64,000 nt of DNA from contig NIVC01001902.1 in NCBI GenBank assembly GCA_002269645.1, positions 82,893-146,892 of the forward strand. The letters run 5' to 3'. Each line of letters begins with the position of its first letter. The first letter of the stretch is position 1. Below the pieces are notes generated by a model. That model made no database searches. It had not been told where the DNA came from and saw nothing but the letters and a program-made list of their open reading frames with translations. The position numbers and the translations under genes are program-made. Positions 1 to 64,000 of this stretch are shown in pieces. Source of the stretch: Macrostomum lignano (taxonomy: Eukaryota).

Positions 1-371
1 GACTATTCAGGGCTAAAATAACAATGGCTGGACGACTGCTGCGGGACTCAAAATGCGACACAATGAGTGAGTGAGTGGCTGGCTGAGTGGCTGGTTCTAT
101 GTTTATAGACGTACACCTCTTTATAGGGCTGAGGGAGGCAGAGAGGAGAGAGAGAGAGGAGATTTTAGAGAACAGGGAAGAAAGTTGCAGGGTGCAGCGA
201 ACTCTCCGATTGACTGATCAATTTGTTTGAACTGGATCGAATGGTTATAGAAAATGTTATTTGAATTATAATGCCTGGCTGCATATATAAACGATTTGGT
301 TTCTCGTCTGAGATTTGAAAAGCATAAATATCAAATTTCATATTTTCAATAAATTAGCATTTCGGCTTCAA

Positions 372-845
372 ATTCCAAGATCCCAAGTTAGAATCCCAAG
401 ATACCAAGTTGGAATTCCAAGATCCTAAGTTAGAATCCCAAGATCCCAAGTTAGAATCCAAAGATCCCGAGTTAGAATTCCACGATCCCAAGTTGGAATC
501 CCACGATCCCAAGTTAGAATATTTTCAAGATCCCTAGTTAGAATCCCAAGATCCCTAGTTAGAATCCCAAGATCCCTAGTTAGAATCCCACGATCCCAAG
601 TTAGAATATTTTCAAGATCCCTAGTTAGAATCCCAAGATCCCTAGTTAGAATCCCAAGATCCCTAGTTAGAATCCCACGATCCCAAGTTAGAATATTTTC
701 AAGATCCTTAGTTAGAATCCCAAGATCCCTAGTTAGAATTCCAAGATCCCTAGTTAGAATTCCAAGATCCCGAGTTAGAATTCCAAGATCCCGAGTTAGA
801 ATCCCAAGATCCCGAGTTAGAATCCCAAGATCCCAAGTTAGAATC
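372..845. repeat. 21-bp minisatellite (GATCCCAAGTTAGAATCCCAA-like)
   Basis: About 22 tandem units visible; the 21-bp unit explains the periodic ILTRDLG ORF. Confidence 0.95.
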
Positions 846-1782
846 TGATTGAATTCCCAGCTGCTATAGCATCGAAAATCACACCCCAGCCGGCAATGTG
901 TCAAGCCCAATCAGATGTCAAAATGATGAGGATTATTATTAAATTATTGTCCAAACTAATAACACAAATTCTGTGACATCCCATCAAAAGAACAAACAGA
1001 TTATTATAGAATCCCCAGCAATGTCCGTTTGACATTCAGACTGGACAGATATAAAAGTAGAAAAAATAAACTTGCTTTATTGAAGGCCTGATTTTATAAA
1101 CTCTCCCTTACCCTCTTGCCCTGAGGGGCATAGGAAAATGATGGCTGTGAAAAGGGGATAAAAAGGAAGGCTGGTGGGACGACAGACAGGAAGCCTCGTC
1201 CATTCCTCGGCATCATCAAAGTGAGCGACCTGCACCGGAGGGGACTCCAGAGGATTTATGGGATCCCCCGCTGCGCCTCGCCCCCCATGCGCGTGGACTC
1301 GTTGGCAATCCGGGAGATTAAGGAGAGATATCCTTCTATTGAAAACCACTACATACAGCCATAGCCTCACATATGCTTATGAGTCACCCCTTAGCTTGTC
1401 GTCCTCTAGCAGGAAACGGGCAGGCAGGAGGCCTCTCCACTTTCCAAAATGGACTCGCAGATAGAAATGGAAATGTCAGCAACAGCGGGGGGTTGCTTCT
1501 GTTGGCTTCCTTCCAAGTTCAAATCCTCGGTTATTACGTAATTTACCTGTCGTCCCCTAACTATGGGCGCATTCGTACCCCTCGCGACTTGGACAGCGGC
1601 AAACTAAAGCCAGGGATTGCGGAATTGCTTCATCTGCGCTGCCAGTCTGGCTGGCCGTCTGCTTTCGCAATTATTTCTGCTTCAGCTTGTTTTAACTAAA
1701 ATGAAATGCGAAGAATGCGTTCGGCCACTCGCGGCTTTTATTGTTGGGACGCAAGAATTTATGGAATTTTCTTTCTGGGACC

Positions 1783-2302
<520 letters not shown>

Positions 2303-2859
2303 TGCCTATAAACACACCCAGAGTTCAGACGCGACATGAACAAAGGCAGCAGAGGCGGCAGGTGTGAGGCCGGAGCCGCAGCCTGACCTTAAAGGCCGCG
2401 TTAACGCCAGGCTCCAGCGGTTGTATAATATACAGCCGCGTATTGGGGGGGGGGGCGGCATGAACAGCTTCGAACGGCCTCTAAAATTTCCTAGAAACCG
2501 GACTGCAACGGCCCCGCTACCCTTCCCTCTCCAGGTGGGCCTGCGGCTTTGCACTTGCTCCTGGTATGGCTGTTTGGGATGGGATGGGATCTTGGAAACT
2601 GTCGGGATCTGGGATGAATATATTGCCAACCCAGCATCCCCCCCCCTGAACTCCCAGGTGCTGGCAGGGCAACATCAAGTTACCGGTGCGCCTGTTGTTT
2701 AGACTGTGCAGCATCTTCGAGGTCGCGCGCTTATTAAGTCAGGCAGGGCTAGAAGGGATGGCTGTGCAGGGGTGAGGGCAGATTGATAGCATGGGCATAA
2801 AGATAGGGGAGATTCATCCCGATCCTGCCGCCCCATGCCGAGCCAAATTGAAAACTTTA

Positions 2860-3392
2860 GGGAGTTGCTGAGATGCCATGGCTGAATGGGGGAGTTGCTG
2901 AGATGCCATGGCTCAATGGGGGAGTTGCTGAGATGCCATGGCTCAATGGGGGAGTTGCTGAGATGCCATGGCTCAATGGGGGAGTTGCTGAGATGCCATG
3001 GCTCAATGGGGGAGTTGCTGAGATGCCATGGCTCAATGGGGGAGTTGCTGAGATGCCATGGCTCAATGGGGGAGTTGCTGAGATGCCATGGCTCAATGGG
3101 GGAGTTGCTGAGATGCCATGGCTCAATGGGGGAGTTGCTGAGATGCCATGGCTCAATGGGGGAGTTGCTGAGATGCCATGGCTCAATGGGGGAGTTGCTG
3201 AGATGCCATGGCTCAATGGGGGAGTTGCTGAGATGCCATGGCTCAATGGGGGAGTTGCTGAGATGCCATGGCTCAATGGGGGAGTTGCTGAGATGCCATG
3301 GCTCAATGGGGGAGTTGCTGAGATGCCATGGCTCAATGGGGGAGTTGCTGAGATGCCATGGCTCAATGGGGAGTTGCTGAGATGCCATGGCT
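2860..3392. repeat. Near-perfect 30-bp minisatellite (GGGGAGTTGCTGAGATGCCATGGCTCAATG)
   Basis: About 17 essentially identical copies; successive 60-nt lines are identical. Confidence 0.98.
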
Positions 3393-4224
3393 CAAAGGTG
3401 GAGGTTAAGCTAGTTAGTTCTTGGCTTAAAAAAACAAATACTACAGAGCCAAAGGCCCCCCTTAGCGTGCTTCTGAGCCAGTGCGCCTTTATTCTTGGAG
3501 CGGACGGAATCAATAACTGAAGCGTTCTCCCCCCCCTCCCCGGCTGAGTTTCTCGGCCAAGGCAAGGCGGACTGCCGGACTGATGAAGGGGCTTGGCACA
3601 GGGTAGAGAGAGTCAGGGAGAAATCAGTCTGGAGAAAGAACTGCTGGCTCCAACTCTCCTCTCTTCTCTCTCTTCAATTTAGACTTAGTGGGAGAGAATT
3701 CTCCAGGATTTGGGATTCGGCTTAGTACGTGTGTTTCCTCATCGGGGTTAGGGGGAAAAGAAGGTCCAGAATCCAGAGGGAGAGTGTGGCCGCGTATGAA
3801 CGGATCAAAAGCTGGTTGGCCTCTCCGAGGCTCATCAAAAAATTGCTTTTTTTTCTGCGTGAGAGAGAGAGAGAGAGAGAGAGGCTTCATACAGGCTGGG
3901 CTACACTGCATGCTATGCAATATGTATTAGATCTGGATTATAAGCAAAAACTCTTCTTTACTCATAATCCATATCGATCTTGCTTTGAGCTGATGCCTGC
4001 TGAGTACTTAGCGCATTGTGCATTAGTTTGGGTACAATTTTATTGGATACCCTAGCGGTCACGTGACTGACCAGATGTGTGCGTGTGTGTGTGCGAGATC
4101 TCGCGATCGAGTAAGTGTATTCCTAGCATAGTTATATCTACATAATTTTCTACAATCCATCATCGATTTATAGAGATGCCTATAGAACACATTAGCTGCA
4201 AGCCTGCATATATCTATCAGATAA

Positions 4225-4878
4225 CAGATCCCAGGATCCCAGATCCGCAGATCCTAGATCCGTAGATTCCAGATTCCAGATCCAAGATCCCAGATCCCAA
4301 GACTCTAGATCCCAAGATCCCAGATCCCAAGACTCTAGATCCCAAGATCCCAGATCCCAAGACTCTAGATCCCAAGATCCCAGATCCCAAGACTCTAGAT
4401 CCCAAGATCCCAGATCCCAAGACTCTAGATCCCAAGATCCCAGATCCCAAGACTCTAGATCCCAAGATCCCAGATCCCAAAACTCCAGATCCCAGATAAC
4501 AAGATCCCAGATCCTAAGACCCAAAATCCTAGATCCCAAGACTCCAGATCCAAAGATCCCAGATCCCAAGACTTCAGATCCTAAGATCCCAACATTCCAG
4601 ATCCCAAGATCCCAACATTCTAGCTCCCAAGACTTCAGATGAATCAGATCCCAAGATCCCAACATTCCAGATCCCAAGATCCCAACATTCCAGATCCCAA
4701 GATCCCAACATTCTAGCTCCCAAGACTTCAGATGAATCAGATCCCAAGATCCCAACATTCCAGATCCCAAGATCCCAACATTCCAGATCCCAACATCCCA
4801 ACATTCCAGATCCCAACATCCCAACATTCCAGATCCCAAGACTTCAGATCCCAAGATCCCAACATTCCAGATCCCAAG
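4225..4878. repeat. Composite GATCCCAA minisatellite (30-bp unit, then shorter variant units)
   Basis: AGATCCCAAGACTCTAGATCCCAAGATCCC repeats grading into GATCCCAACATTCCA units; ends 8 bp from the exon donor. Confidence 0.93.
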
Positions 4879-4886
4879 TCTCTCAC

Positions 4887-5330
4887 CCTTCTTGACGAGC
4901 ATTTTGCTCGAGTGCACGACAGTCTCTCGGCCGTCCGGCCCAGCAACGGCGGCCTCGCAGAACAGGCGGTACTTCGGCAGCCGCGACGATGCAGCTAAGA
5001 AGTCCGCATCCTCCGCCGCGGCCAGAATAGCGACGCTGCCGTCGCCGCGGTCATTGAACATCGAGCTGGTGTCCCCGGCGCCGACATAGTCGCTGTCGAC
5101 CACCCGCGGTTTGCCGCCATCGTGGAGATTGTACTCCAGCTTCTCGAAGCGCCACCGGATGTTCACCGGGGTGCCCGACGTTGATATCGATGATCCCGAC
5201 GATGTCGGAGGCTTGGTCGACTGCGCCCGACACGAGACGATGGTGTCGGACGTGGTCGAGGACACCAGAAATTGCGCCGGCGGCTGCTGGCTGAACACCG
5301 GAGACACCGGGTCCTTGTCGCTGCTCGAGT
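4887..5330 (-). CDS. Internal exon encoding an immunoglobulin-like domain (DSCAM/Sidekick/Robo-type cell adhesion protein)
   Basis: GC-rich open frame SPVFSQQPPAQFLVSSTTSDTIVSCRAQ...IRW...DGSVAI...YRLFCEA. It has the Ig Cys-Trp-Cys pattern and resembles the DSCAM Ig1 start (PVFxxEPP). Minus-strand acceptor tcccag at 5331 and donor GTGAGA at 4886. Confidence 0.7.
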
Positions 5331-5404
5331 CTGGGACTGGAGTCATTGGGAAGGGGTGTCGGAGTTCGTTTGGAGTCCCGGTTTTGCAATTATTGAAATT
5401 CTGA

Positions 5405-6110
5405 TCCCTGATCTGGGGATCTGATTCCTGTTTTGTGATTCTGATCCCTGTTTTTGGATTCTGATCCCTATTTTGGGATTCTGATCTCCCTGTTTTGGGA
5501 TTCTGATCCCTATTTTGGGATTCTGATCTCCCTGTTTTGGGATTCTGATTTCCCTGTTTTGGGATTCTGATTTCCCTGTTTTGGGATTCTGATTTCCCTG
5601 TTTTGGGATTCTGATTTCCCTGTTTTGGGATTCTGATTTCCCTGTTTTGGGATTCTGATTTCCCTGTTTTGGGATTCTGATTTCCCTGTTTTGGGATTCT
5701 GATCTCTCTGTTTTGGGATTCTGATCCCTGTTTTAGGATTCATATCCCTATCCTTGGGATTCTGATCCTTGTTTTGGGATTCTGATTCCTGTTTTAGGAT
5801 TCATATCCCTATCCTTGGGATTCTGATCCCTGTTTTGGAATTCTGATCCCTGTTTTAGGATTCATATCCCTATCCTTGGGATTCCGATCCTTGTTTTGGG
5901 ATTCTGATCCCTGTTCTGGGATTCTGATCCCTGTTTTGGGATTCTGATCCCTGTTTTGGGGATTCATATCCCTACCTTTTGAGAATTGGGATTCTGATCC
6001 CTGTTCTGGGATTCTGATTTCTGTTTTGGGATTCTTATCCCTTTCTTTGGGATTCTGATCTCTGTTTTGGAATTCATATCCCTGTATCTTTAGGATTCTA
6101 AACCCTGTTT
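5405..6110. repeat. 20-22-bp minisatellite (GATTCTGATTTCCCTGTTTTGG)
   Basis: Direct reading. Confidence 0.93.
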
Positions 6111-7152
6111 TGCGATTCTTATCCCTATCTTAAGGAGTTACTGATCCAGCTATTACCGGCATTTCAAACCAGCATGCTGCAAATATTCTGCATATTATTT
6201 AACTCAAGCCCTATAAAGTTCACAGTCGATCCACACGGTCTAAGCATTAAAAAATCCATAATACCCGTAATTAGTACATTCTAACAAGCTCATATAAAAG
6301 TGCAGAGTCCATTATTTCTCCACTTAACATTAATAAGTTACAACTGTCATTCCTATTCAATCAATCATCATTTCCATCAATGAAATGCTTGAATGCTTTG
6401 AAGGCAGGAACAATTGACAATTATGATATTAAATCAAGTATAGTATTGCCATACATGTAGCGTTACTGCTAAGAGAAGCGTGTACAGAGAAAAGCATTAT
6501 ATTAGAAGCCCTAAATACTATGCACAGATCTGATTGACAGGTGCGCGAGGAAGGGTGGAAAGAGAAGCGAGAGGAAAGAGGGAAGGAATGACTGACTGAA
6601 TGGGGCAAATTCAGACTGTTCTATGCTCATGTTTAGTCACTGCCAGTCAGCCAGTGTTATAAAAAAGGAATAAGTGAGTCAGCCAGCCTCCTTAATTTCT
6701 CACCTTTAAACACATCTCAACGCAAACTGCATCAAACGCACAATGGTGTGAAGTAAGCTCTATTGTAGAACAAAGACCCGTCTCTTCCAGCTGACCAGCA
6801 ACTAGCAGTGTTTGTTCTTTGTGAGAACTTTTCTCGCTAGAATTAGACAGCAGATTAACAAAGAGCCGCTGTTCAAACAATACTAAACTATTACTATGCA
6901 GAACTATTGTGGATACCGTAATATAATGAATTAGTCACCGAAATACCACAACAAGTAAACTCAAATTATAGAATTTATGCCGCACCGTGACTCAGACAGG
7001 AAAAAATACAATTAACTAAGGACAGATCAGACAAAGAAGTACTTTATACAGGAAACAGGCTTCCAGTTACAGTTGCAAGATAAAATGCAAGTGGATTCGG
7101 AATTAGGATAATCTTTCTTAACACTGCTTGAAAGCATTGATGGAGCAGCATA

Positions 7153-7690
7153 AGTAACTGAGGATCTGGGAGGCTGGCCCCAGTAACTGAGGATCTGGGA
7201 GGGTGGCCCCAGTAACTGAGGGTCTGGGAGGGTGGCTCAGCAACTGAGGATCTGGGAGGGTGGCCCCAGTACGCTCGTAACTGAGGATCTGGGAGGGTGG
7301 CCCCAGTAACTGAGGATCTGGGAGGGTGGCCCCAGTAACTGAGGGTCTGGGAGGGTGGCTCAGCAACTGAGGATCTGGGAGGGTGGCCCCAGTAACTGAG
7401 GATCTAGGAGGGTGGCTCAGCAACTGAGGATCTGGGAGGCTGGCTCAGCAACTGAGGATCTGGGAGGGTGGACCCAGAAACTGAGGATCTGGGAGGGTGG
7501 ACCCAGAAACTGAGGAGCTGGGAGGGTGGACCCAGAAACTGAGGATCTGGGAGGGTGGACCCAGAAACTGAGGAGCTGGGAAGCTGACCCAGCAACTGAG
7601 GATCTGGGAAGCTGACCCAGCAACTGAGGATCTGGGAAGCTGACCCAGCAACTGAGGATCTGGGAAGCTGATTCAGCAACTGAGGATCTG
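7153..7690. repeat. 28-29-bp minisatellite (AACTGAGGATCTGGGAGGGTGGCCCCAGT)
   Basis: Direct reading; reverse complement of the 12660-13710 family. Confidence 0.93.
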
Positions 7691-7939
7691 AGAAGGTGCA
7701 GGCGACCCGAATTCAAGGACAGCCTTGAGACCGGGGAACGATACACGGACGGAAGGTAAGGCCACTCTTTGAACCCGTTTTTATCTTTTTCTTACTCGAA
7801 TAACCGCAAGGGTAAGCAGCCACAGAGATAATGCAATTGGCAATGACTCAGTCACTGTCGAAAATGTCCAATTTTACAACTTTAAACATAACTTGGTCTT
7901 TAACTCTTGTATACCCTGCCATGCACCTACTGTATAAGC

Positions 7940-8602
7940 TTGTGGGCGGCTAACTCCCGCCATGGGGCCACATGCGGCCAGCGAAGCCTCTATCTGGCCC
8001 TCGGGTCCTTTGAAAATTTAACAGTAGCAATCCGGCCAGCTTAAGGTTTGTGTCTCTTCTCTCGTCTCGTCTCTCATCTCCTCTCCTCTCCTCTCTCTTC
8101 TCTCGTCTCGTCTCACCTCTCCTCTCCTCTCCTCTCTCTTCTCTGGTCTCGTCTCTCCTCTCTCTTCTCTCGTCTCGTCTCACCTCTCCTCTCCTCTCCT
8201 CTCTCTTCTCTCGTCTCGTCTCTCCTCTCCTCTCCTCTCTCTTCTCTCGTCTCTCCTCTCCTCTCCTCTCCTCTCCTCTCCTCTCCTCTCCTCTCCTCTC
8301 CTCTCCTCTCCTCTCCTCTCCTCTCCTCTCCTCTCCTCTCCTCTCTCTTCTCTCCTCTTCTCTCCCATCTTCTCTCTTCTCCTCTCTACTCGCTTCTCTT
8401 CTCTCTCGTATCTTCTCTCCTATTCTCTCGTCTCCTATTCTCTCCTCTACTCCCCTGTCTCGCGACTCGACTCGTCTCTCCTCTCCTCTCTTCTTTTCTT
8501 CTATTCCCTCTCCTCTCTCCCCTCTTGTGGCCCCGGAGTCAAGCGCTAGATTCTCTATCTGGCCTTCGAGGTAAAATAAAAAAGTTTGCCCCGACCCCTT
8601 GG
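7940..8602 (+). mobile_element. Degenerate hAT (Charlie-like) MITE with internal CT-rich expansion
   Basis: GGGCCACATGCGGCC subterminal motif shared with the 15574 copy; right end AGTTTGCCCCGACCCC; similar flanks (tgtataag / ggtataaa). Confidence 0.7.
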
Positions 8603-9084
8603 TATAAATAAACTCATAAAAAAGCAAGGAGCCTGCCGCACTCACAGCGCCACTGTAAGAAGAGAGAGAGAGAGAGAGAGCATCATAAACACCGAAGGAA
8701 CTCGGAAGCAACTTTGACCTTTGCTATCTCTAATTTGTCTATTAGTATGAACAGCGGCAGTTGAGGCAGTCGGGCAGGCAAAGCAGACTTTAGTCTGCAC
8801 ACCACCCTCCCTAAATATGCGCGCTGCGCAATTCCGTTTTAAAAAAAGACTTAACTCAACTACATGGCCTTCTAAAACACAATTAGAGATACCAGAACCC
8901 ACTGCGCCGGGTTATGACAATTAATCAAGTGCGCTTTTCGGCACAGGAAATTATAGCATAAAGGTTCCTCTTATCTGTCTGAGAAGTGTTAAGTTTAGTT
9001 TTAGTAAGTTGAACAATGACATACCCGAGCTCTCTAAATCTAAAATAGACTTATAAAATGGAGTCCGATTCTATGTTATACAGC

Positions 9085-9425
9085 ATGGACGTCGTGTCAT
9101 AGCACATGTCATAGAACATGGACATGCCATGTCATAGCACATGTCATAGAACATAGCATGTCATGTCATAGCATGTCATAGAACATGGACATGCCATGTC
9201 AGAGCAAATGTCATAGAACATGGACACGCCATTTCATAGCACATGTCATAGAACATGGATATGCCATGTCATAGCACATGTCATAGGCATGTACATGTCA
9301 TGCCATAGCACTTCATAGAACATGGACATGTCATGCCATATAGCACATGTCATAAAGCATGGACATGTAATGTCAGAGCACATGTCATAGAACATGGACA
9401 TGTAATGTCATAGCACATTTTATAG
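9085..9425. repeat. Degenerate ~35-bp CATGTCATAG(A/C)A minisatellite
   Basis: Direct reading. Confidence 0.88.
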
Positions 9426-10099
9426 AACATGCTGTCATAGAACCTAATAACAAAAATATCTTTACAGTTCTGCTTACCGTTGTATAATAATAATCATATT
9501 AATCATATTTCGCATAATTTTTAGTTCTCCACCCAGTTCATTTTTTGGGCGACGAGGAAGCAAGCCAGGGCCGGTTTTAAGGGAGAAAACTTCCCCCCCC
9601 CCACTCAGTCCCTGCTTTCCGTCTCCCTCCCTTCACTGTTCACTCTACCCTCAGAACCGTGCTCACGGGTTTTGAGTCAGGAGAGGAGAGCCGCTGCTGC
9701 TCTGCCCCACCCTTCAACTGTACCAATTAATGCAAACCAAATGCCTCAGATTATGTATAACCTTGAGCTAGTGAGCATTTCCAGCTCACTCTCCCATAAT
9801 ATTCCCAAAATCTTCTCTCCCCCCCCCAATCGCCTTTTTTATGAATTCCCAAACTTCATTCAACCCTCTGAATAGCAAAGCAGAAAATTCTTCCCCTATA
9901 CACTTTCTCTCCTCACGTCACCGTCACCACCCACCACTCTTCAGGCAGATCCTCTCACTCTGTGAGTCGCTGACTCAGTCAGGTATTTTGAGCAGTATGG
10001 GGCTGAGTAGCCGTTGACAATTTTATATCTAGAATATAGAGTTTGCAATTAATTTAGAAACTAGATCATATAATAATGATTAGTGCTTGATAATAGGAC

Positions 10100-11308
10100 A
10101 ACCTGACAGTTCATTTGACAATCCGACAGTTCATTAGACAACCCGACAGTTCATTTGACAATCCGACAGTTCATTAGACAACCCGACAGTTCATTTGACA
10201 ATCCGACAGTTCATTTGACAACCCAACAGTTCATTAGACAACCCGACAGTTCATTTGACAACCCGACAGTTCATTTGACAATCCGACAGTTCATTTAACA
10301 ACCCAACAGCTCATTAGACAACCCGACAGTTCATTTAACAACCCGACAGTTCATTTGACAATCCGACAGTTCATTACACAACCCGACAGTTCATTTAACA
10401 ACCCGACAGTTCATTTAACAACCCGACAGTTCATTTAACAACCCGACAGTTCATTTAACAACCTGACAGTTCATTTGACAATCCGACAGTTCATTAGACA
10501 ACCCGACAGTTCATTTGACAATCCGACAGTTCATTAGACAACCCGACAGTTCATTTGACAATCCGACAGTTCATTTAACAACCCAACAGCTCATTAGACA
10601 ACCCGACAGTTCATTTAACAACCCGACAGTTCATTTGACAATCCGACAGTTCATTACACAACCCGACAGTTCATTTAACAACCCGACAGTTCATTTAACA
10701 ACCCGACAGTTCATTTAACAACCCGACAGTTCATTTAACAACCCGCAGTTCATTTAACAACCCGACAGTTCATTTGACAACCCGACAGTTCATTAGACAA
10801 CCCGACAGTTCATTTGACAACCCGACAGTTCATTTAACAATCCGACAGTTCATTTAACAACCCAACAGCTCATTAGACAAACCGACAGTTCATTTAACAA
10901 CCCGACAGTTCATTAGACAACCCAACAGTTCATTACACAACCCGACAATTCATTTAACAACCCGCAGTTCATTTAACAAGTAACAACCCGACAGTTCATT
11001 TAACAACCCGACAGTTTATTTAACAACCCAAAAGTTCATTTAACAACCCGAAAGTTCATTTAACAACCTGACAATTCATTTAACAACCCGACAGTTCATT
11101 TGACAACCCGACAGTTCATTTAACAACCCGACAGTTCATTTAACAACCCGACAGTTTATTTAACAACCCGACAGTTCATTTGACAACCCGACAGTTCATT
11201 TAACAACCCGACAGTTCATTTAACAACCCGACAGTTTATTTAACAACCCGACAGTTCATTTAACAACCCGACAGTTCATTTGACAACCCGACAGTTCATT
11301 TGACAACC
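10100..11308. repeat. 20-bp minisatellite (ACAACCCGACAGTTCATTTA), ~60 copies
   Basis: Direct reading. Confidence 0.97.
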
Positions 11309-12659
11309 TATAGTGACTGTGTCTGAATTCTGTTAATGCAAAGTTGCCAAACTGACTGACAGACTGACTGACAAGTTTACAAAGATCAGAAAGTTTCGCT
11401 TACGATTGATTACAAGAAGTCATACTCGAATTACTGCGAGTCACCGTAATATCACCGTTCAAACTTAATTGATCGCTGCTCTATAGTGTAAGCTTTCTAA
11501 CGTAAATGAGTAGAGAGCTATCGAGTGTATTAAAGTGAGAGAAAACTGTCACTCTATGCATTCTAGACAGAAACGCATTAGCGATGGCCTCGTCGCCAAA
11601 AGAAAGAAAGCCACCAGGCAGACAGGCAAAGTCAAACAACATTCTGCTTTTAAGCGCATTATGCAGACTATATGTGGTGTATTACAACCTGGAACAGGCC
11701 ATACAGGTGTGTGCGCCTCTGCCCCTCCCACATGACCTGGTCCTGTTCTTGTCACCTACCTCACCCTGGCTGTTTGCCAACTGCTTCTAAAAGCAGAAAG
11801 ATTTCTATTAAAGAATCTTTAAAAAATGGGATGCTGCTGTCGGCCTGCAGAAACTTGGAAGGAATGGAAGGGAAATTCTTCACCGACTTCGTGCCCGCCA
11901 ACTATAAGTTTGTCATGGTTTCTGTGCATGTGTGTGTGTCTCTTACTAATTTTTTGCTTTCTCTCCTGCCAGATGCAAGCGCTTGAAGCAGAAGACAGTC
12001 TCCTGCAGCGGTCAAGCGGCAGCCAAGCGGCTCCTTCTACCCTGCAGTCTCCCAGATTTTGTCAATCACGGAGCGCGGGACGCGGAAAAAGTATAGGTGG
12101 GGGGAGGTCTCCTGCAGTCCAGACTCTTCCTCATCATCCCTCATGCCTGCCTGCCTGTTTTGGCAGAGGATGGAAAATTGGTAAATCTAATTCATTCGTC
12201 ACAACACGCAGGCCTTCCTATAGCACTAGCACTCTCTCGCTTTACACTGTTTTCTGGCACAGATTCGGACTATGGGTTCGGGTTCCGTTGGGTTGCTGCT
12301 GTTGCTGCCTCCGCCTCCCACTTGAATCCAACATCGATCGATCCCATAACAAAGTCCTCAACTGCTCCCTCCTATTAATATTTAGCCGCTTAGCTGGACC
12401 AAAAAACGGAAAAGGAGAGAAGGGGCACGGAAAAAAACTGCTACAGTACAGTTCCGCCTTTTTGATTTATCACAGCCCAGTATAGCGGTATGAATGCATT
12501 GGGGTTCCTTGGTGGAAAGGGAATCCCGTTAGCCATATGTACGCTTTTATCAGTAATCCATGCACAATCAGATCTGTTTTGGCATTCCAAACATTGAATT
12601 CAAAGTTTTTGTTGCTCGACTAGTGGCCACTGCTGCACCCTCTCAGTTCCTCACTTGCT

Positions 12660-13710
12660 GGGCTGTCAGCCTCCCAGATCCTCAGTTTCTGGGCCAGCCT
12701 CCAAGATCCTCAGTTTCTGGGCCAGCCTCCAAGATCCTAAGTTTCTGGGCCAGCCTCCCAGATCCTCAGTTGCTGGGCCAGCCTCCCAGATCCTCAGTTT
12801 CTGGGCCAGCCTCCAAGATCCTCAGTTTCTGGGCCAGCCTCCAAGATCCTAAGTTTCTGGGCCAGCCTCCCAGATCCTCAGTTGCTGGGCTAGCCTCCCA
12901 GATCCTCAGTTGCTGAGCCAGCCTCCCAGATCCTCAGTTGCTGAGCCAGCCTCCCAGATCCTCAGTTGCTGAGCCAGCCTCCCAGATCCTCAGTTACTGG
13001 GGCCATCCTCCCAGATCCTCAGTTACTGGGGCCAGCCTCCCAGATCCTCAGTTACTGGGGCCAGCCTCCCAGATCCTCAGTTGCTGAGCCAGCCTCCCAG
13101 ATCCTCAGTTGCTGAGCCAGCCTCCCAGATCCTCAGTTGCTGGGCCAGCCTCCAAGATCCTCAGTTTCTGGGCCAGCCTCCCAGATCCTCAGTTGCTGGG
13201 CCAGCCTCCCAGATCCTCAGTTTCTGGGCCAGCCTCCCAGATCCTCAGTTGCTGGGCCAGCCTCCCGGATCCTCAGTTGCTGAGCCAGCCTCCCAGATCC
13301 TCAGTTACTGGGGCCAGCCTCCCAGATCCTCAATTACTGGGCTACCCTCCCAGATCCTCAGTTGCTGAGCCAGCCTCCCAGATCCTTAGTTGCTGAGCCA
13401 CCAGCCTCCCAGATCCTCAGTTACTGAGCCACCACTCCACCAGCCTCCCAGATCCTTAGTTGCTGAGCCACCAGCCTCCCAGATCCTCAGTTGCTAGGGG
13501 CTCCCTCCCAGATCCTCAGTTGCTGGGCCAGCCTCCCAGATCCTCAGTTGCTAGGGGCTCCCTCCCAGATCCTCAGTTGCTGGGCCAGCCTCCCAGATCC
13601 TCAGTTGCTAGGGGCTCCCTCCCAGATCCTCAGTTGCTAGGGGCTCCCTCCCAGATCCTCAGTTGCTAGGGGCTCCCTCCCAGATCCTCAGTTGCTAGGG
13701 GCTCCCTCCC
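12660..13710. repeat. 28-29-bp minisatellite (GGGCCAGCCTCCCAGATCCTCAGTTGCT)
   Basis: Direct reading; inverted relative to 7153-7690. Confidence 0.95.
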
Positions 13711-13752
13711 ATATTCTCAGTTCACTGTTTTACAGATTTGATTAAACTTGAA

Positions 13753-13805
13753 AGCGGTTAGAGCGTCACACTTGCGACTTGAAGGTCGGAGGTTCGATTC
13801 CTGAT
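13753..13805 (+). other. tRNA-derived fragment / SINE-head relic
   Basis: GGTTAGAGCG (D-arm/A-box part) and GGTTCGATTCC (B box); no complete cloverleaf. Confidence 0.45.
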
Positions 13806-15573
13806 CACACTGGAGTCTGTCAGTCTGGTTCGTCTATAGTTCACCCAGCTATAAAATGTCGCTTGCACATCTGCCCATTATCAATTATTACATTATTATT
13901 ATTGAAAATTCAAATGCAAAGTTTTTACTCACTGTCTTGGATCACGAGAGTGGCCGATCGGCCGAGTAATAATAACAATCCGAGCGCGCATATTTGAATC
14001 GAAAGTGTCCAGGAAGTGCAGCTCCAATGCTGAGGCATTATTCAATTCAGCTGACGGAATTATATTCTTTCTTTGACAATTAAAAACTAATTAAGAATAT
14101 AAAATAAATTAATTGGCTATAAATTCAATATTGAACTTGGCCGCTTCGTCCGGCATAGCTGGCTTAATTCTTAATCTCTGTTACAACCAGTGCTTCGTAA
14201 GTCTGTAGATTAACAAAATGCCGATAGCTTGACGTCAAAAGTACAAATTAGTAGAAGCCCGAAGCCGCGCGCAATGAAACTCGCTTTGGACGCGGCAGAT
14301 ATGCACAAGGCTGCCTGATTTTGCCTATATATGTGCGCGCGTGCGAGCTGTTCTTGCGGTTAAGGCGCTTCTGTTAGGCTGGGCTTCGGGTTGGGGTGGG
14401 AGCCTGAGCCGGAGAGGTTGGGGCTGGCTTTTGGGGAGACGAGAGCCAAGAAGACAGAGAGGGCAGGGCATTAGTCGGTGGGAGAGACAGCTGCCGTTGG
14501 ACCTTCCTTTTTCTTCTTATCGGAGAACGGAGGCTGGAGAGGCGAGAGGGCGAACTTGCTGGCTAGCTTGAGGAGGAGAGGTTGGCAGGGAATCGCCAAG
14601 GCAAAAACTAAAGGATGCAAATGCAGGAAAGGGAGAGAAATATACGGTCAGAGAGCCGTTGTAAGAGCTTAACGCCGCTTTTAACTAATGCGCCTAGTCC
14701 GCACTAGATGTCGCTTGCAGCAGGGAGGGGTTGCGTCGTTCCGGAGGAGAGAAATAGGCCAAAATAAGGCAAGGGAAACTGCGCCGAGTACTGAGCGACT
14801 GACGGGTTAGGAAGAGAACTGGCGAGTGTAAGAGATGTTGCAGCACAAGCGCTTTGCCTCAATACTGGGCTTTCCAGGCTTGTATTTCAGTTCGCCCGCA
14901 AGTTTAGGTCATAAGGGCTTGAGGGGCCGTGCGCGCACATGCGGGTGCTTCCTCAATTTCCTCTCCTCTTTGCAGTTCATTCCTATCCCCGCGGGGGGTC
15001 GGCCGGATTGGACGGGTAAACCCCCCCTGCCACCCCCACTGGCGGAGGAGGGGTGGCTGCCTATGTACATTGAGTCCTGGACATTCTCCGCTTTTCCATT
15101 CATTACCTAAACCCCACCCTTTCCCCCTGGACTGAACTGGCCGTATGTTTGGCTAAACCCCCAATGGCCTTAGCCTTAGTCAGTGTTTATTGCCCATATA
15201 CAGTAATTCTGGCTTGGCTGGGGAGGGGACCGGCTGAGGAAAACCCAGCTTTTGGGGAGAATCGAAGGGGAACTGAAGGGGAGCTGAAGAGGTCACTTGC
15301 GACGCGTCACATTTAACGACACAACGCACAAGTCACAATACAACGGAACAGAATAAAGGAATTCCTGCTGCATTTACTAGCTTATAATTGCTCGTAAACT
15401 GCATCTTCTAAGCATATTGCTGCCCCATAATAATTCGCCCGTAAATCATGTTCTTTTTCGACTTAGTGAGAATGAGAAAATAATGCAACTCAATATCACT
15501 TTTAAACAGTTCTTTAGCTATCTGCATGCATGCTATGTATGCCTATTTACATTACATATCATTGCAACTATGT

Positions 15574-15855
15574 CAGGGGTGGGCCAACTCCGGCTCACGG
15601 GCCACATGCGGCCCCGCAAAGCCTCTCTATCCGGCCCTCGGGTCATTTGAAACTTCGCAATAGCAATAGGTTGGTGTCTATTCTCCTCTCTCTACTCAAT
15701 TTTCTCTTTCCTCTCACTTCTCTTGTCTCCTCTCCCATTTATTCCCAGGCCATTCCTTTCTCCTATCTATCTTCTCTCTTCTCTATTTCCTCTCCTCTCC
15801 CCGCTCTGCCCCGCAGTCATTCGCTCGGTTCTTTACAAGAGTTTGCCGACCTCTG
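15574..15855 (+). mobile_element. hAT (Charlie-like) MITE
   Basis: TIRs CAGGGGTGGGCCAACT / AGTTTGCCGACCTCTG; 8-bp TSD aactatgt / cactatgt (7/8 match). Confidence 0.85.
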
Positions 15856-16499
15856 CACTATGTGACTTCACTCAGACTGTTAAAATGGGGGAAGTCTACG
15901 AATACGACTCGAGCTCGCAGCTTAACCAAAACTTTCCGAAATCTCATCGAACTTTCTATCTCCCCACAAGCTGATTCATTTAAGATCCGCGGGGAGGGGC
16001 CGTCTTGCTGTGCTGTGCCTGTGCTGTCCAACCCGTTGCCACTCGGGTGATGAAGTGGGGGACTAAAGGGGGGAGCGGGTCGACTTCTTCAACCCTCGAA
16101 ATGGGGATAAGACTATAAAGTAAGGGTAGGCATAGGAGGAGCTTATATATAGGCCAGGAGTGGTTTTGTAAGTCAGCTGAGCTCAACAACGGCAACTGAG
16201 CTGCGAAAGATATAAATCAGTTTGATGAAGGAAAACACTTTAGTGCTAGTGTGGGACTTTGCAGCCATCGCACTGATTTTTTTTTGGGGGGGGGGTGTAT
16301 CGACCCTACTATCCGATCCCGCGTCACTTTTTATCCCATTCCCAAAAATGGGCTTGGCCTATAAGAAGCCCCATCCCCATAGATCTATGCAGCTAGAGAC
16401 AGCACGTCGAACTTATTTTTATACTCGGCTCTGCCTGATCCGATTACCAGGGGCAAGAGAGCATCAATACCCCCATCACAATCGGTTGACAAAAGTACA

Positions 16500-16662
16500 C
16501 GGCACCTCTGGTTCTGGCGCCTCTAAGGCTGGCGCCTCTGGTGCTAGCGTCTCCTGGTTATGGCGCCTCTGGTGCTGGTTGCCTTTGGTTATGGCGCCTC
16601 TGGTGCTGGTTGCCTTTGCTTATTGCGCCTCTGTTGCTGGCGCCTCTCTAGCTGGCGCTTCT
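16500..16662. repeat. Degenerate ~15-bp GGCGCCTCTGGTGCT repeat
   Basis: Direct reading. Confidence 0.75.
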
Positions 16663-16934
16663 GAATAATTTGTCATCAGCTCTCTCCGTCCATCCGTCGG
16701 GCTGCCGGTCAGCCACCGCCCCTTCCCTCAAATCCTTCATCAGCTATTCTCGCTTTGTAAGCAATAATACATAACGTGTGCAAAATGAGAAAAAATTGGG
16801 GAACGGGTTTGATAATAAACCGCTGATTGATGATTAATAACCATTATCTGCAGCTAAATACACGTAAACTAGCGCAGCAATAAATTAAAGTCTCGAAGTA
16901 CTTATAATATATGTTCGAAAATCTTGGGATCAAG

Positions 16935-17115
16935 AGGCACTGGGTGGCACCCCCACTGAGGGATCAAGACTAAGAGGCACTGGGTGGCACCCCCACTGAC
17001 GGATCTGAGGACAGGGGGTAGCAGCCCCATTTAGGGATCTGAGGACAGGGGGTAGCACCCCCACTTAGGGATCTGAGGGCAGGGGGTAGCATCCCCACTG
17101 AGGGATCTGAGGGCA
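16935..17115. repeat. ~34-bp minisatellite, inverted copy of the 17843-18525 family
   Basis: ACTGAGGGATCTGAGGGCAGGGGGTAGCACCCC units. Confidence 0.85.
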
Positions 17116-17842
17116 GTAGTCCTCTCAGTGATCAAAGACACAAGGGGGAAGGCACAGATTGTAAATCACTTTCTTCTAATCTAATTCTAAACTCACTTAA
17201 GGAAAGAGTGAATGAGATCAAAATGAAGCATTTTATTGAAATTAGATCGTTTGATAAAATACACATTGAACTCTACTGCAAGTATCACAGCAAAGTAAAT
17301 AGCAATAGATTTGTGTTGTTTTTGTCCAAACTCAGTTTAGCGTCAGAAAATAATGGCAAGTTAAAACCGGAACCGTATTTCAGACTCGTTGGTTGAAAAA
17401 CTTCTCCAACGATTTAGCACTCCAGAGAAACGCACACAGCCAGTTGTATTTCCAAACAAAGAACTAAAGTTAATAATTTGTAATGCCTTAAAATGTTTAT
17501 TTAACTAACAGGACGGATTTATGGTAGCAAAGTTATAAAACCCTGAAAGAAATAAAAAACTGTAAACAAACAATAGTATTGAAACAACTCAGTAATAACA
17601 CTAAATTTCCTGCTACAGGTTGGAATAAACAAAAGAGAAAGTCATTACAAGCAATTAGTTTAAAATAAAAGCAACACTAAGATAAAGTATTAAATAAAAA
17701 ACACAATTAATTCATCTACACCAGTTGAATTTGCAGAGAACAGTTTAGCGCGTGAAGACAAAAAAGCAATTTCTTGGAAATTATGGGACCTCTTCTGCTT
17801 CTCATATATGTAACTGCTCTATCATAACAGATCCCATGAGAA

Positions 17843-18525
17843 GTGGGGCTGCTACCCCCTGTCCCCAGATCCCTCAGTAGGGCTGCTACCCCCTGCCCTC
17901 AGATCCCTCAGTGGGGTTGCTACCCCCTGCCCTCAGATCCCTCAGTGCGGCTGCTACCCCCTGCCCTCAGATCCCTCAGTGCGGCTGCTACCCCCTGCCC
18001 TCAGATCCCTCAGTGGGGTTGCTACCCCCTGCCCTCAGATCCCTCAGTGGGGTTGCTACCCCTGCCCTTAGATCCCTCAGTGCGGCTGCTACCCCCTGCC
18101 CTCAAATCCCTCAGTGCGGCTGCTACCCCCTGCCCTCAGATCCCTCAGTGCGGCTGCTACCCCCTGTCCCCAGATCCCTCAGTGGGGGTGCTACCCCCTG
18201 CCCTCAGATCTCTCAGTGGGGGTGCTACCCTCTGCCCTCAGATCCCTCAGTGGGGGTGCTACCCCCTGCCTTCAGATCCCTCAGTGGGGGTGCTACCCAC
18301 TGCCCTCAGATCCCTCAGTGGGGGTGCTACCCCCTGCCTTCAGATCCCTCAGTGGGGGTGCTACCCACTGCCCTCAGATCCCTGAGTGGGGGTGCTACCC
18401 CCTGCCCTCAGATCCCTCAGTAGGGCTGCTACTCCCTGCCCTCAGATCCCTGAGCGGGGGTGCTACCCCCTGCCATCAGATCCCTGAGTGGGGGGGTGCT
18501 ACCCCCTGCCCTCAGATCGCTGACA
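17843..18525. repeat. 34-bp minisatellite (CTACCCCCTGCCCTCAGATCCCTCAGTGGGGGTG)
   Basis: Period of 34 measured (ctacc at 17886 and 17920). Confidence 0.95.
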
Positions 18526-18538
18526 GGGGCTGCTATAC

Positions 18539-18568
18539 CTCCAACTTTCAGCTTCTCCACAAAGGCAA
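18539..18568 (-). CDS. Candidate 30-nt microexon (VAFVEKLKVG) of the MATH-BTB-BACK gene
   Basis: Acceptor ttttttctcgtag and donor GTATAG; phase 1 matches an upstream ACG|GTGAGA donor at 18806. Confidence 0.4.
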
Positions 18569-18735
18569 CTACGAGAAAAAACACTAAATTAAAAAAGTGC
18601 AAGTGAAAAGCAACAAGGCAAACGATCTCTGTATTGTAAGCACAAAAAATGGCGTATAAAAATTACAAAAAAACAAGCACAGACAGGACAGAAGGCACGC
18701 AAATCGTCAATCCAGCTTATTTGCAGTAGGAATCA

Positions 18736-19137
18736 TCAATCAGTTGAGGACTCAGTTGACGAATTTGAAGGTCTCGAATCGGCGTTGAACTTGCGACAGT
18801 TCTCACCGTCAGCTGCCGGATCAGCAGCAGCAGCAGGTCGCAGGCAGCAGCAGCCGTGGCCGCACAGGCATTCAGTTTGAAGCTCGCAGTCGCGCACCAG
18901 CTGGCAAGCTTCAGCATCGGTGTCGCACCGACCGCCGGCCAGATGCTTGGCCGTGTCCAGCAGTGACCGGGCATCCAGGCGCTTCATTTCTGGGTCCTTC
19001 GACAGAGCCAGCCAGGGCCTGTCGGACAAAGCGTTGCGGCATTCGGCGGCCAGCTCCGGGCAGCGGAGGCAGCAGGCGGCTACGTGGAGAAGGCGAACGC
19101 CGTGGGCTCGACGGAGCGCTGGGTCGCGCAGGACCGA
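18736..19137 (-). CDS. MATH-BTB-BACK gene, exon with BACK-like region (ends at stop 18736, or at alternative donor 18807)
   Basis: Acceptor ctctttttcag at 19138, phase 0 and in frame with the BTB exon; RLLHVAACCLRCPELAAECRNAL...KRLDARSLLD resembles a BACK domain. Confidence 0.7.
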   Translation of the reverse strand, partial: SVLRDPALRRAHGVRLLHVAACCLRCPELAAECRNALSDRPWLALSKDPEMKRLDARSLLDTAKHLAGGRCDTDAEACQLVRDCELQTECLCGHGCCCLRPAAAADPAADGENCRKFNADSRPSNSSTESSTD

Positions 19138-19167
19138 CTGAAAAAGAGGGATGAGGGATTATCAGTC

Positions 19168-21220
19168 TCAGAGTTGGAGACGATTCTCAGAGTTGGAGAC
19201 GATTCTCAGGGTTGGAGACGATTCTCAGAGTTGGAGACGATTCTCAGAGTTGGAGACGATTCTCAGGGTTGGAGACGATTCTCAGAGTTGGAGACGATTC
19301 TCAGGGTTGAAGACGATTCTCAGAGTTGGAGACGATTCTCAGGGTTAGAGACGATTCTCAGGGTTGGAGACGATTCTCAGGGTTAGAGACGATTCTCAGG
19401 GTTAGAGACGATTCTCAGGGTTGGAGACGATTCTCAGAGTTGGAGACGATTCTCAGAGTTGGAGACGATTCTCAGGGTTGGAGACGATTCTCAGAGTTGG
19501 AGACGATTCTCAGAGTTGGAGACGATTCTCAGGGTTGGAGACGATTCTCAGAGTTGGAGACGATTCTCAGGGTTGGAGACGATTCTCAGAGTTGGAGACG
19601 ATTCTCAGGGTTGGAGACGATTCTCAGAGTTGGAGACGATTCTCAGGGTTGGAGACGATTCTCAGAGTTGGAGACGATTCTCAGGGTTGGAGACGATTCT
19701 CAGGGTTGGAGACGATTCTCAGAGTTGGAGACGATTCTCAGGTTGGAGACGATTCTCAGAGTTGGAGACGATTCTCAGGTTGAAGACGATTCTCAGAGTT
19801 GGAGACGATTCTCAGAGTTGGAGACGATTCTCAAAGAGTTGGGGACGATTCTCAGAGTTGGGGACGATTCTCAAAGAGTTGGGGACGATTCTCAGAGTTG
19901 GGGACGATTCTCAAAGAGTTGGGGACGATTCTCAGAGTTGGGGAAGATTCTCAGAGTTGGGACGATTCTCAAAGAGTTGGGGACGATTCTCAGAGTTGGA
20001 GACGATTTTAAGAGTTGGAGACGATTCTCAGGGTTGGAGACGATTCTCAAAGAGTTGGGGACGATTCTCAAAGAGTTGGGGACGATTCTCAAAGAGTTGA
20101 GACGATTCTCAGAGTTGGGGACGATTCTCAAAGAGTTGGGGACGATTCTCAAAGAGTTGGGGACGATTCTCAGAGTTGGGGACGATTCTCAAAGAGTTGG
20201 GGACGATTCTCAAAGAGTTGGGGACGATTCTCACAGAGTTGGGGACGATTCTCAGAGTTGGGGACGATTCTCAAAGAGTTGGGGACGATTCTCAAAGAGT
20301 TGGGGACGATTCTCAGAGAGTTGGGGACGATTCTCAAAGAGTTGGGGACGATTCTCAGAGTTGGAGACGATTTCAGAGTTGGAGACGATTCTCAGGTTGG
20401 ACGATTCTCAAAGAGTAGGGGACGATTCTCAGAGTTGGGGACGACTCTCAAAGAGTTGGAGACGATTCTCAGAGTTGGGGACGATTCTCAAAGAGTTGGG
20501 GACGATTCTCAGAGTTGGGGACGATTCTCAAAGAGTTGGGGACGATTCTCAAAGAGTTGGGGACGATTCTCAGAGTTGGAGACGATTCTCAAAGAGTTGA
20601 GGACGATTCTCAGAGTTGGGGACGATTCTCAAAGAGTTGGGGACGATTCTCAAAGAGTTGGGGACGATTCTCAGAGTTGGGGACGTTTCTCAGGGTTGGA
20701 GACGATTCTCAAAGAGTTGAGGACGATTCTCAGAGTTGGGGACGATTCTCAAAGAGTTGGGACGATTCTCAGAGTTGGGGACGATTCTCAGAGAGTTGGG
20801 GACGATTCTCAAAGAGTTGGAGACGATTCTCAGAGTTGGAGACGATTTTCAGGGTTGGAGACGATTCTCAGGTTGGAGACGATTCTCAAAGAGTAGGGGA
20901 CGATTCTCAGAGTTGGGGACGATTCTCAAAGAGTTGGAGACGATTCTTAGAGTTGGGGACGATTCTCAAAGAGTTGGGGACGATTCTCAGAGTTGGGGAC
21001 GATTCTCAAAGAGTTGGGGACGATTCTCAAAGAGTTGGGGACGATTCTCAGAGTTGGGGACGATTCTCAAAGAGTTGGGGACGATTCTCAAAGAGTTGGG
21101 GACGATTCTCAAAGAGTTGAGGACGATTCTCAGAGTTGGGGACGATTCTCAGAGAGTTGGGGACGATTTTCAAAGAGTTGGGGACGATTCTCAAAGAGTT
21201 GGGGACGATTCTCAAAGAGT
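19168..21220. repeat. Intronic 19/21-bp minisatellite (GGAGACGATTCTCAGAGTT to GGGGACGATTCTCAAAGAGTT), ~100 copies
   Basis: Direct reading; fills almost the whole intron 19138-21281. Confidence 0.98.
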
Positions 21221-21281
21221 TAATTATTATGCCATTGCCTCAGAAGAAGCAATTTCAAAAATAAAAAACGCAAAAGCGCAC

Positions 21282-21842
21282 CTGAACGCAGCGGACGCAC
21301 TTGGACTGGACAGCGGGCGCATCGTAGAACCTGGCCAGAACAGCAAGTTCGGCCACACAGAATAGACTGACTCGAACTCCGGAGCACGGCTGCAACAATG
21401 ACAGGAAGCTGTGCAAATCTCTCGGATGAGGCGGCGGCTCCGGCAGCGCCAGGCTCAATAGTCGAGAGTCGAATTTTGAGCATTCAGAAGCGGCGTCCGT
21501 GGAGGCAGCGGCGGCAGCAGCCCGGCTGTGGGCTCGGAACATGGCGGCATCAGCGTAGAAGCGATGCTTGGGCAGGTCCAGGCAGAGCAGACGCTGAGAC
21601 GGACCGTCTGGCGGCGGGGGGACGAGGTGACTGACGGAGCAGTCGGACACGCTGGGGACGAGAGTCTCGCTGGCTGAGCGAACGTGCAGCGTCAGGGACA
21701 GCGGCAAGCAGGGCTCGTGACTGCGATCGGACCGGTTCACGAGGCGGAGGCTGCAGTGGGCGCGCAGATCGGGCCATTGGATTAGCAAGGCCTGGTCTAG
21801 GCAGGGCCGGTCCGTACTCAGCGACTCTTCCGCTTGCAATAC
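21282..21842 (-). CDS. MATH-BTB-BACK gene, exon with end of MATH and BTB/POZ domain
   Basis: LLCLDLPKHRFYADAAMFRAHSR...LHSFLSLLQP...VSLFCVAELAVLARFYDAPAVQSKCVRCVQ fits the BTB pattern; acceptor cccag at 21843 and donor GTGCGC at 21281, both phase 0. Confidence 0.78.
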
Positions 21843-21884
21843 CTGGGCGCGTTGGAGAGACTTTGGCTGCTTATGTTTGATTAT

Positions 21885-21990
21885 CGGATTATCGGATTGT
21901 GGATCTGGATTATCGGATTGGGGATCTGGATTATCGGATTTGGGATCTGGATTATCGGATTTGGGATTTGGATTATCGGACTTGGGATCT
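21885..21990. repeat. Short GGATTATCGGATTTGGGATCT repeat inside intron 21843-22099
   Basis: Direct reading. Confidence 0.8.
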
Positions 21991-22099
21991 TAGTTTTCAA
22001 ATGAAGGATCTGGATTCCTTTTACATTTGGATTATGGTTACGGAATCTAGATAAATAAATTAAAGATCAATAAATCCACCCCCAATAAGCCGCTCTAAC

Positions 22100-22387
22100 C
22101 AGACAGTTGGCAAAGCGCAGCGCTATATTGGCTCTCAGGCGCCACACTCGCGCCCGGCGCGGCCGCAGCCGCAATCGACAACGCAACGCGTGCCCGGCGC
22201 CAGATCCGGAGCGGCGCAGAGTCAGGCTGAAAGTGAAAAATTTGCCAAACAGAGTCGGCGGCAGATCCGGCAAGGTCAACTCGCTGCCCGGATGCGACAG
22301 GCTCTCGAATGAGCGGAACCAGGGGCAGAGGAACTCGCTCCTGTGCGGATCGAAGTCGTTGACATGCTGCACCGGCGGTCGCCACTC
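22100..22387 (-). CDS. MATH-BTB-BACK gene, exon with MATH-like domain (no ATG; upstream exon not located)
   Basis: TLFGKFFTFSLTLRRSG...LRCRLRL...VWRLRANIALRFANCL resembles MATH beta-strands; acceptor tttgcag at 22388 and donor GTTAGA at 22099, phase 0 and in frame with the next exon. Confidence 0.62.
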
Positions 22388-22484
22388 CTGCAAAGTTCAA
22401 TTGGTGACGATTTTTGTTATATTAAATTCAGTAAGAGATTGCGAGTTTGCACCTGCAACCCTATTCTCCACCCGAATCCTAAAA

Positions 22485-22748
22485 CCCCAAAACCTTACCT
22501 GAACCCTGAAACCTCACCTGAACCTTAAAATCTCACCTGAATTCTAAAACCTCACCTGAACCCTAAAATCTCACCTGAATTCTAAAACCTCACCTGAATT
22601 CTAAAACCTCACCTAAACCTTAAAATCTCACCTGAACCCTGAAACCTCACCTGAACCCTAAAACCCCACCTGAACCCTAAAACCTCAACTGAACCCTAAA
22701 ACCCTACCAGAACCCTAAAACCTTAACTCTAAAACCTTACCTGAACCC
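22485..22748. repeat. 19-bp minisatellite (CCTGAACCCTAAAACCTCA)
   Basis: Direct reading. Confidence 0.9.
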
Positions 22749-23124
22749 TCTTTACACACAGACACACATCGTGACATCACATACCCATGGCAACTGTACA
22801 TCCCAAAAATCCTAATCCTAGCTTCAAAATGAGAAAAATTGATTTTTCAAAGTTAATAACTTCATGTAGCAAACTACCATGACTACTACCAAACGAAAAG
22901 TAAAATATGTATCAACGACTTCAAAACGATTTCATTTACAGAATAAGTTTATTTACAATAAAAATAACAATATTTATTTAGGAAAGCTGTTACTAACACA
23001 AATAGAACAATTTTTCACATATAGTTGGTTGATAAAACTTAACAAATTTACAACATTATACATTAAACACTTAAAATAACATTTATTAACAAAACTAATG
23101 TGATTAACAAGAAAAATTCAATCT

Positions 23125-23490
23125 AGCTAATTAAGTTTGGGACTGGGACTTCAAGACACACATATTCTGATTGCTTGGATTCGGGACTCTGGACTTCAAG
23201 ACACGGATTCTGATTGTTTGGATTTGGGACTTCAACACACACGGATTCTAATTGCTTGGATTCGGGACTGGGACTTCAAGACACAAGGATTCTGACTGCT
23301 TGGATTTCGGACTCGGGACTGAGGATTTCAACACACACGGATTCTAATTGCTTGGATTCGGGACTCGGGACCGAGGACTTCAAGACACACAGATTCTGAT
23401 TGCTTGGATTCGGGACTTGGGACCGAGGACTTCAAGACACACAGATTCTGATTGCTTGGATTCGGGACTGGGGACTTTAAGACACACGGA
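23125..23490. repeat. ~44-bp minisatellite (GGACTTCAAGACACACGGATTCTGATTGCTTGGATTCGGGACT)
   Basis: Direct reading. Confidence 0.88.
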
Positions 23491-23603
23491 TTTCACTGAA
23501 TTTTTTTCTTCAGGTCATAAAGCTACAAACTAATTTATAATTCTTCAAGGAACCTTAGCACCAGGTTAAAAATATAGTCGATAATTTATTTTCAAGCAGC
23601 AAT

Positions 23604-23813
23604 TCATTGCCGTTGTTGCCTCAAGTTAGCTTCCTCTCTGGCCACCGCTTGCAGCACCCCAAACACGGTGGTAGGTGAGCACTGCAGTCTGAGCAGGCCA
23701 AGGAGGTTGCGCAACACCCGAGGATTCAATGGCGTGCCAGCTAGGTAAGCCAGGTTGTAGAGAGCCAACTCTTCCTGTGTGAGCTGCTCAACTCGCAGTG
23801 GTCTGGAGTCCAT
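23604..23813 (-). CDS. MZT2: MOZART2 / GCP8-like gamma-tubulin ring complex microprotein, 69 aa
   Basis: LTQEELALYNLAYLAGTPLNPRVLRNLLGLLRLQCSPTTVFGVLQAV aligns by eye with the human MZT2 core LSTEEMELYELAQAAG..IDPDVFKILVDLLKLNVAPLAVFQMLKSM; AATAAA about 15 nt after the stop. Confidence 0.85.
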   Translation of the reverse strand: MDSRPLRVEQLTQEELALYNLAYLAGTPLNPRVLRNLLGLLRLQCSPTTVFGVLQAVAREEANLRQQRQ

Positions 23814-26751
23814 CGAGTTTTAGATTCTTAATAATAATCTGGTCAGCAGATTTAACAACTGTAACTGCAATTTATCAGTTTATAGTTTATCAGCAACAAT
23901 TAGTGAAACACAAGTCGAAGACATTCAACAGAGTCTGCAATTAATTAACCAAGGTAGATACAGTCATTAAGCCAAGTTGACTGTGGCATATTACTACTTA
24001 AAGCATAAGCCTACCTAAGAAAGTTACCATTTAGAACTCGGAAAAAAATGAAATCACAGGTTATTTAAATTATGAAGTAACTCGTAAAAAAAGCAAAATG
24101 TGTATTTTCTCACACTGGTATATAATATGTGCCAAAAACTGGCCAACCTGACTAAAAGCTTAAATAAGTAAAATTGGCTAAAGTGAAATTTAGAGGTTGG
24201 GCATTTATGCAATGGTAGGCCCTATAGCTAAAATCTAGGCTTTTATATGGGCTTTAACTACCTTTTTATAATGAAAATGTATACAGTCAAGTAAAGCTAG
24301 TTTTTTCTTTCTTTATTGTAGAAAAGCAAAAAGGTGAATTTTATTTTTTTTAAATATAACTTTATAAAATAATAATATATTATTTTTCAATTTTTAAAGT
24401 GAGCTAAATAGTAGATATTGCTCCTTCTAGAGCATTATGGACATACAAATATTAGAGATTTAGTATATTTAGATTATATAGGATCCTGAGCCCAATCCCA
24501 AAGTTTCAAGATCCAAGGAAAATTGGATTCCCATGGGATTAGAATCCTAACCCTAAAAAATAGGAATTGAGAATATATATTTTGATTGAAAATTTACAAA
24601 ATGAGTGATTACCTGAATGCATTTTGTTTTAACTTATTACTTGTTACTTTTGTTACTTATGTGTATTAGTTCTTATAGTAGTCAATTAATATTATATCTG
24701 TTATTGTGTCTCTTCTTTACAACTTGAAATGAGGGACTTATTAACTATTGTTGGTATACTAAAACCTGATCTGATCCCAATCCCCAAACCCTATTCAGTC
24801 CTTAACCTAAGAAAAAAAATATTGATCCTAATCCCACCCAATGTCAATGATTTCAATCCCATCTAACCTCTATTATATAGCCTTTTAGGCTAGCTGGTTA
24901 GACTAGCCAAATGATATTTGTAGCAATAAAACCTTGGCCTTGGCTGGTTTTATGTACACCATAACTAACCATGGGATTTTTAAGCATATTGCATATATTA
25001 TCCACACTATTAGATTATATGGCCAAGATATTTAATAAGGCTGTTATACTTCTATAGAAGTATAGATAGATATAAAAGTCTATTATATCTTGGGTAATTG
25101 GTATAAAGTTATTTTATAATCTTTTAACTTTAAAGACTTCTTGGATACGATAGATTTATAGGATATATAAAATGAAAATTAATTGAATTTTAATATTTTA
25201 ACTGAGAAGATCTATGAACATCAATAGAGTAAATTGTAATAGAGTTGAAATATAATAGGCTTCATTTATACTCTTAGAAAATTCATTTTTTTACTAATTT
25301 GTTATGCTATTCAAATATTAAAAATAGTTTGTATATTCTAAATATTATCATATATTTTCTCTTTAAACAGTAAAGAAAATTTTATTATGAATAAGAATAG
25401 CAGAAAAAATCAAATAAACATGACCATGCTTTTATAACTTAAACTAAGTTTTAATTGAGCTTTGAGCTTTTTAATATCTCTCCAACAATTTTAATTTGGA
25501 GACAAAATTTATAATTAGCCCTAAGGCTAGTGGTTATTCTTGTGTTATATATTTTTAAATAATAGATTAGAATCTAGATGGTAACATAATAATAGTAATA
25601 GCCTTAAAGACAAAGAGAATAAACTATTGAGAATAAGATTTCTAAATTTAGAAGCCTTATAAATGTATAATTATTTTATTTGTAGTTCACAAATAAAAGT
25701 TTTGCAAAAATGCTAAGAAAAATAAGTTTTGTTTTATTGCTTGAATAAATACATTAATTATTGTTTTGTTTTAAATGTATAGGAAAATTTGCCTATATAA
25801 AAAAACAAATTTTGCTATGAAATAAACAACCATCTTGCACCCTTGCATAGCTTGACTGCTTGAAGCACTTGGTTCACTATTATTACTCAGAAATTTGGGA
25901 GAGTTAAGAATGACTTAGTCATTTGGGGAAAGGATTCTAAGAAAAGGTTCAAGGAAGTTATAAAAAAGATATTTTGGAAAGCAATACTTAAGAGTAGTGC
26001 CATGACCCTCTGATCTTGGTGAAGCCCAATTGGACTAACTCATGTACTAGTCTATACCATATATGATGTAGTGCAGTAGTACAGAACTATAAAAAGGTCC
26101 TTTAATATTGCAATGCCTCATGGGCCCTGCATGTAAAGCATAACTGCTAGTTGCACACCATGCGCAACTTCCATGGCAGCTGAAAAATGTTCCCATGCAG
26201 CCGGCATATCTACAAGACTTATGGCTTAAACAAAACTTTGTTAATAGTTTGAGATAATAAAACTTGGATTAATTTATATGAAAGTGACTTGCTTTATTTA
26301 AGAGATACAATAAAATATATTAAAATATACACAGCATACCATTGTAGGCGGCGTAGGCCTATATAAACTATTATACCCTAATATTTTAATACACTATTCT
26401 TTTGTATCCGGATACTCAACTATAAGGCAAAAAATTAAAAGATGAACAATGGGTCTAACTCTTAGTCTTAGGTCTATCTATCCAGGATAGAATCTTTGCA
26501 TAGAGATGTTGGAACTAAAAAGTTGCATGAATTTTTTACCTTAATACAAAATCATGCAAGCTTCTTTAACAAATAAAAGCTATGCATATATAAACCTTTA
26601 ATTGAAGAGTTATGCAAGTTTGCTAGAAATGTGTGCAAGTGCACAAGCTTTTGTCAATGCACACAGAACACATCTAAGATTTTGTACAAAATTCCATCCT
26701 GGTATTTTATCAAAAGTATGCCTATACGGCTAAAGGCTATATTATATATAT

Positions 26752-27527
26752 GGTTCCTGGACACTTTGTCATCTTACCATTTCGTCATCCATGGTTTTTG
26801 GATGCTTTGTCATATCAAAAAAAATGTTAGTAAATCTAGATGACGAAGTGACCAAATTTTGAGGACACTTCGTCATCCCAAGATTTAGCAACGCTGTAAA
26901 TTGTTATTTGATTGTTATTGTTATAAATTGTTACTCAATCATATTAGTCAATTTTGTCTGTTGTCGCTATAATTGGTATCCAATGTACACAATGTATATG
27001 CAGTTTGCATACGCACACTTTAATGTACAAGTACATACGTAGATACTAGTGCTCATTGTAATTTTGTTCTATGTTCAAACTTGCCAAGCTCTAATAATTA
27101 TTTTTGCTTCCTTGCTAAAGCCTAAAATTGGCATTATCACTTCTACAACCCAGGGGAGGCAACAAAGTATGTGGCCATGGATTTCTCCTTGCTCCACCTG
27201 CAGAGACTTAACTAGGCCTAACCCTTGAATCACAACCCCATACAATCTGAGCTAGAGTGATGTTACGTAATGGATTTCTCCTTGCTCCATCCTCCATGTA
27301 TATGGATAGGGGCCTACATGTATAATGTTTAATATTTATCTTTATATAGTTATGTAGTTGCATGTACGAGTATACATGTTACATATAGCAAAGTTTTTCA
27401 TACAAAAAGTGGATGACGAAGTGTCCAGGGAGTAGATGACGAAGTGTCCAAATTAGTAAGTAGATGACGAAGTGGTAAGATGACGAAATGTCAAATAATA
27501 AGAGTGGATGACGAAGTGTCCAGGAAC
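26752..27527. mobile_element. Non-autonomous TIR element (MULE-like MITE) with subterminal GATGACGAAGTG repeats
   Basis: Ends GGTTCCTGGACACTT / AAGTGTCCAGGAACC; flanked by ATATATAT on both sides. Confidence 0.75.
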
Positions 27528-28564
27528 CATATATATAACAGATGGAATCCTACATACAATTTCCAGAATATATTTTTGAAATGTAGGCCTTATTTTTCGA
27601 AGTTTCCTGTCTTTATACTTGAGTAGTCCTTACTATCAACGTACCCAGGCCAGGCTCAAGACAACAAGATGGTCCTGATCTGATCTCAGTGATCTTTAAT
27701 AAGTCCAAAAAGTAAGTTAATATTAATCAATTAATGTAGGCCTAGATATATTATAGATCTAGGCAATATACCAACCAAGCCATCGATCTATTCATCTATT
27801 CAAGGACTTCGATTTAGATTATTTGTTTAAAAGCAATGAAATTAAAATCTATGCCTTTATAGGCTTTTTAATAGGCTTATAGCCTTTTTATCATGCAAAT
27901 GCAACTGTGCAAGGCGAAGGTTTTCTTAGAATAAAGGTAAAGAATTCGGTATCCAGTCCATCCGGCGACAGGACGATCCGGTGGGGTCGTTCTCAAAACT
28001 TCGGTTCAATGTAGTATAACAAATCTCAGCAACTTATTAAAATATTGCACTGTCCTGCGACTTTTTAGGAAGTGTTTGTTAACAAAAATAAATAAAAGCA
28101 AAGGTTTTATACGGGAAAAATCTAATAAAGAAGCTGTTATCAGCTTTAATATGCCAAATTGAAGTTATCGCGCTGTCAAATCATACGTTTTTGTGAATGA
28201 AGCCAATCAAGTTTTTGCAAAAAGAGTCAATTTTCTTAGCCACAGCAAAAACTTTTGCAGCAATTGTATTTTTAAGAAGTAATGCACATCCTAAATATCC
28301 ATTTGGTTCCTTTTCACTGCTTAAGTTGGCTAAATAACATTAAAAATTACGAATTTGTAAATTTCCAAATTCAGACAGCATGTGATAAACCGGTTGATAA
28401 ATTAATGGAAACGAATCTTCATTGAAAATATTTTTATTAGTGAAAGCATTAGTTCAAACATTTATGCTTTCAGCCTTATTTAAAGTATAGTCTAGTGTTT
28501 AGAAAGCCTTTCATTAAAAAGTATTTTGATAATTTACAAAAATATCCACTATCAGAGAGCACAG

Positions 28565-29180
28565 TTTTCATTCTATAAGTGCACTATAACTCAGACCTCG
28601 AAAATCATTTGAAAACAAAACTTCACACACATAAGGCACCCATCCTGAGGTGGTGCAAAAGTAATAATTTTAAAAAAATTGAATAACCGTATTGGTATAG
28701 TAAGCAATAATGTCAATATTTAAGCATTTTTTTCATAAATTTAGTCTATAAGTGCAGTATAACTCAGACTTGGACAAACAAATCAAGACAAAACTTCACA
28801 CACATAAAGCATCCATCCTAAGGTGGTGCAAAAATCCACATTTTCTAAAATTTGAATAATTGTATGGGTATAGTAAGCAATAATGTCAATATTTAAGCAT
28901 TTTTTCATAAATTTAGTCTATAAGTGCAGTATAACTCAGACTTGGACAAACAAATCAAGACAAAACTTCACACACATAAAGCATCCATCCTAAGGTGGTG
29001 CAAAAGTTATACTGTTTTAAATTGTGAATAAGTATCTGGGTAATAATAAGCAATAATGTCAATATTTAGGCTTTTTTTATTAATTTTGTCTATAAGTGCA
29101 GTATAACTCAGGCTTGGAGAACTAAATCAAGACAAAACTTCACACACAAAGAACCCACCCTAAGGTGGTGCAAAAGCTAT
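28565..29180. repeat. ~172-bp tandem repeat, ~3.5 copies, inside the Sola2-like element
   Basis: CTATAAGTGCA recurs at 28573, 28746, 28918 and 29090. Confidence 0.9.
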
Positions 29181-29473
29181 AATATTTTGTATTTTTAAGA
29201 TGCAATTGTGTATAAGAAGTATAAATAATATCATTATTTAGGGATTTTTTAGATTTTTCAATGTGAAAAAAAGTCAGATTGTACAACTCTTTTAGTAACA
29301 GGACTTCTCTCGCATAAAATAGCTAATCTTGAAGCTTTAAATTCAAAATGATCTGCACGGTTTCTGTTTTCATTTAAGTTTATATTATGTTGGTGTTCTT
29401 TAATAAACTATCTGTGCACATACCCCCTGGTATGTGATTCGTTATCTTTTTAAGTAGCCTCTGTAAATATTTT

Positions 29474-29687
29474 GGGACGCTAGATTTCGCGCGACTGGAT
29501 TTCACGTGATTGGATTTCGCGTGACTGGATTTCACGTGATTGGATTTCGCGTGACTGGATTTCACACGACTGAATTTAAATACATTTACAACAACAAATA
29601 CTTCCATCTAAACCTTCTAGTCTAACTCGAATCCAGTCGCGCGAAATCCAGTCGCTCGTAATCCAGTCCCGCAATTTCTAGCGTCCC
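29474..29687. mobile_element. 214-bp MULE-like MITE nested in the Sola2-like element
   Basis: TIR GGGACGCTAGA / TCTAGCGTCCC; inverted GACTGGATTTCGC repeats; ~10-bp imperfect TSD taaatatttt / aatatatttt. Confidence 0.75.
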
Positions 29688-29804
29688 AATATATTTTAAA
29701 ACTCATTCAATGATGATCTCCAGCAGGAAATAGAAGGAAAATAGGAGAGAAAATCAGGCAACCAGCACTTTCAGATAAGAATATGGGGGATCCCGCACGA
29801 TTTA

Positions 29805-30200
29805 AGCTAGAGGCGGCAATCCTGCGGACCAAATAAGGCCCTCAAAGCCCTCGGGTTCTTTAAAACTTCACAATAGAAATCCGGCCCGCTCAAGTTTTGT
29901 GTCTCTTTTCAGCTCTCTTCTCTCCTCTCTTCTTCTCTCCTCTCCTTTCCTCTCACCTCTCTCTCCTCTCCTCTCCTCTCTCCCCTTCTCTCCCTTCTCT
30001 CTTCTCTCGTCGCCTCTCCTCTCGTCTTCTCTCCTCTCCCTTTTCTTTCTTCTCCTCTCCTCTCCTTTCCTCCTCTCTTTTTCTTCTTCCTTCTCTACTC
30101 TCTCCTCTCCTAATTCATTTCTCTTCTCTTCACCTCTCTTCTCCTTTATTCCCTTGCCTCTGCTTTCTCTCAGCATTGCGTGCAACATTGTGTGCAGCAT
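29805..30200 (+). mobile_element. Third, truncated and degenerate copy of the hAT MITE with CT-rich interior
   Basis: GCCCTCGGGTTCTTTAAAACTT...ATCCGGCCCGCTCAAGTTTTGTGTCTC matches the copies at 7940 and 15574. Confidence 0.6.
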
Positions 30201-33200
30201 TCTGCTCGTTCAATGGAAGAGAAATGACTTGAAATAATTTTATATACAATCGGTGGATGATGATGTGGAGCAGCTTCTCCCAGATTACAGTCCAGTCCTG
30301 CAAGATTTTATATAAACCAGACCTAAGCTCCGAGCTAAGAACGGAAAACTGTAGATTGAGATTGACTATCTGCAAAATGGATTTATATGGTGCCAGTAAT
30401 GTAAGTTCCCATTATTCTGACACATGAAAAACTACGATTACTCCTAATGCACAACTGCAATGAAATTGCCATGTTGTCGCTTCTAAACGTATATATATCT
30501 CATAAAATATGCCACATTATGAATTCACCAACCATGTTGGTAATTTTGGCATTAAATTTAATCTTAGAAGCATTGTGATCATTTTTAAATCAAATTTTAA
30601 TCAGTATTGGTGCTTCTTATTGAGCATATAAATGTATCTGAAATACAATTTGAAAATTCTGGTTGAGGCGATTTTTGACACGCGAATTTTTTCAGTTTTC
30701 AGCCTTTTATTATACAAAATACTTTACAAATACATTACAATTGGTTTTTAATTGAGTTTCTCATTCAATTTTACCTAATTTAAATCGAAATTGCTACTTA
30801 CCAAATTGATACCTGCAATAAGATATATTTAAAAGAGCATAATATATCATATTGAAAGTCAGTATGAGAGTTGAGGTATAAGTGTTTTAATTTTTCCTCA
30901 ATTTTCCATATAAATCTGGCTGCAATATCAGTAATAAATATTGATATCCTGAGAAATCTTATATTGCTTAGAAATGAAAACTTATATTTAGATTGCTTGT
31001 TTCAGCTACCAGTAATGATAAGCTATTTATTTAAACGATGTAACCCTTTGGACTCTTTCAGTAAATTCAATTCAGTTAATGGAATTCCCGTATTGATTTA
31101 TTAGTTATGATAATGATTATTATGACAGTTAAGATGTTTTATTTCTACTTTCAAAGAAATAGAAGAAAGAAGAAGAAAGCAAGAAACAAATAAGCAAGCA
31201 CAAAGAAAATCTACGGACTAATAGCTTAAATTTTTTATACATCGCGTAGCCGTAGCGTGGTATTGTAGCTGAGCGCAATAAATAATGTCAATTAATTCTC
31301 CGTTTAGGAAGTCAAAATCATTCGGTGTAATCAAAATTTAACATATTAACAAATACGCAGTCTTATTTAATCGAAAAAAGACATTAGTTAAATGCTAGTT
31401 TAGTCGTACTATATCTTTATGTTTTTAAGTAAAAATATTTTCTCTAAATATTATATTTAGCATATAAAAATTAGTCTCGTAATTTTCTGACGGTGCAAAT
31501 AAACAAATCAGCTTCTGATTGTAAAATAAAGTGTTTTCTCTGCTTTTATCCATGTTTTCGCAATATATCATCACTACTCTTGTGTTTAACATCGCTGGTT
31601 AACTGATTCCTTTAGAAAAATATTATTTTCACTACTAGTGTCCCAAGTTTTGAGAACGACCCGGTGACAGTCAAAACGGCGACAGTCAATCCGGCGACAA
31701 TTTGTAGTAAAAAGCTATTACATGAAAACCGGCTATTGCTATTTAAACAGATTAAAGAGAGCTTTGATTGTTATAATTATTATAATTGTTGTTAACTTTT
31801 TTTATTAGAAAAGACCCTTATTATAATGTATGCATAAAAGCTGTATTTATACAACTCCGAGTTCATTGGAATTTATTGGGTTCAAAATGCGCGGATTTGG
31901 ATCAACTATCAACAGCTTGTTTTCTTAAAATGATGATACATGTACATGTATTGCTTTAAAAATGGGGAACAGCATTAAATAGATGCGTTCTTTTATCCTA
32001 TATACTAAAAATGAACTTCGTTAGTTGACCGACTTATATAGGCTCATTTATATAGGCCTACCCATAAAAACATAGAAAAGCAAATAGAAAATAGGGTCTA
32101 TTTATTTGATTTGACTTTTATATCTAAAATGTAGTTTTTATATTTGGTTTTGACATTTTTATATTGATTAGGCCTAAGGACTGTCTCTGGAATAATAGCT
32201 AGGGCCTAATATTTATTTGTTTATAGTTATTTCTCTACTTTCTTGAGTATCCATTTTACTTACACATAGTTTTACTCTTGATATGGTCATAAAAAGGTGT
32301 CTCTTTTAGTTTTGTCTTATGATCTCCTTTATACAATCTCATTTAAATGATTGTAGAATGAAAAGTGAATATAAAGGCTCCATTTTTGGTTTTGCATGCA
32401 ATAGGTACCATTTTTTGCTTGATATATTGTTTGCAATGAAACAAGAAATAGGCCTACAATTACTATATTACATCTTTTGATAAATTATGTTGCCTTTTTC
32501 ATCATTTTAATAGGGATCATAATATAAAACTAAATACAAGTATAATTAGGCATTAAAAGATGAAAGAATAACAATTTTATTATCAAAAGATCTCTTGAAT
32601 TTTAAAATGTTGTTTTTAAATTGACTATTTTTCTTGGACTCAACTCAATTACAAGAAAAGAATTATTGCACTTCATGAGTAAAGATTATTGCACTAGATG
32701 AAAAAAGATTATTGCAATACTTGAGAAATAGATTATTTCACTAGCTTAGAAAGGAGTTATTATTATTACTCTAGCTAAGGAAATTATTGCAATAGCCTGC
32801 TATCTAGGACATTCTTGCTATTTAGGAGAGGGGTTTCTATCTAGGTATGCTTGCTCAAGAGGATTGTTGAGATGTCAAGGTTTATTGTGTAAAATTGTTG
32901 AGACATCAAGGCTTACTCTGGGGGGGGATTGCTGAAAGTTCAAGGCTTAGGGGGATTGCTAAGAGGTCAAGGCATATAATGGGATTGCTTAGATGTCAAG
33001 GTAAATAGGTTTCACAAATAATTTTTGTCCCTTGCTAAAAAACATCAATTTTGCAACCTTTACTATTTATACTGACTAGATATTTAATTGAAAGATTTTA
33101 AACATGTTCAAGTGTGCAGGCATGTTGATTGATTTTGCCATCTATAAGCCATACATTGATCCACATTTTCTCTAATAAGGAGTTCAATAGCAGGACATTT

Positions 33201-33358
33201 ACTATGTGTGCGAATTGTGTACAAATTGTCAAATATTGACAACAAAATTTCTCTGGGAAAAAAACTTGCCAGAACACACTTGGGGGGATCTCATAGACCC
33301 CATTGAACATTTTTTGCCTTTTACAACTATATATGTGTTCCTGCAAGCTGCCGACTCA

Positions 33359-33616
33359 ATGAACCAACAGCAGCAATTGTCTGAGCTGCCTCAGTCACTG
33401 CAACTGCAGCATCAGCAGCATCAGCATCAAGACGATGAGTCTTTATCCCACTCATCCTCTCCATCTCAAGCAATCCGGACTGCTCAATCATCAACCTCAA
33501 CAAGTGGCAGATCATCATCCAAGGGTAGCGGTGGCGGTGGCGGATTAAAAGCACTAAAACCGCCAGACAGACCACTGATGCCCTACATGCGATATAGCCA
33601 GCGGGTTTGGGATCAG
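33359..33616 (+). CDS. SMARCE1: SMARCE1/BAF57-like HMG-box protein, coding exon 1
   Basis: [20 protein letters not shown] vs human [20 protein letters not shown]; donor GTGAGC at 33617. Confidence 0.88.
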
Positions 33617-33667
33617 GTGAGCCAAGTATTTTAGTATTTGACACTCAGATTAAAGTCAGTTTTAGTA

Positions 33668-34376
33668 GCACATGATTATAATCCCAAATGAATTAGTACA
33701 TGATTATATTCCCAAATGAATTAGTACATGATTATATTCCCAAATGAATTAGTACATGATTATATTTCCAAATGTATTAGTACATGATTATATTCCCAAA
33801 TGAATTAGTACATGATTATATTCCCAAATGAATTAGTACATGATTATATTCCCAAATGAATTAGTACATGATTATATTCCCAAATGAATTAGTACATGAT
33901 TATATTTCCAAATGAATTAGTACATGATTATAATCCCAAATGAATTAGTACATGATTATATTTCCAAATGAATTAGTACATGATTATAATCCCAAATGAA
34001 TTAGTACATGATTATATTCCCAAATGAATTAGTACATGATTATGTTCCCAAATGAATTAGTACATGATTATATTCCCAAATGTATTAGTACATGATTATA
34101 TTTCCAAATGTATTAGTACATGATTATGTTCCCAAATGTATTAGTACATGATTATATTTCCAAATGTATTGGTACATGATTATATTTCCAAATGTATTGG
34201 TACATGATTATATTTCCAAATGTATTAGTACATGATTATATTTCCAAATGTATTGGTACATGATTATATTCCCAAATGTATTAGTACATGATTATATTCC
34301 CAAATGTATTAGTACATGATTATATTCCCAAATGTATTAGTACATGATTATATTCCCAAATGTATTAGTACATGAT
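33668..34376. repeat. Intronic 28-bp minisatellite (GTACATGATTATATTCCCAAATGAATTA)
   Basis: Period of 28 measured. Confidence 0.97.
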
Positions 34377-34534
34377 GGCCTTGATGGAGTGATGGAGTTG
34401 TGAGATGATGGAGTTGTGAGATGGCCTTGTTGAAGACAATCTAACCACGCTACCCAGTACTGACTGTACATTCCCACACATCAGCCCAAGTCACGTGTTG
34501 ACATCCTGACCTCCCTACCAACCCCTAAAACCAG

Positions 34535-34849
34535 GTGAAGCAGTCCAATCCTGGCCTGAAATTCTGGGAGGTCGGCCAGGTGATTGGCCGGATGTGGCGG
34601 GAACTGGACGAAGACTCCAAACAGCAGCTGGCTGCCGAATACGCTGCAGACAAGGCCGCCCACGCAGAGGCCATGGAGCGGTATCGGCAGTCGCCCGAGT
34701 ACCAGGCCTGGCTGGCTGCCAAAGAGCGCGAGAAGCAACTATTCGAGCAGCAACAACAGGAGGAGCAGTTGCGGCAGCAGCAACAGCAGCGTCAATCGTT
34801 AAAAGAGATTTTAGACGCGGCGGATACTTTGCCACTGCCCAGCGGCCCG
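34535..34849 (+). CDS. SMARCE1: SMARCE1/BAF57-like, exon 2 (HMG box)
   Basis: VKQSNPGLKFWEVGQVIGRMWREL...YRQSPEYQAWLAAK; acceptor ccag and donor GTTAGT, phase 0. Confidence 0.9.
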
Positions 34850-35014
34850 GTTAGTGTCGGATTACGAGCTAGTTATCTCGCGCTGTTTTAAATTCAAAAT
34901 TGTTTATTTTTCTAGGAAACAACATGCTCTTTAATATTTAGTAATCGCCTCTCTCTTTCAAAAAAATGTGTGTTCATTTCTTTCAAGGATTCCGTTGTAC
35001 ATTAATGAATCTGT

Positions 35015-35335
35015 GTCATCGATTTCTTGGAATAAGCTATCGATTTCTTGGATAATCTATTGATTTCTTGAAATAAGCTATCGATTTCCTAAAATAAGCT
35101 ATCCATTTCTTGGAATAAGCTATCGATTTCCTAAAATAAGCTATCGATTTCTTGAAATAAGCTATCGATATTTTGAATAAAGCTATCGATATTTTGAATA
35201 AAGCTATCGTTTTCTTGGAATAAACTATCGATTTCTTGGAATAAGCTATCATTTCTTGGAATAAGCTATCGATTTCTTGGAATAAGCTATCGATTTTTTG
35301 GGGAAAACTATCGATTTCTTGGAATTATCTGTCGA
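35015..35335. repeat. Intronic 21-bp minisatellite (TTCTTGGAATAAGCTATCGAT)
   Basis: Direct reading. Confidence 0.93.
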
Positions 35336-35416
35336 TTTCTGTGAAATCATTCATTCTTTTAATTTCTTCCTCCAGCTAAACTTAATGCAACTCGATGCTT
35401 ATAATGTTACTTTCAG

Positions 35417-36355
35417 CCCCAGCTTCATCTGCAGCTTCCTGTTCAGCAGGCGGCGTCCGTCGCTTCTGTCGCCGAGCAGCCTCCAAAAGTCGTCGCTGAC
35501 AACAAAGACCTCCTCAAACAGGAGCGCCACGTTGCCGATGGCAGCTACAAAGATTTTAACGATGATTTCGACAACAACGACGACGACGGTAGCGATGAAG
35601 CCCGCAGCATCCGACGCGAGGCGGCCAGCCGCTACCGGCGGAACCACCGCCTGCTCATGCAGCTGCTGTCGCCAGACTGTTGCCTCCCGTCGCTGCCGCC
35701 GCCGTCGCCGCAGGCTCTGCTAGCCGCAATGTCGCCGCATCGGCTTCACCAGCAGTTCCTGTTGGAGCGTCGGCTCTTGACCGCCGCGCACGAGCTGCGC
35801 CAGCTGGAGTCGGCCGGCGAGTCCCGACTGCGCCGGTTCCGCGCTCTGGCCGACGCCCACGCCGCCGCCTGGTCGGCCGTTCCTAGCGCCGTTCCTAGCG
35901 CCGATTCTGGCGCCAGCAGCGGCGGCGCCGTCCGGTTCATCGGCGAAACTGTCGGTCCGGCCAGCCCGCCGCCACCGCCGCCGCAGCCTCCGCAGCAGCC
36001 GCATCAAACCATGCCGCCGCCGCCAGCCCCGTCGTCGCAGCTGCAGTCTTCAAAAGCTTCGTCAACAACGCCGAAGCGGCAGCCGAAAGCCAAAACTGCT
36101 GCTGCTGCTGCTGTTGCCGGAGGCGGAAGCGGCCGGGCAAAACCGGGCAGGAAGCGGGCCCAGCCTCCGCCGCCGCCGCCGCCGCCTCCGCCCCAGCCGC
36201 AGCAGCAGCAGGTGCAGCTGTCGCTGTATCGACAGGCGCCGCCGTCGGTCTCTGGCCAACTGCCGGTCGCGGCTGCTCCGGCAGCTCAGCCTCTGTTCCA
36301 GTCGGGCCAGCAGCTGTTCCAGTCCACTCAGTCTGGCGTGGTGTCTCTGGCTATT

Positions 36356-36387
<32 letters not shown>

Positions 36388-36409
36388 GCAGCATTTTCAC
36401 CTACAATAG
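35417..36409 (+). CDS. SMARCE1: SMARCE1/BAF57-like, exon 3 (NHRL motif, coiled coil, polyP/polyQ tail)
   Basis: Acceptor tttcag, phase 0; ASRYRRNHRLLMQLLS matches TARFQRNHRLISEILS; open to TAG at 36409. Confidence 0.82.
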
Positions 36410-36494
36410 TCAAAGCTTTCATATCCATACTCAGATTTTATAATTTTCTCTAGATTAATTGAAAATTCAAACCATTAGTCTATCGTAGTTTTTA

Positions 36495-36533
36495 GATAGA
36501 CAGATAGATAGATAGATAGATAGATAGACAGAC

Positions 36534-36589
<56 letters not shown>

Positions 36590-36646
36590 GGATAGATATA
36601 TAGATAGATAGATAGATAGATAGATAGATGGATAGATAGATAGATG

Positions 36647-36681
<35 letters not shown>

Positions 36682-36724
36682 GGAAAGATAGATAGATAGA
36701 TAGATGGAAAGATAGATAGATAGG

Positions 36725-36785
<61 letters not shown>

Positions 36786-36786
36786 G

Positions 36787-36837
<51 letters not shown>

Positions 36838-36890
36838 GGATAGATATATAGATAGATAGATAGATAGATAGATGGATAGATAGATAGATG

Positions 36891-36945
<55 letters not shown>

Positions 36946-36946
36946 G

Positions 36947-37025
<79 letters not shown>

Positions 37026-37044
37026 GGAAAGATAGATAGATAGG

Positions 37045-37113
<69 letters not shown>

Positions 37114-37132
37114 GGAAAGATAGATAGATAGG

Positions 37133-37193
<61 letters not shown>

Positions 37194-37194
37194 G

Positions 37195-37257
<63 letters not shown>

Positions 37258-37266
37258 GGATGGATG

Positions 37267-37325
<59 letters not shown>

Positions 37326-37372
37326 GGATGGATGGATGGATAGATAGATAGATAAGTAGATAGATAGGTCGA
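36495..37372. repeat. (GATA)n microsatellite with GGAAA/GATG interruptions
   Basis: Direct reading. Confidence 0.98.
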
Positions 37373-37769
37373 CAGTTAGACAGATAAATAAACTAGAATC
37401 GAACCCATTCTAATTCCATGCGTCAATACTTCCGCTTTAGTTCATTTGCGTTTATATTTTTGAAGTTGTTAAGATTCTCTGTTTCTATTGCCAAAGAGTT
37501 CTTTGCTATTAGTTAAAATGCCTAATTCTAAATTTCTAGTTCTGAGGGTAAACTTTTGCGTTATCTTGTTTTGGCTAGCCAGTATCGATTTAATCGAATA
37601 AAACTCAGCTCACGTGCCAGCTAAAAATTTCACGTTTTAGATTCTGATTTTTGTAACACCTCACTGCAGTGCTAACAGTTACTCGATGTGGAGCTTCATG
37701 GTATCGAGATTTGTATCCATGCTAACAATTCATTACATTTGCTAATTACGATGTCACTTATTTTCTCAT

Positions 37770-38822
37770 CCATTGAGCATAGATTAGCAATCCATGGTAT
37801 AGCTCTTCATCTATTGGGCATAGATTAGCAATCCATGATGTACTTTCTCATCCATGGGGCATAAATTAGCAATCCATGATGTACTGCCTCATCCATTGGG
37901 CATAGATTAGCAATCCATGATGTACTGCCTCATCCATTGGGCATAGATTAGCAATCCATGATGTACTGCCTCATCCATTGGGCATAGATTAGCAATCCAT
38001 GATGTACTGCCTCATCCATTGGGCATAGATTAGCAATCCATGATGTACTGCCTCATCCATTGGGCATAGATTAGCAATCCATGATGTACTTTCTCATCCA
38101 TTGGGCATAGATTAGCAATCCATGATGAACTTTCTCATCCATGGGGCATAGATTAGCAATCCATGATGAACTTTCTCATCCATGGGGCATAGATTAGCAA
38201 TCCATGATGTACTGCCTCATCCATTGGGCATAGATTAGCAATCCATGATGTACTGCCTCATCCATTGGGCATAGATTAGCAATCCATGATGTACTGCCTC
38301 ATCCATTGGGCATAGATTAGCAATCCATGATGTACTGCCTCATCCATTGGGCATAGATTAGCAATCCATGATGAACTTTCTCATCCATGGGGCATAGATT
38401 AGCAATCCATGATGTACTGCCTCATCCATTGGGCATAGATTAGCAATCCATGATGTACTGCCTCATCCATTGGGCATAGATTAGCAATCCATGATGTACT
38501 GCCTCATCCATTGGGCATAGATTAGCAATCCATGATGTACTGTCTCATCCATTGGGCATAGATTAGCAATCCATGATGTACTGCCTCATCCATTGGGCAT
38601 AGATTAGCAATCCATGATGTACTGCCTCATCCATTGGGCATAGATAAGCAATCCATGATGAACTGCCTCATCCATTGGGCATAGATAAGCAATCCATGAT
38701 GTACTTCTTCACCCATTGGGCATAGATTAGCAATCCATGATGTACTTTCTCATCCATTGGGCATAGATTAGCAATCCATGGTATAGCTCCTCATCTATTG
38801 AGCATAGATTAGCAATCCATGA
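37770..38822. repeat. 41-bp minisatellite (CATTGGGCATAGATTAGCAATCCATGATGTACTGCCTCATC)
   Basis: Period of 41 measured. Confidence 0.97.
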
Positions 38823-39384
38823 TGTAGTTGAGCAGAAACTGGTCCAGCTACAGTCACAGAGCTTCCATCAAGCAGGCTCGCTAAAATTCATCATAAATTT
38901 CATAATAAATTTAAGTGGCTTAATTCCAGAGCTTCTAGATTTTATCGATGTATTGAGAAATTTTTGAGTAGACTATCGGTTATATGTTTACTAATTGTTT
39001 AAACTGACTAGCGCTTCCAATAGCCAAGCATTGGCCACGATTTCTTGTTTCATTTCTCTTCACTACATTCAATATTTTGCCAATTGTTTTGTTGTCAACT
39101 TTTTGTTAGTTATTAATTAACAATTATTAGTTTGTCAGTATTTTTCATCGCTGCAATATTTTTTCATATCTCCCTAACTCTGTTTTGCCTTCCACAGAAA
39201 TTTATGCATGCCAAATTTCCCTAGAATACAAAATTAAAAGCTCAGTTTAGATTATTAAATTTCTCTAATGCTGCAACTTTGTTCTTTGATTTTGCTGATG
39301 CAGACTGTTTCTGCATCAGAGACTAAAATAGATATATTCTTTTTTGTCTTGCTTTTATTTTTCTGTTCTGCTTTGTGTCATCAG

Positions 39385-39690
39385 GATAGGAGTACTTTGT
39401 GTCATCTAAATAAGAGTACATTGTGTCATCTAAATAAGAGTACATTGTCATCAGAATAGAAGTACATTGTGTCATCTAAATAGAAGTAGATTGTCATCAG
39501 AATAGAAGTACATTGTGTCATCTAAATAGGAGTACATTGTCATCAGAATAGAAGTACATTGTGTCATCTAAATAGGAGTACATTGTCATCAGAATAGAAG
39601 TACATTGTGTCATCTAAATAGGAGTAGATTGTGTCATCAGAATAGGAGTACATTGTGTCTCCTATAGGTCATCTAAATAGGAGTAGATTG
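39385..39690. repeat. Alternating 22/24-bp minisatellite (GTACATTG(TG)TCATC...AATAG)
   Basis: Direct reading. Confidence 0.88.
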
Positions 39691-40985
39691 TCAGAATATA
39701 AGAGGAGCACGACTAAAGTGCTTTCGAGGCGTCCCTGGGCATCCTGCATGATCACAAGTCCAGGGCACCGGAAGGACTAGAATGATGAATAGATCGAGCT
39801 CGACTGAGTTGCTTGCTATGTCTGTCTTGAAGACAAGAGACACTAATTGCATTGCATGAGATGCATTGCTTTACTCGTAATTAGACCTGCTAGACTCGCC
39901 CCAAATTTTGTTTTGTTATTGTCCCCGGGGGCAGCAGCAGCTTCAAATATGCGAGCAACTAGTTGGTTTGCTTAAAAGAAACCAAATTCGCAATCTACTT
40001 TTAAACAGGGCTGTTTTGCTAACCTACCATTTGTGTGCCAGTTAGTTTGCAGGGCGTCAAATAAAACTCCAACTCCGTTAGCCTTGAGCACACAGATATA
40101 TAAGTACATGTACGCAGGCACGCTCTATCGATGGATGTACAGCCGTCCTGACTCTCCTATCGTCAGGCAGTGTACACTCTCTATGCCTCGGGCGGGCTGG
40201 CCAACATGGAATGGAATTGTGCAACGAACCCCGGGCCAAATTATTGTGGCCGGGCCTGGAGAGTCGACCCTGAGTACTTCGGTACAAGTGTCAGACTTTT
40301 ATGAGCCATTGGCACAGCATCACCGAGAAAGAAAGAGACAGTGAGGAGGGGGCACAGTGCGAATCTTGCGCTAACTTGAAGTGCATCTGAGAATTTTCCA
40401 TTTAGAATTGTTTACCGCACTCGGAATTGGAAAATTCCACAGGCCATGCAGCCCCTTCAATTTCAATGGAATAAAAAAGTGGTCCGATGCGGATACCACA
40501 GAGAGACGCGATGCGAGATGAGTGCGGGCACAATCTGTATAAATAGGATAGAAGTTGAGAGTAGAAATGCGCCGCTATAAACTGGTTAAAGAACTGTTTT
40601 AAGCGGACTGCTCACTACCGGCACTGCTGCGCTGCTTTCTGCTAATCGCTGCTAACAACAGAGGAGGTAGGTGAAACTTTTGAATTTTTTTCTTTTTGAT
40701 TATGTTTTTTTATTTCCGACTGATTTTGATCAAAATATCGGTTTATATTCTAACAAATTCGAACTTGGAAGAACTTGAAAGATGATTCATTTTTGCTGTG
40801 TAATCGCAGAGCTTCATGACCTCTGATCATGCAGCGACTTTGTCTCACAACCAGCACTGAGGCAACTCTGCCCATTCCGCTGGACTCCTAAGGACATACA
40901 AGCGCGCCGATACTGTACGCAGGCACGCACTCATACACACGCTCACACAGGGTGTACAGCGGCCCTTTGACTTTCTAATCGTCAG

Positions 40986-41706
40986 GCTTGATGTCCTGCT
41001 GCCCCAGAGTCGTGGCGCCGAGAAAAGGCCTTTAGCAAACAACTTACCAAAGTGCTTTGCAAATCTTCTGATGCTAGGAGTTCCTCTTGAGATTCTCGAC
41101 GGCGACGCTGGAAACATCCCGTCTGCCTGGATCTCTGCTATCCTCAACAGCTGCCAGGAGCTGGTCGGTGACAAGAAGATCTACGTTATCTCCGTGCTCG
41201 GTCTGCAGAGCTCAGGCAAGTCCACTCTGCTCAACACCATGTTCGGACTGAAGTTCGCAGTGAGCGCAGGTCGCTGCACTCGAGGCGCATTTCTGCAGCT
41301 GGTTCCGGTGGAGTCGGGAATGCCGTTCGACTATGTCGCTGTGCTCGACACCGAGGGTCTTAGAGCTCCGGAGCTGGGTCTGGACAAGCATCACCATGAC
41401 AACGAGCTGGCTACACTGGTCCTCGGACTGGGCGACGTGACCATCATCAACATCAAAGGAGAGAACGCTGCGGAGATAAATGAGATTCTGCAGGTTGCGA
41501 TTCACGCCTTCATCAGGATGAAAATGGCAAAGAAAGATCGAGATCTGCACAGACACTGCATCTTCATACACCAGAATGTAGCAGCGGCTGGAGCAGAAGA
41601 GATGATGCAGGAAGCGACATTTTGTAACTTTGTAACGTTCTACCTTTTGCTTAATATGCCCGCACTCTTTATAAAGTTTAGTTACATCTGCAATACCATG
41701 TTTTAG
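40986..41706 (+). pseudogene. Partial VLIG/GVIN copy: G-domain only, open frame (pseudogene or alternative exon)
   Basis: GLQSSGKSTLLN (G1), AVSAGRCTRG (G2), DTEG (G3); 41077-41621 is near-identical to 46736-47280; possible acceptor ttctaatcgtcag at 40985. Confidence 0.8.
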
Positions 41707-42489
41707 TTCTGATGCCAGCTATTGAAAAGCTTATGTACTTTCATGTAAGTTAATTTAACAACTTAGTGATTATCTAAAAGGAACAAATATTAATGAATTC
41801 GCTAATTACCTGTACTACTGATCAATTCAATAGTAACTGCACTATAATTTTAATCCAACCATAGCCTACTGTACACTCATATGTGCTCAACAGTTTCCTT
41901 GATTACTAATCTAATACTACGAGTATCATCTCACTTCAAAACGAGTCCTAATTCGGGTGTTTCTATCTGTTTATTTGGTTTTATTTATTTCTTTGTATTC
42001 CTTGAATTATGAAGTACGTAAGGTACAGTGTATAATAGTTTTCTTGAAAGCAGTTTATTCGCTATGGATATAGATTTATTAACATTTAGGAAACAAAGTC
42101 CGTGTTTTAATCGATTTTGATGAACCGAAACCATCCCAAAATTAATTTTCAGTTCCTGCTGTTTAATAGCCTGAAACAAGTCGATACAGACACATGGCAG
42201 AGGGGCATTCAAGATGCCCCTGGTGCAGCGAACCGGTTCTCCGTGCTGACTCTCAGAACGCAGCCGGCCTTAGCTGGCACAAACGCTGCCTGCGGCGCGG
42301 TAACGGTAAGTGAACCAACGATCGTGGCAGTCTGACCAGTTACGAGCTAGCTTTTATATCATACCGCACACTTTTGCCTACACCTGCATATTTAATGCGC
42401 AGCACTTTATAAAAATTCTGAATCTGTAAGAGGTCACTGTTTTTGTTATTTTACATTTGGATAGTTACTGACTTCGTAGTTACGAGGGC

Positions 42490-44230
42490 CCCTATCGCAA
42501 CCCCAAGGTAAAAGAAACCAAGGCTTATCCCTGGGGTAGCGCCCAGCCCCCGCCAGTAGTCGGCAGGTTCGCTGAGGGGGCATCGGCGATATTCATCGGG
42601 TCGGTATCTCGAACGAAGACGAAGAGATCACGGATGTCGACCAGCAAGATTGTCAGCTCGTCCATCCACTGGAGTTTGTCGAGGTGTTTGTACCGCGCCT
42701 TATTGAAGTAAGGGCAGAAGGTGACGTGATGCTCCGCGGTCTCCTCTTCTATGCCACAAAAGACGGTCGGTCTATGCCTCGAGGTCGGTTCTGCTAAGTG
42801 AGATCAGATAATCTGCAGAGACTTTCCTGTTCTGGTTAGGCATTGTAGACCGGGTCTGCCTGTAGTCGGTGCAACTGTTCTAGTGGAGTTTGTGTTGCTG
42901 GTGGAGCCACCTGGATTTGCGACCTAGGCTGAGTAGCCTCATCCGATGTTGGTTGCGGTCTTGGTTGCTGCCCTCTTTGGTGAGAGAATCTGCGAGCTCG
43001 TTGCCCAGGATATTGTTGTGACCGGATGTCCAGATGGTACTCGTACTGCAGACTGGCTTTAGTAGAGGTGAGAGAAGGCTTGACCACTACACAGCTTTGA
43101 GTGTCAATATATATTTAGTGATCGATATTTGTGTGGGGTGGACTTGCGCCGCGCGGGGGGCGGCGGGAAGTCAGCCGTCGGCAGGTGCTTGAGGTCCATG
43201 ATGCGGCGCATACCTGCACCTGCTGCTGGAACATCAGCTCAGCAGGGGCCGCTCCAGTGTTTGTGTGCGGCGTGCTTCGGTAGGCCTCCAGCCAGTTTTA
43301 GAGTTGAACCAGTCGGATTTCTCAATGCTCGCGATGCTTTTTGATGGATGGTTGATGCGCTCGATGACTCAATTTGCTGCTGGCTGCTGGTGATGGGCGC
43401 TTTTGTTGCAGAGGAAGTCGTGGTAGGCTTGCGAGCTGAACGGAGGCCCGTTGTCTGAGACGAGCTGCGCTGGTCTGCCGAACGTGGAGAATAGCTTCCT
43501 TCCGTAGCTGCTTTGTGACGGCCTCGGCTGTCATGGACGACATGCGTACTACTATCTGGTAGCGGGAGAAATGGCGAGTAGATGCTTGTTTTGCACTGAC
43601 CTAGTGAAATAGGTTGTTTTTTATGAGGGCGATGGCCCTGGGGGTGTCGTTCACACAATGATACAGAGCCTGATAGCCTGGAGGCTTTCCCTTGGGGTTG
43701 TACCGCTCCTGGATGAGGTAGATGTCAACATCCTTGTTGCCAAAGGTGTCTGAAAGGTTTTTAGAAGCTGCGAAAGCGAGGTTCAGGTTGATCTGAATAA
43801 TGTACAGGTTAACTGGTTGCTTCGTCGCAGGCGGTTTATTTATCTGGTTGCGTGTGGCAGTGTCACCATTCGGCTGGCCTGCAGGGTTCGCCTCGGAGTC
43901 TTGCCCCTAGCTTGGCACAAGGTTTGGAACGGCATGACTCGTCCCCAGAGCGATCCGATCTCGCAAACTCCCCTCGGCGACGATCTCCGGCTGGGCGACG
44001 CCTGGGCAGCAGTTGGAAGACAATGCCGGTGTAGGCAGAAAAAATCGCTTTTCTTCAGAGCGTCTGCCCACCCGCGGAGAAACTCTTGTACAGGCCAGGG
44101 TTTTGCCAGGGCGTCTTTTAACTGAATCTACTGAATTCTGTCCTAAGGTAGGTCGGGGTTCTTGCTGAGGAGCAGAGCTCGGGTCGCCCCGATGTTTCTT
44201 GAGCCACGAGGCTCAACGAGTCAACGTTTA
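42490..44230 (-). mobile_element. Degenerate LOA/R1-like non-LTR retrotransposon lacking RT
   Basis: Minus-strand motifs: LLSKNPDL (ORF1 end, ~44170); IIQINLNL...DVDIYLIQE (APE endonuclease, 43605-43816); IWTSGHNNILGNELADSLTKEG (RNase H, ~42970-43040); FCGIEEETAEHHVTFCP (zinc knuckle, ~42700-42770). Confidence 0.8.
43140..43575 (-). mobile_element. Gypsy-type integrase core fragment embedded in the LINE
   Basis: FSRYQIVVRMSSMTAEAVTKQLRK / LFSTFGRPAQLVSDNGPPFSSQ / VIERIN / AYRSTPHTNTGAAPAELMF across frameshifts. Confidence 0.78.
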
Positions 44231-44482
44231 GAGGGGCGACTTTATTATCATTAACTATAGTTAATTTAATTTAATTTAAGTCGCTTTCTGGGAATAAAAC
44301 TTAACGACTATCTGTAGAAAGTAAAACAGTGAAAATTGCTTGAAAATTCCCACGAGTACTGTATGTTCTCAAGAAAGACAATTAGAAAACAACTGCGTAA
44401 ATACCTTTTCTGAGAATATACGCTCGTACCAGCGTATTTACCGCACGACTTGTGCACAATAGATTCTCAACTTTTATACAGC

Positions 44483-47400
44483 ATGCAAGAGACAGCATTT
44501 CCATTGACAATTTTAGATGCAGAGGTCCGTCTATCAAATGCTGCATTGAAGGCCAAGGAAATGCTTTCGGAAAAGCATCCTGAATATGCATCCACTGCGT
44601 TTCTGAACGTTATAGAGTCGTATTTAAGAAAGAAAAATATTGTTACATTGGACTCATTAGAAGCCATCGACTATGAGCTGATTAGGAAGCTCGCTGGAGA
44701 TGAGGAAAGCAACCAAGTCTTGACGGATCTCTTTACTAAGCTGCATAAAATTATTAGGCCAACCAGTTCTATCGCAGACAGAAAGAAAATGTTTGAGGCA
44801 ATGACGCAACAAAATTCAAAGAAGCGATTCAGCACAATAAAGCAATCTGTTCCGGTACAGAAAGAGTTGGGTACATCGTCGACTACTCAACAATCGCTAC
44901 CGCTATCCCCAAGGCCAGTGTCGAAGCTTGAACTTCCAGCGCCACCTGTTCCTACTCCTCGAAAAAGACAAGGCTCGATGCCAAATCGACCAAATGTCAA
45001 CCCGCAGTCAACAACACCACGAGTTGCAGAACCGAGAAAGCCAAAGCAATTTGGATCAGTTCAAGAAACTGTTGAACATCTCGGGCTGAAGTCTTATTAT
45101 CCAGAGAGAATCTCGCGCAAGGACGTTCTTTTCGTCAGGAGAAGCCAAGACGAGCGCAGAAATTTGAAAGAAAACTCCGTTGCCTGGCAAGTCATCCGCG
45201 CACTCATCAGCTGCGACGCACAGGGGAGAAATTTGGTTTCAGAGACGACGGCACCGGCTTTACCGAAAAAAATGTCACTTTTAAACCTCGAGGACGATGA
45301 TGAAGGCAGCTCTGAGAATGAGCTGAACCCGATGGATATCTTACTTGCGAGCTACCTCTGCTGTGACAAAGAGGTGCAACAGATGCTCTGCAAAGCTTTG
45401 TTTGCTTGCAAGCTGGCTTTCCCATTCATCTATTCAACTGTTGGGAAGCCTCTGGTCATGGGCAGCTGGAGCCTGAAAGACATTGTAGTTCAGTTCATTA
45501 ACGAAAATGGCCAGTACATAGAGACCAGCCTGATGACAGATTATCATTTCCCGGTGGTATCATTTGTGAGGATCGGAGATTTGCCTGTGTCCAAGTCCAA
45601 GTTGCTGAACTCCCTACTCAATGGCACCAGTCATGAGACGTTCTTCCACAGAGACTGCACCAACGGCCACGCGCGCAGAGTCTGCAGCAATGGACTCGTT
45701 GAGGCCACCGTGTTTCTGCCGTCCAGAAACAATAAACTGACTCGAGCCTTCTTGGCAACAAACCTCAGAGGTGACTTGCTGGATTTTCGAGACAAATATC
45801 AGGTTTTAACTTCGGCCTCCAAAGTTTTAGTTGTCTTTGTGGACGTCAGCACCCTTTCACAGCCCGAGTGCTTCAGCCAGCTTCAAAGCATGTCAAAAAT
45901 CAAGGAATTGGAAGTGATAGTGGTTCTCTACAGATCTCAAACACTCACAAATCCGTTGAGTAGCGAGTCGATGAGCATCCTTAAATCATTTTCCTGCGTT
46001 GACACAAAGAAAGGAAGACCAGAGCGTGAAGTAGTTGGCGAAATCCATCAAAGGCTTTCAGAGTCATTGGCAAAGGACGGTATGGAGCAGAAAGCTATCG
46101 GAGAAATCAAAGTTGACTTTGATGACGGTTCTCTCGTTTCTCAGGCAAGACAGCTTTGCAGCTTCATCTTTGCAGAGGTAACGAAATGCGGAATCATGAA
46201 CTTAAAGAAGAAGCATCTTCCTCTGCAAGAAAAATGGATGGACTACAGTCGCCACTACAAAAAAGAAAACTCTTCTAAGGCAACAGATGAAGCAAAGTTA
46301 GAAGCTCAGCATCAGCGTTTTAAAGCCAGACGCCAGCAAATGGGTCTGTACGATCAACTCAGCCCCATTATGGAGGAGTTTCTTACCACACTGACAAAGA
46401 TTGCTGACAATGAGCTTCTGGTTAAGCTTTGGCTTCAGTGTATTCGATCTTTCTTCGACACTTCTAGAGAGCATTTGCCAAAGCTTCAAAAAATGCAGAA
46501 GGAATTGCGGCAGCAAAAAGAAACTGCAGATGAATCATCCCTAACAACGATAGATGATCAGCTCAAAGAACTTGGCCATCAAATACTGCTTGCTTCAATT
46601 GGCCTGGAAAACCTATTCAGAGAGGCGGGCCAAGTCTACGAGGCCAGTTTAGCAGCCTCTTTAGAAAACGCAAAGACTTTCCGAGCGCTTGACATCAATC
46701 TGTTTCCACGCGTGATGGCCAAACTCTTGCTGTGCGGAGTTCCTCTTGAGATTCTCGACGGCGACGCTGGAAACATCCCGTCTGCCTGGATCTCTGCTAT
46801 CCTCAAGAGCTGCCATGAGCTGGTCGGTGACAAGAAGATCTACGTGATCTCCGTGCTCGGTCTGCAGAGCTCAGGCAAGTCCACTCTGCTCAACACCATG
46901 TTCGGACTGAAGTTCGCAGTGAGCGAACGTCGCTGCACTCGAGGCGCATTTCTGCAGCTGGTTCCGGTGGAGTCAGGAATGCCGTTCGACTATGTCGCGG
47001 TGCTCGACACCGAGGGCCTGAGAGCTCCGGAGCTGGGTCTAGAAAAGTATCACCATGACAACGAGCTGGCTACATTGGTCATCGGACTGGGCGACGTGAC
47101 CATCATCAACATCAAAGGAGAGAACGCTGCGGAGATGAATGAGATTCTGCAGATTGCGATTCACGCCTTCATCAGGATGAAGATGGCAAACAAAGATCGA
47201 GATCTTCACCGACATTGCATTTTCATACACCAGAATGTAGCAGCGGCTGGAGCAAAAGAGATGATGCAGGAGGCGACATTCAAGATACAACAGAAACTCG
47301 ACAACATGGCGAAGGAGGCGGCTGAAGAAGAAGGTCTCCATGACGTGAAGCGTTTCGGAGACATTTTGCAGTTCAACAGAGACACCGATATTTTCTTCAT

Positions 47401-49774
47401 GTCAGATCTGTTACAGGGCGATCCTCCCATGGCTCCAGTGAATCCAGGCTACTCCATGGGTGTTCAAGAGGTTAAGCAGCACCTTTTACATATTCTTGAT
47501 GAAGAACAGAAGCGCTATCTGGGATTCAGCGACTTTTCTCATCGAGTAAATGATTTGTGGAAGGCCATACTGTCTGAGGACTTTGTGTTTAGCTTTAAAA
47601 GCAGTGTCGAACTCAAAGCTTATAACATGATGGAGAATAAATTTCTCGAAATAAAAAATCACATTGAAGAGTTGAGCGAAGACTGGCTTCATAGATCGGC
47701 TGCGATTCCCGTTAGAAAATGCGAAACGGTCAGTGCTGTCGCAGATGCGCAGCAGAGGGCGATAAGTGAGCTTCGTGCTATGCTTGAAACTTGGCAGCAG
47801 CAAGGTCTGAATTCCTTAAACCTATTTTTGGATAAGAACCAGTACAGTGAGTACACCATACAATGGAAGGAGCGAAAGTTAGTGTCCCTAAGGGATTGCA
47901 TCAAAAGTCTAGAACAGTCACTTCGGCAGAAACTCCAATTCTTGTGCGACGGGCAAAAAGTTGAGCTTCAGCAAGGTTCACGGACGGAGGAGTGGGAGTC
48001 TAAGATCATAAGACGGGCCACCGAACTTGCACCCACGCTAAGGAGCAGTCCAAAAGAGAAAATTCTGCAGGAATTCGAAGCTCTGTGGCAGGAGCTCGCG
48101 CAGCAGCTGCCATCTGGGAGAACGGTCGAGTTGGGACCTGTTGAGAGCCAAGTCGCAGATCAACTGCGAGAGATCTACTATAAAGAAAAAAAATATGTTG
48201 GCATATTTTTGGAGCAAATTCCATTAAAGAAACAAATAGCGGGTCGAAGTGATAGCTTACTTGAAATTCTGTTTCCCAAAGGAGACACTGTTCAGCTTAT
48301 TATGCGTTCGAGAACCGACAAACTCAAATCTCTTGTTTCCAACCAGGCAGAAGAAGAGCGCAATCTAGTAGTAGACGTTGTATCTGACATTCTCAAGGCC
48401 GTCCAAAGTCTTTGCGAGGACATGAGGGAGGAGTCGACAGGATTCTCAAGGGTTCATGTTAATCGGGTAAAAGATTGCGTGCGTGATGCCATAAACTCCT
48501 CTGTCAGACTATCGAACAATCAAATCGGCACAACACGCGCATTCGAAATCAAGGTAGTGGTCCTCGCCCTCAGCACTGCGTACCCAACATTTGAGCAGAT
48601 TGCGCAGAATTTTTACGAAGTGGTTACGAAGACAAAGATGTTGAACTTATTTGAAAACATTGTCCGCCGGCAGGCCGAAGCCAAGATTGTTGCTGATTTC
48701 ATTCGTGACCATCTGTACTCGGTGATGAAACAGGCTTTCCATGAAAGAATGGCGGGTAAATTGAGAGGAGTAATGCGGAACGAGATCGGCAGGACAAAGT
48801 ACCAGCTCATTGTTCGCATGCTAACGGACATGGCACAGAGAGATGACGCAGAATCGATCCTTGAATACGTGAGAGATTCCCATACTACTGCTCTGAAATG
48901 GCTGACGCAGTTCATAAACCGTCAGCTGTTTCAGAGAACATCGGATGGCAACAGTGTATTTTCAGGCCATCTTGAGTCATCGCTCATTGCGCCGATAATT
49001 GCGGTGACTGAAGAAGCAGCAAGAGTGGCGGCAACTCGGTGCACCTCGCTGACAGTTTGGGTCGATGAATTCTGTAAAGAAATAAAAAAAGAGTTCGTTG
49101 TGCTTTCTAGACACTTACAGCATGTCTGCACTTTCGAATCTACTGTAAAAGTGGAAGATATGTTGAAGCATTTTTTAGGCGGCCTGGGCGACCTCAAGTC
49201 CTCACTGGTGAAGCACTTCGCTAGTATGGACGAGTCAACAGTCAGATGGCATGGAGACTCTACTCTCTATTCCGATGTGCTTCAGAGCCTCTGGGGCTGC
49301 AAAGAACGCTGCCCCTTCTGTAGCGAGCCGTGCTGCAAGTCTCAGGAAAATCACCACGAAAAAGACGGCAGCCCACATTGCTGCATTCAGCACAGACCGC
49401 ATGGAGTGAATGGTGTTTGTTATATTGGAACTGACCAGTTAAAATTTGAAAACTGTGAATGTCTTACATGTAGCGGTGACAGATTTTCATGTTTGATTTG
49501 CAAGCGAAGGGGTAAACAGACGCCAAACTGTCGAGGAGACGACAGCGAACAAGAAGTGTATCACCCTTACAAAGAGTACAAAAAGTACTTTCCAGAGTGG
49601 GAGATTGATCCCGACGCAGGAAACGATTCGGCAAAGTTTTGGCACTGGTTCTCGTGGACATTTAAGGACAAGCTGCAGGCGAAGCATCGAAAAGGAATCG
49701 AACAGCTGCCTCCGACCTGGGCTCTGATTTCCAAGAAGGAGGCGATCGACAGCCTGCGCTTCTTATTGGATTGA
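44483..49774 (+). CDS. Very large inducible GTPase (GVIN1/VLIG/URGCP family), ~1763 aa, single large exon
   Basis: Uninterrupted ORF with HLGLKSYYPERI start of the VLIG core, G1 GLQSSGKS, G3 DTEG, a helical region and a C-terminal Cys/His cluster CPFCSEPC...HRPHG; acceptor ttttatacag just before ATG 44483. Confidence 0.93.
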   Translation: MQETAFPLTILDAEVRLSNAALKAKEMLSEKHPEYASTAFLNVIESYLRKKNIVTLDSLEAIDYELIRKLAGDEESNQVLTDLFTKLHKIIRPTSSIADRKKMFEAMTQQNSKKRFSTIKQSVPVQKELGTSSTTQQSLPLSPRPVSKLELPAPPVPTPRKRQGSMPNRPNVNPQSTTPRVAEPRKPKQFGSVQETVEHLGLKSYYPERISRKDVLFVRRSQDERRNLKENSVAWQVIRALISCDAQGRNLVSETTAPALPKKMSLLNLEDDDEGSSENELNPMDILLASYLCCDKEVQQMLCKALFACKLAFPFIYSTVGKPLVMGSWSLKDIVVQFINENGQYIETSLMTDYHFPVVSFVRIGDLPVSKSKLLNSLLNGTSHETFFHRDCTNGHARRVCSNGLVEATVFLPSRNNKLTRAFLATNLRGDLLDFRDKYQVLTSASKVLVVFVDVSTLSQPECFSQLQSMSKIKELEVIVVLYRSQTLTNPLSSESMSILKSFSCVDTKKGRPEREVVGEIHQRLSESLAKDGMEQKAIGEIKVDFDDGSLVSQARQLCSFIFAEVTKCGIMNLKKKHLPLQEKWMDYSRHYKKENSSKATDEAKLEAQHQRFKARRQQMGLYDQLSPIMEEFLTTLTKIADNELLVKLWLQCIRSFFDTSREHLPKLQKMQKELRQQKETADESSLTTIDDQLKELGHQILLASIGLENLFREAGQVYEASLAASLENAKTFRALDINLFPRVMAKLLLCGVPLEILDGDAGNIPSAWISAILKSCHELVGDKKIYVISVLGLQSSGKSTLLNTMFGLKFAVSERRCTRGAFLQLVPVESGMPFDYVAVLDTEGLRAPELGLEKYHHDNELATLVIGLGDVTIINIKGENAAEMNEILQIAIHAFIRMKMANKDRDLHRHCIFIHQNVAAAGAKEMMQEATFKIQQKLDNMAKEAAEEEGLHDVKRFGDILQFNRDTDIFFMSDLLQGDPPMAPVNPGYSMGVQEVKQHLLHILDEEQKRYLGFSDFSHRVNDLWKAILSEDFVFSFKSSVELKAYNMMENKFLEIKNHIEELSEDWLHRSAAIPVRKCETVSAVADAQQRAISELRAMLETWQQQGLNSLNLFLDKNQYSEYTIQWKERKLVSLRDCIKSLEQSLRQKLQFLCDGQKVELQQGSRTEEWESKIIRRATELAPTLRSSPKEKILQEFEALWQELAQQLPSGRTVELGPVESQVADQLREIYYKEKKYVGIFLEQIPLKKQIAGRSDSLLEILFPKGDTVQLIMRSRTDKLKSLVSNQAEEERNLVVDVVSDILKAVQSLCEDMREESTGFSRVHVNRVKDCVRDAINSSVRLSNNQIGTTRAFEIKVVVLALSTAYPTFEQIAQNFYEVVTKTKMLNLFENIVRRQAEAKIVADFIRDHLYSVMKQAFHERMAGKLRGVMRNEIGRTKYQLIVRMLTDMAQRDDAESILEYVRDSHTTALKWLTQFINRQLFQRTSDGNSVFSGHLESSLIAPIIAVTEEAARVAATRCTSLTVWVDEFCKEIKKEFVVLSRHLQHVCTFESTVKVEDMLKHFLGGLGDLKSSLVKHFASMDESTVRWHGDSTLYSDVLQSLWGCKERCPFCSEPCCKSQENHHEKDGSPHCCIQHRPHGVNGVCYIGTDQLKFENCECLTCSGDRFSCLICKRRGKQTPNCRGDDSEQEVYHPYKEYKKYFPEWEIDPDAGNDSAKFWHWFSWTFKDKLQAKHRKGIEQLPPTWALISKKEAIDSLRFLLD

Positions 49775-51287
49775 GTTGCTCGTTACTTGCGTTGGTCCTG
49801 AAGGCAGGAACTGTGTTTAAATGCACGCTTATCTATTGGAGCTAAAACTCGTAAATATTCTGTTTGTGTAAGTGTGCCTGTGTGTACAGTATTATTTTTT
49901 AGTGTGCGCGGAACAGCAAGAAATTTTGTTTTTTTTGAGAAAAATTTGATTTTTCTTTCACGATCAGCACATAGTGAGGAAATACGAAAATGTTCAGCAA
50001 GATTCCATGCACGTGTAAGCTGGGAAGGATTTCTCAAACTCATGTTAAGAGTTTGGGCACGGACTTAGGATTGGTATATTTTTATAGCTAGCTATAGCAA
50101 GGCTGCTTTCGAGGGTGGATCGGAGCACTATATTTTGAAATTCCCTCTTAAACTTCGGTATATGTATAGCAAGCAGATCATGCATCAAGGGAGATTTCAT
50201 AAATCCTTCGTTTAGGTAATTGCGATTGCATTGCAGTAGTACAAGCTGTAAACTGTTGTTTACAAGCGCTAAACTTAAAAACCGCTAAACCTTTGCATTG
50301 TTTCCATTAAGCATGAATGATAGCTAGCTATTTCTAAAAAAAATGTTTTCGCCTTTCGTGTTCAGCTTTCCGACAAAATTTTTGTTTGTTTCTGCAAATT
50401 TAAAATTTTAATGTCCTGTTCATAATGTCGATCGTACTAATTTTTTTTGCTCCATGTATGTATATTTAACTCAGAATCTATACTTTGAAGTTTATTTGCG
50501 CCAAATGAACTTTAATACAATAATATTTTAGAGATTTCAAGTTTATTTGATTTAAAATGAAGTTTCGTATCGGATTCTTCTCGTTGTTAAACACTTAATT
50601 ATTGTGTGATTTTGAATTTTGTATCCTTAGCTGACGGCAATTATAGTTTTGCTGATAAACAGTTTTCCAATAAAAGTGCATAGATATAAATTTTGATTTG
50701 CTGTGATAAATATTCTTTCGTTTGCAAAAATAAAAAATCATCTAGCTGTATTCATTCTTGAATCCATTTTAACGCAGAAATTGAAGCACTTAGCAACGAT
50801 TATAAACTACATGTACGTTAAGTACTAATTGGAAGTAGTGCGTTTGCCTCTGTACTTTGGAACTCAATAATGAACAACTAAAGTGTAGTAGGAAGCCTTT
50901 CAGATTTCAATGGTAGGCTTTTGCTACAGACGCAAAAGTACAAATGCGAGATATGATTTTTTAGCTTCTTAGCACAATTTATATGTTACTTAATTAGATT
51001 ACGCTGCTTCTGAATTTCATTTACAAACGCAATGAGTATAGCTATATGCCTATGTGTTTTGTTGAAGTGGAAGCCCCACATCAATTGTTGGGTGGCTCTG
51101 GCACCTGGGCTGAGGTTTTGGCGCAGGGGGATCTGCACATTGGATTTGAGCACGCGGTTTTCACATCTCCCACTGGCTCCCACATCTTAATAAAATTTCC
51201 ACTTGATTCGCCTACTTCTCCCTGCGACGCTGCTCTGTTCCCGGTTTTGTTCCCCCTTCCCAGCCACCCAGCTTTTCCCTCAGCATC

Positions 51288-51530
51288 ACTCCCCCTCAGC
51301 ATCACTCCCCTTCAGCATCACTCCCCCTCAGCATCACTCCCCCTCAGCATCACTCCCCCTCAGCATCACTCCCCCTCAGCATCACTCCCCCTCAGCATCA
51401 CTCCCCCTCAGCATCACACCCCCTCAGCATCACTCCCCCTCAGCATCACTCCCCCTCAGCATCACTCCCCCTCAGCATCACACCCCCTCAGCATCACACC
51501 CCTCAGCATCACTCCCCCTCAGCATCCCTC
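51288..51530. repeat. 16-bp minisatellite (CAGCATCACTCCCCCT)
   Basis: Direct reading. Confidence 0.95.
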
Positions 51531-51566
51531 CCTCTCGGAATCACTCGGAATCAAGATGACGCAACC

Positions 51567-54500
51567 CAGGGACAACTAAAACCCTCGGGACGCGAAACGA
51601 GCCAATTCATGGCAAAAAATCTGAGGGGCTCGCTTAAAAGTATTGTTCTATGGCTTTTTCAAGTCTTCTCTGCTATCAGGCAAATTAAAATTGCTTTAGC
51701 TGCGGCCAGCAGTGAAGCTAAGCTGAACTATATCAAGAGAAGCATTTTTTATTCACTTGATGAAATGCCAAGAAAGTGCAGCGTATTTCCGTGCTCGTCA
51801 AATTACAACTCTGAAGCCGTTCGAACACGGACATTTGCGTTTCCCAGAGATCCACAGGAGCGAGAGCGATGGAGAAAGGCGCTGCCAAATATTCTCCAGG
51901 TAAGAAACCAGATCATTTGCTGTCATTACTGCTGCATAATTCCGCTTCAATTCTGCATTCCAGCCTCGTCCAAACAACTTGAAACCCAAAATTTATTATT
52001 TTAGAGAGTGACTGACAATATGGGCGTGTGCGTAAAGCATTGGCCAAGCGATGCTCCAATGGTCAAGAAAAACTCTACCAAAAGGCCAATTAATCCTCCT
52101 TCTGTTTTTAATGGAGTTCCTAGCTCGTGTTTTGTTCAGAACCAAGGTACGTAACTTAAAGATTGCTCAACACTTAGCGTCTATATCGATTTTGCCGCTC
52201 ACAATTATCTTACTTTTATTTTTACTCTTATTTTAGACCAGGACCGACAGGCCGAAAAGCGCGGTGTTCTTTCTGACGCGAGGTGCGGCGACATCGATGA
52301 GATGGACGCTTTTCAGCTGCTTGATTTTTTGCCGGCATGGGAAAGTTTTCGAGCTGAGGTGAAAAATTCGGATGTCGTATCTCGACATGCACTGAATACA
52401 GCTATTCTGAACGAAGACGTTTACTTGTTTACGTTAGATAAAGATGGAGACCTGTCTGCTCGAATTTTTGTCTCACCCAACTTTCTGATTCGTGCATTCA
52501 AACTGTATACACCGATTTCGGTTCGAGACTTGTTGGGATTTCAACCGACACTCAAGCGCTGGTCGCAACTGGATGCTGTTGTCGTGCGGTGCAAAAATTC
52601 CGACGCCAATCCCCAACGTGAAGTCGAAGTGTTTGTTAGTAGAATCAGTGATGATATAGATTCTGACTCTGATTTGGATCCGTCGCTTCAGTTTTTGATT
52701 CGACAACTTAGCCTTACATTAGTAAATCGGAACAATCGCCGCTATGACATTTCACTAGTGCGACAGTCAGCATTGCTCTACTTGATCAGTAGTTCGGCTT
52801 ACTCTTACCTACGGAAGCTATTGCCATTGCCTCATCCCCGAACGCTGCAGCTGCAACTAGCAGGTACAGGAGAAGTTGGCACAGAAACCGACGCAGCCGA
52901 TGTGATCCAGTCAGTTTTTGCTAGTCTATCAGGAGCTCAGCGAAACTGCGTAATATGTTTGACGAAATGTACATACAACCGTCCGTTCGATATCGATGCC
53001 GTCACCTGGGTCGAGCCGTCGACGATCCGGACCAGGTTGCTAGGACAATTTTGGCCATAATGGTGAAGCCATTACTTGGTGGAAAACCGTTTGTAGTCCG
53101 ACTATTGCCGACATACATTTTGTCTGCGGAGTTTCTGCGAAAATGCGTCAGCCAATGTATTAAAGCAATTAACAACAACGGTGGCCGTGTCGTTGCTCTC
53201 GTCAGCGACAATCACCCGACCAACCGCAAGTGTTTTGCTTTATTTAGCGATGGAAGAGAGAAGCCATGGATTGGAACGGATGCTGCACAGGAGTCGGAAT
53301 TCTTCATGCTGTTCGATTTCGTTCACATTATCAAATGCATTCGCAACAATTGGCAAATGGAAGCGAATGGAATTCTAAGCATTCAACCTCCTGGCGCTGA
53401 CAGACAGATATCCGCTAAATAGTCAGACATGGTACGCCTGTACCAAATGGAGAAAGACCACGTAGTCAAGCGCACATGTCTAACTCATGAGGCCTGTTAT
53501 CCCACAAGCACTCAGAAAACTAAAGTCAGTCTCGCTCTCCAAGTTCTCGATGAAAGGGTTGCCGCTGCATTGAAGTGTGATGGATACTCAGACACTGCGG
53601 AATTTATCAAAACCATAGTGAGATTCTGGAAAATTGTCAATTGTAAAAATCCTGATCTACACGCACGACTACGGGATCCGGACAGGCGACCAGTCTATTC
53701 CGTTCAAGATGAAAGCATACAATTTCTTAGCGCGCTCGCGGATTCGTTTGATACGACACATTGTGGAAAAGGCCGAGCTCGCCATCATTCATTGACGCCC
53801 GAGACCAAGTCAGCGCTAGTAAACTCACTGCGCGGAGCCTGTGAGATGTGTGAGGTTCTTTTGTCCGACCCACGAATCAGCTACGTTCTGCTGGCTGGCT
53901 GGCGTATATCGCCAAATGAGCGGCGGCAACTACTATGTATCTGTGGAGCAAGTGCTGCTCAGTGCTCGACTCCGACGAATGAAATTATTGGCATCCCTTG
54001 AATTAGCAGACTACAAGCACGATCGGAGCAAATGTTGCAATGAACAGCTGAATGAAATTGAACTGGCGACCATTGATAATTGTGCTGCTAAATCAGAGGA
54101 GCTTTCCATTTCGGAGATGGCTTCGCTCTACTATATCGCAGGTAAGCTGGATATTAATTAAAATTTAATTCACAACGAGGTTTTACACAATCTCATAAAA
54201 ACAATTCAAACCGTGCTTAATTGGAAATTGACAGGTTATACAGCGACTAAAGAAGGCAGGCATTATAGGAACAGATTTGATATCAGAGACGAGCATTCCA
54301 GCCAGCGAATTCACTGAAGAGTTATCTCGCGGAAAGCTTTGTCATCCTCCACAATGGCTGTTAGACTTATCCTGTCTCTGCTACAGCAGTTTTATTCTGC
54401 ACTCTCGTACGTGCGCAACTCGCGTGCAGAAGCTGTTTTATGTTATTAAGGACTTTTACTTTCCAACTAAGACACAGTTCAGCATGGACAGTGTCCCGTC

Positions 54501-54981
54501 GGCTAGCCAACGTTTTTTTCAAAGGACTAGTAAGACGCTCGTCAAAACTCCCACCAATACCGACGACATCCCATGATAGAAAGCTTCGGAAGTTAGATGC
54601 TCAGTAGGTGAAGTTCCAGCGTTTCCTTTATGTACGAGCTACTGATTGTTTGTGTCGTCTTGTCCTTGGAGTTCCGTATTTGCTTCTATCTTCTTGCCGT
54701 TGGAGTTTCATCTTTGCTTTCATCTTTTATCTTCTTGCCGTTGGAGTTTTTTTGTTGATATGGCGGTTACTTTATTGTAAATACATTGTAATTATATCAC
54801 TGGTTCCTATTCTTTAAATTAAATACTCGACATTGCCTCGCTTTACTATTTAATCTAACCGTTAATGCCTGATAGCAGAGAAGACTTGAAAAAGCCATAG
54901 AACAATACTTTTAAGCGAGCCCCTCAGATTTTTTGCCATGAATTGGCTCGTTTCGCGTCCCGAGGGTTTTAGTTGTCCCTG
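51567..54981 (+). mobile_element. P-superfamily (THAP transposase) DNA transposon, complete ends
   Basis: Perfect 116-bp TIRs (51567-51682 and 54866-54981; CAGGG...CCCTG); flanking direct repeat GACGCAACC on both sides. Confidence 0.95.
51765..54577 (+). pseudogene. THAP9/P-element-like transposase, 4 exons, disrupted
   Basis: THAP CSVFPC...FPRD...W...CVKHW is split by intron 51900-52004; further introns 52147-52236 and 54142-54234; FDEM, SDNHPTN, FDFVHIIKCIRNNW, YIAGY and LSRGKL motifs; frameshifts (~52955, ~53897, ~54270, ~54500) and a stop at ~53420. Confidence 0.88.
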
Positions 54982-57156
54982 GACGCAACCATAATTCTAG
55001 ACATCCGTGCGCAATTTTCTTTTACGTTTAGGCAATAAAAATATTTTAACCAATTCAGAAAGATACAAAACCGTTATACATATAATACCAGCCGTGCTAG
55101 CATTCAAGAATCAAGTTTTGTTTTAATCACGATATCAGGCGAGCTAGTTATCAGGTCTGGGCGTTCTTCATAATGTTTGGTGTCCCTATAGAGACAATTT
55201 AAAATTTTTAGTAAACTCATTGCATTATATTTTTTGAATTTTCTAAAATAACAATCATGTAAAAAGTCTTGCTAATGTTTCGAATGTTAATTTGTGTCAA
55301 ATTACGATCGTAAATTCGATTTTGCTTAGATCGCTCAGAGAGCGAAGCTATCTCTGATTGGCTTCCAGCCTTCTGACGTCACGGACGTGTTTCTAAAAAC
55401 AGGATTATCACGTCTGGTCGCATTAAGGAAGATAGCGACTTAGTTTTGGGGGTTCTGCTAGATGGGTTCAGAAAACAAAATAATCAAACGAGAACAATAC
55501 CGGTAGAAGCAATTATCGAGAGCAATCGAGAAGGAGAATTATGGTCTAGCACAGCCTCTTATAGGAAAAGAAAGAGCTGCAATTTCGAGTGCGATTTTCA
55601 GGAACTGAATGAATCTAAGTCTGGGGTTTTATGTGTGGAAGGCAAGTCACCTCTATTTTGTTTCTGTTTATTGGCGTTTTTCTACTTGTCACTGACCGAA
55701 AAGAACTTTCTAAGACGCTCGTAGACCTCGTAAAAAAACAGGAAATAAGAAAGGAAACAGTGCGAGAGAGACAGAGTGAGCAGGGGAGATTGCGCAATTT
55801 GGGGGGAGAGAAAGAGTGAAAAGTATGCACTATGTATAATTAGTAGTGATTATAGAACACTAGTAGGGGCATTACAGTAGGTGAAAGAATGACGTCAATA
55901 GTAAAAAATAGAATTACGAGCTATTATTGTCATTATTATCAGATGCGCCCGGAGAGCGGGTGCTGATTGTGAATTAATTTCTTTCGGGGATTTAAAATAA
56001 AGTCTCGTACTCAAACAGAGCCAGAGTATTTGAGCCTTCTTCGGTACACCGATGAAGTCAGGGCTGCTGCATTCTACTCGTGGCTTGTGTCACGTCTTTG
56101 ACTCATCATACTTCTTTCTTCTTTGAGTCGTCCAGGTAAAAATACCTTGTCCTCATTGTTTCTCAGACCAGTTTATGGTTTGCTATTATATAGGGTGTAC
56201 TTTAAATCTGGATAGAATTTTTTAGAACATGAGTAGTGTAGCTACCATTTAAAACTATAGACAATTAGTATTGCAGAGTTCTCTACTCTTTGTCTCCGGC
56301 AGTTTTTCGTAAACTCCAATTCCAAACCAGCTTTGTGTGCGTTCTAATTGATTTCACTATTCCTTTCAGTTGTACTGCCAACCTTTCTGCAAACTGGATC
56401 CCCGGCTAGTCTCGAAGATGATGGAGTCTGGCCGATTGGCGAGTGAGGCCTCCGTGGTACTGAATAATTACTTCTCTTTTGGATATTGTATAGTAAAGGC
56501 AGTCTGCCCAGCTCTGGGCGGGCTGGCTGGCCATTACTGTCAGTATTTTAAGCTAATCAGTAGAATTGCCTTGTTAGTTGTGAATTTGGTCCTCTGGATT
56601 AGACTTCCGTCCCAGGGTTCCAGGAAACGAATTGCCTCCTAAGGCCCCAGAGGCGCGCGCTTTCAACCATGGCAGTGCAAATGAGAATCAGTTCTACTAG
56701 CATCTGAAGACAGTTGGCACGAGACTATACACGGACGGTTGCAGGCAAAAAGACGGAGATGCGGCGCGGGAGACGGCAGCGAGGCAGAAAGACGCTTATT
56801 TTGCAAAATACTGCTAGAATTGCTGCTCTTACCCAGTAGCTCTCTGTTCGGGTCTGCTCAACCGTTAATTGACGTTACTGCCATCATCTCACTTCAGCTA
56901 AAGCATTGAGATTTATCATCTATGATAAAGGAAATTGGGATGCCATTTTGAGCTGGATTTTTTTACCTAGCCTAGCAACGAATCGATTTCAATTGTTTTT
57001 TTATTTTCTCACACTAATTCTAAATAATTCACGGCGTTGCTAACAACAAGCTTGGGAATTGGCAACTGCTGTACATGTACCGGATCAAGTCCCATTGAAC
57101 ATGTAGATAGTAGATTTACCCATATGCTCGTAGCTTTTCACCAATCTAACTACTAT

Positions 57157-57230
57157 GGGGCCGTAGCCCAGTGGTCTGGCGCGGCGCTCGGATGTGCCAG
57201 CGGCCCAGGCTCGATTCCAAATGCAGCTAT
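57157..57230 (+). other. tRNA-like sequence (pseudo-tRNA or SINE head)
   Basis: GGGGCCGTAGCCCAGTGG (A box), stem GGCGC/GTGCC, GGCTCGATTCC (B-box-like); acceptor stem does not pair. Confidence 0.5.
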
Positions 57231-57787
57231 GTTAATTATATTTGGGGCTGAATTTGAATCTCGGCTTGGCTTTGCTCGTACAATTAACGCCCTTGATGGC
57301 CAACCCCCAAGGCACAGTGAAGTGTACATGCCTAACGATAAATAAATTTTGGGCCGCTGTACACTCCTGTGTGAGTGTGTGCCTGTGCGTCTGACTGTGT
57401 ACGCATCCGCGCGCTTGTATGCCTGCTCAGGGGAGTCGGCGGAATAGGCAGTAATGCCTCTCACCGGATGTGTGACAATGTCGCTTGAAGTGCGCCGGGG
57501 TGCACACAGCACCATAAAACCTCAGCAATTTGAATTTGAACAGAGTGATTTGAATCGATCAGAAAAGTGCAGATTCCCTGTATGTAAAAAAGTAAGTGTG
57601 AGAGAAAAATCGTCGGATTCAACCAAAAGATGTTCAGGGACGGTCCCAGCGCCTTCTCCAATATATTTAACACAAAATCGAGCCAATACAAAATCGATAT
57701 TTTGCCAGTCAAGTCAAAGAATGTCAACGCATCCGCTAGGAAACAAAAAGATGGCAATCGCTGAGCCGCATAAATCCGTTGACGTCG

Positions 57788-58810
57788 TCAGCCGGTGCGG
57801 TCGAAAACCAGACGTAAGTCGGCGCTGTCCAGCTTGTTGGCCGAGACGCCCACGGCCGCGACGACGCCGTCGAGAAAATCTGTCGGACCACCGCTGCTGC
57901 CGCTCCAGCCGATGGCCATGCAGTAGCTGGTGTCGGCATTGAGGTAGCGCCCAGTAGGCAGAGTGTTATGCGGCACCACGGTGTAGTCCACGAAGTATTT
58001 GTAATCGTAATCGCTTGGGTCGTCATGAATACTTGACCGGTTGATAGCCAATGCCAGCGTGAAGAACTGACTGTCATCATCTGGCAGGGCGGACTCACCG
58101 GTGTAGGACGTGGCGTACGGACCCAGGTCGGAAAACAGAGCTCCGTTAGGCGACGAATTCGGGGCCAGGTAGTTCTTCTCGAGGATCTCCATGATCATCA
58201 CCTTGAAAGTGGCGCAGTCAGTCAGCTCAAAAAAGATATTGTTTTTTGGTCTTCTTTTCAAGCGAATCCCAAACGACAAAGTATGTGTAAGGTGGAGCAA
58301 CGGTACCGGAGAGGACCACAGCCTAGAGTTGTTTGAACCGTACAGACGAGGTCCCTCGCTGGTCCAGGTGACTCCAGTTGACATTATGGTTGCATCGGTT
58401 CCGCCCGGCATGCAAGCCAGGCTTTCCATCCTTCCAGTGCCGGCGTCTCCAACCCAGATAAATAAGAACAGTCGGCTGGCCGAGATCGCGTCATACTTGG
58501 TGCCGAGGACCGTCCTGCAGCTGGTCGGGGTGGGTTGCTCATATTGACCGGCAGCCATAAGCTGCTGGCAGACTCGCTGGTAGTTGTACAGCCAGCAAGT
58601 GTTGTCGCGGTCGTTCCACTGGGCCACGGCAAGGCCGCCCATGTCGTTGGTGCGGCTGGTCGCCACGCAGTCGATGAACGACGTGGCGGAGGAGTCGCTG
58701 CCGCGAGACTGGTCGAGGCAGTCGGTGTGGAGAATGTTGAGAGTTTTGGCGGTGGCGAGCGCCTGCAGCTGCACGAGCAGCAGAGTGGCAGTCAGTGCTC
58801 GAAGTGGCAT
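57788..58810 (-). CDS. Secreted protein, ~340 aa: signal peptide, PAN/Apple-like N-terminus, LamG/ConA-like C-terminal domain
   Basis: GC-rich intronless ORF; hydrophobic leader MPLRALTATLLLVQLQALA; C..W..D..CWLY; C-terminal FFTLA...YFVD...IGW...FLDGVVAAVGV...L...DLRLVF resembles Laminin_G_3. Confidence 0.72.
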   Translation of the reverse strand: MPLRALTATLLLVQLQALATAKTLNILHTDCLDQSRGSDSSATSFIDCVATSRTNDMGGLAVAQWNDRDNTCWLYNYQRVCQQLMAAGQYEQPTPTSCRTVLGTKYDAISASRLFLFIWVGDAGTGRMESLACMPGGTDATIMSTGVTWTSEGPRLYGSNNSRLWSSPVPLLHLTHTLSFGIRLKRRPKNNIFFELTDCATFKVMIMEILEKNYLAPNSSPNGALFSDLGPYATSYTGESALPDDDSQFFTLALAINRSSIHDDPSDYDYKYFVDYTVVPHNTLPTGRYLNADTSYCMAIGWSGSSGGPTDFLDGVVAAVGVSANKLDSADLRLVFDRTG

Positions 58811-60126
58811 GCCAGGTTTTGTGCAGGTGGTGTTTCGTCGTAAGTTGCTTTTGCTGCGTCGAAATTTGAGCACATATTTATACAAGATTTAGCCTAGTGG
58901 GGCTCCCCCCAATCCAGCCACAATGAATTTTTACTCCATCATCCGTATCAAAAAATAATAATGATAGAAATCTGGGCTATAACTGTGACGAAGTCGGATC
59001 CTTGTGAATGCTTCTATTTTGCACAAAATAAAATCGATGCTTTCGCATCAATAATATGATGGAAGGAAAAAATTCATTTTCAGCAGTCTGAGCGGAAGAC
59101 TCAGAATTGGGAGCGTAGCCAGGATTTTTGCCTCGAAGCCGTGTCTTCGAGGGCGGCAGCAGGGGTGCGCCGACCGAATTTTTAGTACCGTTTTTCGAGG
59201 GAGCGCATGGACAGACAGGCTGGCTTTGTAAATGACGAGTAATCTAAAGTTTTATTGTACTATTTGTTTTGGTTTCAAGTTTCGGGGAGCCGTGTAAGGC
59301 CCTCCCCTTTTGCTAGCCACTCTACATGTAATAAAACTTCGTAGTCATTTTTATACTTTTCCTACTGCTGCTTAACTTTGTTGTGTTTTGTACTGAGCAC
59401 CGGTAATTTGTTAGTATAAACTGCTATATATTTAGCTATACTTAGCTAATTTGAAATCGCCTAAGACTCGGTTCCATCAGAAATCCGCTAGACAAATACT
59501 AACAGCGACCGATACCGAAGGCCAAGGAGGGTCTTACAGGCGGCGACATCGGATTGTGGGAACAGGGGCACAGGGCAACACTAGGTCCCTTACATACATT
59601 CTATTGATGACATCAGCTAATTGTCGCCAAAGCCCAAATGTAACATTTACTTAAAATTGTTTTTGCATTTTGAGCTTGTAAGTTTTTGTGTTGCGAAAAA
59701 ATCGATGGGTATCAAATTTTTAGCTTACATTATATTATGAACAGTTCCGGCTCAAATCGTCATAGGCGGGTTACGAGAAACACAATTGAATATCTAAATC
59801 GTCATCGTCTTGATCTAATGCTGAATTCACTAACTCGTCATATTGTACTGTTGCATTGGCTGCGCAAGGATATCTCTTAGGTCACTGAATTTTGAGCACT
59901 AATATGTAAATGCTTACAGCCTAATTTACATGTAACTTTGTTTAAGTTGCACATAAATGTACACGTAGCAAATTCTGAAGGTTGCTTGGAGAAGGAATTT
60001 CCAGCAATAGTGTGTAATGGAATGTGCAAAGTACTGTATCAAAGCCTATTATATTTCTTATTTTTTCGTATTTCTTATTCTTACGAAAGAATACATAGGA
60101 AGAAATTCTTATATTCATATTTCTTC

Positions 60127-60600
60127 GTTCGATCCGGGCCGTCGTCCAGTCCGAAGCGCTGCCCGACCGCCAGAGGGCTCGGCTGTGGCAGGCGGTGGTC
60201 GAAACCGTCCTGCTCTACAACGCCGAGACGTGGACGCTGACGGCTACGCTGGATCGTGGCAGCTTGACTCGGCGCACTCAGGGTTGCTCCGTGCGGCCTT
60301 TCAAGCTGACGAGAGCGTCGGGACCGAGGCCCTGCACGATCGGGCCAAGCTGCAGCGCCCGTCCATCATCCTGCGCCGGCGGCGACTTCAACTGGCGGGC
60401 CACGTGATCCGGGCCGAGAGCTACTGCCGCCAACCTGTTCAGGACGTTCTGCTGCTCACCTTGCAGGGTCCGCTCAGGCGGGGTCAGGCCCAAACCCGTC
60501 GATACGTGGACTGCCTGCTGTGCAACGCTGGGGCGCCCGACACTGCCAACGGGCGGACTTCGTCCGCTCTCAGGCTCTGGGGCGCGCCATCTGACGCGCC
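60127..60600 (+). mobile_element. 5'-truncated RTE-like non-LTR retrotransposon, C-terminal fragment
   Basis: VETVLLYNAETWTLT...RRRRLQLAGHVIR...RGQ motifs typical of RTE-group ORF ends; one frameshift. Confidence 0.85.
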
Positions 60601-61599
60601 CTGCTCTAACTGTGGCCTTTGCTTACAGGGCTGCGTACTTTGTTGTTGTTTTGTTGTTAAGATAAAAAATAATAACCGTCTTTTGAAGTTAAAGTTTTCA
60701 GTTTTATCGGAGCCGAGACTCCCTCAAGTGATTTCTATCGATTTACATGTACGCCACGAAGTTTCGACTGCACGGACTCTGAAAGTTTTTCTCGCAAATC
60801 GACTTGATCAATTTAAACAATGTTCTGAATGAAATCAGCACGTACCACATATGTAATTCACACATATACGAGAGCTGCAATGCATCCTGTATAGGAGGAA
60901 AAGACTGTCGGCAAATCGTATCCCGCAGGATCAAGCTTTGTCAAGCAAGATCCAAGCAAGATCCACTTAAGTACTGTATAGTTACGTCTTACTTGAGTAG
61001 TCAATTGGCTTTCGTCTGACCGGGCCCTGGACACCGAAAAGTGTTTTTTCTTCAAAAATGCAGATTCATATTTCCAGATTTGCTTTGCTAAACACTTTAC
61101 GTATAGAGCACATGTTTTAGCACTATAATTAAAACATACTTCCGGTTTTCTTTAAATGTCTGGTGTTTTGCGGTAATAGTGTGCCATCTCATCCTCAGTA
61201 TGTAAGGGTGTCTTTATGTGCATGTATTCAACTTATACTGTATCCCTGCAACACTGTAACAAAAGCATACTAATTTTGAAAATCCTAGATGTTGTGTAGC
61301 TCAAATGTGAATGTACATTGGCTATGTACATTCGTCTTATTCTCATCCAATATAGTATTTCTTTTTTTTCTAGTGTACATCTTTTTAGTGTACATCTGAC
61401 TAACAAATATATATTCATCGACACTTGCCAATTTCGGGGCACTAAGCTTTTCGTAGCCTACCATCTAAACAACCTACGTATAATAACATAGCGTCGCAAG
61501 ACTAAACTTTACACTGCAATTATTTATGAATTGAGGCCGTCTGAGCCAATGGTTTTTGACACTACATGTAATAGGGCAGACAACTAGAGAAGGTGGAGC

Positions 61600-64000
61600 A
61601 CTGCATTTGATTTTTTACATGAAAGCTACTAGGAGGACCAGCAAAAATGACGAAGTAAAAATTGCTACGCGCCTGACAGCCCTAGGACCAGATGGGAAAG
61701 ATGTCTACGGCACGTTTCCTACTGCAGAAGTGAAAAAGTACGAGGATTTGAGCAAGACATTTGATGACTACTGTCAGCCTCTATCCAGCGAGACATTTGA
61801 ACGCTATCAGCTGCGCACCATAATTCAAGGAGAAGCGGAGGACTTCGACCAGTTCGTGGGTTCTCTACGCCAGCTCGTGAAGCGCTGCAACTACAGTGAA
61901 CCAGACAACAACGAAACCATCGAGAACAGCATCCTCCGAGATCATGTCGTCATCGGCGTCAGCGACCCAGCTCTGCGTGAAAGATTTCTACGGGGATCAA
62001 AGCTGACTCTGGACCGTGCAATTCAGATGGGACGAGCATCAGAGACGTCCAAGAGACAGGCGCGGGCCCTTGTCTCAACACATACTAGCCGAGCGGCACC
62101 TGCGCCAGTACCTGTGACCGTCGACGCCCTGCAAGGCCGGGCCAAGGCACCAGCAGACCCAGCCAAGATACCTCGCAACTGCGGCCTCGGCGGGCAGCAG
62201 CATGAGCGGCGCAAGTGCTCGGTATTCGGCAAAACTTGCAACGCCTGCGGTCGTGCAAACCACTTCTCATCTGTGTGCCGGTCCACCAAAAAGGTCAACG
62301 AGCTGGTTGAGGATGACGAGAACAACGCTTCTGACCAAGGCCCAGCAGCAGCCGTCGTGAGCGTAGAGAAGCCCGGAACTCGGCGAGTCAAGGTGCAATC
62401 CGACAACTTGGCGATGATGGTGAGCTTGACAGTTATGGACTCCGGCAAGAAGCTGCAGTTCAAAGTGGACACTGGAGCATACGTCAACGTGATACCTCTG
62501 AGACAGCTGATTCAATTGGAGCCAACATTGAGCAGTCAGCATTGAGCCAACATCCTGGACGCTCACCACTTACAACAAGCAGCTGCTGGTCACATACCTG
62601 ACGGTGTCATCACCCTGCAAGAAGGACATCAGGCTGCAGTACATGTACGTGGTCATCGGCGAGAACTCCACACCGATCATTGCCTGGAAGTCAGCCATCG
62701 AGGAGTTGCAGCTCATCAAGAAACAGTTTTCCGTGCAGCAGAGTCAGAGCTCCTTTAGCAAGGTGAAGACGCAGCGTCCTTCAGACCTCAAGGCTGCCCA
62801 GCTGAGGGCTAGCTACCTGAGGCGTTAAACGGCGTTGGCTGTACGAAGCAACCGTATACTATTCAGCTTGCCGACAACGCAGTGCCAAAAGTACAGCCAC
62901 CTCGTAAGTTTCGTTTACCGCAAATCAACCTCTGAAGTGTGAGTTGGAGCGGCTAGAGAAGGAGGGAACCATCGTCCGGGTCGATGAGCCAACGCAGTGG
63001 GTCTCAAACGTCGCCATCGTGTGGAAGAAAGACGCGCCAATGCGGCTGTGCCTTGATCCGACCTACCTTAACAAGTTCATCGTCTGCGAGTATCATCCGA
63101 TTCTGACTGCAAAAGAAGTCCAGGCAGCCACAACCGGAGCCGTGTTGTGCTGCTTCATCGACGCCAACGAGAGATTCCACCAACTCAAGCTGGATGATGA
63201 GAGCTCCTTCATGACCACCTTTCACACAATATTTGGCCGGTACCGCTGGAAGAGCGTTTCCTACGGTCTCTCGTCGATCCCAGAGGTCTTTCAAAAGCAA
63301 TGGAACAGGACGTCACCAACGATGTTAAAAACTCCAAGAACTTCTTCAACGACATCATCGTGTTGGGCTGGACACCTGAGGAGCACGACCAAGCTGGTCG
63401 AGAGCTGATGGAACAGTGCCAAAAAGCTAACGTGACCTTGAAACCCTCGAAGATGAAAGTCGGTGTCCAAGAGCTCAACTACCTCGGTGATGTTCTCAGC
63501 TCGGATGGACTGTGAGCGGATCCAATGAAAGTCAAAGCCATCAAAAATGGCCAGGGCGGATGATCTAGCAGGCACTACCGCGAAGAAGGAGCAGCGGCGG
63601 CGATTTTTTGGCTGTGTCACTTATTTGGCCGAGTTCTACCCTCATCTGTCGGCTACTGCGGAACCACTGCGTCATTTGCAAACGAAGGATGTCATCTGGA
63701 GCTGGACGCATCAGCTAAACGAGGTCTATGACGCCATAATCACAGCTCTGTTCAAGCCGAGTCCTGGCTACGTTTGACGCTACAAAGTCGGTCACCGTAT
63801 CTGTGGACGCCAGCAAGAGCGGCATCGGCGCTGTTCTCCTCAAAGAAGAACTCCCTGTGGAATTTGCATCTTCGGCTATGACAAGAGCTCAGCAAGCCTA
63901 CGCGCAGATGGAAAAATAGCTGTTGGCAATTGTGTACGGCTGCAAAAAGTTCCATCACTACATCTGGGCCGCACTGTCTATGTTCAGAGGCTCAGAGCGA
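61600..64000 (+). mobile_element. Ty3/Gypsy LTR retrotransposon gag-pol, degenerate, truncated by window end
   Basis: Gag ERY...LRDHVVIG...LTLDRAI; zinc knuckle CNACGRANHFSSVC; protease FKVDTGA; RT LCLDPTYLN...FGRYRW; RNase H DASKSGIGAVL...YAQMEK; multiple stops and frameshifts. Confidence 0.93.

What the first reader, a model, noticed from the sequence alone, without database searches (positions are those of the whole stretch)
40861..47280. Second VLIG G-domain upstream of the intact gene looks like a gene-conversion tract in an older paralog
The 545-nt tract 41077-41621 is near-identical to 46736-47280, and DNA identity stops abruptly at both ends. Just 5' of the breakpoint the protein stays homologous (NNLPKCFANLLMLGVPLEILDGD vs NLFPRVMAKLLLCGVPLEILDGD) although the DNA has diverged. 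This suggests an older VLIG paralog whose G-domain was overwritten by conversion, rather than a simple partial duplication. The frame is open from 40861 to 41706 and has a good acceptor at 40985. It could act as a donor cassette diversifying the G-domain, or be expressed as a G-domain-only exon or regulator.
Basis: partly seen in the sequence, partly recalled or inferred. Interest (0 to 1): 0.72.

Follow-up and report, generated by a model that had tools for sequence, protein, structure and literature searches.

The report
Dead VLIG paralog remnant with converted G-domain
The second G-domain is a 604-bp leftover of an old, otherwise deleted giant-GTPase (VLIG) gene in the flatworm Macrostomum lignano; its G-domain had been homogenised with the neighbouring paralog by gene conversion before the gene was lost, which is an ordinary pseudogene story.

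Summary
Window 41077-41621 matches 46736-47280 without gaps (24 mismatches in 545 nt, 95.6%). The window is the end of Macrostomum lignano contig NIVC01001902.1. A paralogous locus on another contig carries two intact tandem VLIG genes: g1 (P0123) and g2 (P0122). They are 43% identical as proteins and saturated at silent sites, except for an 862-nt G-domain tract where dS is about 0.1-0.3. The window fragment (41018-41621) is the remnant of g1. Its 59 nt upstream of the tract are g1-type (2 mismatches to sister g1, about 37% identity to any g2). It sits collinearly between g1-upstream and g1-downstream sequence. Three corrections apply. The conversion tract is a property of the intact g1/g2 pair. 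The abrupt 3' end at 41621 is a 3.26-kb deletion junction, not a conversion boundary. The open frame upstream of 41018 is not VLIG. Substitutions private to the relic are 6 non-synonymous to 2 synonymous (neutral-like), against 5:17 in the intact genes. The relic lies outside the transcript-based g2 model, and none of its private changes appear in the adjacent g2. It is most likely a young, decaying pseudogene, not a donor cassette or a G-domain-only gene.

The parts
40530..40990 (+). 5' flank of the relic. Two blocks (40530-40623 and 40888-40990) are collinear with sister-locus sequence 2.3-3 kb upstream of intact g1 (S7005-7106, S7645-7745). 40833-40990 is also a dispersed repeat (inverted copy at 57351-57485).
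41018..41076 (+). R0: g1-specific coding remnant (…EKRPLANNLPKCFANLLML). It has 2 mismatches in 58 aligned nt (3 gap columns) to intact sister g1 and about 37% identity to either g2. The 5' deletion junction is at about 41017/41018.
41077..41621 (+). Converted G-domain tract of the g1 relic (P-loop GLQSSGKS, DTEG). It is 95.6% identical to the window g2, 96.7% to sister g2 and 91.2% to sister g1. It covers Pfam URGCP_GTPase profile positions 135-333 of 396.
41471..41575 (+). 'Island' within the tract. Intact sister g1 keeps ancestral g1-type sequence here (67.6% identical to the relic). The relic carries g2-type sequence (95% to sister g2, 92% to window g2). This shows at least one conversion event not shared by the two g1 lineages.
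41622..41632 (+). 11-nt filler (TTGTAACTTTG) at the 3' deletion junction. Relative to the sister locus, 3,259 bp are missing (S16929-20187: the 3' half of g1 plus about 750 bp downstream).
41633..42193 (+). Former g1-g2 intergenic region, now the sequence immediately upstream of g2 (69-74% identical to sister S20188-21000).
42194..42305 (+). g2 exon 1 (start codon plus half a LIM domain, MAEGHSRCPWC…WHKRCLRRGN), with donor GT at 42306. A Cys present in the L005 and sister copies is Arg in the window.
42306..44516 (+). g2 intron 1. It contains a degenerate retroelement on the minus strand (sub-threshold integrase and RNase H matches). The second LIM exon present in the sister g2 was not found.
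44517..49774 (+). g2 giant exon (intact VLIG; P0121; URGCP, URGCP_GTPase and GVIN1_C domains), stop codon included.
46736..47597 (+). G-domain conversion tract in the intact g2 (862 nt; matches sister g1 S16384-17245 at 91%). 46736-47280 is the part that matches the relic.

Best explanation
The ancestral locus carried two anciently diverged VLIG (giant GTPase) genes in head-to-tail tandem, g1 then g2. Non-reciprocal recombination (interlocus gene conversion) homogenised about 860 nt of their G-domains. The tract starts exactly where alignable G-domain homology begins. The locus was then duplicated (g2-g2 dS about 0.2). The sister copy keeps both genes intact. In the lineage leading to this window, g1 was destroyed by two deletions: about 8.6 kb covering its promoter and 5' half, and 3.26 kb covering its 3' half. 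What remains is 604 bp: 59 nt of g1-specific sequence plus 545 nt of converted G-domain, stranded about 570 bp upstream of the g2 start codon. This happened shortly before the recent whole-genome duplication, because a homeologous contig carries the identical relic. The relic has since drifted neutrally, and it most likely has no function. Shown: the g1 origin, the conversion tract, the deletion junctions and the presence of the relic in other contigs. Inferred: the order of events, and the non-functionality (from the substitution pattern and the annotation only).
For: (1) Organism and loci. The window gene P0121 lies on M. lignano contig NIVC01001902.1, and the sister locus NIVC01002061.1 carries g1 (P0123) followed by g2 (P0122). 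(2) P0123 contains DKRPLVNNLPKCFANLLMLGVPLEILDGD, the relic's upstream motif. At the DNA level, R0 has 2 mismatches in 58 aligned nt against sister g1 and 36-37 against either g2. (3) Collinearity: window 41018-41621 = S16325-16928; 41633-41751 = S20188-20308; 41832-42336 = S20653-21155; g2 = g2; the 5' flank matches S7005-7745. (4) Conversion. g1-g2 dS is saturated outside the tract and 0.28 inside it (0.07-0.26 in the best windows), which equals the g2-g2 value. At same-amino-acid codons, third positions are identical in 87-89% of cases in the tract and 47-50% outside (p about 1e-24). The control paralog P0124 shows 53-54% against 43-51%. dS from the tract to P0124 is about 1.0. (5) Relaxed constraint. 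Relic-private changes are 6N:2S against 5N:17S for the intact genes (Fisher p=0.028). P(at least 6 of 8 non-synonymous) is 0.004-0.046 under omega 0.1-0.2 and 0.72 under omega 1. (6) The same relic with the same junctions is in contig NIVC01000990.1 (L005) and in UniRef model P0001 from another assembly. (7) The transcript-based g2 model P0152 starts at the ATG equivalent to window 42194, downstream of the relic, and no gene is called over the relic in Mlig_3_7.
Against: The relic ORF is still open (211 aa from the ATG at 41071) and retains the P-loop and DTEG motifs. With only about 1.5% private divergence, however, an open frame is expected by chance. An ab initio model (P0001) includes the relic as an exon. 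The relic's private synonymous branch (2 changes in 127 sites) is shorter than those of the intact genes (about 0.04-0.06), which a simple 'dead since long ago' model does not explain. That points to late loss, a late conversion, or inflation of the intact genes' branches by imports from unsampled paralogs. The N:S contrast rests on 8 substitutions. No RNA data could be examined. The 5' synteny partly overlaps a dispersed repeat.
Confidence: 0.82

Rival explanations
1. Plain partial tandem duplication: a 545-nt piece of the neighbouring g2 G-domain was copied upstream and has since diverged.
For: The DNA identity to the neighbour is confined to one ungapped block with sharp ends.
Against: The 59 nt upstream of the block are g1-type VLIG coding sequence, nearly identical to the intact g1 at the sister locus and unrelated at the DNA level to g2. 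The flanks are collinear with g1-upstream and g1-downstream sequence. The relic is closer to sister g2 (18 mismatches) than to its neighbour (24) and lacks 6 changes specific to the neighbour's lineage.
Confidence: 0.02
2. The remnant is retained for a function: as a silent donor cassette for G-domain conversion, as a G-domain-only polypeptide or exon, or as a regulatory or small-RNA element in the g2 promoter region.
For: The open 211-aa ORF has an intact P-loop and G3 motif. It lies about 570 bp upstream of the g2 start codon. It is retained identically in two homeologous contigs. One relic-type state (41422 C) is shared with L005-g2. VLIG copies in this genome are visibly mosaic, so conversion is active. 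An ab initio model uses it as an exon.
Against: The N:S ratio on the relic branch is neutral-like. None of the 5 private sites shared by both relic copies occurs in the window g2 or in L005-g2. There is a single remnant, not a cassette array. It is absent from the transcript-based annotation at both loci. The identity between the two relic copies reflects a 1.8-kb block of 100% identity that also covers non-coding flank, so it is not selection on the ORF. The exact ORF product is not on record in any assembly.
Confidence: 0.08
3. The conversion happened after truncation: the dead fragment itself was overwritten by its neighbour g2.
For: The island 41471-41575 is g2-type in the relic but ancestral g1-type in the intact sister g1, so at least one conversion is specific to the window lineage. 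Two sites at the 5' end of the tract (41088, 41100) group by locus rather than by gene.
Against: The main tract, with the same 5' boundary, is present in the intact sister g1 and extends 317 nt beyond the relic's end. The relic shares none of the window/L005 g2-lineage changes (pattern 110011 at 6 sites; 41551 and 41556 in the island). So any window-lineage conversion was early, probably while g1 was still intact.
Confidence: 0.1
4. Assembly chimera or collapsed paralogs created the apparent mosaic.
For: Mlig_3_7 is a neopolyploid assembly with known collapse and expansion problems (PMC10733133). Window versus L005 shows an abrupt switch from 100% identity to 2-7% divergence near 41460-41600.
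Against: The relic, with both junctions, occurs in two separate Mlig_3_7 contigs, and its 3' junction plus downstream exons occur in a gene model from a different assembly. The g1/g2 tract is also seen between two intact ORFs at the sister locus.
Confidence: 0.02

Closest known systems
Interlocus (ectopic) gene conversion and concerted evolution in tandem immune-GTPase families (GBP, IRG) and other multigene families
   Same: An internal tract of high identity, including at silent sites, lies between two otherwise anciently diverged tandem paralogs. It has sharp boundaries, tract and flanks give conflicting phylogenies, and patches are mosaic among copies. A paper on rodent GBP evolution that discusses gene conversion was found but not read in detail (PMC8863968).
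   Different: The genes here are VLIG/GVIN-type giant GTPases of a flatworm. The tract is restricted to the G-domain of paralogs that are only 43% identical elsewhere. I found no report of conversion in VLIG genes or any description of flatworm VLIGs, but the literature search was limited to open-access text.
Unprocessed pseudogene or gene relic left by deletion after tandem duplication
   Same: It is truncated at both ends relative to an intact paralogous copy, sits in the syntenic position and orientation, shows a neutral-like substitution pattern and is not in the transcript-based annotation.
   Different: It is very young (about 1.5% private divergence), so it has no stop codon or frameshift yet. 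It lies in the proximal upstream region of the surviving paralog.
Vertebrate GVIN1/VLIG-1 (interferon-induced very large GTPase)
   Same: The intact g2 has the URGCP, URGCP_GTPase and GVIN1_C Pfam domains and is encoded mostly by one giant exon. Human GVIN1 is reported to form an antibacterial coat (bioRxiv 10.1101/2025.03.24.645074).
   Different: It is only 26-32% identical to vertebrate and echinoderm proteins. The N-terminal LIM or half-LIM exon was not seen in the Pfam domain lists of the other hits. The function and inducibility of VLIGs in flatworms are unknown.
Pseudogene donor cassettes for diversifying gene conversion (chicken Ig psi-V, trypanosome VSG, Borrelia vls)
   Same: A silent partial copy lies upstream of an expressed, homologous immune-type gene in a family where conversion is active.
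   Different: There is a single remnant rather than an array, no relic-derived variants are found in the adjacent gene, and the relic is evolving neutrally. The resemblance is positional only.

Membership tests
VLIG / URGCP-like GTPase family | Significant match to the URGCP_GTPase domain (PF25683) | tested here: met
   The relic scores 253 bits (cut-off 55) but covers only profile positions 135-333 of 396, so the domain is incomplete. The intact g2 scores 370 bits over positions 8-396.
VLIG / URGCP-like GTPase family | Full architecture (URGCP domain + G-domain + GVIN1_C helical region) | tested here: not met
   This refers to the relic. tblastn with the full g2 protein finds only aa 750-944 at 41038-41622 and no other VLIG segment in the window. 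The intact g2 does have the full architecture.
Interlocus gene conversion tract | Internal high-identity tract flanked on both sides by diverged but homologous sequence | tested here: met
   This holds for the intact pairs: S16384-17245 versus S25383-26244 or W46736-47597 are 91% identical, while the flanks are saturated. In the relic only the 5' boundary is a conversion boundary; its 3' end is a deletion junction.
Interlocus gene conversion tract | Silent-site identity is elevated in the tract relative to the rest of the gene, and is not explained by constraint | tested here: met
   Third-position identity at same-amino-acid codons is 0.87-0.89 in the tract and 0.47-0.50 outside (p about 1e-24). 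The control P0124 gives 0.53-0.54 and 0.43-0.51. dS to P0124 in the tract is about 1.0.
Interlocus gene conversion tract | Phylogenetic incongruence between tract and flanks | tested here: met
   R0 groups sequences by paralog type (g1 versus g2). In R1 all copies are equidistant (95.4-97%). The island groups the relic with g2.
Interlocus gene conversion tract | Donor and direction identified | tested here: inconclusive
   For the island the direction is g2-type into the relic's g1 lineage. For the main tract the direction cannot be determined from the sequences available.
Unprocessed pseudogene (relic) | Truncated copy in the syntenic position relative to an intact homolog | tested here: met
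Unprocessed pseudogene (relic) | Relaxed selective constraint | tested here: met
   6N:2S on the relic branch against 5N:17S in the intact genes (Fisher p=0.028; binomial p=0.004-0.046 under omega 0.1-0.2). The counts are small.
Unprocessed pseudogene (relic) | Not transcribed or translated | not testable with these tools
   The evidence is indirect only. The relic is absent from the Mlig_3_7 gene calls at both loci, the exact ORF product is not on record, but it is included in an ab initio UniRef model.
Diversifying donor-cassette system | Cassette-derived variants appear in the expressed gene | tested here: not met
   None of the 5 relic-private sites shared by both relic copies is present in the window g2 or L005-g2. 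One ambiguous site (41422) is shared with L005-g2.
Diversifying donor-cassette system | Array of multiple silent cassettes | tested here: not met
   There is a single VLIG fragment in the 64-kb window.

The most novel reading that the evidence does not exclude
The G-domain-restricted homogenisation between two paralogs that are otherwise only 43% identical is maintained by selection, for example because g1 and g2 pair through their G-domains as dynamin-like GTPases do. The surviving 604-bp relic, placed 570 bp upstream of the g2 start codon, would then be retained as a conversion template, or expressed as a truncated G-domain modulator of g2.
Probability: 0.05. Interest if true: 0.6.

Novelty: new member of a known kind. 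Interest (0 to 1): 0.25.

Why it matters
It has three modest uses. First, it documents with a clean internal control (an unconverted paralog) that VLIG giant GTPases in an invertebrate undergo domain-restricted gene conversion and mosaic exchange. That affects any phylogeny or orthology call made from the G-domain alone. Second, it flags a UniRef entry (A0A1I8HG08) as a chimeric ab initio model built on a pseudogene relic. Third, it illustrates gene loss and homeolog mosaicism in the neopolyploid M. lignano genome. It does not reveal a new mechanism.

Tried and rejected
(1) My first guess was a fish genome, because VLIG families are large in teleosts. The 99% hit to a M. lignano protein and the contig look-ups ruled that out.

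(2) The two relic copies differ at 2 of 545 sites, while the two g2 copies differ at 17 of 545. That looked like selection on the relic. I rejected this reading because window and L005 are 100% identical over a 1.8-kb block (39671-41461) that also includes non-coding flank, so the pattern is a mosaic or haplovariant block.

(3) Three sites in the island where the window g2 shares the state of sister g1 (41551, 41556, 41562) suggested a reciprocal exchange. I rejected this because they are interleaved with g2-type sites and all are synonymous, so parallel change is likelier.

(4) A third protein search with a 600-aa g1-specific query found no further g1-type copies, only a distant paralog (P0196) whose island region is unrelated.

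(5) Exact-product look-ups for P0001 and for the relic ORF found nothing, and the L005 relic ORF could not be looked up.

(6) An Rfam scan of 36000-51000 found nothing.

(7) Literature searches found no paper on VLIG gene conversion or on flatworm VLIGs.

(8) The alternative that a g1 fragment was inserted, rather than left by deletions, is less parsimonious given its correct order and orientation between g1-upstream and g1-downstream sequence.


Full report
OBSERVATION. Window 41077-41621 aligns without gaps to 46736-47280, with 24 mismatches in 545 nt (95.6%), and similarity falls to chance level immediately outside both ends. The downstream copy lies inside a 1,774-codon ORF (44450-49774) with the URGCP, URGCP_GTPase and GVIN1_C domains, so it is an intact VLIG-type giant GTPase. 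The upstream copy scores 253 bits against URGCP_GTPase but covers only profile positions 135-333 of 396. tblastn with the whole intact protein finds VLIG homology only at 41038-41622, and no other VLIG segment anywhere in the 64 kb. The frame is open from 40861 to 41706. The 24 differences comprise 13 synonymous and 11 non-synonymous changes, 16 of them at third codon positions.

WHERE THE WINDOW COMES FROM. The best database hit to the fragment is a 268-aa UniRef protein of the flatworm Macrostomum lignano (P0001, 99% identical). The next-best hits are at or below about 60%. The intact gene is P0121 on contig NIVC01001902.1 of assembly Mlig_3_7 (GCA_002269645.1), and the window is the last 64 kb of that contig. 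P0001 shares the fragment's 3' junction (…EATFCNF), and its remaining exons map to window 42257-42307 and 42576-42779. It is therefore an ab initio model built on the same truncated fragment in another assembly.

THE KEY COMPARISON. M. lignano has a paralogous locus on contig NIVC01002061.1 with two intact VLIG genes in head-to-tail tandem: g1 (P0123, 1841 aa) followed by g2 (P0122, 1826 aa). P0122 is 85% identical to the window gene, and P0123 only 43%. At the DNA level the window fragment 41018-41621 is collinear with sister g1 (S16325-16928). Its first 59 nt (R0) differ from sister g1 at 2 positions and from either g2 at 36-37. After 11 nt of filler, the window resumes at 41633 with sequence homologous to the sister's g1-g2 intergenic region (S20188 onward, 69-74% identity), then the g2 LIM exon, then g2 itself. 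Relative to the sister, 3,259 bp are missing: the 3' half of g1 plus about 750 bp. On the 5' side, 40530-40623 and 40888-40990 are collinear with S7005-7106 and S7645-7745, which lie 2.3-3 kb upstream of sister g1. This implies a second deletion of about 8.6 kb, with the caveat that part of this flank is also a dispersed repeat. The fragment is therefore a relic of the g1 paralog and not a partial copy of its neighbour.

GENE CONVERSION. Between the intact g1 and g2, synonymous divergence is saturated along almost the whole gene (dS unbounded, dN 0.71). It drops to 0.07-0.26 in windows covering the window-g2 coordinates 46736-47100, rises over a roughly 100-nt island, drops again until 47597, and is then saturated once more. 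Over the whole 862-nt tract g1-g2 dS is 0.28, close to the g2-g2 inter-locus value of 0.21. Protein-level constraint is controlled for by looking only at codons that encode the same amino acid. There, third positions are identical in 87-89% of cases inside the tract and 47-50% outside (Fisher p about 1e-24). P0124, a third paralog of similar overall distance, shows 53-54% inside and 43-51% outside. dS from any of the four tract sequences to P0124 is about 1.0. Strong purifying selection therefore cannot explain the identity, and non-reciprocal recombination between g1 and g2 can. The 5' boundary (41077 / 46736 / S16384 / S25383) is the same in every copy. It is also where P0124 starts to be alignable. 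Conversion thus appears to start where G-domain homology begins.

First, the conversion tract is a property of the intact g1/g2 pair and was not written specifically onto this remnant. Second, the abrupt 3' end at 41621 is a deletion junction, because in intact genes the tract continues for another 317 nt. Third, the relic is not especially close to its neighbour. In R1 (41077-41470) all four copies are 95.4-97% identical to each other in a star-like pattern. The relic is closer to sister g2 (18 mismatches) than to the window g2 (24). It also lacks six substitutions shared by the window and L005 g2 genes. Fourth, conversion histories differ between loci. In the island (41471-41575) the intact sister g1 keeps an ancestral g1-type sequence resembling P0124 and mollusc VLIGs, and neither P0124 nor P0196 is a plausible recent donor of it. 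The relic has g2-type sequence there (95% to sister g2, 67.6% to sister g1). Two sites at the 5' end of the tract (41088, 41100) group by locus, which indicates some within-locus homogenisation after the loci separated.

IS THE RELIC ALIVE? I polarised each substitution in the tract using the other copies. Changes private to the relic lineage are 6 non-synonymous to 2 synonymous, which is the neutral expectation of 3.25:1 (omega about 0.9). Outside the island, the three intact genes together show 5:17 (Fisher p=0.028). The chance of at least 6 of 8 non-synonymous changes is 0.004-0.046 under omega 0.1-0.2. The pairwise dN/dS of 0.25 between the relic and its neighbour therefore mostly reflects constraint on the intact gene's branch. 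The transcript-based model of the homeologous g2 (P0152) begins at an ATG equivalent to window 42194. Exon 1 is 42194-42305 and is spliced to 44517. The relic lies 573 bp upstream of the g2 start codon and outside the model, and no gene is called over it in Mlig_3_7 at either locus. None of the five private substitutions shared by both relic copies is present in the window g2 or in L005-g2. One further site (41422) is shared with L005-g2 only. The still-open ORF carries no weight, because the relic has only about 1.5% private divergence. I could not examine RNA data, so non-expression is an inference.

INDEPENDENT COPIES AND ASSEMBLY. A third contig (NIVC01000990.1, L005; gene P0152) is a close duplicate of the window locus and carries the same relic with identical junctions. 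The two relic copies differ at two sites (41478 and 41596), both non-synonymous changes in the window copy. P0001's tail exons match L005 at 100%. Published work describes Mlig_3_7 as holding about three homeologous copies of most loci with roughly 2% SNP divergence after a recent whole-genome duplication (PMC10733133). That fits window versus L005 as homeologs or haplovariants. The sister locus, with g2-g2 dS of 0.21 and about 70% intergenic identity, is an older duplication. The deletions that made the relic therefore predate the window/L005 split. With three contigs in two assemblies agreeing, an assembly chimera is unlikely. One caution remains. Window and L005 are 100% identical from 39671 to 41461 and then 2-7% divergent through g2. 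This is either a recent homogenisation or a consensus switch between homeologs.

UNRESOLVED. The relic's private synonymous branch (2 changes in 127 sites) is shorter than those of the intact genes (about 0.04-0.06 per site). If g1 had died soon after the loci split, about 50 neutral changes would be expected, and 8 are seen. Three explanations are open. g1 may have stayed functional at this locus until shortly before the whole-genome duplication. Its tract may have been refreshed by a late conversion. Or the intact genes' branches may be inflated by imports from unsampled paralogs, which is plausible given the mosaic patches in g2. For example, at 48006-48770 L005-g2 is 94-98.5% identical to sister g2, while the window g2 is 84-89% identical to either. 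The direction of the main conversion could not be determined.

COMPARISON AND VERDICT. This is interlocus gene conversion with partial concerted evolution between tandem paralogs of an immune-type GTPase family, plus an unprocessed pseudogene relic left by deletions. Both are well-known processes. The particular case appears undescribed in the literature I could search: VLIG genes of a flatworm, with homogenisation confined to the G-domain of paralogs that are otherwise saturated. The functional suggestions have no support. Interest is low to moderate.

Noticed in passing
window 42194-42305 (and sister locus L001 20970-21481): The g2-type VLIG carries an N-terminal LIM domain. The sister g2 has a full LIM domain on two exons (41 bits, above the Pfam cut-off). 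The window and L005 g2 genes keep only the first exon (half a LIM domain), and in the window one Cys is replaced by Arg (CLRRGN versus CLRCGN). A LIM-VLIG fusion was not seen in the Pfam domain lists of the other hits.
   Followed up: partly
window 42450-44250 (minus strand): A GC-rich insert in g2 intron 1 has frameshifted integrase-like (…LVSDNGPPFSS…) and RNase H-like (…GHNNILGNELAD…) remnants. The Pfam hits are sub-threshold (rve E=0.003, RNase_H E=0.013). It is probably a decayed LTR retroelement. P0001's last exon (42576-42779) lies within this insert.
   Followed up: partly
window 48006-48770 and 48773-48972: There are mosaic patches in the intact g2. In the first interval L005-g2 is 94-98.5% identical to sister g2, while the window g2 is 84-89% identical to either. 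In the second interval the window g2 matches sister g2 (98.5%). This suggests further conversion events involving unsampled paralogs. Window versus L005 g2 has dS 0.091, several-fold above the published genome-wide CDS SNP rate of 1.1% between homeologs.
   Followed up: partly
window 39671-41461 versus L005 7700-9500: A 1.8-kb block is 100% identical between the two homeologous contigs and is immediately followed by 2-7% divergence. The switch falls inside the relic's 3' part. It is either a recent inter-homeolog homogenisation or an assembly consensus switch.
   Followed up: no
window 45473-45650: A second, weaker dip in g1-g2 synonymous divergence (dS about 0.7, 80% amino-acid identity, 77% DNA identity) lies in the URGCP domain. 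It may be an older conversion tract or a region of strong constraint.
   Followed up: no
window 49928-57156: A roughly 7.2-kb segment is absent from the sister locus, where the flanks are 26 bp apart. It contains a THAP/P-element-transposase-like gene (51576-53060; Pfam Tnp_P_element E=1e-6) and a 16-bp tandem repeat (51213-51548). It is probably a P-element-type transposon insertion.
   Followed up: partly
window 37759-38955 and 39376-39702: Two tandem-repeat arrays lie upstream of the relic: a 41-bp satellite (more than 17 copies) and a 22/24-bp alternating repeat. Both are also present at the L005 locus.
   Followed up: no
window 40833-40965 versus 57351-57485 (inverted): A pair of inverted copies of about 133 bp (76% identical) of a dispersed element brackets the relic-plus-g2 region about 16.4 kb apart. 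Further copies lie at the sister locus (S7645-7745, S28781-28914).
   Followed up: partly
window 1600-3520 and 17800-21900: GC-rich stretches have long overlapping ORFs in several frames and on both strands and give no Pfam hit. They look like low-complexity or repeat sequence rather than genes.
   Followed up: no
UniRef A0A1I8HG08 (P0001): This database entry ('VLIG-type G domain-containing protein', 268 aa) is a chimeric ab initio model. It joins the g1 relic to part of the g2 LIM exon and to a stretch of a decayed retroelement.
   Followed up: yes
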